DNA from: Candidatus Pacearchaeota archaeon
Lineage (GTDB): Archaea > Nanobdellota > Nanobdellia > Pacearchaeales > GW2011-AR1
Direction: 5' to 3'
Length of the DNA: 64,000 nt
Assembly: GCA_041660485.1 (NCBI GenBank)
Contig: JBAZWF010000001.1
Location: 279,076-343,075 of the forward strand
In this document: positions 1 through 64,000 of the stretch, piece by piece
Layout: each line of letters starts with the position of its first letter
How positions within the stretch are numbered: position 1 is the first letter of the stretch
Program-made: the position numbers and the translations under genes
Notes under the pieces: model-generated
What the model was told of the DNA's origin: nothing
Databases searched by the model: none
Seen by the model: only the letters and a program-made list of their open reading frames with translations

Positions 1-9139: not shown

Positions 9140-12100
9140 TTAATAAATCTTCGAACCTTTATTAACCCACAACTTTCCGCCTTTAGAAATATTAATTGTT
9201 CTTCCTGCGCCAGTAAATGTTAAGTTTCCTCCAGCAGTAATATTTAACAAGCCAACATCTTGAATTAGCAAATTGCCAGTTACATTAACAAGTGTTCCAA
9301 TAAGACTACAAGTCCGATTAATTATCCAATTGCCAGAACTATATACACAAGGATCTCCTGGACCTAAATCAAAATTAAGCACAAGATTATTAGTTAAATT
9401 AAATGTAGTGATATTACTATTATATCCTGCCTTAGTAACATTTATAGAATAATTTGTATAAAAGTATTGTCCAGTTCTATTCATTAAATATTCCTCTAAA
9501 GTTTTTTGGACAATATTTCCTCCTACCCCTGTTAGTTCACTAAATTTATAATTCCCCCATATATCAAATACAGTTACATTTGCACCTGACAATAAAGCCC
9601 CACTTGAATTTGTATTAACATCCAAATACCATCTAACTTTTATTGTTGCATTTTGTGCTGTCGCACTATAATTAATTCTTAATCCACTTCCTGTTCCATT
9701 AACTACATTTGTGAAATTAACCTGAACTCCATTCTCTGTTGAGGACATTAATACATCAAACTTATTTACACTCCCATTTAATATCATATCTTGAAATGAT
9801 GTATTTCCAGTAAATGGAATACCTATAGCATAACCATTTGGTCCGACAGCACTTACAACTCCTCCAATAACCGTTACATTTGTCGCTCTTGTTGTTCTCA
9901 TTGCACCTTGGGGCGATGAAGGAGTTGCATATTGAACAATTGTATTATTTATTAATAAAGTATTTGAAGAACGAGAAGCAATAATAAATGCATTTCCCGT
10001 GCTTCCTGAATAAATAGTATTGTTAATCATTGTTCCATTTAAACTACCCCAAGAAAATGTTGGGTTAGCCCCAGTAGAATTAACAATATTATTTGCTATA
10101 TAATACCAAGGATTATCTCCATTCATATAAAATAAACCAAATGAACCGCCATAAACTTGTGTAAATCTATTATTAGTTATATTATTTCCCCAATTTGAAT
10201 TAGCATAATTATTGTAAGTTCCAAACATTGGTGCATATGTTGTTCTACCAGTACAATTATTAATAATACCCCAATTTGCCCCATATCCCATATAAATATA
10301 ATTATCTCCTTTTGGAGATGTAAAATTAACACTATCAATTATTGTTGTATTTGAACCATGAATATCTATTCCATCATTACCCATATTACTATTTTTAATA
10401 GTAACATTATTGCTTCCTGCAATTATAATTTGTCCGTATGTTGTTACATTTAATCCTTCTCTCATTACATTATCTTGATCATAAAGATAATAAACTGGAT
10501 AGCCTTCTGCCAAATTAGTTGTATCAATAGAATTATTTAAATGAGTATCATTTGCATAATAACTTCCAGTTATTAAAGAAGGAAATAATAAATAACTCTT
10601 CCCTTGAGTTGTTGAATTAACATTATTTCTTGTTAAGGTATTATATCTTGATGCTTCCAAAGATATACCAGAACTTCCCAAAGTTCCTTCAACCCAAGGT
10701 ATCATATTATTATCTATAATATTTTCATGAGAATTATAAATTCTAATTCCTGTTACCATTGCATTGATTGTATTTCCAGTTATATTATTGTGATTACCAT
10801 TATTCAAATAAATATCTCTTGTATCTCCACCAGGAAAAGCTCGTCTTACAAATGTTACATTAGTTATCGTATTATTAACACTATTTGTTATTTCTATCCC
10901 TGCAATATAAGAACTTCCTGCTGTTCTTGCTCCTCTTTCAATTGTTAAATTATAAATATAAGTATTATTAAAACCAGATATATTAATACCAATAGCATGA
11001 GGTTGATTAGTAGTAGATAAAGAACCATTTCTTGAATAATTAAGCCAATAACCCATACCATTAATAGTAATATTATTTGCTATAACATTAAGGCAAGTCA
11101 TATTAGCCCAGATATTTTGATTTAATTGATAATATCCATTTGCTATATTAAGCGAGCTACTGCAATTAGTTATATTAGTTACAGTTCTCGGAGGATTTGA
11201 ATAAGTAATAATCAGCTGTGGCACCATTGCTGAATTAGCACTATTAAAAGTAATATAATTTCCAACACCAGTAGTTGCAGCAGTCCCATTTGGCTCAAAA
11301 GAATGTTTAAGTGCAATTGAAAAAATAGTATCTCCTAAACCACTAATATCTTGTGTTAAATTTCCTGGAGCTCCTAAACCTAAAGAAATATTATAATAAG
11401 TATTATAGTCTGCTTCACCAGATAAACTATTTTCTCTTGAATATGTTGCAGAATAATTCCACATATCATAATCAGTTCCAACATTTGGACAATTTCGAGT
11501 ATAAGCACTTTGATTAGTCATATAAATTTCAAAACCTACTTGTTGATTAGCTACCGGAGAAATAGTATTATTCACCTGAACATTCTTGCTTAGCCTTAAA
11601 ACAACAGAAGAAATATTTGCACCTGAAGGAATAGAACTAACATTAAAATCAAGAAAAGCTCTGGCAATTGCCCAATAATCTACAATGAAATTATCTCCAA
11701 GATAACCTTCAGTAACAATTGCAGTATTGCTACTATTTGTACACTTAGCTCCAACCATTGTTGAAGTTGCTCCTCCTGAAGCCACACTATAACTTGCATT
11801 AATTACAACAACTGTTTTTCCAGTTGAAACAGAATAACTTACTAACATCTGAGGACGATTATTAGTTGATTCATTTGTTGAAATATTAATATATCCTGCA
11901 GTAGTTGCAGGAGCCAATCCAATTCCAAAAATTGTATCTCCTCTTTTAATTTTACTATATAAATTATTTCCTGAAACAGCATAAAAAGTTGCATTATGCC
12001 AGCCAATAGCATCATTAAATGTATTTACTTCTGTTAAATACCTTGAACTATAATAAAAGGGATTTAATCCAGAAAAACTATTTGTTCCACTTAAAATATC

Positions 12101-13420
12101 TAATAACTTTGTATTACATCCAATATTTTTATAAGAATTTGTATCATTCATGGCATAAACATATAATTCAGAAGGAGATGCTCCAATACTCGTAGTATTT
12201 AACATAAGCTTAACTTCATCAATAGAAACTAAATCAGTTGCAGATATTGCAGATATATTAAATTCAATAAACCCCCTATAATATTCATAAACATCTCCGG
12301 CATATTCATCTGAACCACATTGCCCTAAATACTCAGTATCTACTTTTATTTGTTGAGTATTATTATAACAATAAGGTCCATAAGAAGAAGTACAAGCTCC
12401 ATCTGAACCCGTATACTGATAATAATATAAATAACCATCAAGATTCATTTCTCCTGCAGTATCTCCAATAACAATTGTATCATCAATTATAATTTGCCCT
12501 TCTGTTTCCTGCAACCAGCTCATTGGTACAAGAGCATCAATTATAATTTCATCATTAGAATTATAAGTTATTTCTCTATTAAAATTAATTTTTGTTTTTG
12601 AATCCCATGCTTCTGCAACCGGAATATAAAATAATAATTTTCCATCTTTCCAAAACTCAATTTTATCTCCTGTCTCTGCACTTTCACCAACATTTAATCT
12701 CTTGCCATTAACCTTTATTTCTAAATCATTTGAAATCTTTGCTTTTTGTCTAAAAACAAAATATTCCTTATCAAAATCCAGAAAATTTTTATTATTTAAT
12801 ATTAACTTTTCTTTAACAATATCTTTTTCAGAAGTATAACTTAAATCAATGTCATTTCTAAAAATCTTTTTGTATACAAATTCATTTCCTTTAGCTATTC
12901 CAGAACTTTCTTTATCTTCAGAAATTACTTCAAGATTATCTCCTAACCTATAGCCAATAGAAATTGGCATAAAATAAATATTTGAATCTTTATATTCATA
13001 GTTTACTGGGAATATTGTCTCACTAATTTTATCTTTAAAATACAAATCATAAAGCCCCTCATTAGAAGCATATTCCTGAGCATTAACTTTTTTTATTGTA
13101 AAATTAAATGGTTTCCATTCACCGCTATCAGAAAGATAATTTATTTGATTATTATTAATTAAAGCTTTTCTCTTATCTTCACCAAAACAATAAATATTAA
13201 AATTATATCCTCTTTCGCAAATAGTATAATTCGAAGTTAATAATTGAGTCGTTATATCAAAATTAACTAATTCACTAAATTTATTAAAATTAAAGTTATT
13301 CTTCTCAACAAATTTATTTAAAGGAGTTACATAAAAAATAAATATAAAAGCAATAATTCCAATCACAATTATTAATGCTTTATATTTCTTAAAATTTGTT
13401 TTTATGCCTTCTTTTTTCAT
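9140..13420 (-). CDS. giant secreted/surface protein with parallel beta-helix-like repeats, heavily N-glycosylation-sequon rich
   Basis: 1426 aa; N-terminal signal anchor; dozens of N-x-S/T sequons; repeated NITGNTI / NNTI / IIDNN motifs typical of right-handed beta-helix (pectate-lyase-like) repeats. Confidence 0.6.
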   Translation of the reverse strand: MKKEGIKTNFKKYKALIIVIGIIAFIFIFYVTPLNKFVEKNNFNFNKFSELVNFDITTQLLTSNYTICERGYNFNIYCFGEDKRKALINNNQINYLSDSGEWKPFNFTIKKVNAQEYASNEGLYDLYFKDKISETIFPVNYEYKDSNIYFMPISIGYRLGDNLEVISEDKESSGIAKGNEFVYKKIFRNDIDLSYTSEKDIVKEKLILNNKNFLDFDKEYFVFRQKAKISNDLEIKVNGKRLNVGESAETGDKIEFWKDGKLLFYIPVAEAWDSKTKINFNREITYNSNDEIIIDALVPMSWLQETEGQIIIDDTIVIGDTAGEMNLDGYLYYYQYTGSDGACTSSYGPYCYNNTQQIKVDTEYLGQCGSDEYAGDVYEYYRGFIEFNISAISATDLVSIDEVKLMLNTTSIGASPSELYVYAMNDTNSYKNIGCNTKLLDILSGTNSFSGLNPFYYSSRYLTEVNTFNDAIGWHNATFYAVSGNNLYSKIKRGDTIFGIGLAPATTAGYINISTNESTNNRPQMLVSYSVSTGKTVVVINASYSVASGGATSTMVGAKCTNSSNTAIVTEGYLGDNFIVDYWAIARAFLDFNVSSIPSGANISSVVLRLSKNVQVNNTISPVANQQVGFEIYMTNQSAYTRNCPNVGTDYDMWNYSATYSRENSLSGEADYNTYYNISLGLGAPGNLTQDISGLGDTIFSIALKHSFEPNGTAATTGVGNYITFNSANSAMVPQLIITYSNPPRTVTNITNCSSSLNIANGYYQLNQNIWANMTCLNVIANNITINGMGYWLNYSRNGSLSTTNQPHAIGINISGFNNTYIYNLTIERGARTAGSSYIAGIEITNSVNNTITNVTFVRRAFPGGDTRDIYLNNGNHNNITGNTINAMVTGIRIYNSHENIIDNNMIPWVEGTLGSSGISLEASRYNTLTRNNVNSTTQGKSYLLFPSLITGSYYANDTHLNNSIDTTNLAEGYPVYYLYDQDNVMREGLNVTTYGQIIIAGSNNVTIKNSNMGNDGIDIHGSNTTIIDSVNFTSPKGDNYIYMGYGANWGIINNCTGRTTYAPMFGTYNNYANSNWGNNITNNRFTQVYGGSFGLFYMNGDNPWYYIANNIVNSTGANPTFSWGSLNGTMINNTIYSGSTGNAFIIASRSSNTLLINNTIVQYATPSSPQGAMRTTRATNVTVIGGVVSAVGPNGYAIGIPFTGNTSFQDMILNGSVNKFDVLMSSTENGVQVNFTNVVNGTGSGLRINYSATAQNATIKVRWYLDVNTNSSGALLSGANVTVFDIWGNYKFSELTGVGGNIVQKTLEEYLMNRTGQYFYTNYSINVTKAGYNSNITTFNLTNNLVLNFDLGPGDPCVYSSGNWIINRTCSLIGTLVNVTGNLLIQDVGLLNITAGGNLTFTGAGRTINISKGGKLWVNKGSKIY

Positions 13421-13457
13421 CTTTTTTCACCAAATAACATTTAATTAAAATAATAAA

Positions 13458-16457
13458 TTACGACACCTGAATTATAAGGCGAGAATTAGTGCCGTCCCAA
13501 TATATTTTTCCATCTCCCATGCTAATATTATTTCCCGCTCCGCTAACATTAATATTTCCAGCAACTTCTAGTTTTGCCCCATTAGGAGTCGCAGTTCCTA
13601 TCCCCACGTTTCCCCCAGTATTAACATATAATGTACTATTCAAAGAAACATTTCCACGAACATCTAAATAAGATGCAGGAGTTGTTATTCCTATTCCTAC
13701 TTTTCCTCCAGAAGTTATTCTCATTCTTTCAGCAGTATTTGCTACAAATGCAAGTTCATCAGCAGTAGGATATTCAATACCAATATAAGTATTACCATCA
13801 GTTTGTTTTATAATTCCTCCTCGAACTTGCAAATTTCCATTTATATCTAAGGTAGTTGCAGGATTTGCAATCCCTATACCTACCATTCCCCCACTTACAT
13901 CAACTTTAAATGTTGAAACATTAATTGTTAAATTATTACTTCCAAAATTAATAGGTTGATTTGCATTTGTCCCTGACAAATTCAAATATAAATTTCCTGC
14001 ACCAAGAGTTTGATTATACATCCATGCGCTTATATCTGTTCCATTTTGAATATAAATTGTATTTGAAACATTTATATTTCCTCTAACATCTAATAATTGA
14101 TAAGGTGTTGTTGTGCCTATTCCTACTTTTCCTAATTGATCAATTATCATACGCTGTTTGCTTCCAGCAGCATAAGAATCTGTTGTTCCAAAATACATTT
14201 TTGACCCAAATGTAGCAGAAGATTCTACATATATACCTGCTACCCCAGAATTAACTTGAGAACCAGCATTATTTCCACCAAAAGTAATTGATGAAGTATT
14301 AAAATTAGTCCCAACAGGATTTAAATGAATTGTTCCTTTACCAGTGCCTGAAGTAAGTGTTTCTGCTCCACTTTCAATTTGTAATTTACTTCCAGGAGTT
14401 GTTGTCCCTATACCAACTCTTCCACCATTTGCATCAACCTTAAATGTAGAAACATTAACAGTCAAATTATAATTTCCAAAATCAATTGGTTGATTTGCAT
14501 TTGTTCCAGACAAATTTAAATATAAATTTCCTGCACCTAAAGTTTGATTATACATCCATGCACTTATATCTGTTCCATTTTGAATATAAATTGTATTTGA
14601 AACATTTATATTTCCTCTAACATCTAATAATTGATAAGGTGTTGCTGTCCCTATTCCTACTTTTCCTGATCTACTTATACGCATAAGCTCTGCATTAGTA
14701 TAAGCATTGTTAGATGTTCCAATTTTAAATGTTATATCTCCCCCTCCAACACTATTATATGAAGTCATACCGATACTTGCCTTATAAAAATTAGTTAGAC
14801 TTGAATCATTATAAACTGCTAATTCATATCCATATATTCCTTGAGCACTTGTTCCTGCTGCAGGGTCTCCTTGAATTAACATTCCTGGATAAGTTAAATC
14901 TCCATCAATAATAATATAATCTCTGCCAGAATAAATCGCTCCAGACATAGAATTATACATTGGCCTAGTTGCAATATGTAATGGTGCTAAAGGTGTTGTT
15001 GTCCCTATTCCAACTCTTCCACCATTTGCATCAACTTTAAATGTAGAAACATTAACAGTAAGATTATTACTTCCAAAATTAATAGGTTGATTTGCATTTG
15101 TCCCTGACAAATTCAAATATAAATTTCCTGCACCAAGAGTTTGATTATAAGCCCATGTAACATAAGTTGCATTATATGTAGACATATAACTTAAGTTCGC
15201 AGCTGATAACCAAGTAACATTAACAGAAGCAAAATCATAAGTTTCATTATATTTAGAAATTCCAGTTAAAGCAGAACCATCGCCAACATAAGAACTTGCA
15301 TTCATAATTCCTGCAAAATATCCATTTTTCCATCTCAATGTAGCAGTTCCAATATCAAACTGATTATCAAATCCATCAGTAGGAATTAAACTTGCATTAA
15401 CATTTATATTATTAACAGCTAAAGAAGTTATATTATAAACATAAAGAGATTTTGCAAAAATATTTCCTCCAATAATTGAAACTCCTCCAGACTGCCAGCC
15501 ACTATTAAAATTTGTATTTCCAGAAATATTTAAACCACTTTCATCTGCATAAATTGTCGCACTTCCAACACGCAAATAACTTGTTAAATTCAATCCTAAC
15601 ATCTGTCCTTCTGAATCTAATCCATATTTTGCAGCATAAGTTTCATTATAAGTCGATAAATAACTTAAATTTGCAGCAGATAACCAAGTAACATTAACAG
15701 ATGCAAAATCATAACTTTCATTATAAATTCCTCCTGAAAAAGTTTGATTATATGCCCAAGTAGCATAAGTCGAATTATAAGTTGAATAAATTCCACTAGC
15801 ATTTAATAAATTCTGAATATTTCCAGTTGTATTAACTGATAAAATCATGCTTGTTTCGTTATAAACTCCTGCGCGCGAATCAATTGTAATATTTAATTGA
15901 GTATCATTAAAAGATAGCATACTTCCATTAAAAGAAAGATAATTTGAAGAAACACTATTAACAACCCAATTAAATAATCCTTTAAACCATCCTCCAGCAC
16001 TCATAGAAATATTCTGCCCAGGACTCATAGTTACTGAATCATTAGAAAGCATAATATTTGCATAACCATTGATATTTGAAAGAGAAATATTTCCAGTTGA
16101 ACTTTGAAAAATCTGCCTATCATTTCCATTAAAACTAAATTTCTCTCCATTAACATACATCTCAAAGTAATAAATTCCTCCATATTGTAAACTTAAATCT
16201 TGTGTCCCATTTCCAAGCATTACATCATATTTTCCAGCTGAAATAGAGTTAATAAAATCCCCTGAAGAATTATAAATCAAATTTCCTCCTGAACCAGCAT
16301 CATAAATATAAACTGTCAGATTTCCAGAAGCTAAGTTTACTCCACTTTGTTTAATATTTCCCTGCAAAGCCATTAAATCATCTGTTGCATAAACACCAGT
16401 CGCTATAAGAAAACTACAAATAATCACAACTCCAACTATTAATCTGCTAATTCTCAT
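13458..16457 (-). CDS. large secreted surface protein with tail-fibre-like GxVGIGTTTP repeats
   Basis: 999 aa; signal peptide MRISRLIVGVVIICSFLIATGVYA; three copies of NQTLGAGNLYLNLSGTNANQPINFG.NNLTVNVSTFKVDANGGRVGIGTTTP and repeated GKVGIGTATPYQLLDVRGNINVS motifs; sequon rich. Confidence 0.6.
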   Translation of the reverse strand: MRISRLIVGVVIICSFLIATGVYATDDLMALQGNIKQSGVNLASGNLTVYIYDAGSGGNLIYNSSGDFINSISAGKYDVMLGNGTQDLSLQYGGIYYFEMYVNGEKFSFNGNDRQIFQSSTGNISLSNINGYANIMLSNDSVTMSPGQNISMSAGGWFKGLFNWVVNSVSSNYLSFNGSMLSFNDTQLNITIDSRAGVYNETSMILSVNTTGNIQNLLNASGIYSTYNSTYATWAYNQTFSGGIYNESYDFASVNVTWLSAANLSYLSTYNETYAAKYGLDSEGQMLGLNLTSYLRVGSATIYADESGLNISGNTNFNSGWQSGGVSIIGGNIFAKSLYVYNITSLAVNNINVNASLIPTDGFDNQFDIGTATLRWKNGYFAGIMNASSYVGDGSALTGISKYNETYDFASVNVTWLSAANLSYMSTYNATYVTWAYNQTLGAGNLYLNLSGTNANQPINFGSNNLTVNVSTFKVDANGGRVGIGTTTPLAPLHIATRPMYNSMSGAIYSGRDYIIIDGDLTYPGMLIQGDPAAGTSAQGIYGYELAVYNDSSLTNFYKASIGMTSYNSVGGGDITFKIGTSNNAYTNAELMRISRSGKVGIGTATPYQLLDVRGNINVSNTIYIQNGTDISAWMYNQTLGAGNLYLNLSGTNANQPIDFGNYNLTVNVSTFKVDANGGRVGIGTTTPGSKLQIESGAETLTSGTGKGTIHLNPVGTNFNTSSITFGGNNAGSQVNSGVAGIYVESSATFGSKMYFGTTDSYAAGSKQRMIIDQLGKVGIGTTTPYQLLDVRGNINVSNTIYIQNGTDISAWMYNQTLGAGNLYLNLSGTNANQPINFGSNNLTINVSTFKVDVSGGMVGIGIANPATTLDINGNLQVRGGIIKQTDGNTYIGIEYPTADELAFVANTAERMRITSGGKVGIGITTPASYLDVRGNVSLNSTLYVNTGGNVGIGTATPNGAKLEVAGNINVSGAGNNISMGDGKIYWDGTNSRLIIQVS
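13868..15730 (-). repeat. intragenic long direct repeats (three ~240-bp copies at about 13868-14110, 14408-14645 and 14998-15150; a second ~60-bp pair at about 15195-15255 and 15665-15725)
   Basis: Near-identical DNA stretches ttccaaaattaataggttgatttgcatttgtccctgacaaattcaaatataaatttcctgcacc... recur with 530-590 bp period. Confidence 0.8.
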
Positions 16458-16628
16458 CTCTTTTAGCTCTTTTTATTTATTAAATACCGGAAATCTAGTA
16501 TATAAATATTATGCTCTATAAAAACAAGTTTATCGAATATAAAAAATAATAAGAAAAATGATAAAACATTCTAAAAATATTTAGATATAATTCAATTTAT
16601 TAAAAACAGTTAAATTGCCATAACATTA

Positions 16629-18710
16629 ATGTTTAAAAGTACTATTTTTATTATAGTTTCTTATAAAAAGATGGGACAATTATCATTTAATCCAGATGGA
16701 AGCGTGAATTTGCCAGATGCTATCAAGAAAGATTTAGAAAAAGAAAAAAAGGGCATTCAAAGAAAAATATGGGAAGAAGAAGATGGATATGAATCTGATG
16801 AAGAGATAAGTATGCAAATCTGGGAACAAGATGAAAAATTTGATGATTTAAAATATAATCTAGAAGATGATGTTTCTGAATTTAATTTATACAAAGAATC
16901 TCAAAAATTAGAACCTTTAACTTTTTCAAACAATAAAACTCAAAAAGATATTGTTAATGATGTTGTTAAACTTGCTAAATCTGGAAAAAAAGTTATTTTT
17001 ATTAAAGGAGTTTGTGGAACCGGAAAAAGTGCAATTGCACTTAACATAGGCAAACAACTAGGCAAGGCAAGTATAGTTGTTCCTGGGAAAGCTCTGCAGA
17101 AACAATATCGTGATGATTATTCAAAAGAAAAATACGTTCTTAAAAATGATCATAAAAAATTAAGAATAAAAGTAATAACTGGTAGAGACAACCATAAATG
17201 TTTATATAAGCACAACTGCTCAGCAGATTTTTCTGAACTTCCATGCAAAATTGAAATTAAAGAAAGTAATATGGATAAATTAAAAGAATATTTAAAAGAA
17301 AATTCAAAAGTTAGAAATGATTTAGAACTTAAAGAAATTAGAAGAATATCTATTGCACCTGTCTGCCCATTTTGGTCTCCTATTGTGCCATCAGAATATG
17401 AACTGCCAATTGGAGCAAATAAAAGAAAATATAAAGGATTAAAGGGAATTGATTTTACTATTTATAATAGAAAAGAAGGATGCACATACTATAATCAGTT
17501 TAATTCTTATATTGATGCTGAATCAATCATATTTAATGCTGCAAAGTATAAATTAGAAGTTTTAATGAATAGAAAACCTGCAACAGATGTAGAAATAATC
17601 GACGAATGTGACGAATTTTTAGATAGTTTTTCAAATGTACGCAGATTAAACATTAATAGAATGTTAAATTCATTGAATACTGTTTTTCCAGATGATGAAA
17701 AATTGCAATTCATTGTAAGAAAAATATTCAATTGCGGAAATAACATTATAAAAGATCCATATGTAAGAAACTTAGTTGCAAAAAAGGATATTACTGAAAT
17801 TAAAAAAACATTAATTTATGAATTATTATGTTATTTTGTTGATAATCCCAATCTTGCAGGAGAAATTGATGAAGATAATTATTGTCAAACTGTAAATGAA
17901 ATAGCATTAGAATTTGAAGAATATTTTGATGAAGCTTATATTTCTTTCTCGCTTGAAGAAAGAGGGTTAATTGCAAATATAGCTACAACTAATTTATCAA
18001 AAAAATTTAATGACTTAATTGATAAAAGCGAAGTTATTGTAATGATGTCTGGAACAATTCATTCAGAAAAGGTTTTGAAAGACATCTTTGGTATAGATGA
18101 TTTTGCAGTTATTGATGCAGAAGTTATTAATCAAGGAGAAATTAATGTTCTTAGAACTGGATTTGAATTTGATTGTAAATATGAAAATTTTTCAAATGGC
18201 AATATTTCCAGGGAAAGTTATTTAATTGCTTTAGATAAAGCAATTGAAAGGGCTCCGCGTCCAACTCTTGTCCATGTTAATTCTTTTGATGATTTGCCTT
18301 CAATTGCAGAAAAAGAAAATTATAATTTGATTAATCTAATGACTAAACAAAAACTAATTGAACTTCAGCAAGGTGATAAAGAAAATAAGATGGTTGAAAA
18401 ATTTAAGAGCTTTGAGATTCCAGTGTTATTTACAACTAAATGTAATAGAGGAGTTGATTTTCCAGGTGAACAATGCAAAAGCATTGTATTTACTAAATAT
18501 CCAAATGCAAATGTTAATTCAATATTCTGGAAAATATTAAGAAAAACACATCCGACATATTATTGGGAGTTTTACAGAGATAAAGCTAAGAGGGAATTTC
18601 TTCAAAAAATTTATCGAGGAGTTCGTTCAAGTGATGATCATGTTTATATTTTATCTCCAGATTCAAGAGTTTTAGATGCTGCTGAGAAAATAATTTCAGC
18701 CAATGGTTAA
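16629..18710 (+). CDS. Rad3/XPD/DinG-family SF2 helicase-like ATPase with Cys-rich insertion
   Basis: Walker A GVCGTGKSAIAL, DECDEF Walker B, Cys-rich region between motifs (possible FeS domain), C-terminal YRGVRSSDDHVYILSPDSR resembling XPD motif VI (GRviR..dD.g.v.llD.R). Confidence 0.5.
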   Translation: MFKSTIFIIVSYKKMGQLSFNPDGSVNLPDAIKKDLEKEKKGIQRKIWEEEDGYESDEEISMQIWEQDEKFDDLKYNLEDDVSEFNLYKESQKLEPLTFSNNKTQKDIVNDVVKLAKSGKKVIFIKGVCGTGKSAIALNIGKQLGKASIVVPGKALQKQYRDDYSKEKYVLKNDHKKLRIKVITGRDNHKCLYKHNCSADFSELPCKIEIKESNMDKLKEYLKENSKVRNDLELKEIRRISIAPVCPFWSPIVPSEYELPIGANKRKYKGLKGIDFTIYNRKEGCTYYNQFNSYIDAESIIFNAAKYKLEVLMNRKPATDVEIIDECDEFLDSFSNVRRLNINRMLNSLNTVFPDDEKLQFIVRKIFNCGNNIIKDPYVRNLVAKKDITEIKKTLIYELLCYFVDNPNLAGEIDEDNYCQTVNEIALEFEEYFDEAYISFSLEERGLIANIATTNLSKKFNDLIDKSEVIVMMSGTIHSEKVLKDIFGIDDFAVIDAEVINQGEINVLRTGFEFDCKYENFSNGNISRESYLIALDKAIERAPRPTLVHVNSFDDLPSIAEKENYNLINLMTKQKLIELQQGDKENKMVEKFKSFEIPVLFTTKCNRGVDFPGEQCKSIVFTKYPNANVNSIFWKILRKTHPTYYWEFYRDKAKREFLQKIYRGVRSSDDHVYILSPDSRVLDAAEKIISANG

Positions 18711-18719
18711 TTTTATTAA

Positions 18720-19520
18720 TTGTCCTTTCTTTATTTTTTGATGATACCAAATTCATTTGATGTTCTAGGGAATATTGCTATTCTTAAATTTGAAAAAAGT
18801 GAAAAAAAGGCAGATAAAATAAAAACTGCAAAAGAACTAATGGAAATACATAAAAATATTACAACAGTTGTTGAAAAAATTGGAAAAGTGCATGGTAGGT
18901 TGAGAACAATAAAAACAAGTTATCTTGCAGGAGAGAAAACAAAAGTTGCAGTATATCGAGAAAATGCGTGTGTTTTTAAATTTAATATTGATACAACTTA
19001 TTTTTCTCCACGTTTGAGCAATGAAAGAAACGAAGTTGCTAAGCAAGTTAAGAAAGACGAAGAAGTATTAGTTTTATTTGCAGGTGTTGCTCCGTTTTCA
19101 ATTGTTGTAGGGAAAATGGCAAAGCCAAAAAGTATTGTTTCTGTTGAAATTAATCGTGAAGCATCAAAATATGCAGAAGAAAATGTTAAATTAAATAAAT
19201 TAAACAATGTGCGAATTGTTCAGGGAGATGTAAAAAAAGTTATTCCTAAATTAATTATAGAAAAAAAGAAGTTTAACAGAATTGTTATGGCACGTCCACA
19301 ACTGAAAGATACATTTTTAGTGCCTTCATTAAAAGTTATCAAGAAAAACGGGATTATTAATTATTATGGATTTGCAAAAGAGGGAAAAACAGTTTTAGAT
19401 GAGATAAATAGAGATTGTAAAAAAGCAAAAAAGAAAATAAAAGTAATAAATGTGAAAAAAGCAGGAGATATTGCACCTTATAAATTTAGATGGAGAGTTG
19501 ATTTTAGAGTTCTGAATTAA
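18720..19520 (+). CDS. tRNA methyltransferase of Trm5/Taw2 (Met-10+) family
   Basis: DVLGNIAIL motif, SAM-binding FAGVAPFSIVVGK, ENVKLNKLNNVRIVQGD. Confidence 0.6.
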   Translation: MSFLYFLMIPNSFDVLGNIAILKFEKSEKKADKIKTAKELMEIHKNITTVVEKIGKVHGRLRTIKTSYLAGEKTKVAVYRENACVFKFNIDTTYFSPRLSNERNEVAKQVKKDEEVLVLFAGVAPFSIVVGKMAKPKSIVSVEINREASKYAEENVKLNKLNNVRIVQGDVKKVIPKLIIEKKKFNRIVMARPQLKDTFLVPSLKVIKKNGIINYYGFAKEGKTVLDEINRDCKKAKKKIKVINVKKAGDIAPYKFRWRVDFRVLN

Positions 19521-20521
19521 AACAACGTCTTCTGGGCACTTTTAACCTTAACATCTTTCAACTTTTCAATTTGCTTTTCAATTCTTTCCTCTGTAAAATC
19601 ATGATCCATTAATATTTTCCTAATTTCAGTTTCATCAATTTTAGGAAAAACTATTTCAGCAATAGGATTAACGTCCGGTTTTTTAAACATTTCAAAAACA
19701 TCTTGCCAATTAAAATCTAAATTTCCAAATTCTTTAAATATCATTGCAGGAGCTCCAAACTTTTGAACATATTGCAAAGCTTTTTTCTGTCCAATTCTGA
19801 AAACCCCTCCAGGATTATAATCAGTTCCAACTAAAATACCAAGAGAAATCAACTGCTCATAGTCAATTTGCAAATGATTCAAAACTCTTTCAAGCTCAAT
19901 TATTTCAGGATTAACTTCAATAAAACCAGAAACAGTTTTTCTTTTTCTTGCTAAGGTTAAATTTTGTATTAATCTAGGTGCACCAAACAACAAACAATCA
20001 TAATCTTGTGAAGCAACTGCATAAACTTCTCCAGCTTTAGCAAGATAAGATGCCTGTGCTTCTCCTTCTCCAGGTGCTTGAATAACTGCAATCCCCATAG
20101 CTTTCAGTAATTTTTTACTTTCTTCAATCATTTCACTGTTTAATTTAACCATTTGAGAACTATATTTCTTCATTGCCCCATAATCTTCTTTTTCTTTTGC
20201 TTCTTCATATTTAGCTTTAGCAATTTCCTTGCCTTCTTTTCTAGATTCATTTGTTCTTCCCTTCATTTCAGGAGGCATTCCATCAAAAACATAAACTAAT
20301 TTTATTCCTTCACCCAAAAGAGCTGCATTTCTATAAAATAATCCAGACAAATGACTAGTAATTCTTCCACTTTTATCCTGCAAAGGTGTACCATCATACT
20401 GCCTAATAGAACTCAAAAATTGATAAAGTGCATTAAATGCATCAACTGCAATTACTTTACCCTTTAGCTCAGAAAATTCAATTTGCCTTCTAGGAACTAT
20501 TTCCCGTATATTTAATCCCAT
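19517..20521 (-). CDS. fen: flap endonuclease 1
   Basis: MGLNIREI....LKGKVIAVDAFNALYQFL N-terminal FEN-1/XPG-N, I-domain and H3TH blocks; 334 aa. Confidence 0.9.
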   Translation of the reverse strand: MGLNIREIVPRRQIEFSELKGKVIAVDAFNALYQFLSSIRQYDGTPLQDKSGRITSHLSGLFYRNAALLGEGIKLVYVFDGMPPEMKGRTNESRKEGKEIAKAKYEEAKEKEDYGAMKKYSSQMVKLNSEMIEESKKLLKAMGIAVIQAPGEGEAQASYLAKAGEVYAVASQDYDCLLFGAPRLIQNLTLARKRKTVSGFIEVNPEIIELERVLNHLQIDYEQLISLGILVGTDYNPGGVFRIGQKKALQYVQKFGAPAMIFKEFGNLDFNWQDVFEMFKKPDVNPIAEIVFPKIDETEIRKILMDHDFTEERIEKQIEKLKDVKVKSAQKTLF

Positions 20522-20555
20522 GATTTATAGAAGTATAAAGAATATAAAAAACTAC

Positions 20556-20852
20556 TTATGCTATTCTTTTATGCAAATTAGGCCTATATCTTCTAATATC
20601 TGTTTTTGAAAGTCCTGCAACTTCTCCAGAATTCAATTTGTATTTCATTCTCCAAATAGGATCTTTGTTAATATCAATATATTCCGTTCTAAGAACCTCA
20701 ACACCTTGATTATAAAGAGTAACATCTTCAGGATAAACTCCTCCGTCTTGACATAATACTGTATAAAGTGGAGCATCCATTCTAGACAAAGCCTCTTTTC
20801 TATCTTTATCAAGCCTTTGCAATTCAGCTTCATAACATGTATCAATTAACAT
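20556..20852 (-). CDS. hypothetical protein
   Basis: 98-aa ORF between fen and polB; no recognisable motif. Confidence 0.3.
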   Translation of the reverse strand: MLIDTCYEAELQRLDKDRKEALSRMDAPLYTVLCQDGGVYPEDVTLYNQGVEVLRTEYIDINKDPIWRMKYKLNSGEVAGLSKTDIRRYRPNLHKRIA

Positions 20853-20955
20853 AAAAAATAGACAAAATCACAACTTTTAAACCTTTCTATTGTAACTACT
20901 AATTAGTTATTAAATATTAAAGAGGCAAATTCTAATTCCTAACAAGTTTTTAATA

Positions 20956-23442
20956 TTGTTAAATTATATATTTTATATGGAACTTGAATTCATCCCTTTA
21001 GACTACGAATCATTTGACTATCAAGATAGAAATTTCGTTAAAGTATTTGGCAGAGCAGGAAATGGAGAACGCATTTGTCTAATTGATAATTGTGAAGTTT
21101 ATTTTTATGCAATTCTAAAACCCGGAATTTCAGATAAAAAAATAAAACAACTAGAAGAAGAAATAAATTCAATTACAATTAAAGATGGGCAAAGAATAGC
21201 AAAAGTTATCAAAACAAAAATTGAAAATAAAAAATTTCTTGGCAAAGAAGTAAAAGCAATAAAAATATTTATTGGAAACCATAAAGATGCACTAAAAATC
21301 GCAGAAACCCTAAATTATCCAGAAATTGAATCAATTAAAGAAGCAGATATTAACTACACAACAAAATACATTATTGAAAAAAAACTAATTCCAATGAACT
21401 GGTATAAAATATCTGGAGAAGTTTTAAATAATTCACAAGAATTTAATGGCATTGATTCAGAAATTGATGTTGATTTATGTATTAAATTAAATTCAATTCA
21501 ACCAATTAAAGAACAAAAAGAATTCAGCCCAAAAGTTCTAGCTTTTGACATTGAAACAGATGATTTTGAAATTGGTAAAGGAAAAATTTTAATGATTTCT
21601 TTAGTTTCAGACAACTTTAAAAAAGTTCTTACCTGGAAAAGCTGTGAAAATAGCCCTAGCTTTGTTAAATGTTTCAAAGATGAAGAAGAAATGCTTGAAA
21701 ACTTTGTTAAAGAACTTAAAAAAGTTTCTCCAGATATTCTTGCAGGTTATTTTTCAGATAGCTTTGACCTGCCATATCTTAAAGCAAGAGCTGAAAAAAA
21801 TAAAGTAAAACTATCTTTAGGAATTGATAATTCTCAACCAAGATTTTCAGGAGGAATGATGCCAAGAGGAAAAATATCAGGCATAGTTCACATTGATTTG
21901 TATAAATTTATTGATACAGCTTATTCACAATATCTTCAGTCAGAAACACTTAGCTTAAACGAAGTTGCAAACGAACTTTTAGGAGATAAAAAAATAGAAT
22001 ATGAATTTAAACCCAGCTCTAAAATGAAAAATTCAGACTGGGAAAAATTTTTTGAATATAATCTTCATGATTCAGTTTTAACTTATAATTTAATTCAAAA
22101 AGCCTGGCCAGATTTATCAGAATTCGGCAAAGTTATGCAAGAACCTTTGTTTAATGTTTCACGCGATGGAATGTCATCAAATGTTGAAAATTATATTATT
22201 CATAATCTGCAAAAATACAATGAAATAATTGAAAGCAAGCCAGAACATCATGAAATTAGCAAGCGCAGAGAAAGAGAAAAATACGAAGGAGCCTTTGTTC
22301 TGCAACCTATTCCTAAACTTTATGAAAACATTGCAATGTTTGATTTCACAAGCTACTGGCCAAGTATAATTGCAACTTTTAATTTATCATTATCTTCATA
22401 TTTAGGAGATAAAAAACAAAAAGATGCTTTAGAAGTTCATCTTGAAAAATCAAATAAATATGTTTATTTTTCAAAACAAAAAGGATTTTTTCCAGAAATG
22501 CTCGAAGAGGTTATTAAAAAAAGAAAACAATATAAAGAAGAATATAAAAAATCACCTTCTCCAATTCTAAAAGCAAGAAGCAATGCTTTCAAACTTTTAG
22601 CAAATGCATCATATGGTTATCAAGGATTTTTCGGCGCAAGATATTACTGCCCAGAAGCTTCTGCAGCTGCAACCGCAATTTCAAGAAAATTCATAAAACA
22701 AGTTATTAGCCAATCTGAAAAAGCAGGTTTCAAAGCAATTTATAGCGATACTGACTCAATAGCTCTTGAAATGAATAAAAAATCAAAATCTCAAGCTTTA
22801 GAATTTCTTAAAAAAATTAATAGTGAACTTCCAGGCATTATGGAACTTGAATTAGAAGATTTCTATAAAAGAGGAATCTGGGTAACAACAAGAAAAGGAG
22901 AATTTGGTGCAAAAAAGAAATATGCTTTAATTAATGAAGAAGGAAAAATGAAAATCCGTGGTTTTGAAACAGTAAGGCGTGACTGGTGTAATCTTGCAAG
23001 AGATTTACAAAATAAAGTTTTAAATAAAATATTAAAAGATGGAAATGAAAAATCGGCATTAGAATATACAAAACAAATTATTAAAGAAGTAAAAGAAAGA
23101 AAAACTCCAAAAGACCAGCTAATTATCCGGACTCAGTTGAAAAAACCTCTCTCAGAATATATTGCAAATACCCCTCATGTAACAATTGCAAAAAAAATGA
23201 TTGAAGAAGGAATACCGGTTGATCAAGGAATGTTAATTAAATATTATATTGCAGAAAGCAATGACAAAAAAGCAATAACCCGAGATAGGGCAGTTATGCC
23301 AGAGGAAAATAAACCATATGATATAAAATATTATCTTGAAAAACAGCTTCTTCCAGCAGTTGAAAATATTTTTATGGTTTTTAACATTAATTCAAATGAT
23401 TTAATTGACTTAAAAAAGCAGAAAAAGCTTAATGACTTCTAA
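20956..23442 (+). CDS. polB: family B DNA polymerase
   Basis: Exo I FDIETD, polymerase motif C YSDTDS, K..NS.YG motif B region; 828 aa. Confidence 0.9.
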   Translation: MLNYIFYMELEFIPLDYESFDYQDRNFVKVFGRAGNGERICLIDNCEVYFYAILKPGISDKKIKQLEEEINSITIKDGQRIAKVIKTKIENKKFLGKEVKAIKIFIGNHKDALKIAETLNYPEIESIKEADINYTTKYIIEKKLIPMNWYKISGEVLNNSQEFNGIDSEIDVDLCIKLNSIQPIKEQKEFSPKVLAFDIETDDFEIGKGKILMISLVSDNFKKVLTWKSCENSPSFVKCFKDEEEMLENFVKELKKVSPDILAGYFSDSFDLPYLKARAEKNKVKLSLGIDNSQPRFSGGMMPRGKISGIVHIDLYKFIDTAYSQYLQSETLSLNEVANELLGDKKIEYEFKPSSKMKNSDWEKFFEYNLHDSVLTYNLIQKAWPDLSEFGKVMQEPLFNVSRDGMSSNVENYIIHNLQKYNEIIESKPEHHEISKRREREKYEGAFVLQPIPKLYENIAMFDFTSYWPSIIATFNLSLSSYLGDKKQKDALEVHLEKSNKYVYFSKQKGFFPEMLEEVIKKRKQYKEEYKKSPSPILKARSNAFKLLANASYGYQGFFGARYYCPEASAAATAISRKFIKQVISQSEKAGFKAIYSDTDSIALEMNKKSKSQALEFLKKINSELPGIMELELEDFYKRGIWVTTRKGEFGAKKKYALINEEGKMKIRGFETVRRDWCNLARDLQNKVLNKILKDGNEKSALEYTKQIIKEVKERKTPKDQLIIRTQLKKPLSEYIANTPHVTIAKKMIEEGIPVDQGMLIKYYIAESNDKKAITRDRAVMPEENKPYDIKYYLEKQLLPAVENIFMVFNINSNDLIDLKKQKKLNDF

Positions 23443-23520
23443 AAAAATTAATATTAAACCACATATCAATCCAGCCCAGATAAGTATATAAATAATTAAG
23501 ATAATGATAATAAAAGAAAA

Positions 23521-23760
23521 ATGACAGATCCAAATAAATTATTCAGATTATGCGAAAATTATTACTCTTCAGAATGGGATAAAAGTGGAGACAAACACGT
23601 TTTGCATTGTCAAGCAACCTGCCTTTATGGAAATCAAGTAAGAATAACAAATGAAAAAGGTACATCTACAATATGTATAAAAGATGGACTTGTTTCAAAG
23701 GTTGAAGACCCTAATTTCAATGAAAATGCTGCAAAAGTATTAGCAAAAGCTAAATTCTAG
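23521..23760 (+). CDS. hypothetical small Cys-containing protein
   Basis: 79-aa ORF, 5 Cys; no motif. Confidence 0.35.
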   Translation: MTDPNKLFRLCENYYSSEWDKSGDKHVLHCQATCLYGNQVRITNEKGTSTICIKDGLVSKVEDPNFNENAAKVLAKAKF

Positions 23761-23797
23761 AAAGCTAGATTTATATAATCTTAAATTCTATTTTTAT

Positions 23798-24394
23798 ATG
23801 CGAGAATTCATATTTTTTTCAAATCAAGCGCGAACAAGTGGCAACTTTGATGTTCATCATCTTATGGATGCAGGAAGAATGGATATAGCCTGTCATGTTC
23901 TTATTCATGCTTTCTTTTTATCACATAAATTAAGAGAAGATACAAAACTTCATCTAATATTTAATGGACAACCAGATCCTCCAAAACATTTTTTAATTTT
24001 TCCTAAAGGTAATAAAACAAGTGGCAGTATAACTATAAGTAAAAAAGATGTTGCAAATTTAATTAGAAAAATGCTTTTCAAATATAAACCTGGCCAAAAA
24101 ACAGTTGTTGAACCCGGATATGAAATTGAAAAAAAATCTTTATTTAAAGTAATTGACGAATTAATTAATGAAGGCAAAACAATCTATGTATTAGATGACA
24201 AAGGAGAAGACATAAGAAAATTAAAAATAAAAGATAATCCTGTGTTTGTCTTAGGTGATAGCAGCGGCTTTGCAAGCAAAGAACTTAAAAAGTTAAAAAC
24301 AAAAGCAACCCCAGTTTCAGTTGGAAGTAAAACATATTTTGCATCTCAAGTTATAACCATAGTTAATAATGAGTTAGACAGACGAGAAATTTAA
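23798..24394 (+). CDS. trmY: tRNA (pseudouridine54-N1)-methyltransferase (SPOUT, TrmY family)
   Basis: MREFIFFSNQARTSGNFDVHHLMDAGRMDIACHVLIHAFFLSHKLREDTKLHLIFNGQPDPP matches the conserved TrmY/DUF358 N-terminal block. Confidence 0.7.
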   Translation: MREFIFFSNQARTSGNFDVHHLMDAGRMDIACHVLIHAFFLSHKLREDTKLHLIFNGQPDPPKHFLIFPKGNKTSGSITISKKDVANLIRKMLFKYKPGQKTVVEPGYEIEKKSLFKVIDELINEGKTIYVLDDKGEDIRKLKIKDNPVFVLGDSSGFASKELKKLKTKATPVSVGSKTYFASQVITIVNNELDRREI

Positions 24395-25056
24395 TGTTTC
24401 TTTAAATGTTTTTTCATATATTTTCTCACAAAAATATAAATTATCATAATAATTATAATTAAAAATAAAACTAATAAACTTAACCACTGAATTATTTTTC
24501 CTTCAAATAATGAAAAATAACTTTTACCAAAAAACTCTTTTTTTAATCTAGGTAAAATGAACAAAGTCTTCAAAGATTCATCAAGTGGAAAGCTTTCAGC
24601 TTTGCCAATTGCAAGAGAATACTTGCCCTGATTATCAGAATTATAAACCTTTATTAAATAACTTCCAGCAGAAACATTTTCATCAAATTCAGACCCTTGC
24701 CAGTACTTATCTCCGCCAAATTCTTCATAAAACTCAACCCATTTAATTTCAGAACCATTAAAAATTTCAATCAATTTATTTTCCTTGTAAATTTCAAAAT
24801 TAAAATCTTTTATTTCTTGTTCATATGGTGTAACCATACCTACATATAAATTAAAATTCCCCTCACTATTAACTAAATAATAATCTGGCTTTCCATTTAA
24901 AATTCCATAAAATGCCTGACTTATTTCAGGATTTTTCACAATAACTGGATTATTAGCACTATTATCAACACCAAAAACAATTCTCGGTTGATGTGCAGAA
25001 ACAAATGCTAATAAAAATATAAACAATAAACCAAAAATTAAAACACCTTTTTTCAT
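24391..25056 (-). CDS. secreted protein with C-terminal membrane anchor (hypothetical)
   Basis: Signal peptide MKKGVLIFGLLFIFLLAFVSA (same IFLLAFVSA core as ORF 1172..2164), C-terminal TM helix plus basic tail. Confidence 0.5.
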   Translation of the reverse strand: MKKGVLIFGLLFIFLLAFVSAHQPRIVFGVDNSANNPVIVKNPEISQAFYGILNGKPDYYLVNSEGNFNLYVGMVTPYEQEIKDFNFEIYKENKLIEIFNGSEIKWVEFYEEFGGDKYWQGSEFDENVSAGSYLIKVYNSDNQGKYSLAIGKAESFPLDESLKTLFILPRLKKEFFGKSYFSLFEGKIIQWLSLLVLFLIIIIMIIYIFVRKYMKKHLKKH

Positions 25057-25103
25057 ATGTAAATAATAAAGACCAAGATTATAAATATTGCTAAGAAATC
25101 TAA

Positions 25104-25364
25104 TTACAACTTTTTAACTTCACTAACTAATTTATCAGCTTCTTTTTGAATTTGTTCAATAGCATCTTCAATAGCTTTTCTTGGACTTTTTCCCTTTGTC
25201 TCAATTCTTAAAACAACTGGTTTATTTGGATGTTCTCTTTTCCAAGCTGCGAATATAACAGATGAATCTTTATTCAGATATTCTCTTAAAACCTCAGCTA
25301 TTGTTAAAGAATCTATAGATATTTCAATTTCATTCTTTTCATCTTTAATAATTTTTATGTCCAT
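25104..25364 (-). CDS. rpoL: DNA-directed RNA polymerase subunit L (Rpb11 homologue)
   Basis: 86 aa; pattern IKIIKDEKNEIEI.I....T.....R..L......V.FA....EHP resembles RpoL. Confidence 0.7.
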   Translation of the reverse strand: MDIKIIKDEKNEIEISIDSLTIAEVLREYLNKDSSVIFAAWKREHPNKPVVLRIETKGKSPRKAIEDAIEQIQKEADKLVSEVKKL

Positions 25365-25387
25365 ATATAAAGGTTAAAAAATGAGCC

Positions 25388-25501
25388 TTATAAATGTTAC
25401 GTTTCACTTTTCGTAACATTTATACTTGGGACGATAGTCACACTGTATAAATCTTTTGATGGGGCTTCTCAAAAGTTTATACTTGGAACGATAGTCCTAT
25501 C
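25388..25501. repeat. hairpin repeat family locus 1: B unit (25388-25424), linker, A unit (25444-25481), linker
   Basis: B = ttataaatgttacg-tttcactttt-cgtaacatttata (11-bp stem); A = tataaatcttttga-tggggcttc-tcaaaagtttata (13-bp imperfect stem); both recur at 27.94-28.27 kb. Confidence 0.85.
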
Positions 25502-26403
25502 TATTTTACTAATCCCTCAAGAGGTATTGAGACTTTTGAGTTAAGTGAAGGTAATTGGGGCACATATTCTGATTTAGGAATTATACCAAATTCTTTTCTT
25601 AACATACCTTCAGCTCTTTTATCAGTTATTTGAAAATTATTTTTGCTAGTTATATTAAATTTACCTCCATAAGTTTCAATGACAATATCTCTAATTGCTT
25701 TTAAGCCCATTCCCTGACTAGACATGTAAAAACTTCCATTTTCAATTTCTTTTGGTTCAAAACCTTTTTCAAAAAATCTTTTGATAAAATCCTGACTAAT
25801 AGGTTCATTAACAAGATTTTCAATTTCAAAATTAAATTGTTGAGATGTAAAATAGCTCATTGTTTTGATAACTGAGTTTTCTTTTGAATTTTTTATTGAA
25901 TTTGATATTAAATTTGAAAATATAGTATTAAATGCAAAAGGATTTGTATAAACTAATTTTTCTGCAACATCTTGGCTATAATCAAAGGTTAAACCAAGTC
26001 CTTTTTTTAATATAGAATGTGTCGAGCTATTAATAATTGAAGAAATTTTATCACTAACATTAATTTCTTTTTGATTTTTCGCAATATCTTTAGGTCTTAA
26101 GCCTTTCATCATAATAAGTGCAATTCTTTCTTCAAGTATATGATCAATATTATATTCTGCTCTCTCAATATAATCTCTTATCTTAATCTCTGGACCAGCA
26201 ACATCAAAATTATGAAGTTCTCTCAGTTTAGCAAGTTCCATTTCAACAAGCTGAAGATAACCCGAAGCATTTGCAAGAGGCCCTTTTAGTTCATGCGCTG
26301 CAAATTGCTGCATAACATCGTAATTTGCATTTACCCCTCTAAGTTCTTCATTTTCCATTCTAAGTCTTTCAATTTCCTGTTTCAATTGTTCATTTTGTTC
26401 CAT
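25501..26403 (-). CDS. soluble coiled-coil sensor histidine kinase-like protein (HisKA + HATPase_c), orphan
   Basis: Coiled-coil N-terminus (LKQEIERLRMENEELRG), H-box AHELKGPL, N-box SNLISNSIKNS, G-box GMGLKAIRDIV; no TM segment and no adjacent response regulator. Confidence 0.55.
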   Translation of the reverse strand: MEQNEQLKQEIERLRMENEELRGVNANYDVMQQFAAHELKGPLANASGYLQLVEMELAKLRELHNFDVAGPEIKIRDYIERAEYNIDHILEERIALIMMKGLRPKDIAKNQKEINVSDKISSIINSSTHSILKKGLGLTFDYSQDVAEKLVYTNPFAFNTIFSNLISNSIKNSKENSVIKTMSYFTSQQFNFEIENLVNEPISQDFIKRFFEKGFEPKEIENGSFYMSSQGMGLKAIRDIVIETYGGKFNITSKNNFQITDKRAEGMLRKEFGIIPKSEYVPQLPSLNSKVSIPLEGLVK

Positions 26404-26474
26404 TTTAAATTACTTGTCATAGAGATTTAATTTATAAACCTTTTGGTTTTTTCTACCAATCAGTAGATAAAAAA

Positions 26475-27344
26475 TTAATTAATTGGCTGAAGAGTAAATT
26501 CTGGTTGTGCAAAAACAGAAGCATGTTTTATAACTGAAAAAACCCCAATAAATTTTTGCTCATTAAAAACCGCAATTTTTTCACCAACCCATTTTTCTTT
26601 AAAATTAATAACATCTTTTTTAAATAATGGAGAACCACGATACAATCTAGTAATTGACTCCTTATTAACATAAACAACTGGCAAAGCTTTTGAAATAATT
26701 TCACCAGGAATCAAAATTTCACGTAAAAGCTTTTCATTTCCTTTTTTATATTCCTCAACAGCCTTATAAAAATCAAATAAAGTTATAGAATCTTGTTCTT
26801 CAAAAATACTTGCTCTTGTTCTTCTTAACTCAAGCATATGAGCTCCTCCAATTTTCTGCCCAAGGTCATCAATTAATTTTCTTATATATGTCCCTGCCTG
26901 AACCTCTGTTTTAAATAAAATTTCCTTTTCATCTTTTTCAATAAGCTCAAATGAATAAATATTTCTTAATCTCTCTTCTCTTTTAACATTTGATTTTAAA
27001 GGAGGTTTTTGAATTATTTCTCCGATAAATTCTTTCATCTGTTTTTCAATCTCTTTAATTGACAAATCATTATGGATTCTCATTATACCAACATATTCTT
27101 TTTTACTTCCAATAAAATAAGGCATTAGTCTACAAGCTCGATTTATTGCAATAGGTAAAACACCTGATACTTGAGGATCAAGTGTTCCAAAGTGAGAACT
27201 TTTAGTTAAATTCAAAGCTTCTTTTATAATAATATCAATTTCAAAACTTGTCTGTCCACTTGGCTTATCAATATTAATTATAGAAAACTGCAAAAGTTCA
27301 TTAATTGGCTTTTCTTTCTGTATTTTAGTTAGATCAATTTCCAT
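26475..27344 (-). CDS. cbf5: tRNA/rRNA pseudouridine synthase Cbf5 (TruB family with PUA domain)
   Basis: INIDKPSGQTSFEI....HFGTLDPQVSGVLPIAINRACRL is the TruB catalytic block with Asp; C-terminal PUA-like region. Confidence 0.85.
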   Translation of the reverse strand: MEIDLTKIQKEKPINELLQFSIINIDKPSGQTSFEIDIIIKEALNLTKSSHFGTLDPQVSGVLPIAINRACRLMPYFIGSKKEYVGIMRIHNDLSIKEIEKQMKEFIGEIIQKPPLKSNVKREERLRNIYSFELIEKDEKEILFKTEVQAGTYIRKLIDDLGQKIGGAHMLELRRTRASIFEEQDSITLFDFYKAVEEYKKGNEKLLREILIPGEIISKALPVVYVNKESITRLYRGSPLFKKDVINFKEKWVGEKIAVFNEQKFIGVFSVIKHASVFAQPEFTLQPIN

Positions 27345-27378
27345 AGAAATAATAAAAATCTATATTTTAATAATGTGT

Positions 27379-27915
27379 CTATTTACTTTTAAGATAATCT
27401 TCATACGCTTTATTAAATTCATTAATCATTTGTTCACTTAATGTAAATTCAACATTAGTATATTTTTCTTTATCATAAGATATAGTTGTTCTCCAGTTTG
27501 TTAAAGGGCAATTTTTAATAGTCATTTTATTTCCATATATAAGATATTCTCCTTGTAAAAGTTTGTTGTTTTTTCTCATATCAATATAAGTCTTAGTCCA
27601 TTCTTCCACAGATTCTATAGGACATAAAATATCTACATTATCATTATTTCTTGTTTTTTCTTTAATTTCAACTGTCCAGTTTGGTTTTGGAAAGTCATAC
27701 ATACTAAGAGTCTTTGATTCAGAATCCCAAAAATAAGCTTTTTGATTTTTCATCATAAAACTATGATTATCTTCAGCTCTTTCTCGCATTAAAACATTTA
27801 TTGAGGGTTTTAATGCAGGAACATATGAAGGAAGAAACTCATTATTGGAGTGAACAAGTCCCAAGCTAGATAAAGCAATTATTGAAGCAAGCCCAGTTTG
27901 TTTAATATAATTCAT
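27379..27915 (-). CDS. secreted hypothetical protein
   Basis: Signal peptide MNYIKQTGLASIIALSSLGLVHS; 178 aa; no motif. Confidence 0.45.
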   Translation of the reverse strand: MNYIKQTGLASIIALSSLGLVHSNNEFLPSYVPALKPSINVLMRERAEDNHSFMMKNQKAYFWDSESKTLSMYDFPKPNWTVEIKEKTRNNDNVDILCPIESVEEWTKTYIDMRKNNKLLQGEYLIYGNKMTIKNCPLTNWRTTISYDKEKYTNVEFTLSEQMINEFNKAYEDYLKSK

Positions 27916-27938
27916 CTGTTGATAGAAAAGGGAGATTT

Positions 27939-28268
27939 TATAAATCTTTTGATGGGGCTTCTCAAAAGTTTATACTTGAAAAATGTTAATTTTTCACTGT
28001 ATAAATGTTACGTTTCACTTTTCGTAACATTTATAGCCAAGACAATAGTCGCAGGATATAAATCTTTTGATGGGGCTTCTCAAAAGTTTATACTTGAAAA
28101 ATGTTAATTTTTCATTGTATAAATGTTTTCATTACCTTTTTTAAAACATTTATGCTTGGGACGATAGTCACATTGTATAAATGTTACGTTTCACTTTTCG
28201 TAACATTTATAGCCAAGACAATAGTCGCAGGATATAAATCTTTTGATGGGGCTTCTCAAAAGTTTATG
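27939..28268. repeat. hairpin repeat family locus 2: tandem ~118-bp-period array A1-D-B1-C-A2-D-B'-C'-B2-C-A3
   Basis: A units at 27939-27975, 28057-28092 and 28233-28268. B units at 28000-28035 and 28176-28211, with a variant B' at 28118-28153. D hairpin gaaaaatgttaatttttc appears twice. C linker gccaagacaatagtcgcagga appears twice, alternating with cttgggacgatagtcac. Confidence 0.85.
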
Positions 28269-28269
28269 C

Positions 28270-28761
28270 TTAGCTATTTGCATTATATGTTTCAAGAATT
28301 CTATTAATTATATTTGTAGATGAATAGCCCTCTTCAAGTTCATAATTCTTAAATTTTCCCCCCCATTCAGATAATACTTTCTGCTCTTCAGCAATTCTTT
28401 CAGCAACAAAACTCCCTCCTTTAATATGGATATTTGGTTTTATTATTTTTAATAATTCTAATGGAGTATCTTCATTAAAAATTGTTATATAATCAACACA
28501 TTCAAGAGCAGATAACATCAAAGCTCTTTCTTTTTGAGGGATTATCGGGCGATTTTCCCCCTTAAATCTTTTTATTGAATCATCACTATTTAATAAAACA
28601 ATTAAACAATTTGCTTCATTTGCTGCCCTCTCTAAAAGATTAACATGAGCATAATGAAGAATATCAAAACTGCCATTTGTTGTTGCAATTGTTTTCTTAT
28701 TTTCTCTAATATTTTTAGCAATACTAAAAATCTCTTTATAACTTCTTATTTTATAATCCAT
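28270..28761 (-). CDS. cytidylyltransferase-fold nucleotidyltransferase (RfaE domain II / RibL-like)
   Basis: ATTNGSFDILHYAHVNLLERA (HxGH-type motif), KGENRPIIPQKERALMLSALECVDYITIF, HIKGG. Confidence 0.55.
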   Translation of the reverse strand: MDYKIRSYKEIFSIAKNIRENKKTIATTNGSFDILHYAHVNLLERAANEANCLIVLLNSDDSIKRFKGENRPIIPQKERALMLSALECVDYITIFNEDTPLELLKIIKPNIHIKGGSFVAERIAEEQKVLSEWGGKFKNYELEEGYSSTNIINRILETYNANS

Positions 28762-28793
28762 AAAGCTATTTTACAAAAAGCATTTTTAAATAT

Positions 28794-29492
28794 TTAGGTA
28801 ATTTTTAGATATCTCTGCCTTTCACTTTCAGGAAATTTTTCAATAGAATACCTAAGCATTGTTCTCGGCATTATCTTAACATTTTCATTCAAAAAATCTT
28901 CAAGGGCTTTTTTATCTCTTTTTCCAACTTCTCTTAGCATCCACCCAACAGCTTTATGAATTAAATCATGCTTATCATTCAAAAGAATCTCTGATATCTT
29001 TAAGGTATCTTCAAGCTGATTTTCTCTAATAAAAGTAGCTGTTGAAATTATTGAAATTCTCTTATCCCATAAACTATCTGATTTTGCAAGATGATAAAGA
29101 ATTTTTCTATTTTTATCAAGCAAAAAATTGCCCACAATATTTGGAGCACTTAAATCAACCAAATCCCAATTATTAATATTTTTAGTATTTTTCAGATAAA
29201 AATCAAATATTTTTTCTTTATCTTCACTTTTTTTATATTTTTCAACTAAAATAAGCAAAGCAATAAGTCTTTCCTCATGTATTTTTGAATTAATTAACTT
29301 TTGAATATCATTTATATCTAATTGTAAATACTTTTTAGCTATTTTTCTCTGTTCTGGCACTACAATTCCCATAAAAACATCTCCTTCCCCATATTCTCCT
29401 TTACCTGTTTTAAAAAATCTCTGAAGAAGTTTAGCTTTTTCACTATCTGATTTACTTTTCATATCTTTTTTTAACTCACTTAACATATCCAT
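28794..29492 (-). CDS. DNA alkylation repair protein (AlkD-like HEAT-repeat family)
   Basis: FFKTGKGEYGEGDVFMGIVVPEQRKIAKKY matches the family block fFKtg.geYgegDvFlGv..P..R; start placed at the MDMLSEL Met at 29492, with a TATA-like box just upstream; the longer ORF-track N-terminus looks hydrophobic and spurious. Confidence 0.65.
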   Translation of the reverse strand: MDMLSELKKDMKSKSDSEKAKLLQRFFKTGKGEYGEGDVFMGIVVPEQRKIAKKYLQLDINDIQKLINSKIHEERLIALLILVEKYKKSEDKEKIFDFYLKNTKNINNWDLVDLSAPNIVGNFLLDKNRKILYHLAKSDSLWDKRISIISTATFIRENQLEDTLKISEILLNDKHDLIHKAVGWMLREVGKRDKKALEDFLNENVKIMPRTMLRYSIEKFPESERQRYLKIT

Positions 29493-29560
29493 GCTAATTA
29501 TAAATTTAAAGCCTATAAAAACATTTATAAACCAAGAATCAACTTCGAATATATAAAAAA

Positions 29561-29860
29561 ATGGAAAATAAATACGAAGCATTATACGGAATAACAAGTT
29601 TAGCTATAGGAAATGAAGAACATTTAGTAAAGATAGATGAAACTTCATTTGGATTAGCTTATGAACATGAAGATAAACCAAGAATTATAGTATTTCCTTA
29701 TAAAAATATAATTGAAGTATTAAATCCAGAATCACATAAACCTGCAGAAAACCTTGCATCAAAATTTAATGCAGTAATAGCTCCTGAAGAGTTTAAGTTA
29801 ATATCAGATTATGGAGAAGAAGCAATCCAATGCTTCCTTCAAACTATTCTTAAAGATTAA
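29561..29860 (+). CDS. hypothetical protein
   Basis: 99-aa ORF; no motif. Confidence 0.35.
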   Translation: MENKYEALYGITSLAIGNEEHLVKIDETSFGLAYEHEDKPRIIVFPYKNIIEVLNPESHKPAENLASKFNAVIAPEEFKLISDYGEEAIQCFLQTILKD

Positions 29861-29861
29861 A

Positions 29862-30413
29862 TTATTTTTCTAAATTTTTTCTATTCATTCTTTCAGACTT
29901 TGCAGGTTTAACTTTTGCAATGTGCTTTTGTTCTTTAGCCATTAATTCAGTTGCTTTTATTTCCGCTTCTTTAACAGATTCTTCTTTTTCTTTTTCTTCT
30001 GTTTTTTCTTTTTCAGATTCTTCAGTAGGTTTTTCAGTTTCTTTTTCAGATTTTTTCTTTTCTTTTGCTTTTTCAGAATGAGCTTTTGCTTTTTCTTCTC
30101 TTGCCATTGCAAATTTAACATTTTCATGTATATCCACTAAATCAACTATAACATTTTCTCCTTCTTTTCTTACTTTAACTTTAATTTTTGTTGGAGGATT
30201 TTGAATTCCCCTATACCATAGTTCTTGATTCACCCATTTACTTAATTTAACTTTATCAACATCTCTTTCAGGAACCCTCATATGCTTTGCAATAAATTGT
30301 TTAACTGCTTTTATTGCCTTAGGAGTTCTTCTATATTTTGGAACTTTTAATATTTCTCTTCTAAGATTAATTATATATTCTCTTTCAACTGCTTTTGATT
30401 TTTCTTTTGCCAT
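29862..30413 (-). CDS. rpl31e: ribosomal protein eL31 with KE-rich C-terminal extension
   Basis: REYIINLRR....P.YRRTPKAIKAVKQFIAKHM......VKLSKWVNQELWYRGIQNPPTKIKV matches the eL31 core; low-complexity acidic/basic tail. Confidence 0.75.
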   Translation of the reverse strand: MAKEKSKAVEREYIINLRREILKVPKYRRTPKAIKAVKQFIAKHMRVPERDVDKVKLSKWVNQELWYRGIQNPPTKIKVKVRKEGENVIVDLVDIHENVKFAMAREEKAKAHSEKAKEKKKSEKETEKPTEESEKEKTEEKEKEESVKEAEIKATELMAKEQKHIAKVKPAKSERMNRKNLEK

Positions 30414-30414
30414 T

Positions 30415-30717
30415 TTATTTTACCTTTTCATTAGATTTATTAATAATATCTTCAAGTAATTCCTTTAAATTTGATACAGCATTATTTTCTCCTTTTATTA
30501 TTACTCTTGGCCCCCGATAATCTCTAACAGCCGGAATTAAAACCATTGTCATTCCTTCATTATTCCTATCAACATGATAAACAGAAGTTCCATTTAAGGG
30601 ATAAATTCCAAAATGTTCTCTTACTGTAACATCTGAAAGAGCTTTGACTAATGAATTATATCTAACAACTTCATTATCTTTATATTCAATTTCAATTTGA
30701 TTTAATTGTCTTTCCAT
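30415..30717 (-). CDS. hypothetical protein embedded in ribosomal-protein operon
   Basis: 100 aa, tightly packed between rpl39e and rpl31e; no recognised motif. Confidence 0.4.
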   Translation of the reverse strand: MERQLNQIEIEYKDNEVVRYNSLVKALSDVTVREHFGIYPLNGTSVYHVDRNNEGMTMVLIPAVRDYRGPRVIIKGENNAVSNLKELLEDIINKSNEKVK

Positions 30718-30719
30718 TT

Positions 30720-30929
30720 TTATCCTAAATGTTTCTTAGCCATCTTTCTTGGTTTAATTTTAAGTTTTCTAGTTCTCCAATTTCTTTTAACATGAGTTAT
30801 TGCAGAAGGATGAACTTTTTTTCCCTGTCCATTTTTTCTAACAACTGCCCAAAATGGAGCCCACTTTGTTTGATTACCTGCAACTGCTAATCTTATTTTC
30901 TTTTGCCTTTGTCTTTTTGGTACAGTCAT
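30720..30929 (-). CDS. rpl39e: ribosomal protein eL39
   Basis: KKIRLAVAGNQTKWAPFWAVVRKNG...HP...HVKRNWRTRKLKI follows the eL39 pattern (KK.RLAKA.KQN...P.WV..KT.R.V..HP..R.WRRTKL). Confidence 0.65.
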   Translation of the reverse strand: MTVPKRQRQKKIRLAVAGNQTKWAPFWAVVRKNGQGKKVHPSAITHVKRNWRTRKLKIKPRKMAKKHLG

Positions 30930-31321
30930 TTTATGCTCTCCACTAATTTTTTTCCTTTTTCAGTTAATTTTCTTCCAGTTTTTTCTTTTTGAAGAAGTCC
31001 TGCTTTTTCTGATTGCTGAAGAATTAACCTTAACATCTTTCCACTTGCAGGCCTGAATCTTGAAGGCCGTACTCCTCTTGCTTTTTTTGAACCATATCTA
31101 ACTCTTAATCTATTAACTCCAACTGTTCCATGAATATAAATTTGTCTTAAAACACTTGCTGCTCTTTTATACCAAAAATCCGGATCTTGAGAAGGTCTTT
31201 CTTTTGCTACACCGCTTTTAACAAAAAAAGCCCATTCAGGGATTTCATATTCTTCAATTTTCTTTAGTTCTACAGCTAGCTTATTATTAAATTCTCTAGG
31301 TTCAATTTCATATACTGTCAT
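30926..31321 (-). CDS. rps19e: ribosomal protein eS19
   Basis: PEWAFFVKSGVAKERPSQDPDFWYKRAASVLRQIYIHGTVGVNRLRVRYGSKKARGVRPS...SGKMLRLILQQSEKAGLL matches the eS19 core. Confidence 0.85.
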   Translation of the reverse strand: MTVYEIEPREFNNKLAVELKKIEEYEIPEWAFFVKSGVAKERPSQDPDFWYKRAASVLRQIYIHGTVGVNRLRVRYGSKKARGVRPSRFRPASGKMLRLILQQSEKAGLLQKEKTGRKLTEKGKKLVESIK

Positions 31322-31411
31322 TTTGTGAATTAGCCGTGCTTTGCAGCACTAGAACGGTTAAAACCGTCAAGCATAAATTATAAGGAGAAAGTGTGTTTAT
31401 AAAGTTGTTGG

Positions 31412-31837
31412 TTAATGCTTTTTATTAGCCAATAACTCCAATTCTCTAAGTTCTTCTGATGAAATCTTATTCATATAAAGTCTTTTTATATTTCCTATAA
31501 ATCTTTTAAGATAAGCTTGTTCTAAATTAACCCCCAGCTCTTCTGCAAGCCAAACAGAATAAACTAACAAATCCGGAATTACTTTTTCTTTAATTTGCTG
31601 TTGAGAAGTATATGAATCTTTTTCCCCATCTTCTACTGTTTGAACATAATCAGCTAATCTCCCAAGTAATTTTCCCATATGTGCATAAGTATGCCTTACT
31701 TTGTTAAAACCAACAAATTCCTCAGAAATAAATCTTTTATCATATTCTTTTTGAAGTTTCTGAAGATTTTTTATTGTCAAATCCGAACTTTCTTGCAATA
31801 TATCTTTTAAACCCATGTTTATTTTTAGAATATTCAA
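31412..31837 (-). CDS. MazG-like all-alpha NTP pyrophosphohydrolase (tentative)
   Basis: HMGKLLGRLADYVQTVEDGE....VIPDLLVYSVWLAEELGVNLEQAYLKRF resembles the MazG EExxE/D helical pair. Confidence 0.4.
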   Translation of the reverse strand: MNILKINMGLKDILQESSDLTIKNLQKLQKEYDKRFISEEFVGFNKVRHTYAHMGKLLGRLADYVQTVEDGEKDSYTSQQQIKEKVIPDLLVYSVWLAEELGVNLEQAYLKRFIGNIKRLYMNKISSEELRELELLANKKH

Positions 31838-31868
31838 TTAATAAAGATTTATCTATTTTAATATAACG

Positions 31869-32114
31869 TTATCTCTGTGCCTTTCGCCACTTTTTTAAGA
31901 AAATTGTAAATCCAACAACTCTATAAGTATAATTCTTGCCAAGCTCTTTAAGAATTTCATCAGCTATTTTTTTTATTTTATCTCTATCTCTTTTAGAACT
32001 TTTCAATAAAACAACTTTCACATTCTGATGATTTTTAAAATGTCCTTTAATAGTTTCAATTGTATTCTCACTCATTCCGTTTTTTCCAATTTGTACTGTT
32101 GATATTAATTGCAT
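31869..32114 (-). CDS. CRM-domain (YhbY-like) RNA-binding protein
   Basis: IQIGKNGMSENTIETIKGHFKNHQNVKVVLLKSS ... YRVVGFTIFLKK matches the YhbY/CRS1 fold signature (GK.G.t...i..i.....helvKv). Confidence 0.55.
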   Translation of the reverse strand: MQLISTVQIGKNGMSENTIETIKGHFKNHQNVKVVLLKSSKRDRDKIKKIADEILKELGKNYTYRVVGFTIFLKKWRKAQR

Positions 32115-32686
32115 ATTTTTGAACCTCCTGTAGGTAAAGCTTGTAAAACTTCTTCTTGAGGAATTTCAAGTTTTATAGCAATTTGTTCAGAAATTACATC
32201 TTTATTAATATTACCAGGCTCAATGCAAAGAGCTTTATCAATTTTTTGAGGTACAGCACGCAACTTTCCTTTTTGTTCAACTAAATATAATTTTAATTCA
32301 ACTGTTTTGTGTTTTACATCTCCAACAACTCCAAAAGTTCCAGTTTTCATATTCCCTTTCTTAATTACTTGTGAAATTTGAAATACATCAATTATAACTT
32401 TTTTCTTTTTCTCTCTCCAAGCTCTACTAAATGAACCTGTAAAAATTGCTATTTCCTCTAAATCTTTTTCAGAAGGAGATTCAGATTCAATAACTGCAAA
32501 CGGACTTCCTGGCTCTTTTGTATGCATTACTATAAAGTTTTTCCCACCTTTAATTAACTCTTTAACAATTTCTTCATTTTGCTCAGCGCTCTTTCCACCT
32601 ATAACCAGTTTTTTACTAGAAGTAAAAAACCATCTATACTTCATATAGTCTTCTTCTTTTTCAGGCTTTGATAATAGCTTTTTCAT
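32105..32686 (-). CDS. NFACT-R/DUF814 domain protein (RqcH/Tae2 C-terminal module homologue)
   Basis: YRWFFTSSKKLVIGGKSAEQNE....HT.EPGSPFAV pattern of DUF814. Confidence 0.5.
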   Translation of the reverse strand: MKKLLSKPEKEEDYMKYRWFFTSSKKLVIGGKSAEQNEEIVKELIKGGKNFIVMHTKEPGSPFAVIESESPSEKDLEEIAIFTGSFSRAWREKKKKVIIDVFQISQVIKKGNMKTGTFGVVGDVKHKTVELKLYLVEQKGKLRAVPQKIDKALCIEPGNINKDVISEQIAIKLEIPQEEVLQALPTGGSKICN

Positions 32687-32760
32687 TACCTACAATATAA
32701 CAAATTGCTTTTAAACATTGCCCTTTTGATTATTGCTTAGCTCTGACATTATATCAAAAG

Positions 32761-32797
32761 ATTTATAAACTATAGCCACTATAGTGGCTATAGGAAA
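32761..32797 (+). promoter_or_regulatory. TATA box (tttataaa) followed by perfect 24-bp palindrome ctatagccactatagtggctatag (32770-32793), 4 nt before the antitoxin ATG
   Basis: Exact reverse-complement symmetry verified by eye; position fits an autoregulatory operator of the RHH antitoxin on a leaderless transcript. Confidence 0.7.
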
Positions 32798-33010
32798 ATG
32801 GAAACAACAACAATTCAACTTAGCAGAGAAACAAAAGACAAAATAGCTTCATTTGGATTAAAAGGAGAAAGTTACGATGAAATTCTTAAAAGGATTTATG
32901 CATTAGCTGTTAAAGAACAATTAAAAGAATTCTTACTTTCATCAGAAAATACTATTTCAATTGAAGATGCTATTAAAGAGCTGAATAAAAAATGGCCAAG
33001 GTCGAAATAG
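32798..33010 (+). CDS. ribbon-helix-helix (CopG/RHH-like) antitoxin
   Basis: TTIQLSRETKDKI N-terminal beta-strand motif; 70 aa; overlaps the toxin by 19 nt. Confidence 0.55.
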   Translation: METTTIQLSRETKDKIASFGLKGESYDEILKRIYALAVKEQLKEFLLSSENTISIEDAIKELNKKWPRSK

Positions 33011-33333
33011 TTCGTTCCTTGTTCGAAGAAATTGAAAAGAAATTCAAAGAAGAATCATATGAAATTATTGAGTTAATGAAAAGTTTAGAAGAAAATCCCC
33101 ATAAAGGAAAACCATTAGGAAACATTGGAGGGGTTTTAATTAAAGAAATAAGGTATAAAAATTTCAGATTTTACTTTATCACAGATGGCCATAAATTAAA
33201 ATTTTTAAATGAAGAAAGTTTAGCTAATTTACTAATAATTTTTATCAAAATGTCTGATAAAAAAAGTCAGCAGAAAACAATTGATGAAATCAGAAAAATA
33301 CTTATTACTTTAGGTCCAAAGGGTTTTGAATAG
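32992..33333 (+). CDS. RelE/ParE-family toxin
   Basis: EENPHKGKPLGNIGGVLIKEIRYKNFRFYFI matches the RelE/ParE core (g.pL.g.l.g..elR.g.yR..y). Confidence 0.6.
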   Translation: MAKVEIVRSLFEEIEKKFKEESYEIIELMKSLEENPHKGKPLGNIGGVLIKEIRYKNFRFYFITDGHKLKFLNEESLANLLIIFIKMSDKKSQQKTIDEIRKILITLGPKGFE

Positions 33334-34590
33334 TTATTTCCAAGTTTTAAGTGCCCAAGCCAGTTCTGGGTGAGAAAGTGAGTATTTTTCTAAATCCTGA
33401 TGAGCCATTACAGCTTCAACTGCCTGTCTTGCAGCTCTTGCTCCTGCAATTGTTCCTTGAGGATGTCCGTGTATTCCTCCGCCCATTTGAATAACTAAAT
33501 CATTTCCAAGATTTTTTACAAGGAAAGGAACATGTCGCGGATGCAAACCACCAGATGAAACAGATAAAACTGGTTTGATATTATTCCAATTTTGTTCAAG
33601 TCTAAGTTTAGTTTGTTTTATTCTTTGTTTTTCAATTTCATCTGAAAGCTGTTGAACATCTTTTATCTTGCCTTCTAATTTTCCTATACCTGTCCCAATA
33701 TGAATTTGATCAACACCTGCTAAACGAGCAAAATCTGCAATAACCATCATACTTATTCCCTGTTCCGGATTTCTATCAAAAGCAGCATGCATTGCTCTGT
33801 GTGCATGAATAGCAAGTTTAAAATTTGCCTGTCTTAAAGTCTGAACAGCTGCCCAGCCAGAAGTTAAAACATCAATCATAACATATTTCCCACCATTATC
33901 CTGAACAAATTGCGCACGTTTTAACATTTCTTTTGTTTCAGATGTAACATTTGCAAAATAAGCTTTTTTTTCACCTGTTTCTTTTTCAGCTTTATCCTGC
34001 ATCTTAAGAGTTTTTGTTATTCTTTCATTAAACTGATTAAATTTTTGTGAAGATAAGTTTTCATCATCTTTAACAAAATCACATCCTCCAACCCAAGATT
34101 GATAAGCAGATAAAGCATGATGACTAGAATTTAAACCTAATTTTGGTTTTATTATTGTCCCAATAAACGGGCGTTTTTTTACTTTCATTATTTTTCTCAC
34201 ACCTTCAATTCCATATTGCGGTCCATCATAATCTTTTAAAATAGATTTTGGAAAAGAAACATCTTCTAATCTAATTGACTTAACCACTTTCATTCCCATT
34301 ATATTTCCTGCAATTGAAGAAAGAATATTTGGAATATTTTTCGGCTCAAACAACTGAGAAGGATAAGCAATCTGCACATAATTTCCCATTATTGAAAAAA
34401 CTCGCGCTCTCAGCTTTTTAACATAATCTCTTTCCTTAATATCTGTCCATGTTCCAACACTTGATTCAAGAGCAACAACATTCGCAGCTTCTTTAACACT
34501 CATTTTATTCGGAACAATTTTTAATAGACTAATTATATCATCTTTCGGTTTATACTTTAAATCAACAAATTTTAGTTCTTTCATTTTCAC
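33334..34590 (-). CDS. rbcL: ribulose-1,5-bisphosphate carboxylase large-subunit homologue, form III (archaeal)
   Basis: IKPKLGLNSSHHALSAYQSWVGGCDFVKDDENL (carbamylated-Lys region), GGIHGHP, SSGGLHP; 418 aa, the short form typical of form III. Confidence 0.9.
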   Translation of the reverse strand: MKMKELKFVDLKYKPKDDIISLLKIVPNKMSVKEAANVVALESSVGTWTDIKERDYVKKLRARVFSIMGNYVQIAYPSQLFEPKNIPNILSSIAGNIMGMKVVKSIRLEDVSFPKSILKDYDGPQYGIEGVRKIMKVKKRPFIGTIIKPKLGLNSSHHALSAYQSWVGGCDFVKDDENLSSQKFNQFNERITKTLKMQDKAEKETGEKKAYFANVTSETKEMLKRAQFVQDNGGKYVMIDVLTSGWAAVQTLRQANFKLAIHAHRAMHAAFDRNPEQGISMMVIADFARLAGVDQIHIGTGIGKLEGKIKDVQQLSDEIEKQRIKQTKLRLEQNWNNIKPVLSVSSGGLHPRHVPFLVKNLGNDLVIQMGGGIHGHPQGTIAGARAARQAVEAVMAHQDLEKYSLSHPELAWALKTWK

Positions 34591-34598
34591 CTTTTTAT

Positions 34599-34883
34599 CT
34601 AATTAGTTTGTAAATGGTATTTAAAATCTTTTGCTAGATTTCTAAATTGAATATTTAAATGCTTATAGTCTGAACTAAGTTTTGCAAGGTGAATTGAATT
34701 TGTAAAAACAAGCCCTATTAATGCTACTAAAAGAGTTACAATTATATTTTCAGTTGTCCAAGAACCTCCAAGTATTTTCTTTATTATTTGATATAATATT
34801 ACAATTGCAAATATAATTAGTATAATTGTAACTATAATCTGGATAATATCTAATAAATCAAGTGTTTGATTTTTAGTTTTCAT
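34599..34883 (-). CDS. small membrane protein (hypothetical)
   Basis: Two predicted TM helices; 94 aa. Confidence 0.4.
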   Translation of the reverse strand: MKTKNQTLDLLDIIQIIVTIILIIFAIVILYQIIKKILGGSWTTENIIVTLLVALIGLVFTNSIHLAKLSSDYKHLNIQFRNLAKDFKYHLQTN

Positions 34884-35043
34884 TTTATAATATTATTTTA
34901 CAATCAACCAAATAACTAAAGCAATTACTATCATTAGCATTACTATCCATAAAATTATGTCTAATGTCTCTTTTAATTTCATCTTCTCTTTTTTATATTC
35001 TTTACACAAAAATAAACTAAAAAGAGTTTATAATAGTTGTGGA

Positions 35044-36378
35044 TTAAATCTTCTTAATAACCGGCCCTTCAGAAGTATCATTAACATTAAACCCGTATTC
35101 CATTATCTTTGCTCTTAACTCATCTGCTAATTTCCAGTTCTTTGATTTTCTCGCAGCTTCGCGCTGCTCGACATAAAGCTTAACTTCAATTGGAATATCT
35201 AACTCTTCTTTTTCCAGAAGTTTAAGTCCTAAAACACTATCAATTTTTTTAACTGTCTGATATTTTCCAGTTGTTTTTTTATCTCGCAGAAGATTCCACA
35301 AAACCTGAAGAGCATTTGGCATGTCTAAATCATCTTCAACTGCTTTTTCAAATTCTTTCAAATAACTTTTATTTTCTTTTTTATCATCTTTCAACTCATG
35401 ACAGATATTTTTCAACCTTTCATAAGCATTTTTAGATGCCTCAAGATTCTCAATTGAAAACATTAAAGGAGAACGATAGTGAGTTGTTAAACACATATAC
35501 CTATAATCAAGCGGAGAAAAACTTTTTGTTCTTAACTCATTTAAATTTAAAACATTTCCAAGAGATTTTGACATTTTCCCTTCTTTCATTGTTAAAAATC
35601 CGCCATGAAGCCAGTATTTTACAAATTGTTTTCCAGTATAAGCTTCACTCTGTGCAATTTCATTTGTATGATGCGGAAAAATTAAATCAATAGCACCTGT
35701 ATGAATATCAAATGTCGGTCCTAAAATTTTCATAGACATTGCAGAACACTCAATATGCCAGCCCGGACGCCCTTTACCAATTTCTGTATCCCAAAAAACA
35801 TTTCCATCTTCAGGAGTATAAAATTTCCACAGCGCAAAGTCCTGAGCATTTTCTTTTTCATATTCATCACTTTTGATTCTTGCCTTAGAATCTTTTCTTT
35901 TCTCCAATTGCGCCAACTTTCCATAACCCTTAAACTTATCAATTGAAAAATAAATTCCATCATCTGTTTTATATGCATAACCTTTTTTCATCAGCTCTTT
36001 TATTAGTTTAACCATATCATTAATTGATTCAGTTGCGCGGATTATATGCGTAGGCTTAATAATATTCATAGAATCCAAATCTTCAAAAAATATTTTCTCG
36101 TATTTTCCAGTAAACTCTTTCAAAGGAATTTTCTCTCTCAAACTTCCTTTAATTGTTTTATCATCAACATCAGTTATATTCATCACATGAACAACTTTAT
36201 AGCCAAGAAACTCAAGACTTCTCTTTAAAATATCATTAAAAACATAAGTTCTAAGATTTCCAATATGTGCATAATTATAAACAGTCGGCCCGCACGAATA
36301 CATTCCAACCTGATTTTTTTTAATTGGAACAAAAGACTCCTTCTTTCTTGTTAATGTATTATAAACTTTAAGTGCCAT
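35044..36378 (-). CDS. cysS: cysteine--tRNA ligase
   Basis: MYSCGPTVYNYAHIGNLRTY (HIGH region), KMSKSLGN, Zn ligand Cys positions. Confidence 0.9.
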   Translation of the reverse strand: MALKVYNTLTRKKESFVPIKKNQVGMYSCGPTVYNYAHIGNLRTYVFNDILKRSLEFLGYKVVHVMNITDVDDKTIKGSLREKIPLKEFTGKYEKIFFEDLDSMNIIKPTHIIRATESINDMVKLIKELMKKGYAYKTDDGIYFSIDKFKGYGKLAQLEKRKDSKARIKSDEYEKENAQDFALWKFYTPEDGNVFWDTEIGKGRPGWHIECSAMSMKILGPTFDIHTGAIDLIFPHHTNEIAQSEAYTGKQFVKYWLHGGFLTMKEGKMSKSLGNVLNLNELRTKSFSPLDYRYMCLTTHYRSPLMFSIENLEASKNAYERLKNICHELKDDKKENKSYLKEFEKAVEDDLDMPNALQVLWNLLRDKKTTGKYQTVKKIDSVLGLKLLEKEELDIPIEVKLYVEQREAARKSKNWKLADELRAKIMEYGFNVNDTSEGPVIKKI

Positions 36379-36448
36379 AAATAGTTCTAGGAAAGAGGAT
36401 TTATTAAATTATTCATATAACTTTCATTCAAAAGATTTAAATACCTCC

Positions 36449-36466
36449 ACATATTACACATATTAC
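36449..36466 (+). promoter_or_regulatory. tandem direct repeat catattaca x2 immediately upstream of the VapB-like antitoxin ATG
   Basis: acatattacacatattacactcatATG; candidate operator. Confidence 0.4.
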
Positions 36467-36472
36467 ACTCAT

Positions 36473-36700
36473 ATGACAAATCTAACATTATCAATTCCAG
36501 AAGACCTAAAAAGCGAGATGGAAAAATTTCCAGAAATAAATTGGAGCGAAGTAGCAAGAGCTGCAATAAAAAGAAAAATAGAATTATTAATTGAAATGGA
36601 GAAAATTCTTTCAAAAAGCAAATTAACTAAAGAAGATGCTTTAATATTCAGCAGAAAACTTAAAAAAGAAGCTGTAAAAAAATACCTTCAGGCAAAATGA
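36473..36700 (+). CDS. putative antitoxin (VapB-like partner of PIN protein)
   Basis: 75 aa; 4-nt ATGA overlap with the downstream PIN gene. Confidence 0.5.
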   Translation: MTNLTLSIPEDLKSEMEKFPEINWSEVARAAIKRKIELLIEMEKILSKSKLTKEDALIFSRKLKKEAVKKYLQAK

Positions 36701-37113
36701 AGCTTATAATTGATGCTAATATCTTATTTTCAGCTTTAATAAAAGAACAGGGAATAACCAGAAAACTAATTCTAAATGATAAATTAATATTAATAAGTCC
36801 AGATTTTATTATTGAAGAATTTCTAGAACATTTAGAAGAATTAGAAAACAAAACAGGCGTAAAAACAGAAATTTTAAAAGAAAAAATAAAAGAACTATTA
36901 AGATTATCAAATATTAAACTAATTTCAGAAAAAAATTATATTAACTCAATAAAACAAGCTGAAAAAATATCTCCAGATATTGGAGATATTCCTTATTTTG
37001 CTATAGCTTTAAAATTTAATATTCCAATTTGGAGCAACGATAAATTATTAAAATCCCAAGACAAGGTTAAAATTTATTCAACAGAAGAATTAATTAATGA
37101 ACTTAATTTATAA
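36697..37113 (+). CDS. PIN-domain protein (VapC-like toxin)
   Basis: LIIDANILFSAL N-terminal Asp motif, IPYFAIALKFNIPIWSNDKLL C-terminal acidic/SND motif typical of PIN. Confidence 0.6.
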   Translation: MKLIIDANILFSALIKEQGITRKLILNDKLILISPDFIIEEFLEHLEELENKTGVKTEILKEKIKELLRLSNIKLISEKNYINSIKQAEKISPDIGDIPYFAIALKFNIPIWSNDKLLKSQDKVKIYSTEELINELNL

Positions 37114-37122
37114 TTTATATAA

Positions 37123-37428
37123 CTATTTCTTAGGTTTATACCCAGTTCCAATAGCTAAACAATCATAAGCATCATAATCTATATGAAAATGTCTAGCATG
37201 AGTTAATTCATATTTAATTCCAAAAATATGTGTTATTCCTAATTTGATTATCTCTTTTTTAAGCAATTCATTTGCTGATAATATTGCCCCTTCTCTTTTT
37301 CTTCCTTCATTAAACTCTCTATATTCTTTAATTAAGATTCCATACATTTCTAAATCTGGAAATACCTCTAATCCTCCTGCTTCACTAAAACTTTGAGTAG
37401 TTATTTTTACTTCTAATTTCTTTACCAT
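37123..37428 (-). CDS. hypothetical protein
   Basis: 101-aa ORF; no motif. Confidence 0.35.
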   Translation of the reverse strand: MVKKLEVKITTQSFSEAGGLEVFPDLEMYGILIKEYREFNEGRKREGAILSANELLKKEIIKLGITHIFGIKYELTHARHFHIDYDAYDCLAIGTGYKPKK

Positions 37429-37491
37429 TTTAGAAACAAAAGATATGATTTTATAAGGATTATGTTAATGGGAAATATCTATTAATAAAAG

Positions 37492-38379
37492 TTATTCAGT
37501 CACAACTTCAACTTTCCCATCATGAATAATAATTGTATTTTCACTCTGGGCAACAACTGCTTTTGATTTTTCAATTAGCTGTCCAAAATGATGCAAAGCA
37601 CCTGTCTGTTCAATTAATCTTAATGATAAAAGCGCACGAGTTCCAAACTTTTTAACTAACCAGCGCGAACAAAAAGGAAGTGTTTGATAAGTTTCAATGA
37701 TATAAGCAAAAACCTCTCTTGCATTATTATCTCTTAAAGAAGCATTTCCAGTTAAACCATAAATTTCAGAAGGTTTTCCATCCTGAACCATTCCAACCCC
37801 GTTTGTCATAAACGGTTCAATTGCATAAATTCCATCATCTAATTTAATTTCACTTTTATTATCATAATTTGGAATTGTCAAACCTGCATGAAGAGAATAT
37901 TGTTCTATCTGATGCCCAGATAAATTTTTTATTGCAGAACAATCATGTTTTTCAGCTGTTTCCTGAATTGCTTTTCCAATATCTCCAAGTGTTTTCCCGC
38001 TTTTCGCAGCTTCAATTGCTTTTTCAAGAGCTTCTTCACTTGCTTTAATTAGCTTTTTATTTTCCTCACTTTTTTCTAAGTCAATAGAAAATGCAGTATC
38101 TGCGGTATAACCTTTTATTTGAACTCCAAAATCAACTTTTAACAGCCCATAAGCTTTTGTTTCATCATCATAACTAGGAGTATAATGCGCAGCAATTTCA
38201 TTAATACTTAAATTTGTAGGAAAAGCAGGCACTCCGCCAAGACTAATTATTTTATCTTCTATTTTTTCAGCAATATCCAACAAAAGCATATCTTTTTTAA
38301 CAATTTCGCGGGCATATTTTTTTACTTCTACAACTATCTTTCCCGCCTTCCTTATGCTTTCAAGTTCTGTTTTTTCCAT
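37492..38379 (-). CDS. map: methionine aminopeptidase, type 2 (archaeal)
   Basis: 295 aa pita-bread fold; AAHYTP, D..D......G(Y/F)..D, HQIEQYSLHAG, E.F.TNG metal-ligand blocks. Confidence 0.85.
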   Translation of the reverse strand: MEKTELESIRKAGKIVVEVKKYAREIVKKDMLLLDIAEKIEDKIISLGGVPAFPTNLSINEIAAHYTPSYDDETKAYGLLKVDFGVQIKGYTADTAFSIDLEKSEENKKLIKASEEALEKAIEAAKSGKTLGDIGKAIQETAEKHDCSAIKNLSGHQIEQYSLHAGLTIPNYDNKSEIKLDDGIYAIEPFMTNGVGMVQDGKPSEIYGLTGNASLRDNNAREVFAYIIETYQTLPFCSRWLVKKFGTRALLSLRLIEQTGALHHFGQLIEKSKAVVAQSENTIIIHDGKVEVVTE

Positions 38380-38462
38380 GATAAAGAAATGAAGGAGGGG
38401 TTTTTAAAAGATGCGATAGTGCCGTAGTAACCTAAAATTATTGCAAACTATTACTTTAAAAT

Positions 38463-39215
38463 TTAATCTCTTTTAGTCATTTCCCATAAAGCATAAAAAT
38501 ATTTTCTAAAACTCTCTGCAACTTCTTTACTTTCAATCATTATTGCCATTGGACTTTCTGGAACAATTAACATAATAATAACTTTATTACTATAAATTTC
38601 TATGCTAGTGGGCATTTCAAAATCTTTTGATAAAAATCTAAACTCTGTATGGGCAAGTTTCTTTCTTTGATGATATAAAGATTTATATTTTTCATTTAAA
38701 AGGTGTTTATGAATAATTCCTTTCTTAGCTCTTTCTTCTTGCTTTTTATTAAAATAATTCTCCCATTGTTCAGGCTGTTCTGTTAAACCCATACTTAACC
38801 ATTCTTCGCCTTTTTTTAATGAGTGAATAATATCTTCATTTGCTGTTTTTAATCCTTCAAATCCTATAAAAATCTTGGCTTCACTTTTTGCTACTCCTTT
38901 TTGTTTTAAAATTAATTCTGGGATAATTTTTTGAATTTCTAACTTTTCAAACTCAATTTGAGTTTGCTTCTCTTTCAAATAACTTATAATTTTTTCCGGA
39001 GAAGAAGCTTCAAAATATTTTATATTATTCTTTGTTATAAAACTAACAAGCCCCTTTTCTTTTAATCGTTCTAAAACTTCATATACTTTTGAACCCGATA
39101 CTTTAGATTTTTTAGTAATATTCCAAGTAGTAGAAGTTCCTAACTCCAATAAGGCTAAATAAACTTTAGTTTCTCCATCTGTTAAGCCAATTAACTTCAA
39201 TGTTTGTTCTATCAT
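38463..39215 (-). CDS. TrmB-family transcriptional regulator
   Basis: MIEQTLKLIGLTDGETKVYLALLELGTSTTWNITKKSKVSGSKVYEVLERLKEKGLV is a TrmB wHTH; start set at the MIEQ Met (39215), because the ORF-track N-terminal extension is hydrophobic junk. Confidence 0.7.
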   Translation of the reverse strand: MIEQTLKLIGLTDGETKVYLALLELGTSTTWNITKKSKVSGSKVYEVLERLKEKGLVSFITKNNIKYFEASSPEKIISYLKEKQTQIEFEKLEIQKIIPELILKQKGVAKSEAKIFIGFEGLKTANEDIIHSLKKGEEWLSMGLTEQPEQWENYFNKKQEERAKKGIIHKHLLNEKYKSLYHQRKKLAHTEFRFLSKDFEMPTSIEIYSNKVIIMLIVPESPMAIMIESKEVAESFRKYFYALWEMTKRD

Positions 39216-39308
39216 ATTCTTTTTAATAATTATAAGTTTAAAACTCTTTCTATTATTACGTATTAGGGGGGAGATAATAATTAAATAGTATAATAAAGCA
39301 GAACTTTT

Positions 39309-39749
39309 ATGACAGAAGAAATAAACAATACACTGAAAGAAAAATACTTCCTTAGAGGACAACCAGTGCTAACTTTATTTAATTATAGTTGGAATCTGGA
39401 AATAAAGGGGGACTTAAGTGCATTTATAATAATAAGTTATAACACTTTTTCAAATAATCCTTCTTTCTTTGATAATTTAGAAAATATAGATTCTGTACAT
39501 CTTGCAAAATTTCGGTCTGAATCTTGCGGGAGATATGGTAACGGAATTTATGGATGTGATGAAGATTTAATCTTATGTAAAAGCTCATTAGTAAATATTA
39601 AATATGATTCTGTTAATCCCGATTTTAATATTCCTATAGAAAAGTCCACATGTAAAATAACCCTTGCAAGTAGTTCTGCAAATATAGAGATGGCTAAAAA
39701 AAGATTAGAAGAAATTTGTGGGCAAAATTTAGAAAAATTACTTAAATAA
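39309..39749 (+). CDS. hypothetical Cys-containing protein
   Basis: 146 aa, 6 Cys; no motif. Confidence 0.4.
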   Translation: MTEEINNTLKEKYFLRGQPVLTLFNYSWNLEIKGDLSAFIIISYNTFSNNPSFFDNLENIDSVHLAKFRSESCGRYGNGIYGCDEDLILCKSSLVNIKYDSVNPDFNIPIEKSTCKITLASSSANIEMAKKRLEEICGQNLEKLLK

Positions 39750-39787
39750 ACATTTACAAGTATAATTTCTTTCTAAGATAAGATTTA

Positions 39788-40006
39788 CTATTTGTAAATA
39801 TCTTGTTCTTTTGGACAATGCTCTAAACATTCTTTATAATCTCTTGCGTAAAAACATTTTGTATAATAAATTTCACACAAGTCTTCTCTTCTATCAACAT
39901 TCAAGTCTTTTCTTTGTCGCATCATTCTTACTTTTTCTTGATGCTCTTCTTTTCTTATTCTTTTTGGTTCTTCAATTAAATAATGATGAAGTATTAAAAA
40001 GCTCAT
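39788..40006 (-). CDS. hypothetical small basic protein with C-terminal 4-Cys cluster
   Basis: 72 aa; CEIYYTKC....CLEHC. Confidence 0.4.
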   Translation of the reverse strand: MSFLILHHYLIEEPKRIRKEEHQEKVRMMRQRKDLNVDRREDLCEIYYTKCFYARDYKECLEHCPKEQDIYK

Positions 40007-40008
40007 TT

Positions 40009-40317
40009 TTATTTTCCTTTTAATTCAAATCCTTCAAGAATTCTTCTTAATGCACCTAGTGCAGTCTCAACTCTAGAATTATAACTATCAACAGAAAGTT
40101 CAAGTCCTAAGCTAATAACTGTTTCTCTTTGTCTTAAATAATCACCAATATGATCTATCAAATTATTTGGAGAAGAACGAGGTTTAACTTCTCTATAGTT
40201 TGTTAAATAATCCTGCAAAGAATTAACATCATCAAATATTTGTCTAACTGTATCATCTAATTCACCTAAGACTTTGCATTCTCCAATTTCAGTCAATCTT
40301 TCTATATCTTTAACCAT
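40009..40317 (-). CDS. hypothetical helical protein
   Basis: 102 aa; 2-nt gap to the downstream ORF. Confidence 0.4.
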   Translation of the reverse strand: MVKDIERLTEIGECKVLGELDDTVRQIFDDVNSLQDYLTNYREVKPRSSPNNLIDHIGDYLRQRETVISLGLELSVDSYNSRVETALGALRRILEGFELKGK

Positions 40318-40430
40318 TTTAACCTTACCTATTTTTTCGCTAATAATATGAGCTTTTTAAACATTACTAAGCTATTACATTGTTAAATTAAAGGTTGGTA
40401 ATTAAAATATCTAATTAATTCATAAAAGTA

Positions 40431-41240
40431 TTATGGTGCAATTAAAATCTTTGGTTCTGATTTAGTTTCTCCCCAAGAAATTAAATATTTAACATCTTCT
40501 CTAGAGATATTTAATGGAACAATCTCTTTTTCTAGAGTTAATCTTACAGCTCTTGCACCATAATCCCCCATAAAGATATTTTCTATACAAGATTCTGGTG
40601 CCTTTCTCTCCTTAAATCTTTTTTTACTTTCATCATCCCAAACTATTTCCACAAAATTAGCTAATTCTCCATATTGTGGTCCATAAGGATGTTTCCATCG
40701 TGGAGGACCATTTCTTAATCCAATAATACTATTTATTGCCCAGCCAGCATTCCAAGTAACATAAAGTTCTCTTTCTCTTTCATCAGAGATTTCATCGTAA
40801 GGAAGTCCGCCAACACTTCTTATTCTAGAACCAATATCATCTAATTTACTTTCATTTTTTTCTTTTCTATCTATACATTTAATATCCTCATATAAAGAGA
40901 CTAAATCATTTTCAGGAATATCCCAAGAACAAACTTTATCATAAAAATTAGGAGAGAAAATAATTAACCCTTGGCTTTTGCTGTCTCCTTCTTTCCAACT
41001 AAGTCCGTAACCATGAAGTTTCCAAGGCCATACAGAAAAAGCAAACTCTCCACCAGGAAAACGAACTTGTGTACCTGTACCTTTAGTTCTAGTCGCTTTA
41101 TACTTAATACTTTCTCCTCTTTCAAGAGATTCATAAATACTTAAATCATGTCTGTCATTAGATTCCCAAGGGCAAATGTAGTGGGCTAAAAATTTTGGCC
41201 CCTCACATTCTTTAACTATTTCTTCAACATTTGTTTCCAT
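40431..41240 (-). CDS. hypothetical Trp-rich protein
   Basis: 269 aa; 12 Trp; no motif. Confidence 0.45.
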   Translation of the reverse strand: METNVEEIVKECEGPKFLAHYICPWESNDRHDLSIYESLERGESIKYKATRTKGTGTQVRFPGGEFAFSVWPWKLHGYGLSWKEGDSKSQGLIIFSPNFYDKVCSWDIPENDLVSLYEDIKCIDRKEKNESKLDDIGSRIRSVGGLPYDEISDERERELYVTWNAGWAINSIIGLRNGPPRWKHPYGPQYGELANFVEIVWDDESKKRFKERKAPESCIENIFMGDYGARAVRLTLEKEIVPLNISREDVKYLISWGETKSEPKILIAP

Positions 41241-41351
41241 AATACTTATGAAATTTATTTACTTTTAAACCTTACTATTTGTTATTACTATATAGTTAAT
41301 ATAATTTAATTTTTAACTCCTGCTCATAACCTCACTCATTATCATTACTTA

Positions 41352-41834
41352 TTAGCCTCGTGAAGTTATTCGCCTCTCTTTCGGCACATAATTCTGAAGA
41401 AATGTTTTTCTGTTGCTTGCAACACCGAAAAAGTCTTCTTTATTTCTTATAAGAACAAACTGCGCCTTTAAATCACTCGAGATTTCAAGGCTCTTGCCAT
41501 TTAACCATTCAACTATCTGCTCATCATCAATCTCAACTATATTCTTTGTCATTTGCTCTTTTATTATTGGCAGATTTTCAACATCAAAATTAATTCTAAT
41601 ACTTTCATCAATAACCGAGCATAATCTTATTCCAATTAATTCAACATGCACAATCTTCCCAAAATTATTAAGCTCATCCCAGGATAAATTTCCTGAAAAA
41701 CATCTTATTTTTTCTTTACCTGTTTTTATCAAAAGATACGGCAGTTTAGTTATGCCATAATTTTCATCAAGCAAATCAATAATTTTCTGCTTTTTTGTTC
41801 TATCAAATAATTCAACTTTCATTATAAAAGACAC
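41352..41834 (-). CDS. hypothetical protein
   Basis: 160 aa; no secure motif. Confidence 0.4.
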   Translation of the reverse strand: MSFIMKVELFDRTKKQKIIDLLDENYGITKLPYLLIKTGKEKIRCFSGNLSWDELNNFGKIVHVELIGIRLCSVIDESIRINFDVENLPIIKEQMTKNIVEIDDEQIVEWLNGKSLEISSDLKAQFVLIRNKEDFFGVASNRKTFLQNYVPKERRITSRG

Positions 41835-41877
41835 CTCCGGTTTCTTTTATGAAACTTCCCTATTGTATAAAATCTAT

Positions 41878-42861
41878 TCATTGTATTTCTCCTATTTTTT
41901 TGATGCGAGCAACAAAAAAACCTTCTGTATCATTGTCATGAGGATAAATTCTAATGCATTTTTTTACTTGGCTATTATACTTTTTTCCTTTCCATTCAAC
42001 AATTCCCTCTCGTGTTTTCAGCGGAAGATTAATCTCTTCAATTTCAAGTGGAAAATTATCAAGCAAATATGAAACAACTTCTTCATTTTCTTCAGGTGCA
42101 TGAGTACAAGTTGAATAAACTAACTCTCCTCCAACTTTAAGACATTTTACAGCACTTACTGCAAGACTTTTTTGAGTATTTGAAAGTCGCTTAATTAAAC
42201 TCTCACTAAAAGTGCATACTGTTTTTGGCGAACTTCTAATTGTTCCTTCACACGAACACGGAGCATCAACTAAAATTTTATCAAATAAAAATTTATTTTT
42301 TGCAAGCTTACTGCATAAATTAGAACCTTCATTTTCAGTCACAATAACATTTGTAGCACAACATCTCTGAATATTTGTTGATAAAATCATTATTCTTCCT
42401 ATGCTAACATCATTTGCAATTAATGTTCCTTTATTTTCCATCATTGCAGCCATTTGTGTTGTCTTGCTTCCGGGCGATGAACATAAATCCAATACAATTT
42501 CATCTGCTTTTGGATTTAAAACAAAAGGAGGCAACATACTTGAAATTTCCTGAACATAATAATATCCCAAAACATGTTCAATAGCTTTTCCAATTTCTCC
42601 AGGTGCAAGCTCGCTCTCAATCAACATAATTTCCGGATATTCTTTATACGGCTGAACAATTTTCCATTTCTTCTCAAGTCTTTTCTTCAGCTCATCAGGA
42701 GAAATTTTAATAGTATTACATCTAATTGAATTCGGAGCATATTCCTGCGAAACTTTCATATATTCTTCAAAATCTTTCTCACCTTGCAAAAGCTCTTTCA
42801 TTCTTTCAACAAACTCAGGCTTAGGAGTGTATTTTGGCCGTGTTTTTTCCATGATTATCAA
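41878..42861 (-). CDS. NOL1/NOP2/Sun-family RNA cytosine-C5 methyltransferase
   Basis: VLDLCSSPGSKTTQMAAMM (SAM motif I), ILVDAPCSCEGTIR (motif IV with catalytic Cys), LVYSTCTHAPEENE (motif VI TC). Confidence 0.8.
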   Translation of the reverse strand: MIIMEKTRPKYTPKPEFVERMKELLQGEKDFEEYMKVSQEYAPNSIRCNTIKISPDELKKRLEKKWKIVQPYKEYPEIMLIESELAPGEIGKAIEHVLGYYYVQEISSMLPPFVLNPKADEIVLDLCSSPGSKTTQMAAMMENKGTLIANDVSIGRIMILSTNIQRCCATNVIVTENEGSNLCSKLAKNKFLFDKILVDAPCSCEGTIRSSPKTVCTFSESLIKRLSNTQKSLAVSAVKCLKVGGELVYSTCTHAPEENEEVVSYLLDNFPLEIEEINLPLKTREGIVEWKGKKYNSQVKKCIRIYPHDNDTEGFFVARIKKIGEIQ

Positions 42862-43202
42862 ACTATAAACTAGTTTTTAAAACTTCAGGAGTCAAAGACT
42901 AGTGGTTCTTGAGACAATTGGTGAGTATATTTTATCTGGAAATGTTGCATCTAAAATTATTATAGTCATTAATTAAACTAATTAATCTTAACTATAACCT
43001 ATGTCAAATTAGGTAAAGATATGGTATGTTTACTTAAGAGACTATTTCGCTTCGGGAAATAAATCATATTATTTAGAAATCTTGAAATCACCTATTTTAG
43101 TTTTAATTACATTAGTTAAATTGGCAAAACATTATATATTTATTAAATGATAAGCGAGCGCGGAGCGCGAGCGAGATTATTTACTTAAACTCTTTAATCA
43201 AC

Positions 43203-43886
43203 TTAAACCTTAACTTCATCGCCTTCTTTAGGCTCTTCAGAATTTTCTTCAGGGTTTTTCTCTCCCCACTTATTCCATTTTTCTTTTAGAGATTTAAGAT
43301 ATCCTGTTGTAACATGATATAAATTTGCTTTTTTTATTTCAAATTCTTCGGGAGAAGATTCCCCAGTATCCTCATTTACTTCAACAAGTTTATCAGGTTG
43401 TTTTTTCAATTGAACTTTAAGATACTGCTCTAATTTAGTTATTAATTTATTATAATCTTCAGGGAGCTTACCTTGTTCAGCCATTTCAATCATAATTTCC
43501 TGTTCTGCAATATTTTCAGCAAGTTGTTTTTGGCTAATCTTCTTAAGTCTCCTTGCATGCTGTATATGCCAATGGAAATTATCAACAAGTTCAGGATATT
43601 CTCCTTTCTTAACATGCTCTTTAACAAATCTCTCAAGTTCTTTATCTTCTTCTGTTCTTTCCTTCTTAATTGGCTTCAAATCCGGCCTATTTGAACTAAG
43701 CCTTTCATGAACTCCATAAAACCTGCGTGCTTTTTGAAGCTCTTCAGGAGTTGCCTTATGAATAATTGGAAAATGATTTCTCTCAGCGCAATCTTTACAC
43801 ACTTTTATCACTTCTTCACTACCTATAGCATCTATTAGTTCTTTAGGTTCATTACAAATATAACATTTTTCAAATGCTTCATCCAT
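43203..43886 (-). CDS. Zn-ribbon plus HTH_XRE transcription factor (aMBF1-like)
   Basis: N-terminal CYICN...CKDC zinc ribbon; RRLKKISQKQLAENIAEQEIMIEMAEQGKL XRE-type HTH; acidic tail. Confidence 0.5.
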   Translation of the reverse strand: MDEAFEKCYICNEPKELIDAIGSEEVIKVCKDCAERNHFPIIHKATPEELQKARRFYGVHERLSSNRPDLKPIKKERTEEDKELERFVKEHVKKGEYPELVDNFHWHIQHARRLKKISQKQLAENIAEQEIMIEMAEQGKLPEDYNKLITKLEQYLKVQLKKQPDKLVEVNEDTGESSPEEFEIKKANLYHVTTGYLKSLKEKWNKWGEKNPEENSEEPKEGDEVKV

Positions 43887-44049
43887 TAGAAATTTACAAA
43901 ACTCCTATTTTTATTCTTTTGTATTGTAGAATTATTAATTTAAAGTAGCAAAGCATTACTAATTAGGGACTAAATATTATAGCTAAAAATTAAATTATCT
44001 AAGAAATAAATTCGCTTAAACTTATAAATTAAACTTTATTCATTATCTA

Positions 44050-45411
44050 ATGAACAAAAAAAAGGTATTAATAATTTTATTTATTGCAATTATTATTTTA
44101 TTTTTTATAATTAGTATATTTCCAATCAGGATTTATCATTGGTGGGATGAAACAGTATATTTACAAAATGCAGAAGTTCTTTTTTCAGGAAGAACCAACT
44201 ATGATGAATTTTCATTCCGCCCTCCATTGCTATCAATCTTATTTGCAGGCATTTTTTTCATATGGCATTCGCCAATTGCAGCAAGTATTCTAACAACTAC
44301 CCTTTGCATTTTAGCACCTATATTCATATTTTTAATAGGAAAAAAATTATATAATTTTAAAACTGGAATAATTGCTGGTTTAATTGTTTGTTTTGCTCCG
44401 TTTATAGTATTTAATTCAAATTTTCTTTTGACAGATATCCCAGCTATGAGTTTTATAGCTATTTCATTTTATTTTGCGTTACTACATGAAAAAAAGATGT
44501 TCCCTTTATTGTCAGGAATTTTTCTCTCACTAGCAACGTTAATGAAATTCACTTCAATTTTATTAGGTCTAGTAATACTTGCATATTTTATAATAAATAA
44601 AGTTAATATCAAAAAGATTTTATTATTCATACTAGGGGCAGGATTAGTTATTTTACCTTATTTTATATGGGCTCAATTAAGTTTTGGCAATTTCCTTAGC
44701 CCAATTATACAAGGAAGTTTAATGGTTTCTGATAAAAACGAAGGGAATATGTTTTATCTGCAAAATATAAGTAATGCATTTACAATACTTCCAATAATAG
44801 GTATACTAATTTTAATTTTATTTAGAATTTTCACAATAAATCAGAAAAAATATAAAAATTGGAAAATAGATTTAATATTAATTTTTTGGATAGTCATATT
44901 TTTAATTTATTTAACAATAACTCCCCATAAAGAATTAAGATACCTATTTCCAATAACTATCCCTTTAATAATTTTAGGAGCTAATGGTTTATCTTCTTTA
45001 TTAGATAAATTGAAATCTAAGTATCAAATTATAATATCTTTAATATTAATCCTATTTTTATTATATTCTTTTGTTAGTGCAATACCTAAAGATTATTATA
45101 AACTAACAAATACCGCAAAACCAAATGAAGTTAAAGCATCTGAGTTTATCACTAAAAATTATAATCTCACAATTTACTCCCCCCATAATTGGCCAGTATT
45201 TGCTTATTATACAAACTTAAAAACAATCCAATTATGGCCATATGACAGCTCATTTTATTATAACTATAATAAAATTCTAGAACCAGAATCAATACTAATT
45301 GTAACAGAAGGAATAAATAAACATCCTACAGTTGAATGGCTTAATAACAGTCAGAACTTTAAATTCTTAGAAAAATTTGGAGAAGTTTATATTTACAAAT
45401 ATACTGCATAA
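44050..45411 (+). CDS. GT-C fold membrane glycosyltransferase (ArnT/PMT-like, GT39/GT83-type)
   Basis: About 11 TM helices; first-loop HWWDETVY acidic motif; no WWDYG motif, so not AglB. Confidence 0.5.
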   Translation: MNKKKVLIILFIAIIILFFIISIFPIRIYHWWDETVYLQNAEVLFSGRTNYDEFSFRPPLLSILFAGIFFIWHSPIAASILTTTLCILAPIFIFLIGKKLYNFKTGIIAGLIVCFAPFIVFNSNFLLTDIPAMSFIAISFYFALLHEKKMFPLLSGIFLSLATLMKFTSILLGLVILAYFIINKVNIKKILLFILGAGLVILPYFIWAQLSFGNFLSPIIQGSLMVSDKNEGNMFYLQNISNAFTILPIIGILILILFRIFTINQKKYKNWKIDLILIFWIVIFLIYLTITPHKELRYLFPITIPLIILGANGLSSLLDKLKSKYQIIISLILILFLLYSFVSAIPKDYYKLTNTAKPNEVKASEFITKNYNLTIYSPHNWPVFAYYTNLKTIQLWPYDSSFYYNYNKILEPESILIVTEGINKHPTVEWLNNSQNFKFLEKFGEVYIYKYTA

Positions 45412-45413
45412 GA

Positions 45414-46076
45414 TTACTTTAAATAAATCTGAATATCCTTAATATTTTTGATATTAGTTAATTTAGTTTTCTCATTTATAATAATAGTATTTGGTATAGT
45501 TACATTATATTTAGTTTTCATTAAATTAACAATAGGAGTATCTAACCAATAATCAAAAGAATATACCATTAGATCATTATTATTACTTTTTAGAGCACTA
45601 ATAATTGTCCCATATAGCTCTCCATCTGTTGCCTCATTTTCATTATTAGAATAAAAGAATAATAGGGTATTAATGTTCTTATTGCATTTTGTATTTATGT
45701 CTTTAATATATAAAAAATGCTGAGCTTCTAAAATAGAATAAATTTCTTTTTTTTCAATTACCTTAGAATCCTGTTTGCCAAATGATTTTTCAAGAATACT
45801 TATCTTCAAACCCATATCATCCATTTCACTAGCAAATCTATAAGGGTTTAAAAGCTCGCAAGAATCTCCTAATAATTGATTTTCAACTTGAAAACTTAGT
45901 AAATCATATTTCATATTGTCTTGATCAAGTTTAAGATCTTTATACTGGGAATAAGACACAGTATAGCTTATTAAGAAACCCATTACAAACATCAATGAAG
46001 CTAAAATTATTGAAAAGACAATGGATTCATAATTAAAATGTTTATTCTCAATTGGTTTAATTTCTTGTAATGCCAT
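45414..46076 (-). CDS. membrane-anchored hypothetical protein
   Basis: 220 aa with one N-terminal TM helix. Confidence 0.4.
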   Translation of the reverse strand: MALQEIKPIENKHFNYESIVFSIILASLMFVMGFLISYTVSYSQYKDLKLDQDNMKYDLLSFQVENQLLGDSCELLNPYRFASEMDDMGLKISILEKSFGKQDSKVIEKKEIYSILEAQHFLYIKDINTKCNKNINTLLFFYSNNENEATDGELYGTIISALKSNNNDLMVYSFDYWLDTPIVNLMKTKYNVTIPNTIIINEKTKLTNIKNIKDIQIYLK

Positions 46077-46118
46077 TTTATCAGTGTTACAGAGACTCAG
46101 GGTTTTTTAAACTTTTAT

Positions 46119-47369
46119 CTACCTCCAAGATATCTTTCGGTTAAATACCATATAGAAAATTGAAACAGTCCACCACAATGCAAATAACAAAGTGTAAAAA
46201 ACCATAAAAAACACAAAACTTAATTTTACATTTAATGCTTCTTTTAATTTTATTCTTGCAAATAAAAGATAGCCCACAAATACTAACAAAGTTACTGTAA
46301 GAAAAAATATTTTAGGATCAGTTATAGTGGTCCAAAAATACTTACTAAGCGAAAAAAGATAAAAATTAGAAGAACTTGTTATTTGGTAATTTATACTTTG
46401 CCAATAATTAAATTGTCTGCCCATATTTATCATAGATTTAATCAATACATAAGGAGTTAAAGTTACACCAATAATTACTCCAAAAACTGCTGAAGGAAGA
46501 ATTATTGTTCCAAGTTCTTTATATTTTATAGAAAATAATTTATTATAATGAACTAAATTTTTAGCTAGTCCCGCAAACCACCTTCGTCTTTGTTTTAATA
46601 GACTAACAAAAGTATTTGGAGTTACAGTATAAACAATTGCATTAGTGCTATTAGCAATACCATAATTATGATATTGAATTCTTAAAGCCATTTCTAAATC
46701 TTCTGTTAAATTATTTTCATCAAAACCCCCGTATTTTTTAAAAAATGACTTCCTATAAGCTGAAAAAGCTCCAGGAGTTACATGAATTGAATTAAGATTA
46801 TAGAAAACCTTTCTAAGAAAAATTCCAAATAAATATTCCACCTGCTGAACTTTTTGTAAAATCCCTTTTGGTTTATAAACTGCCATAACAGGAGCAACAC
46901 AAACAATATTAGGATTACTAAAATAAGAAACCATATGTTTAAGAGCATCAATATTAACACGAGTATTATCTGCATCCATTGTAACAATTACTTCTCCAGT
47001 TGAATTTTTTATTCCTAAATTAAGAGCAGTTCCTTTTCCCCCATTAGGCTTTGTAAATAATTTTATACCTTTTTTTACAAATTGTGAAGCAATTTCATAT
47101 GTTTTATCTTTACTACCATCATCAACTACAATTACTTCTAATTTATTTTTAGGATAATTTAGATTAAGAGCAGATTCTATAGTACATGCAATTCCTTTTT
47201 CTTCATTATAAGCTGGAATTATTATAGAAACTTTTGGAACTCCAGTTTCTTTAAACTCAGGTTCTTTTTCTTTAACTTTATTAAGAAAAGCAAATAAATA
47301 AAAAAAACCAAGAAATAGTCCAAAATAAACAGAGATATATGTTAAAGTCTCAATCATTTTACACTCCAA
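46119..47369 (-). CDS. processive family-2 glycosyltransferase (cellulose/chitin/NodC-synthase-like)
   Basis: VSIIIPAYNEE, VVDDGS (DxD), TMDAD, and QRRRW (the Q(Q/R)xRW motif of processive beta-glycan synthases); C-terminal TM helices. Confidence 0.75.
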   Translation of the reverse strand: MECKMIETLTYISVYFGLFLGFFYLFAFLNKVKEKEPEFKETGVPKVSIIIPAYNEEKGIACTIESALNLNYPKNKLEVIVVDDGSKDKTYEIASQFVKKGIKLFTKPNGGKGTALNLGIKNSTGEVIVTMDADNTRVNIDALKHMVSYFSNPNIVCVAPVMAVYKPKGILQKVQQVEYLFGIFLRKVFYNLNSIHVTPGAFSAYRKSFFKKYGGFDENNLTEDLEMALRIQYHNYGIANSTNAIVYTVTPNTFVSLLKQRRRWFAGLAKNLVHYNKLFSIKYKELGTIILPSAVFGVIIGVTLTPYVLIKSMINMGRQFNYWQSINYQITSSSNFYLFSLSKYFWTTITDPKIFFLTVTLLVFVGYLLFARIKLKEALNVKLSFVFFMVFYTLLFALWWTVSIFYMVFNRKISWR

Positions 47370-47371
47370 AT

Positions 47372-47890
47372 TTAAGAGGACTTTTCCTCTTTGCCAACAT
47401 TAAAGTAATCGTAGAATTCATCGCTTAAACTTAATTCTTTTGTTCTTCCAGCTTTTTTTGATTTAATTAATCCAAGTTCTAAGAATCTTTTTACATGATC
47501 ATAAGCTTTATTTCCTCGCATTTGAATAATCTTTGACTGATTAACCGGATTTTTATGAGCAATTGCTGCTAAAGTTTCCTGTTCAGCTTTTGAAAATTCT
47601 TCACTCCCTGTTGCAAGACGATTAACAATATCAATATGTTCTTTTCTAACATCCATTTTCCAAAGCTCTCCTTTCCTAACAATCTCAATAGCAGAATTTT
47701 CATTATACTTATCAGCAAGCACACTCAAAGAATGTTCTAATAAAATAGGATTTAAATCAGTTAGTGTAACCAACTCCTGCGTTGTCAGAAATTTTCCTGA
47801 AACAAAAAGCGCTGCCTCAACTTTTTTCAAGTTCTCTAAGTCTTGTGAATTATCAATTTCATCAAGTGTTTCTTTAGTCACAATTTCCAT
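47372..47890 (-). CDS. scpB: segregation and condensation protein B
   Basis: VEAALFVSGKFLTTQEL...; SKAEQETLAAIAHKNPVNQSKIIQMRGNKAYDHVKRFLELGLI (tandem winged helix). Confidence 0.75.
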   Translation of the reverse strand: MEIVTKETLDEIDNSQDLENLKKVEAALFVSGKFLTTQELVTLTDLNPILLEHSLSVLADKYNENSAIEIVRKGELWKMDVRKEHIDIVNRLATGSEEFSKAEQETLAAIAHKNPVNQSKIIQMRGNKAYDHVKRFLELGLIKSKKAGRTKELSLSDEFYDYFNVGKEEKSS

Positions 47891-47934
47891 TAACTTGTTA
47901 GGAAATTAAGGTTTAAAAGTTATATGATACAAGA

Positions 47935-48165
47935 TTATTTCTTATCTGAAGAATGAATATATCCTTCTTGATAACCTTTTTCATATATTTCCATTTCCTG
48001 TTTTCCTCTCTCATCAGACATTACATAGCCCAATGCATTAAGGGGATTGAACGTACTGACAACCTCATGTAAAAAACCACCAAGAACAGTTGCTTTCTGC
48101 CCATCACTAACTCCTCTTGCATAAATCTCATTGTTTTCCTTTTCAATGTCGCTTAATTCTGCCAT
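47935..48165 (-). CDS. hypothetical small protein
   Basis: 76-aa ORF. Confidence 0.35.
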   Translation of the reverse strand: MAELSDIEKENNEIYARGVSDGQKATVLGGFLHEVVSTFNPLNALGYVMSDERGKQEMEIYEKGYQEGYIHSSDKK

Positions 48166-48395
48166 AGAAAAATATTATTTTAATAGTTTTTAAAGATTTA
48201 TATAAATCTTAGTCTCTCCATTCATATCCTTTAATCGTTTCAATAACTTCAAGGGTATAATGTATCAGCGGTAAATCATTTAATTCAGGAAAAACAATTC
48301 TTTCTTCTGCAACTTCACTAGCTATCATACCAATAATATCATCTATGCTATTCATATTATAATTATAATCAAATTAACTTTTAAATATTTATACA

Positions 48396-48590
48396 TCAAC
48401 CAACAAATCTTAAATGACTGAAGCGCTCAATAGCTAATCTCTCTCCCAGTTCTACATCTTTTAAATGTTCATTCAAATGTTGCACCCCATCTGCATCATC
48501 AAAAAATCTTATAGGAAGTTCCTTAGTTTCTGTAATCACACCATACTGTGATAAAAAAACTTCAGTAGGATTATTATATTCTTGTTTCAT
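48396..48590 (-). CDS. hypothetical small protein
   Basis: 64-aa ORF. Confidence 0.3.
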   Translation of the reverse strand: MKQEYNNPTEVFLSQYGVITETKELPIRFFDDADGVQHLNEHLKDVELGERLAIERFSHLRFVG

Positions 48591-48821
48591 ATATTAAATA
48601 AATCTATCTAATTTTTAAATCTTGTCAATTGAACGCACGAATCATTCAACCCATATTGCTCTTCTTCTAAAAGCTTAATATGCTCTTCCATAATTTCCTT
48701 ATATCCTCTAAGATAATCTTCCATTTCAATAGGTTTTGAATGAGTAGATGTATATTCTTGAATTAAATCAACCATTTCCTAATTAAATATAACTTATTTT
48801 TAAATATTTATATAAAAAATA

Positions 48822-48900
48822 AAAAAGCAAAATAAAAAAAATTAAAGCTTGCTTTTTTTAAACCTTGGATCCAGGATTCATAAAAACCCGGAGGTGGTTT
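48822..48900 (-). terminator. candidate ftsZ terminator: two hairpins plus T-tracts just downstream of the ftsZ stop
   Basis: aaaacc-cggagg-tggtttt (48880-48898) and aaaaaagcaa...ttgcttttttt (about 48824-48862), each followed on the minus strand by an oligo-T run. Confidence 0.4.
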
Positions 48901-48903
48901 TTA

Positions 48904-49980
48904 TTATCTAAAAGTTTGGATGCCTAAATCAGACATCTGGGACTTCATTGATGTTGTTTCAAATGCAGGTCTTCCAAGTATGTAAGGAGATTTAACTCCT
49001 GTCATAATTGTAATAACTCTGATTTTTCCAGCAAATTCCTTGTTAATTCTTGCTCCAATAATTACCTGTGCTTCAGGATTAAGATTTTCAGTAATTAATT
49101 GTCCTATATTACTAAACTCTTCTAACTTCATGTCTGGTCCACAAGTAATGTGAATCAAAGCACCAGAAGCTCCTCGGTAATCTACATCAAGCAAAGGATG
49201 TGTCAACGCTTGTCTAACTGCTTCATCTACTCTATTTTGAGTATCTGATTCTCCAATACCAATAACTGCAACATCTCCATTCTTCATAATAGAAGAAACA
49301 TCTGCATAGTCCAGGTTAATCAATGAAGGCAAGGTAATTGTTTCCACGATTCCTTTTATCATTGTACTAACAAGTTCATTTGCAACTGCGAATGCTTGTT
49401 CAATTGGTAAATTTCCAGCAATATCAACAAGTCGGTTGTTATCAATAACAATACAAGTGTCTGCTGCATCTCTTAATTCTTGCAGTCCAAACTCTGCCTT
49501 ATCAATACGAGATTTCTCACATTCAAATGGCATTGTTACTACACCAATTACAACAGAACCAGCTTCTTTAGCCATCTGTGCAAAAACCGGTGCAGCTCCT
49601 GTACCTGTTCCTCCTCCCATTCCTGCAAGGATAAAAGTCATATCTGCTCCTGATACTGATCTCTTAACTTCAGCTAAAGATTCTTTTGCAGCTTCTCTTC
49701 CTTTATTAGGATATCCACCACAACCAAGTCCTCTAGTTAATTCTTTACCAATCAAAATTTTTTCATCTGATTTAGTAATGCTAAGATGTAAAGCATCAGT
49801 ATTTGCAGAATAAACAGTAGCTCCATTGATTCCTTTATTAAACAACCAAGTAACTGCATTACAACCTGCTCCACCAACTCCAAAAACTTTAATGTTTGCT
49901 TTTCCAGCTTTTAATTCATCAAAATTAATGCTATGAGTGTGAGCGTGATCTATTGCCTCTTTTGCAAAATCTAAAACCAT
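48904..49980 (-). CDS. ftsZ: cell division GTPase FtsZ
   Basis: GVGGAGCNAV, tubulin signature GGGTGTGAAPV, NTD; 358 aa. Confidence 0.9.
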   Translation of the reverse strand: MVLDFAKEAIDHAHTHSINFDELKAGKANIKVFGVGGAGCNAVTWLFNKGINGATVYSANTDALHLSITKSDEKILIGKELTRGLGCGGYPNKGREAAKESLAEVKRSVSGADMTFILAGMGGGTGTGAAPVFAQMAKEAGSVVIGVVTMPFECEKSRIDKAEFGLQELRDAADTCIVIDNNRLVDIAGNLPIEQAFAVANELVSTMIKGIVETITLPSLINLDYADVSSIMKNGDVAVIGIGESDTQNRVDEAVRQALTHPLLDVDYRGASGALIHITCGPDMKLEEFSNIGQLITENLNPEAQVIIGARINKEFAGKIRVITIMTGVKSPYILGRPAFETTSMKSQMSDLGIQTFR

Positions 49981-50074
49981 TTCTCTTTTTTTTAATACCT
50001 CCTTTCAGTTAATAATTCTAAGTCAAGAACCAGCTCTTTAAATAGTTTATTCTTATGTACCACATAGAAAAATT

Positions 50075-50485
50075 TCACTTTTTTTGTTTTTTATCTGGCA
50101 AATTCAATGGCAAAAGTTCATATTGTAAAAATTCAGCATCAGTTTTTTCCATTTTTGTTATTTTAATTTGTCTTATTAAGAAATTTATTTCATCAATTTC
50201 TTCATTAGATTCTTTTTCAAGTTGTCTAGCTCTTAATCTTTCTCCTAAACTATGATATTTAGGCTGATTTTCATATCCAATGTTGTAAGGTCGGTTAATT
50301 TCATCATGAAATTTCTTAACACCCTCACTAAATGGATTAAGAATTAAATTAACTGTCAAATATCCTCCAACAAGAACAAACGGAATTGCCTTTGCAATTC
50401 CTTTAACATCTTCATAAAATAAATTAGTATGTTCTCTAATAGGCTCAAACAATTCCCCTTCAATGTCAATTCTTTTAGCACCCAT
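50075..50485 (-). CDS. hypothetical protein
   Basis: 136-aa ORF. Confidence 0.35.
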   Translation of the reverse strand: MGAKRIDIEGELFEPIREHTNLFYEDVKGIAKAIPFVLVGGYLTVNLILNPFSEGVKKFHDEINRPYNIGYENQPKYHSLGERLRARQLEKESNEEIDEINFLIRQIKITKMEKTDAEFLQYELLPLNLPDKKQKK

Positions 50486-50672
50486 AATATAATTATTTTA
50501 CAGTACTTTAAAAAGATTTTTGTTATTAAGAATTAAATAAAAACTATATTATTATCTAAATTTAATATAACATATAAGTAAACAATGAAATTAAATAAAT
50601 TATAATATTAGTAATTTGTTCAAATGCATAGATTTCTAATAATATAATATCCTACGAAGCAATCAATCTCTC

Positions 50673-51347
50673 CTAAATCTTCTCTAAAATCTCGGCTTTT
50701 ATTCCTTTTTCTTTGCAAAGCTCAACAAACTTTTCTGCATCAGAAATCTCTCCAATAACATCAGAACCATAATGCATAGGAATTGCAATACCTGGTTTTA
50801 TTATTGCAGCTGCTTCTGCAGCTTCTTCACTATTCATTACTGACCCTCCAGAAACCGGCAACAAAGCAACAACATCTTCACCTTCTTGTGCAATAAATTC
50901 TAATCCGCTCATTTCAGGAATTTTATCAGTATCTCCTGCATGATAAATCATAACATCTCCTAACTTCAAAATATAACCCATCCAATCTTCTGCTTTAGGA
51001 TGATTAGGTTTGTCGATATTATAAGCAAAAAATGGATAAATATCAACTCCTAAAACTTTTATTTTTATTCCAACAGTTGTAATATTAATTTTCAATCCCT
51101 CAATCCTATTAACCTTACTTTGACAATCAACCGGAATAACAATTTCTGTTCCTTCTTCTTTCATAAGTTTTTGAATATCTTTAATACTGCAATGGTCATA
51201 ATGGCTATGACTCACTAATATCATGTCCACTTTTTCAATATTATCAGAAACATTATACGGATCAATTGCAATTCTCTTTCCATCCTGAGCAACTATCAAA
51301 AATCCCGAATGCCCAAGATATTCCAGTTCAACACCTCTTATTTTCAT
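50673..51347 (-). CDS. metallo-beta-lactamase-fold hydrolase
   Basis: VSHSHYDH (HxHxDH) motif plus downstream His/Asp ligands; 224 aa. Confidence 0.8.
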   Translation of the reverse strand: MKIRGVELEYLGHSGFLIVAQDGKRIAIDPYNVSDNIEKVDMILVSHSHYDHCSIKDIQKLMKEEGTEIVIPVDCQSKVNRIEGLKINITTVGIKIKVLGVDIYPFFAYNIDKPNHPKAEDWMGYILKLGDVMIYHAGDTDKIPEMSGLEFIAQEGEDVVALLPVSGGSVMNSEEAAEAAAIIKPGIAIPMHYGSDVIGEISDAEKFVELCKEKGIKAEILEKI

Positions 51348-51570
51348 AAGTTCAAAAAGAAAAGTTAGTTTTTAAATATAATTATTATTAAAAAAGAATT
51401 TAATAAATACACTATATTAGTTTATGCTTCGCAAAACCTTCCTAATTTAAAGTTAGAACTACTAAGTATTACCAGTTTAAAGGATAATAATTTAGTAATA
51501 ATATGTGATACACAGATTTCCAAACTAATATTATTTCTCGCGTAGCGAGCACGCTTATCACTAAAAATTT

Positions 51571-52101
51571 TCAACATCTCTCCAAAATAAACTCAACTCT
51601 CTTCTCAGGCTCCATTACAGGCACTTTTATAACTTGATATCCTAAATCAACATAAACTTTTTTTAACATCTTATGCAATTTTTTAGCAATTTTAACTGGC
51701 TCTTTCCTAACTTGATCAATTTTATAAGGAACCATCTCAAGCAAAAAAACTTTTTTATAATCTCTTTTTGTTTTTTTACTTTCTTCAACTATTTCCTTAT
51801 CTAATGAAGTATTTGTCAATTCATAATAAACCAGCCCATCTGGCATTCCTCTATCTAAAAATATTTTTCCATCAAATTTATCAAATTTTTTCTCATTTTT
51901 CAATTGCAATTTTAAAATCATTATTTGAAATTTAGAAACATTTCCATCAAAAGTAACAATCTCTCTGCCTTTTTTCTTTTCATTTTCAATTATTTTTCTT
52001 GCAGCTTCTTCAACAACTTTATATCCTCTTTTTTTCAGAATTTCAATTGTAGTTGTCTTACCACTAGACGGTCCCCCAGTTATAACATATTTTTCAACCA
52101 T
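51571..52101 (-). CDS. AAA_28-type P-loop ATPase / nucleoside-kinase-like protein
   Basis: ITGGPSSGKTT Walker A directly at the N-terminus; DRGMPDG; small NadR-C/Ttd14-like architecture. Confidence 0.5.
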   Translation of the reverse strand: MVEKYVITGGPSSGKTTTIEILKKRGYKVVEEAARKIIENEKKKGREIVTFDGNVSKFQIMILKLQLKNEKKFDKFDGKIFLDRGMPDGLVYYELTNTSLDKEIVEESKKTKRDYKKVFLLEMVPYKIDQVRKEPVKIAKKLHKMLKKVYVDLGYQVIKVPVMEPEKRVEFILERC

Positions 52102-52300
52102 TTTTTTTATTAAACGAATGTCTTAACTATTCCATATAACAACAAAACTAAAGCAATTATACCTAAAGTCCATAAAATCCCTCTCAGGATTTTTTCTTTA
52201 TCACTTTTTTTCATAATATATCTAATATTCTAGATTTTATAAATCTTACAGCGTATATCTCAACAAAAAAATCGTAACATTTATAAACTAAAGTTAATAT

Positions 52301-52858
52301 ATGTTAACTATGGTAAATATATATGAACTAAAGTTAACAAATCTCCAGCAGAGAATATTAAGACTGCTTTTTGTAAAAACCGGAGTTTCATTAAATGCAT
52401 TGAGAATAGCAAAAAATCTGAAGGTTTCACAGCCTGCAGTTTCAAAAGCCCTGCCATTATTATTAAAAGAAGATTTGATAAAAGCAGAAAAAGACAAAAA
52501 TTCCGGAAGATTATCTATTGAAGCAAACAGAGAAAATCATAAAGTAATGCAGTTAAAAAAAATAGATAATTTAAAGCTAATTTATGAATCAGGATTTGCT
52601 GATTTTATTGAAAAAGAGTTTGCAGGTGCAACTATAATTTTATTTGGCAGTTATTCAAGAGGTGAAGACACTATCAATTCAGATATTGATATTGCAGTTA
52701 TTGGTAGAAAAGATAAACTAATTAATTTAGAGAAATTTGAAGCTATGCTAGAAAGAAAAATAAATATTAATTTTTATACTTCATTTAAAGAAATTCATAA
52801 AAACCTAAAAGAAAATCTCTTTAATGGTATTATTTTATATGGGGGAGTAGAATTATGA
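52301..52858 (+). CDS. nucleotidyltransferase (minimal MNT) with N-terminal wHTH
   Basis: LFGSYSRGEDTINSDIDIAV matches the GS..RG....SDxD pol-beta-NTase motif; N-terminal HTH-like helix. Confidence 0.6.
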   Translation: MLTMVNIYELKLTNLQQRILRLLFVKTGVSLNALRIAKNLKVSQPAVSKALPLLLKEDLIKAEKDKNSGRLSIEANRENHKVMQLKKIDNLKLIYESGFADFIEKEFAGATIILFGSYSRGEDTINSDIDIAVIGRKDKLINLEKFEAMLERKININFYTSFKEIHKNLKENLFNGIILYGGVEL

Positions 52859-53298
52859 AGCCAATAAAAGATTTTCAAGAGTTTATTAAAGAAGGGATAG
52901 TTAAAAGACAAAGTCCAGACAAATCAAGAGCAGAATTCCTTATAAAAGAATCAGAGCAGAGTTATACTTATTTATTGGAACTAATAAATAAAATGGGCAT
53001 TAATGATGATAATGCAAATAATTATGTCAAGAATTGTTATGATATGTTAATGGAATTAGTAAGAGCTAAAATGCTTCTTGAGGGATATAATGCTTCTGGC
53101 TATCATGCCCACGAAGCAGAAGTTTCATATCTGAGGCTGTTAAACTTCAAAGAAAAAGATGTTCAGTTTGCAGACCAAATGAGATTCTTCAGAAACGGCA
53201 TGCTTTACTACGGAACAATTATAGACAAAGAATATGCCGAGAAAGTTATTTCATTTACAAAAGAGAATTATCATAAAATCAAAAAGATGATTGGGTAA
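52855..53298 (+). CDS. HEPN-domain protein (partner of MNT)
   Basis: 4-nt ATGA overlap with the MNT gene; all-alpha; a C-terminal R..RN....G motif resembling the HEPN R-x4-6-H box, but with Tyr in place of His. Confidence 0.45.
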   Translation: MKPIKDFQEFIKEGIVKRQSPDKSRAEFLIKESEQSYTYLLELINKMGINDDNANNYVKNCYDMLMELVRAKMLLEGYNASGYHAHEAEVSYLRLLNFKEKDVQFADQMRFFRNGMLYYGTIIDKEYAEKVISFTKENYHKIKKMIG

Positions 53299-53311
53299 AT
53301 TTGACTTAGAA

Positions 53312-56095
53312 TCATAAACCTTCAATTATTTTCTTTTCTTCTTCAGTTATTCCATAAAGTTTATAGACTTCTTCATCAATTTCATAATCTATATTTTTTA
53401 TTTGTTGCTTAATTGCTTCTTTTTCATTTCCTTGTATTTTTTCATCATGGTATTTTTTCTGAAGTTCAAGCATTTGGTCAACGAGTAAAACAATTTTGGT
53501 TTCTTGTTTTTTTTCTGGGAGTTTGATTGGAATCTTTTTCCAATCATCTGGATAAATGTCAATATTCCCCCTCATTATTGATTTTAGAAAGTAACCTATA
53601 AAACTTGAATTTAATATCCCCAATATATACTTAATATTAAATCTTTTTGAATTTTTTTCTCCTTCCACTCTTTCGAAATTAAGATTCTTAAGATACTTAC
53701 TTATACTCTTATTATTTATTCCTTCCATTAATACATAAGGAACTCCCACAATTATAGTATTGTCACAAATTTGTCCATCTTCTGAAAGCGCACTAACTCC
53801 TTTCTGTCTAGACATTAGTATTTTTACTGGAGGATAAAGTTGAGGGAATGTTGGTCTTACAAGCCTTTTTGGGCATCTATCTGTTTCCCATTCAACGAAA
53901 AGTTGTTTATCAATATGATATCTACTGAGATACTTTCCTTCAGTATAAGAATGAGTATGTACTTTATCTTTAAAAAGAGAAACTAAATCCTCTTTTTTGA
54001 ATTTTTTAGGATCAGCCTTATCACTATTAAATCTTGCACCATAACTAACATATAATATTTTTCCTAATGATAAAGTATCTCTTAAATCAAACTCTATTTT
54101 AGTTTTATTAAGCTTGAAAATATCGCCGTTGCTATTATCCAAATTATCTAACTCAATTAAGTTCTCTAAATTTTCTTTATGTAATATTCTCTTACACTTT
54201 TTTATTTCTTTATCTTTTTTTACAAAGATTATTTTATTTTTTATGCCTATTCCTTGAAAGACTTCTAAATCAGGGAAAAAGTCAATTTGATAAATTGAAT
54301 AATTCTCTATGAGTATTTCAACAAGTTTCTTAGAGTAATCCGCTACTCCTATAGTATCGGGTATAATCATTGAAAAAAGACCACTTTTTTTCAATAGATT
54401 CATTCCTTGTTCAATAAATGGAATATACAAATCCCACATCTTATGGGGAGATTTAAATTTTCCACTCTTCTCAATAAATTTCCTACTTACTTTCTCATTA
54501 GAATCTCTCGCTTTCACATAAGGCGGATTTCCAATAACAACATCAAATCCTCCTCGGCTAAAAACCTCTGAAAATTGAGCATTCCAATTAAAAGCTCTAT
54601 CAGAAATCTTTGAATCATCAATTAATGAATTTCCACATTTAATATTATTATCAAGATGTGGCAAAATTGCTTTTTTTGTATCTAATCCCTCTTCATCCAA
54701 CAACTTTAATAATAAATTTAGTCTAGCCAATTCAACAGCCTTTTCATCTAAATCAACACCATAAATACATCTTACCATAAGAGTTACTTTTTGAGGTAAA
54801 CTAAGCCTCCCAACATAACTACTAAAAGTTGGATGTTTAGGCTTTTCTCCATTTTTTAAGTTATATTCAACAAAATTACATATTTCCTGAAAAGCCCTAA
54901 TTAAAAAAGAGCCAGAGCCACAAGCAGGGTCTAAAACTTTTACCTCTAAAATTTCGTCAATTGATTTATTTTTAATATATTCTCCAACAGTATTTTTAAC
55001 AATATAATCAACAATATAAGAAGGAGTATAATAAATCCCCATTTTCTTTCTTTTTCCAGATTCCCCTTCTAATTTAATACGTTTGTCAGTTCCACTTAAA
55101 ATAGTTCCAAGATACTGCTCATAAATATTACCTAATAAATCCGCAGGGATTTCATTAAACATATATCTTGATTGATCTCCCTCACTTCCAAAATACAAAC
55201 ACCTAATTACTCTTTGCAATATAATATCTGAAAATACTCCTTCATTTTCTAAAATTCCTTGTTCAAAAAGTTTAGAATCATACTTTTTATTAAATTCTTT
55301 AAATTTCTCAAGTAAATAAGGAAACAATTGATATTTTACAATTTGGGTTCTAACATCAGCATCAACACTTAAGAGAAAATTCATTGGTTCTAATCCCCTA
55401 TCTTCAAGAGAACGGATAAAAATAAGTCTATCAATTAATATCTGAACAATCTCATCAATTTTAGAATCTTCTAAAGAGTTCTTTTTAGATTTAATATCTT
55501 TTGAAAGCCAGAGCCGTATATTTAATAAATCTCCAAGCAATTTTTCATCAACTGGCTTAAATATCTTTTCGTCTTTTTTTGACAAAAGTGAATCTATCTC
55601 TTTATTTTCGAAACTTTCTTTAGAAAGTAGCCATAATAAATCAAATTTATTAATAAACTCTTCAAATTTTATTATAAGATATTGATTATCCTTTTTCAAC
55701 AAATTATTATCAATCTTTTTTATATTTGAAAGAGCATGATAAATTCTAATGTATTTAAAATTAGTCAAGACAGCAAATTTTATTTTATTATGATAAGCAT
55801 AAGAAACTGCTTGTCTACCTTCTTCTTCCATTAAAGCAACATTTGTTTTTTTAGCTTCAATTACTAAAACTTTTTGGTTTCCTAATTTTAGTATATAATC
55901 TGCTCTTCCTTTAAGAACTCTCTCTTCCCTTTCCGCTTCATTACGCATATCCCATCCCAAAGCCTCAAATAAAGGGTCTATAAATTGAGATTTAATTTGA
56001 TTTTCTGATTTAGTGTCCAATTCTTCTTTTGTAAAACTAGAAAATTCATCAACTAATATTTTAACCTTCGCTTTAGCTTCTTCTTTAGTAATCAT
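53312..56095 (-). CDS. type IIG/IIL restriction-modification fusion enzyme (MmeI/Eco57I-like: N-terminal nuclease, gamma-class N6-adenine MTase, target-recognition domain)
   Basis: N-terminal KGRADYILKLGNQKVLVIEAKK (HsdR_N/PD-(D/E)xK-type), MTase motif I VLDPACGSGSFL, motif IV VIGNPPYV; 927 aa. Confidence 0.7.
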   Translation of the reverse strand: MITKEEAKAKVKILVDEFSSFTKEELDTKSENQIKSQFIDPLFEALGWDMRNEAEREERVLKGRADYILKLGNQKVLVIEAKKTNVALMEEEGRQAVSYAYHNKIKFAVLTNFKYIRIYHALSNIKKIDNNLLKKDNQYLIIKFEEFINKFDLLWLLSKESFENKEIDSLLSKKDEKIFKPVDEKLLGDLLNIRLWLSKDIKSKKNSLEDSKIDEIVQILIDRLIFIRSLEDRGLEPMNFLLSVDADVRTQIVKYQLFPYLLEKFKEFNKKYDSKLFEQGILENEGVFSDIILQRVIRCLYFGSEGDQSRYMFNEIPADLLGNIYEQYLGTILSGTDKRIKLEGESGKRKKMGIYYTPSYIVDYIVKNTVGEYIKNKSIDEILEVKVLDPACGSGSFLIRAFQEICNFVEYNLKNGEKPKHPTFSSYVGRLSLPQKVTLMVRCIYGVDLDEKAVELARLNLLLKLLDEEGLDTKKAILPHLDNNIKCGNSLIDDSKISDRAFNWNAQFSEVFSRGGFDVVIGNPPYVKARDSNEKVSRKFIEKSGKFKSPHKMWDLYIPFIEQGMNLLKKSGLFSMIIPDTIGVADYSKKLVEILIENYSIYQIDFFPDLEVFQGIGIKNKIIFVKKDKEIKKCKRILHKENLENLIELDNLDNSNGDIFKLNKTKIEFDLRDTLSLGKILYVSYGARFNSDKADPKKFKKEDLVSLFKDKVHTHSYTEGKYLSRYHIDKQLFVEWETDRCPKRLVRPTFPQLYPPVKILMSRQKGVSALSEDGQICDNTIIVGVPYVLMEGINNKSISKYLKNLNFERVEGEKNSKRFNIKYILGILNSSFIGYFLKSIMRGNIDIYPDDWKKIPIKLPEKKQETKIVLLVDQMLELQKKYHDEKIQGNEKEAIKQQIKNIDYEIDEEVYKLYGITEEEKKIIEGL

Positions 56096-56187
56096 AAAAA
56101 AACTAAAAGTCTCCTATATAAAAAGGTATCTCAAAGCATATTTCAAAAGATAATAATCCTTTTAAAAGAATAATCCTAAGTTATTTA

Positions 56188-56373
56188 ATGAGCATTAATC
56201 AAAATAAAAAAGGTAATTGGGAATTGACAGCAGTATTTGGAGCTGTAGGGCTAGCGATGTTCTTAGATTCTATTTTTTTAAAAATAATCTTGCCCACTCA
56301 TAGAATAGCTGAAGGATTCATTGGAATTGTATTAATCATCCTAGCGATTTTTCTTTATCTCAATAAAAATTAA
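56188..56373 (+). CDS. small two-TM membrane protein (hypothetical)
   Basis: 61 aa, two hydrophobic helices. Confidence 0.3.
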   Translation: MSINQNKKGNWELTAVFGAVGLAMFLDSIFLKIILPTHRIAEGFIGIVLIILAIFLYLNKN

Positions 56374-56375
56374 TC

Positions 56376-64000: not shown

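Follow-up and report, generated by a model that had tools for sequence, protein, structure and literature searches.

Enterobacterial genomes carry REP/BIME elements, in which palindromic units of ~35 nt, belonging to several types and joined by few conserved linker motifs, occupy intergenic spaces between co-directional genes. The orientation of BIME units alternates from one to the next; their copies are dispersed and number in the hundreds, RAYT transposases accompany them, and their termini are of the GTAG type. In haloarchaea, the rRNA operons are preceded by tandem promoter-bearing direct repeats, which are longer, non-palindromic, and serve a very highly expressed operon. To our knowledge, almost nothing is known about the transcription signals of DPANN archaea. 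For Pyrococcus furiosus, bidirectional promoters with a BRE-TATA-BRE architecture have been described, in which one TATA box is shared and the transcription start sites (TSSs) are 49 bp apart (PMC6640164).

The repeats described here are found in a Candidatus Pacearchaeota MAG, of which 64 kb of a ~857-kb contig were analyzed (the whole of this stretch is called the window below). The window has a G+C content of 28%, and among 5.8 billion proteins the closest Cbf5 sequences share only 65-66% identity with the one encoded here. Two hairpin arrays, 2.4 kb apart, each fill the entire gap from the stop of one minus-strand gene to the start of the next. The genes concerned are:

25104-25364, minus strand: rpoL (ATG at 25364)
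25501-26403, minus strand: GHKL/histidine-kinase-like gene (stop codon 25501-25503)
26475-27344, minus strand: cbf5
27379-27915, minus strand: gene of a 178-aa signal-peptide (secreted) protein (ATG at 27915)
28270-28761, minus strand: cytidylyltransferase-like gene (stop codon 28270-28272)

A look-up of the 178-aa protein returned no record, and a search for tRNA and tmRNA genes found none.

The repeat family is composed of three palindromic units of 36-37 nt (A, B, and C) and three linker types. The array in front of rpoL holds two units (25389-25500), and the array at 28 kb holds six (27939-28268) in the order A-L3-B-L2-A-L3-C-L1-B-L2-A'. Unit B (TATAAATGTTACGTTTCACTTTTCGTAACATTTATA) is found exactly at 25389-25424, 28000-28035, and 28176-28211; unit A (TATAAATCTTTTGATGGGGCTTCTCAAAAGTTTATA) is found exactly at 25446-25481, 27939-27974, and 28057-28092 and with one mismatch at 28233-28268. 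Both sequences are identical at the two array sites, all eight units have the same orientation, and 0.00 matches to unit A or unit B are expected in shuffled sequence. An earlier sequence-only reading had proposed that one hairpin family is present at two sites 2.4 kb apart, and the exact matches confirm this; the individual units it listed are present as well, but 1-2 nt away from where it had placed them (B starts at 25389 and A at 25446). Unit B, built as TATAAATGTTACG-TTTCACTTTT-CGTAACATTTATA, is a perfect palindrome with a 13-bp stem and a 10-nt loop. Unit A, built as TATAAATCTTTTGA-TGGGGCTTC-TCAAAAGTTTATA, has a stem of 6 bp, a bulged T, and 7 bp, closed by a 9-nt loop. Linker CTTGGGACGATAGTCAC is found at 25425, at 28155, and in variant form at 25482; linker GCCAAGACAATAGTCGCA is found at 28036 and 28212, and the mini-hairpin linker CTTGAAAAATGTTAATTTTTCA at 27975 and 28093; L3 (CTTGAAAAATGTTAATTTTTCAYTG) includes an A5/T5 mini-hairpin. 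The parts of both arrays are:

25376-25381, minus strand: run of six T (T6) on the gene strand, located between TATA box and ATG of rpoL
25389-25424, unstranded: unit B; its left arm on the minus strand is the predicted rpoL BRE/TATA
25425-25445, plus strand: linker L1 (CTTGGGACGATAGTCACACTG, 21 nt), joining B to A
25446-25481, unstranded: unit A
25482-25500, plus strand: linker variant L1v (CTTGGAACGATAGTCCTATCT), reaching the stop codon of the kinase-like gene (25501-25503)
27939-27974, unstranded: unit A, gene-proximal in the 28-kb array
27975-27999, unstranded: linker L3 (CTTGAAAAATGTTAATTTTTCACTG), whose A5/T5 mini-hairpin gives a T5 run on either strand
28000-28035, unstranded: unit B
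28036-28056, plus strand: linker L2 (GCCAAGACAATAGTCGCAGGA)
28057-28092, unstranded: unit A
28093-28117, unstranded: linker L3, copy 2 (ends CATTG)
28118-28154, unstranded: unit C (TATAAATGTTTTCATTACCTTTTTTAAAACATTTATG), whose arm AAAACATTTAT equals the rpoL BRE/TATA of relatives
28155-28175, plus strand: linker L1, copy 2 (ends ACATTG)
28176-28211, unstranded: unit B
28212-28232, plus strand: linker L2, copy 2
28233-28268, unstranded: unit A' (ends TTTATG), one base short of the stop codon of the cytidylyltransferase-like gene (28270-28272)

Within the 28-kb array, one part stems from a recent tandem duplication of 176 nt (98% identity over 101 nt). Over 25456-27968, an independent short-read Logan contig (L001) matches the window with 100% identity, and on both sides it ends within A units, as is expected of a true repeat; it spans the region between the arrays, the number of units within the 28-kb array being outside its reach. 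A relaxed search of the 64-kb window found no further unit copies above noise. Within the window, the linker motifs GACRATAGTC and GAAAAAY..RTTTTTC are confined to the arrays and are thus not a regulon signal. A separate repeat was observed in a 999-aa ORF (13458-16457), where an identical 29-nt hairpin-forming sequence (ATTTGCATTTGTCCCTGACAAATTCAAAT) is found at 13959-13987 and 15090-15118, 1131 nt apart, and probably reflects an internal domain duplication.

With REP/BIME elements the arrays have in common the ~35-nt palindromic units of several types, the small set of linkers, and the location between co-directional genes. However, they are uniformly oriented instead of alternating, are found at two adjacent sites in 64 kb, and have TATAAAT termini and promoter arms. 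Like the haloarchaeal rRNA repeats they are promoter-bearing direct repeats stacked upstream of one gene, but their units are shorter and palindromic. A CRISPR array, which has similar ~36-nt palindromic elements and regular spacing, was rejected, as three different units are present and the 21-25-nt "spacers" are themselves repeated two to three times.

To describe the promoters of the window, a position weight matrix was trained on the upstream regions of 64 window genes, both array genes being excluded. The resulting motif is tARaAAGrTTTAAAAr (BRE/TATA). Among its 33 sites above 8 bits, the distance from the motif end to the ATG is exactly 21 nt in 12, each of the other spacings being represented at most twice, and across the window a large share of genes has the motif at the 21-nt spacing (for example, at 20853-20890, 40318-40360, and 59017-59056). 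A BRE/TATA element at this distance indicates leaderless mRNAs, which implies that the predicted transcripts of this Pacearchaeota genome are mostly leaderless. In each array, the arm closest to the downstream gene coincides with such a site:

27937-27952, minus strand: predicted core promoter of the 178-aa gene, TCAAAAGATTTATAAA (11.7 bits; exactly 21 nt from the ATG at 27915)
25387-25402, minus strand: predicted core promoter of rpoL, ACGTAACATTTATAAG (7.5 bits; 22 nt from the ATG at 25364)

The A arm belongs to the top 0.007% of window positions, and its predicted start (27915) is the A of the ATG, which agrees with the promoter character that the sequence-only reading had suggested for the 28-kb array. 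The predicted start of the B arm is 25365, compared to the rpoL ATG at 25364. Based on the motif match, the 21- or 22-nt spacing, and a position that is conserved in relatives, the gene-proximal arms are identified as the predicted core promoters of rpoL and the 178-aa gene; that they actually fire is a step we infer. The internal gene-direction arms score 6.5-6.8 bits and the plus-strand arms <5 bits, the latter mainly because CT follows TTTATA there, so that most units may be silent. Given the linker length, transcription is predicted to start where the next hairpin begins, on its first bases. Compared to the bidirectional promoters of P. furiosus, the units have a similarly symmetric, in principle two-way architecture in a low-GC genome, but they contain two outward TATA boxes with the BREs inside, their predicted starts are ~84 bp apart, and the antisense TATA box is often TTTATG.

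The same genes are found with plain promoters in relatives (L052-L056), which are distant (only 65% Cbf5 identity). Their gene order is S19e, L31e, DNA-alkylation repair, (cytidylyltransferase), 181-aa gene, cbf5, small ORF, RNA methyltransferase, rpoL, and no TATAAAT-ended hairpins were found at the syntenic loci of L052 and L054-L056. In L052 and L055, rpoL is preceded by CAAAACATTTATAAG and 22 nt, and the leader of the window gene can be aligned with theirs (gcataatttgaactttattat against gctcattttttaacctttatat). The 181-aa gene of the relatives is homologous to the 178-aa gene (E = 1e-9), and in L052 GAAAGATTTATAAA is followed by 21 nt before its ATG, again with an alignable leader. For rpoL as well as for the 181-aa gene, the promoters found in L052, L054, and L055 can be aligned with the proximal arms of the window, and neither has an inverted promoter copy upstream. 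It follows from the aligned plain promoters that the proximal A and B arms occupy ancestral promoter positions. The novelty of the lineage, as judged from these alignments, is the upstream inverted copy and the amplification. By its identity with the relatives' promoter, the unit C arm AAAACATTTAT is the presumptive ancestral rpoL version; that AAGGTAA is common to the unit C loop and the region upstream of rpoL in L055 is suggestive only. The window BRE differs at two positions from the relatives' native BRE, and the gene order departs from that of the relatives at both array sites. Between 23798 and 26403, it was observed that rpoL is oriented opposite to L052, L054, and L055 relative to cbf5, that the kinase-like gene is absent from the relatives and its place is taken by an 83-88-aa ORF (L052, L055) or a 210-aa ORF (L054), and that the 221-aa gene following rpoL downstream and the 266-aa gene of the relatives are not counterparts.

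These comparisons bear on the remaining proposals of the sequence-only reading, in which the repeats flank a three-gene operon and could regulate it, the 25.4-kb copy as its terminator or processing module. The B arm is the predicted rpoL core promoter, 22 nt from the ATG and orthologous in relatives; given this position and orthology, the 25.4-kb copy is better described as the rpoL promoter region and the "bracket" as incidental. Nor are the repeats specific to the operon. The synteny check that had been proposed, namely whether the repeats always accompany the operon, gave relatives that keep the neighborhood (L31e, DNA-alkylation repair, 181-aa gene, cbf5, and rpoL) without any hairpins. 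The operon itself is doubtful, as the relatives lack the kinase-like gene, which in the window is preceded by a strong promoter site of its own (11.1 bits). For cbf5, no promoter site at canonical spacing was found, and it may thus be co-transcribed with the 178-aa gene. The first run of at least five T lies 119 nt past the stop of the kinase-like gene, beyond both hairpins, and after the stop of the cytidylyltransferase-like gene such a run is first encountered at 168 nt.

In L009, a Nanoarchaeota MAG of the same organism as L050, pattern scans identified an array of two hairpins. It consists of hairpin D, CTCAAAAACTTCCTGTTTTTGTTG (an A5/T5 mini-hairpin), hairpin E, and a tail with GGATAGTCAC, and it is located upstream of a small wHTH gene in a neighborhood that is conserved in L057-L064. 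In L061-L064, the orthologous wHTH gene has one plain promoter (CAAAACATTTATAAAAG) at the corresponding position, and the proximal arm of hairpin D is CAAAACATTTATAT. Since the D arm corresponds to this plain promoter, a like palindromization would have taken place at a different native promoter in another lineage, and we read L009 as an independent second case of native-promoter palindromization. The five units from the two lineages have one geometry (13-bp stem, 9-13-nt loop), and L009 also carries an A5/T5 mini-hairpin linker and the motif GATAGTCAC, which there lies within coding sequence. The L009 genome contains one array locus only.

The neighborhood of the L009 array (5596-7785; L057-L064) is a conserved three-gene arrangement in many Pacearchaeota and Nanoarchaeota. 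It encodes a 500-700-aa protein without a Pfam match, a 67-75-aa wHTH protein that is ~70% identical among many genomes, and a Cys-rich DUF4215 protein of very large size. In L059 and L060 (1792-1965), six different tandem mini-hairpins are found in the intergenic space upstream of the conserved small wHTH gene; they have 9-11-bp stems and purine-rich loops, are of the GAAAAC..GTTTTC type, and have no Rfam match.

Units A, B, and C and the L009 units D and E have common ends (TATAAAT and ATTTAT(A/G)). Stem positions 8, 11, 12, and 13 differ among A, B, D, and E and are yet complementary inside each unit, with double changes such as C:G versus G:C at position 8 and, in B, TT:AA versus AC:GT at positions 11-12; unit C is complementary at 8, 11, and 12 and mismatched at 13 (C opposite T). 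Such complementarity is not expected of two independent promoters and indicates that the arms were copied from each other or selected to pair. On this comparison of stems, the palindromy is stronger than the promoter consensus alone would yield. The two directions are not equivalent. All units have an unbroken TTTATA as their gene-direction TATA box, whereas A', C, D, and E carry TTTATG in the antisense direction. Read in gene direction, the loops are purine-rich in B, C, D, and E, as is the sequence upstream of normal promoters here, and mixed in A. The intact TATA box and the purine-rich loops favor the gene-direction arm as the constrained and putatively functional one.

Array-like arms are also found at other promoters of the window, one of which the sequence-only reading had listed as a 13-mer identical to the 3' half of unit B. 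That 13-mer (CGTAACATTTATA) is present, but at 52273-52285 and not at 52266-52278, and it is one arm of a divergent promoter pair rather than a stray half of a repeat:

52238-52285, unstranded: two divergent promoters, placed back to back, whose arms resemble those of unit B (TATAAATCTTACA - 22 nt - CGTAACATTTATA; 11 of 13 positions complementary)

A 34-aa ORF has its ATG (52214) at a distance of 21 nt from the minus arm, which scores 8.1 bits. The plus arm (9.0 bits) and the second ATG (52310) of a MarR-nucleotidyltransferase gene are 22 nt apart, a spacing that favors the second ATG as the start of this gene. The 34-aa ORF (52112-52214, minus strand; MKKSDKEKILRGILWTLGIIALVLLLYGIVKTFV) encodes a hydrophobic membrane peptide, appears to be unannotated, has its own canonical promoter, and lies 7 nt upstream of an AAA_28 gene (51571-52101). 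The gene at 52301/52310-52858, which had been assigned to a HEPN-MNT locus, encodes a MarR-type wHTH fused to a nucleotidyltransferase domain, and the 147-aa ORF downstream of it has no Pfam match. The 16-mer of the A arm (TCAAAAGATTTATAAA) is found in identical form at 32754-32769 as the promoter of an RHH-like gene. This promoter belongs to a toxin-antitoxin-like pair (32754-33333), in which a 70-aa RHH-like ORF (32798-33010) overlaps a 113-aa ORF (32992-33333). The TATA box and the ATG of the RHH-like gene enclose a perfect palindrome of 24 nt (CTATAGCCACTATAGTGGCTATAG), which is likely an autoregulatory operator. On other DPANN contigs, single TATAAAT...ATTTATA hairpins are found in L044 (3395-3480), where the hairpin sits between divergent genes, and in L046 (124-225), where the ORF on the minus strand, as read by eye, extends past the end of the contig. 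Their arms are 23-25 nt from a minus-strand ATG, and by this placement they are predicted to be natural back-to-back promoter pairs like the one at 52238-52285.

Wider searches for the units were mostly negative. A degenerate A/B/C pattern gave 44 matches in 185,579 species genomes, none of which is an A/B/C copy and which are mostly chance matches or a conserved Clostridia coding motif. With a stricter pattern, IMG/VR gave nothing and the JGI metagenomes gave six loci, L050 being the only related one; two of the loci found (L049 and L051) were discarded as unrelated Bacteroidetes-type repeats. Like L004 and L011, they represent intergenic repeat clusters of the bacterial Bacteroidetes type, unrelated to the arrays, in which ...GCCGTAAAGATATAAA... 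units recur. The six-frame translated array, used as a protein query to detect ORFs mis-called over other copies, had no match, and literature searches on Pacearchaeota hairpins or tandem archaeal promoter repeats found nothing. Several other element types were considered and rejected. An H/ACA or C/D guide RNA beside cbf5 does not fit the continuous 13-bp stems, which have no pocket or internal loop and no RUGAUGA/CUGA boxes. The repeat RNA of a type III toxin-antitoxin system was dismissed, as the 178-aa gene that lies downstream is conserved in a syntenic position and relatives have a homologue of it. At a replication origin a turning point of the cumulative GC skew would be expected, but the skew falls monotonically, and no ORB-like boxes are present. 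The 68-69-aa plus-strand ORFs over the array are read-through of the repeats and not genes.

We consider it reasonably probable that the units are palindromized native promoters, which were amplified in tandem and exchanged between two promoter regions. Each hairpin unit would consist of two archaeal core promoters (BRE and TATA) placed back to back, the 13-nt arms being mirror images. The arm nearest to the downstream gene would be the ancestral leaderless promoter, namely that of B for rpoL and that of A for the 178-aa gene, and palindromization in this lineage would have added an inverted BRE/TATA copy 9-13 nt upstream of each native promoter. Units and their 21-25-nt linkers would then have been amplified in tandem and swapped between the promoter regions 2.4 kb apart, delivering the mosaic arrays, probably through slippage, template switching, or gene conversion; the amplification is termed local as judged from 64 kb of the ~857-kb contig. 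The arrays resemble ordinary archaeal BRE/TATA leaderless promoters in their motif, the 21-22-nt spacing, and the orthology to the relatives' plain promoters, and differ from them in the inverted copy 9-13 nt upstream, the near-perfect hairpin, and the 2x and 6x tandem arrangement. Most likely, the extra units would act as weak tandem promoters in gene direction, and short transcripts starting with a hairpin would be stopped at the T5/T6 runs (in L3 and at 25376-25381). The same runs would also stop read-through from upstream genes. As the T6 run at 25376-25381 is the first oligo-T past the stop of the kinase-like gene, it is a possible read-through terminator, and the extra units together with the T runs may insulate the downstream promoter against read-through.

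A mobile origin has also to be considered, according to which the units are selfish or structural repeats (a REP/BIME-like mosaic or MITE-like) with termini that mimic BRE/TATA, which insert at or replace TATA boxes and regenerate a working promoter at the junction. The main argument for it is the occurrence of similar parts (A-like and C-like hairpins, the A5/T5 linker, and GATAGTCAC) at the unrelated L009 locus; independent accidents would explain the common geometry, linker, and GATAGTCAC less well than a modular or mobile element present in both lineages. However, L009 has this one locus only, and its GATAGTCAC is coding. Three hairpin types and three linker types are shuffled as a mosaic, as in BIMEs, and the copies are 100% identical at both window sites with differing linkers, but all units have a single orientation, and 64 kb hold just two adjacent sites and one promoter pair. 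The altered gene order at both array sites and the native BRE, which is unlike that of the relatives at two positions, would agree with insertion; against it, no A/B/C copy was found in the genome, metagenome, and viral collections scanned, and the translated arrays match no protein. As in MITEs, the arms behave as inverted repeats, but a target-site duplication is inseparable from these terminal repeats (a TA/TATA duplication would be indistinguishable from the arms), and the relatives lack the units but share only 65% Cbf5 identity. Overall, we regard a mobile origin as unlikely.

Expression as RNA appears more doubtful still. The units would here be small hairpin RNAs or a multi-hairpin ncRNA on one strand, each carrying the promoter of the next, as could be read from the 21-25-nt linkers, which let the predicted start coincide with the first bases of the following hairpin, and from the L3 hairpin and its T5 run, which could end such RNAs; the internal promoter arms are, however, weak. 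Both strands fold far better than shuffled sequence (z of -6.7 and -7.4 for the 28-kb array, and -4.1 and -5.5 for the 25.4-kb array), but any palindrome folds well on either strand by construction, so that these values are uninformative. Stem pairing survives the double changes between units, and on the plus strand the stem mismatches (the TTTATG substitutions) are T-G wobbles, a feature that would fit an RNA hairpin of this strand equally well. On the other hand, relatives lack hairpins at the same sites, and no Rfam family was found: Rfam 15 gave no match at gathering scores over the whole window, chance-level matches only at E up to 10 in 25300-28400, and none over the related loci. The least probable explanation, to which we give very little weight, is a matched regulatory pair that brackets the 178-aa/cbf5/kinase block, with an operator/promoter array upstream and a terminator or processing site downstream. 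The arrays do flank this block, its promoter lies in the upstream array, and the first T run past the kinase-like gene is beyond both hairpins. Yet the downstream array is placed as the rpoL promoter, the 181-aa/cbf5 pair of the relatives has no repeats, the kinase-like gene is lineage-specific with a promoter site of its own, and the linker motifs are found nowhere else in the window, without any sign of a regulon.

Returning to palindromized native promoters, the repeats constitute, on the evidence of alignment and motif, a real, lineage-specific, and promoter-derived palindromic repeat family. A broader proposal, which is speculative and which we think rather unlikely, is that Pacearchaeota and Nanoarchaeota of the DPANN contain a previously undescribed class of modular promoter cassettes, made of mirror-image BRE/TATA hairpins and A5/T5 mini-hairpin terminators, which would spread to or recur at native promoters, amplify, recombine, and rewire transcription starts and stops in compact leaderless genomes. 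If true, this class would be an archaeal, promoter-bearing analogue of bacterial BIMEs. Of practical importance is that palindromic repeats of this type break short-read assemblies and that the arrays make 2.4-kb direct repeats around the essential gene cbf5. The window offers a clear view of a BRE/TATA motif at a fixed 21-nt spacing and of core promoters that appear, in two lineages separately, to have been turned into perfect palindromes, amplified, and swapped between neighbors. Provided that the extra copies are active, they would constitute a simple natural system for tandem and bidirectional promoters and for the insulation of tightly packed genes, and if the modules move, they would represent a new type of promoter-donating repeat.

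Follow-up and report, generated by a model that had tools for sequence, protein, structure and literature searches.

A mosaic array of palindromic core-promoter modules, probably amplified locally, in a Pacearchaeota genome

The window that we analysed is a 64-kb stretch of a Candidatus Pacearchaeota genome, and at positions 27939-28268 it carries an intergenic array of short palindromes arranged as a mosaic in the order A-D-B-C-A-D-B'-C'-B-C-A, where A, B and B' are hairpins and C, C' and D are linkers (Table 1). The flanking genes both lie on the minus strand. The array starts 1 nt past the stop codon (28270) of a cytidylyltransferase-like gene and ends 23 nt short of the ATG (27915) of a gene for a 178-aa protein, which heads a block with cbf5 and a histidine-kinase (HK) gene. 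The hairpins measure 36-37 nt and are wholly intergenic.

Table 1. Palindromic modules, linkers and the adjoining rpoL gene at the two loci
Feature	Position	Strand	Remarks
rpoL gene	25104-25364	-	downstream of cluster-2 hairpin B
Hairpin B, cluster 2	25389..25424	-	arm CGTAACATTTATA, TTTATA at 25394-25389
Linker C', cluster 2, CTTGGGACGATAGTCACACTG	25425..25445	.	
Hairpin A, cluster 2	25446..25481	-	36/36 identity to A1 and A2
Linker C'', cluster 2, CTTGGAACGATAGTCCTAT	25482..25500	.	adjoins histidine-kinase gene stop codon (25501)
Hairpin A1, gene-proximal	27939..27974	-	36 nt; minus-strand arm CAAAAGATTTATA, TTTATA at 27944-27939
Linker D, CTTGAAAAATGTTAATTTTTCACTG	27975..27999	.	25 nt; own mini-hairpin, -4.0 kcal/mol; T5 tract on both strands
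Hairpin B1	28000..28035	-	36 nt; 13-bp stem, 10-nt loop; -11.8 kcal/mol; sense-arm BRE+TATA score 10.1
Linker C, GCCAAGACAATAGTCGCAGGA	28036..28056	.	21 nt; contains core GACRATAGTC
Hairpin A2	28057..28092	-	36 nt; sense-arm BRE+TATA score 11.1
Linker D, copy 2 (…CATTG)	28093..28117	.	25 nt
Hairpin B'	28118..28154	-	37 nt; arm AAAACATTTAT
Linker C', CTTGGGACGATAGTCACATTG	28155..28175	.	21 nt
Hairpin B2	28176..28211	-	36 nt
Linker C, copy 2	28212..28232	.	21 nt
Hairpin A3	28233..28268	-	ends TTTATG (final G, not A); 1 nt from cytidylyltransferase-like stop codon 28270-28272

Pattern matching reproduced the module order and unit sequences that a first-pass annotation of this DNA had given, and the number of matches expected per unit pattern in dinucleotide shuffles of the window was 0. 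Folding corrected the stem of unit B, described there as 11 bp, to a perfect stem of 13 bp; unit A forms 13 pairs with one bulged base. Each unit starts with TATAAAT and finishes with ATTTATA, and this TATA part is all that A and B have in common. The stems are AT-rich and weak, with folding energies of -4 to -12 kcal/mol. Every copy is in direct orientation, so that all A and all B units match one strand, and duplicated blocks of 101 nt and 84 nt share 92-98% identity. The proposed 118-bp period holds for the first two A copies but not beyond them, since the next spacing is 176; the regular spacing of the array is a hairpin-to-hairpin period of 57-61 bp. The array is not CRISPR-like, as had been stated, because it holds three different "repeats" and its "spacers" C and D are themselves repeated. 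The open reading frames that cross it had been dismissed as artefacts, in line with which both were without a homologue among 5.8 billion proteins.

The first-pass annotation overlooked a second cluster, B-C'-A-C'', which occupies positions 25389-25500 between the histidine-kinase stop codon and the rpoL start. Since it lies 2.5 kb from the array, the two clusters form direct repeats that flank the 178-aa/cbf5/HK block. The earlier count of three A and two B units is therefore correct for the array itself, whereas both clusters together hold four A units and three B units plus B', which makes eight hairpins at two loci and none elsewhere in the 64 kb. Between the clusters the hairpins are 100% identical and the linkers differ. 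The linker core GACRATAGTC, which forms a small dyad (GAC-RATA-GTC), is confined to the two clusters.

Assembly support came from three Logan contigs of run SRR18595301, which bear on the outer junctions of the two clusters only and which end in unit A or B at each outer junction: L017 at the A3 side of the array, L018 at the cluster-2 hairpin B, and L001 at the boundary of C'' with the histidine-kinase gene. Because these contigs end inside the units, they confirm the outer junctions and demonstrate that the units are repeated in the reads. A repeat-mediated inversion of the rearranged rpoL segment was considered and rejected, because a small ORF but no repeat was present on its other side (23443-23797). 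No homology links the 221-aa gene that follows rpoL to the rpoL neighbours in a related genome, L006.

The leaderless promoters of this genome follow a very regular layout, with the TATA box 29 nt upstream of the ATG. The motif TTTAWA is found at -27 to -30 from the ATG in 20 of 62 ORFs, 13 of them at the modal position of -29, and any other position is used by 0-3 ORFs. In each 36-nt hairpin an archaeal BRE+TATA arm, which reads on the minus strand in the sense of the genes, faces its own inverted copy across a 9-10-nt loop. Scored with a position weight matrix (PWM) derived from 18 other, independent promoters, all eight gene-sense arms reach BRE+TATA values of 9.8-11.1 and so exceed the window's 99.85th percentile, compared with just 0.2 for the antisense arms of A.

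The TTTATA of the A1 arm starts at -29 of the 178-aa gene ATG, the modal position in the genome, and the arm has a PWM score of 12.6, equal to the 99.985th percentile of all window positions. Unit A thus occupies the expected site of the native promoter of this gene. In cluster 2, the TTTATA of the B arm starts at -30 of rpoL. We infer that the leaderless 178-aa/cbf5/HK genes have the minus-strand arm of A1 as their working promoter, and the minus-strand arm of the cluster-2 B unit probably plays the same role for rpoL. The TATA-like unit ends already remarked upon in the first-pass annotation proved to be the key to the element, and of the three functions suggested there a regulatory region comes nearest, since by sequence the hairpin arms are genuine BRE/TATA core promoters. 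Such signals gain interest from the fact that DPANN transcription signals are known almost solely from sequence.

Comparison with relatives linked unit B to rpoL. The sequence upstream of rpoL reads AAAACATTTATAAG in L006, L009 and L010 and CGTAACATTTATAAGG in the window, and the arm of B', AAAACATTTAT, is identical to the rpoL promoter of those three relatives. On the strength of this identity, B' can be regarded as an ancestral-like version of B; compared with B it has two pairs exchanged in a compensatory manner (T-A for A-T, and T-A for C-G). Each locus has a single occurrence of the 12-mer AACATTTATAAG, invariably at rpoL, in the window as in L006, L009 and L010. By this comparison unit B corresponds to the native rpoL promoter, which in other Pacearchaeota carries a single-copy hairpin of the same geometry. 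To call the modules an "undescribed structured repeat family" was accordingly an overstatement, B being this genome's form of that single-copy palindrome. The relationship of unit A to the 178-aa gene is of another kind. The homologue of this gene in L006 (E 1e-9) has AGAAAGATTTATAAATTCT at -29, as against CAAAAGATTTATAAAATCT here, and since the A arm motif AAAGATTTATAAA matches a promoter consensus that is widespread in these genomes, the link is mainly positional.

The rpoL palindrome is conserved as a structure in relatives whose Cbf5 is 61-65% identical to that of the window (L009/L010 and L020). Their rpoL promoters contain a 36-nt palindrome in the same register, with a 10-nt loop and its end on the last TTTATA base. 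In one ungapped register, 13/13 pairs form in the B unit of the window, 11/13 in L020 and 10/13 in L009. Across this alignment, which covers three lineages only, 87% of cells are paired and four pairs have changed on both sides, a level of pairing and compensation reached by 3 of 500 shuffles; slid controls were 26-52% paired, with 0 compensatory changes. The comparison relies on the ungapped three-sequence alignment and a register table, a five-hairpin MAFFT alignment being out of structural register. Stems of at least 8 bp overlap 9 of 80 promoters, and four of these nine belong to rpoL. The rpoL promoters of L006, L019, L021 and L022 are without a comparable stem, and the stem in L008 falls within coding sequence. 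A palindrome that co-varies across lineages in the promoter of a housekeeping gene such as rpoL hints at a structural promoter or boundary element undescribed for archaea.

Searches for further copies gave no sign of the modules beyond the two loci. The exact 21-mer core of unit A had 0 matches in 185,579 GTDB species-representative genomes and 0 in IMG/VR; four matches turned up in JGI metagenomes, every one of them within an unrelated coding sequence and attributable to chance. In the same genomes a degenerate pattern for the hairpin-linker junction returned five single matches in unrelated bacteria, again by chance, and 0 archaeal ones; it had 0 viral matches, an IUPAC pattern for A or B had 0 viral matches, and a BLAST search of the whole array against plasmids and phages found nothing. 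To describe the modules as local therefore refers to the 64 kb and to the scanned collections, all negative, in which this genome may or may not be represented.

RNA families and mobile-element traits were sought as well. The 64-kb window had no Rfam match at the gathering score, and at E <= 10 the array's sole match, of 18 bits, was a chance one to the HLE family of Drosophila (gathering score 60). A tRNA search returned none, and no site passes a terminator scan. Pfam domains of transposases, integrases, RAYT or HUH/Y1 enzymes were absent from window ORFs of at least 90 aa. As for MITE traits, the array ends have no duplicated flanks, the units adjoin through shared linkers, and the window has no dispersed copies outside the two clusters.

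Three further candidates were considered and rejected. A replication origin was set aside on the grounds that GC skew tracks gene strand only, with no orc1/cdc6 neighbour and no ORB-like motif. The cbf5 neighbour had suggested H/ACA guide RNAs, and C/D sRNAs were considered alongside them; neither a pocket nor a K-turn interrupts the perfect stems, and C/D boxes are lacking. Small leaderless peptides read from the ATG in TATAAATG of unit B were dismissed because the frames vary by copy (12, 14, 24 and 2 codons).

We consider it most probable that the array arose when two palindromic core-promoter modules were amplified locally, in this lineage (probability about 0.6). On this view it is a lineage-specific oddity of promoter evolution, neither a new RNA family nor a mobile element. 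According to this explanation, the hairpin nearest the downstream gene in each cluster would do the work, its proximal arm driving the 178-aa/cbf5/HK block in cluster 1 and rpoL in cluster 2. Further copies would have arisen by tandem duplication, unequal recombination or gene conversion, within and between the loci 2.5 kb apart, and these events would have shuffled A and B units together with linkers of three kinds, with no transposition involved. The extra promoter-grade sense arms would at most act as redundant tandem promoters or additional boundary hairpins, and may be only recently fixed duplicates. Transcripts from the internal modules would have long leaders without a Shine-Dalgarno motif before the 178-aa ATG, so that a benefit of tandem promoters is not obvious. 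If correct, this explanation means that such an element can be locally copied and shuffled into a mosaic array inside an otherwise streamlined genome.

Selection may act on the palindrome itself as a structure, whether in the DNA or in RNA that reads through from the co-directional gene upstream; the palindrome would then mark, close before a leaderless start, the border where one transcription unit meets the next. Against this stands the fact that template switching in replication can perfect palindromes without selection. In cluster 2, L009 and L020 the arrangement resembles a bacterial intrinsic terminator, in that the upstream gene closes with a hairpin and T4-T6 follows within 7-10 nt, ahead of the next start codon; unlike in such a terminator, the 3' arm of the hairpin is the BRE/TATA of the next gene, and none of the sites passes the terminator scan. 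Known archaeal termination depends on U-tracts and aCPSF1 and needs no hairpin (PMC8716108, PMC2253867), which weakens the case for the hairpin as a boundary signal on RNA. It is a speculative and rather doubtful extension that the rpoL core promoter of Pacearchaeota is a structure-dependent element, at once boundary signal and promoter of leaderless genes, whose hairpin 3' arm serves as BRE/TATA and which here has begun to proliferate and recombine as a modular repeat, an archaeal counterpart of REP/BIME mosaics born from promoters and without a transposase. Were the palindrome functional, it would offer a case, simple and open to testing, in which the end of one archaeal transcription unit is coupled to the promoter of the following one; were it not, the array would still show clearly that ordinary promoters can give rise to palindromic repeats between genes with no mobile-element enzyme taking part.

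Several other explanations have to be weighed against local amplification of promoter modules. The array could be a recent neutral by-product of slippage, template switching or unequal crossing-over that is due for deletion, in which case only the two gene-proximal arms would work, as ordinary promoters. The full identity among A copies (36/36) and among B copies (36/36) does suggest recent events; the array is present in this lineage only, with relatives having single promoters at the same positions, the linkers lack a recognisable function, the mosaic order fits recombination, and both clusters sit at junctions that vary among relatives. We nevertheless regard pure neutrality as rather unlikely. 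The genome is compact, with a median inter-ORF gap of 63 nt, so 350 nt of inert DNA would be unusual; all six sense arms of the array retain promoter-grade BRE/TATA elements, and the rpoL palindrome is conserved with compensatory changes in other lineages. Those same changes weigh on the proposal that the palindromes are operators, on whose half-sites a dimeric regulator would cover BRE/TATA and repress or co-regulate rpoL and the 178-aa/cbf5/HK genes, the array acting as a multi-operator sink. Dyad symmetry centred on promoter elements would suit such a regulator, as would the constant distance of ~23 bp between arm centres in the window, L009 and L020, the second small dyad unique to the linkers, and the presence elsewhere in the window of palindromic operators between TATA and ATG (32769-32792). 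The half-site, however, differs among lineages at four positions on both arms together, which counts against an operator because a protein site needs matching changes in its regulator and a structure does not. Moreover, A and B are alike in the TATA part only and no regulator gene is adjacent, the nearest TrmB-like gene being 10 kb off, so that we hold the operator proposal to be decidedly unlikely.

Mobile extragenic palindromes of the REP/BIME or MITE type, scattered over the genome and mobilised by an enzyme whose gene lies elsewhere, would account for 36-nt imperfect or perfect extragenic palindromes at two separate loci, for short-read contigs that break at the units, and for a mosaic that, as in BIMEs, combines two types of palindrome with several of linker (PMC2817692, PMC3733652). 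Yet just two neighbouring loci are known in 64 kb, and no copies were found in the scanned genomes, viruses, metagenomes, plasmids or phages; the copies are all direct where BIME REPs alternate, they show no GTAG/CGTC tag or target-site duplication, the window encodes no HUH/Y1 or other transposase, and the arms find their orthologues in promoters native to the neighbouring genes. Mobility is therefore very unlikely, and the MITE-like element put forward in the first-pass annotation finds no support either, the units having no terminal inverted repeats or target-site duplications and the window no dispersed copies beyond the two clusters and no transposase among its ORFs of at least 90 aa. Small structured RNA genes, also put forward there, would require the TATA box of one module to drive transcription of the hairpin that follows. 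The sense TATA does lie 21-25 nt upstream of the next hairpin, which equals the TATA-to-start distance of the genome, and the hairpins fold better than shuffled sequence. On the other hand, the units belong to no Rfam family, have no terminators that would delimit them and no C/D box or H/ACA pocket with ACA architecture, and their AT-rich stems are weak; they are situated before the point where the leaderless genes they serve begin, and the single hairpin of the relatives lies wholly upstream of the rpoL start and is not transcribed by that promoter. RNA genes are thus extremely improbable here. The anatomy and the TATA remark of the earlier interpretation stand, and its RNA-gene and MITE readings are unsupported.

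Among known systems, the class I intergenic repeats of halovirus HF2 (58 bp) are experimentally shown promoters (PMC8707807). They resemble the array in being repeated, archaeal intergenic modules of ~58 bp, each HF2 repeat with BRE, TATA and start region at canonical spacing. HF2 repeats are single, non-palindromic and non-tandem, dispersed before separate transcription units and conserved across a virus genus, whereas the modules described here are palindromic putative promoters, stacked in two neighbouring arrays and restricted to one cellular lineage. REPs are G+C-rich, carry a GTAG/CGTC tag, alternate in BIMEs, exceed 100 copies per genome and are associated with a RAYT transposase (PMC2817692, PMC3733652). 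With the gammaproteobacterial REP/BIME elements our modules share a nature as 20-40-nt extragenic palindromes of two types with several linkers, placed intergenically, at the 3' end of a gene that is followed by another in the same direction; they differ in being AT-rich, with TATA-box ends, all direct and known from two loci, with no transposase nearby. The rRNA operons of Halobacterium are preceded by tandemly repeated promoters, several direct copies before one transcription unit, and those promoter units are longer, non-palindromic and have mapped start sites. Compared with them, the genes downstream of our modules are ordinary protein genes and their promoters are predicted ones.

The mosaic array of hairpin units (A, B and B') and linkers (C, C' and D) most likely consists of promoter-derived palindromic modules that were amplified locally, a more ordinary origin than the structured-repeat or small-RNA family put forward in the first-pass annotation. 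It fills the 354 nt that separate the ATG of the 178-aa gene from the stop codon of a cytidylyltransferase-like gene. The mosaic order described there is real and non-random; exact unit copies lie far above chance, with 0 expected in shuffles. In unit B a 10-nt loop closes a perfect 13-bp stem; in unit A the loop is 9 nt and the 13 pairs are accompanied by one bulged base. Stems are AT-rich and weak (-11.8 kcal/mol for B, -7.5 for A, -6.3 for B'). The ~118-bp period proposed earlier describes only one pair of A copies; from hairpin to hairpin the regular spacing is 57-61 bp. The array was absent from the Tandem Repeats Finder output.

Array units, adjoining genes and palindromes at the rpoL promoters of relatives
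Feature	Window position	Strand	Length	Detail
rpoL	25104-25364	minus		Pfam RNA_pol_L_2
178-aa gene	27379-27915	minus		
A1	27939		36 nt	
D (first copy)	27975		25 nt	
B1	28000		36 nt	
C (first copy)	28036		21 nt	
A2	28057		36 nt	
D (second copy)	28093		25 nt	
B'	28118		37 nt	
C'	28155		21 nt	
B2	28176		36 nt	
C (second copy)	28212		21 nt	
A3	28233		36 nt	
Cytidylyltransferase-like gene	28270-28761	minus		
L009/L010 palindrome				TAAATGTTT-N14-AAACATTTA
L020 palindrome				AAGCTTTTG-N10-CAAAAGCTT
L008 palindrome				TTATAAAG-N29-CTTTATAA; weaker; inside coding sequence

A survey of the 70 nt upstream of 62 window ORFs revealed that TTTAWA starts at -29 in 13 of them and at -27 to -30 in 20, with 0-3 ORFs at each other position. 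This peak is the signature of archaeal promoters for leaderless mRNAs, and so regular a layout helps to correct start codons in this genome. On the gene strand, TTTATA lies at -29 in the A1 arm proximal to the 178-aa gene (CAAAAGATTTATA) and at -30 in the B arm proximal to rpoL in a second cluster (CGTAACATTTATA). Using a weight matrix built from 18 other promoters, all gene-sense arms (six in the array, two in the second cluster) obtained BRE+TATA scores of 9.8-11.1, above the 99.85th percentile of window positions. Antisense arms scored 8.0 for B and only 0.2 for A, because the bulge displaces the BRE. Arm positions and matrix scores thus make each hairpin a core promoter joined to an inverted copy of itself, and the array presents six promoter-grade sense elements 57-61 bp apart. 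Linker length (21-25 nt) is close to the TATA-to-start distance of 23-24 nt.

Matches to the arms were also seen at a divergent promoter pair (52214-52310), where the promoter of a 37-aa minus-strand ORF (ATG 52214) has 16 nt (AAGATTTATAAAATCT) in common with the A1 arm, and that of a MarR-nucleotidyltransferase gene has 13 nt (CGTAACATTTATA) in common with the B arm. The TATA position suggests ATG 52310, not 52301, as the true start of the latter gene.

In the second cluster, B and A recur at 25389-25481, each 36/36 identical to array copies. Linker C' joins B to A, and a further linker, C'', follows A and adjoins the histidine-kinase stop codon; the cluster stops 24 nt short of the rpoL ATG. 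The two clusters thus form direct repeats on either side of the 178-aa/cbf5/histidine-kinase block. Outside them, the 64-kb window held no further copy of any unit, of the linker core GACRATAGTC or of the palindrome TATAAAT-N22-ATTTATA. The genome scan for copies was negative, a result that is informative only if the MAG belongs to the GTDB representative set and the window alone was masked, which is plausible. Read set SRR18595301 yielded three Logan contigs whose ends lie inside A or B at each of the four outer junctions, which indicates that the junctions are real and the units repeated in the reads.

Relatives carry single promoters at the same genes. Upstream of rpoL we found AAAACATTTATAAGG in L006, AAAACATTTATAAGT in L009/L010 and CGTAACATTTATAAGG in the window, and B' carries AAAACATTTAT. 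Array copies aside, the 12-mer AACATTTATAAG occurs once each in L006, L009/L010 and the window, and every time at the rpoL promoter, which identifies B as that promoter. In L006, the gene for a homologue of the 178-aa protein (25% identity, E 1e-9) has AGAAAGATTTATAAATTCT at -29 versus CAAAAGATTTATAAAATCT in the window; A was assigned to the 178-aa gene mostly by position, since the motif is a common promoter consensus. Both unit types are present at both loci, duplicated blocks of 84-101 nt share 92-98% identity, and linker and hairpin types are found in free combination. Repeated local duplication with recombination or gene conversion would account for this pattern; insertion of a discrete element would not.

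The rpoL promoters of relatives also contain, upstream, an inverted copy of their own BRE/TATA region. A set of 80 promoters, drawn from the window and six relatives and including five of rpoL, had nine with a promoter-overlapping stem of at least 8 bp, and four of the nine were rpoL promoters (hypergeometric probability ~4e-4, hand calculation). Aligned without gaps in one register, with the last base of TTTATA as anchor, window B forms 13/13 pairs, L020 11/13 and L009 10/13, each with a 10-nt loop. Across this three-sequence alignment 87% of cells are paired and four pairs differ in both partners; an equally good result came from 3 of 500 shuffles, and slid controls reached 26-52% paired with 0 compensatory pairs. 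B and B' differ by two further compensatory pairs. No comparable stem was found in the rpoL promoters of L006, L019, L021 and L022. By sequence comparison the palindrome is older than the array, and its conservation, from three lineages and with four rpoL promoters lacking a comparable stem, is suggestive. The co-varying palindrome within the rpoL promoter is the part that merits follow-up.

What the sequences show is how the arms are composed, placed, oriented and related by orthology, and the pattern of local duplication; beyond these, the proximal arms would be the working promoters of the 178-aa/cbf5/histidine-kinase genes and of rpoL. Because both arms change together between lineages, the dyad would be kept for structure rather than for a protein-read sequence. 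The dyad may instead act at the DNA level, whether as a dimeric regulator's operator or as a cruciform. Since both arms occur together only in transcripts from an upstream co-directional gene, the most economical role is that of an end-of-unit hairpin, which would close the upstream transcription unit directly before the leaderless start; a T4-T6 tract follows the hairpin in the window, L009 and L020. This role is weakened because characterised archaeal terminators are U-tracts working with aCPSF1 that need no hairpin (PMC8716108, PMC2253867), and it is counted against by a hairpin-plus-T scan that no site here passes. The extra copies may be redundant promoters and hairpins, or merely young duplicates.

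The nearest precedent for the promoter-derived modules is halovirus HF2, whose 58-bp intergenic repeats are each an experimentally active BRE/TATA promoter; those repeats differ in being dispersed, single and non-palindromic (PMC8707807). The array resembles bacterial BIMEs in being a mosaic of two palindromes and several linkers, but its units show neither the alternating orientation nor the GTAG/CGTC tag of REPs (PMC2817692, PMC3733652). On two further REP features, a copy number >100 and a RAYT, the 64-kb window offers eight hairpins at two loci and, among ORFs of at least 90 aa, no RAYT. CRISPR, MITE, H/ACA, C/D and every Rfam family were excluded for the array. Neither an RNA family nor the suggested MITE-like element describes it, and mobility is not indicated; window ORFs of at least 90 aa include no transposase, integrase or HUH enzyme. 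A further parallel is offered by the tandem promoters in front of Halobacterium rRNA operons.

The source contig of this Candidatus Pacearchaeota MAG measures 856,651 bp, and its closest Cbf5 relatives share only 61-66% identity. The housekeeping neighbourhood (S19e, L39e, L31e, DNA_alkylation, CTP_transf, cbf5, RNA methyltransferase, rpoL) is syntenic with relatives, and both clusters are located at junctions that vary among them; the DNA_alkylation-cbf5 interval differs in every genome compared. Synteny with L006, L008, L009 and L019-L022 breaks at 23798-26403: in all these relatives rpoL follows the RNA methyltransferase gene and is opposite to cbf5, and in the window it is co-directional with cbf5, with the histidine-kinase gene, not at this position in relatives, inserted after cbf5. 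An FtsZ/ScpB/glycosyltransferase block lies on the other side in the window, at 43-51 kb. In another Pacearchaeota genome, a 600-nt gap upstream of rpoL (L022 8440-8930, GCA_964467035.1, contig CAYXNX010000001.1; L023 2830-3129) holds a G-rich mosaic repeat unrelated to the array, with 49- and 76-nt periods and an internal assembly gap; motif AAATTTTGATTCA occurs in it in either orientation. Repeat expansion may be recurrent upstream of rpoL.

Across window positions 1-64000 no tRNA gene or Rfam gathering-score match was detected. A ~50-nt conserved element (reference TTTARTAAAYAYACTATATTRGTTTRTGCTTCGCAAAACCTTCCTAATTT), which has no Rfam match, occurs at 2169-2218, 51399-51448 and 62017-62066, with 72-90% identity to the reference, in one shared orientation and always 60-120 nt past a minus-strand stop codon; it may represent a small RNA missed by annotation, or else a regulatory or terminator region that these genes have in common. 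At 9140-16457, two minus-strand ORFs of very large size (1426 and 999 aa) lack a Pfam match; inside the 999-aa one, DNA repeats of ~300 nt recur at intervals of 534-597 nt. Positions 53312-56095 encode a 927-aa fused restriction-modification enzyme (MmeI/Eco57I-like, Type IIG/IIL) next to the MarR-nucleotidyltransferase gene and a 147-aa ORF. Finally, a perfect 24-bp palindrome, CTATAGCCACTATAGTGGCTATAG (32769-32792, region 32754-33333), separates a TCAAAAGATTTATA promoter from the start codon (ATG 32798) of the gene for a 70-aa DUF7557 protein, and that gene overlaps a 113-aa ORF; from its sequence, the arrangement resembles an autoregulated pair of toxin-antitoxin type together with its operator.
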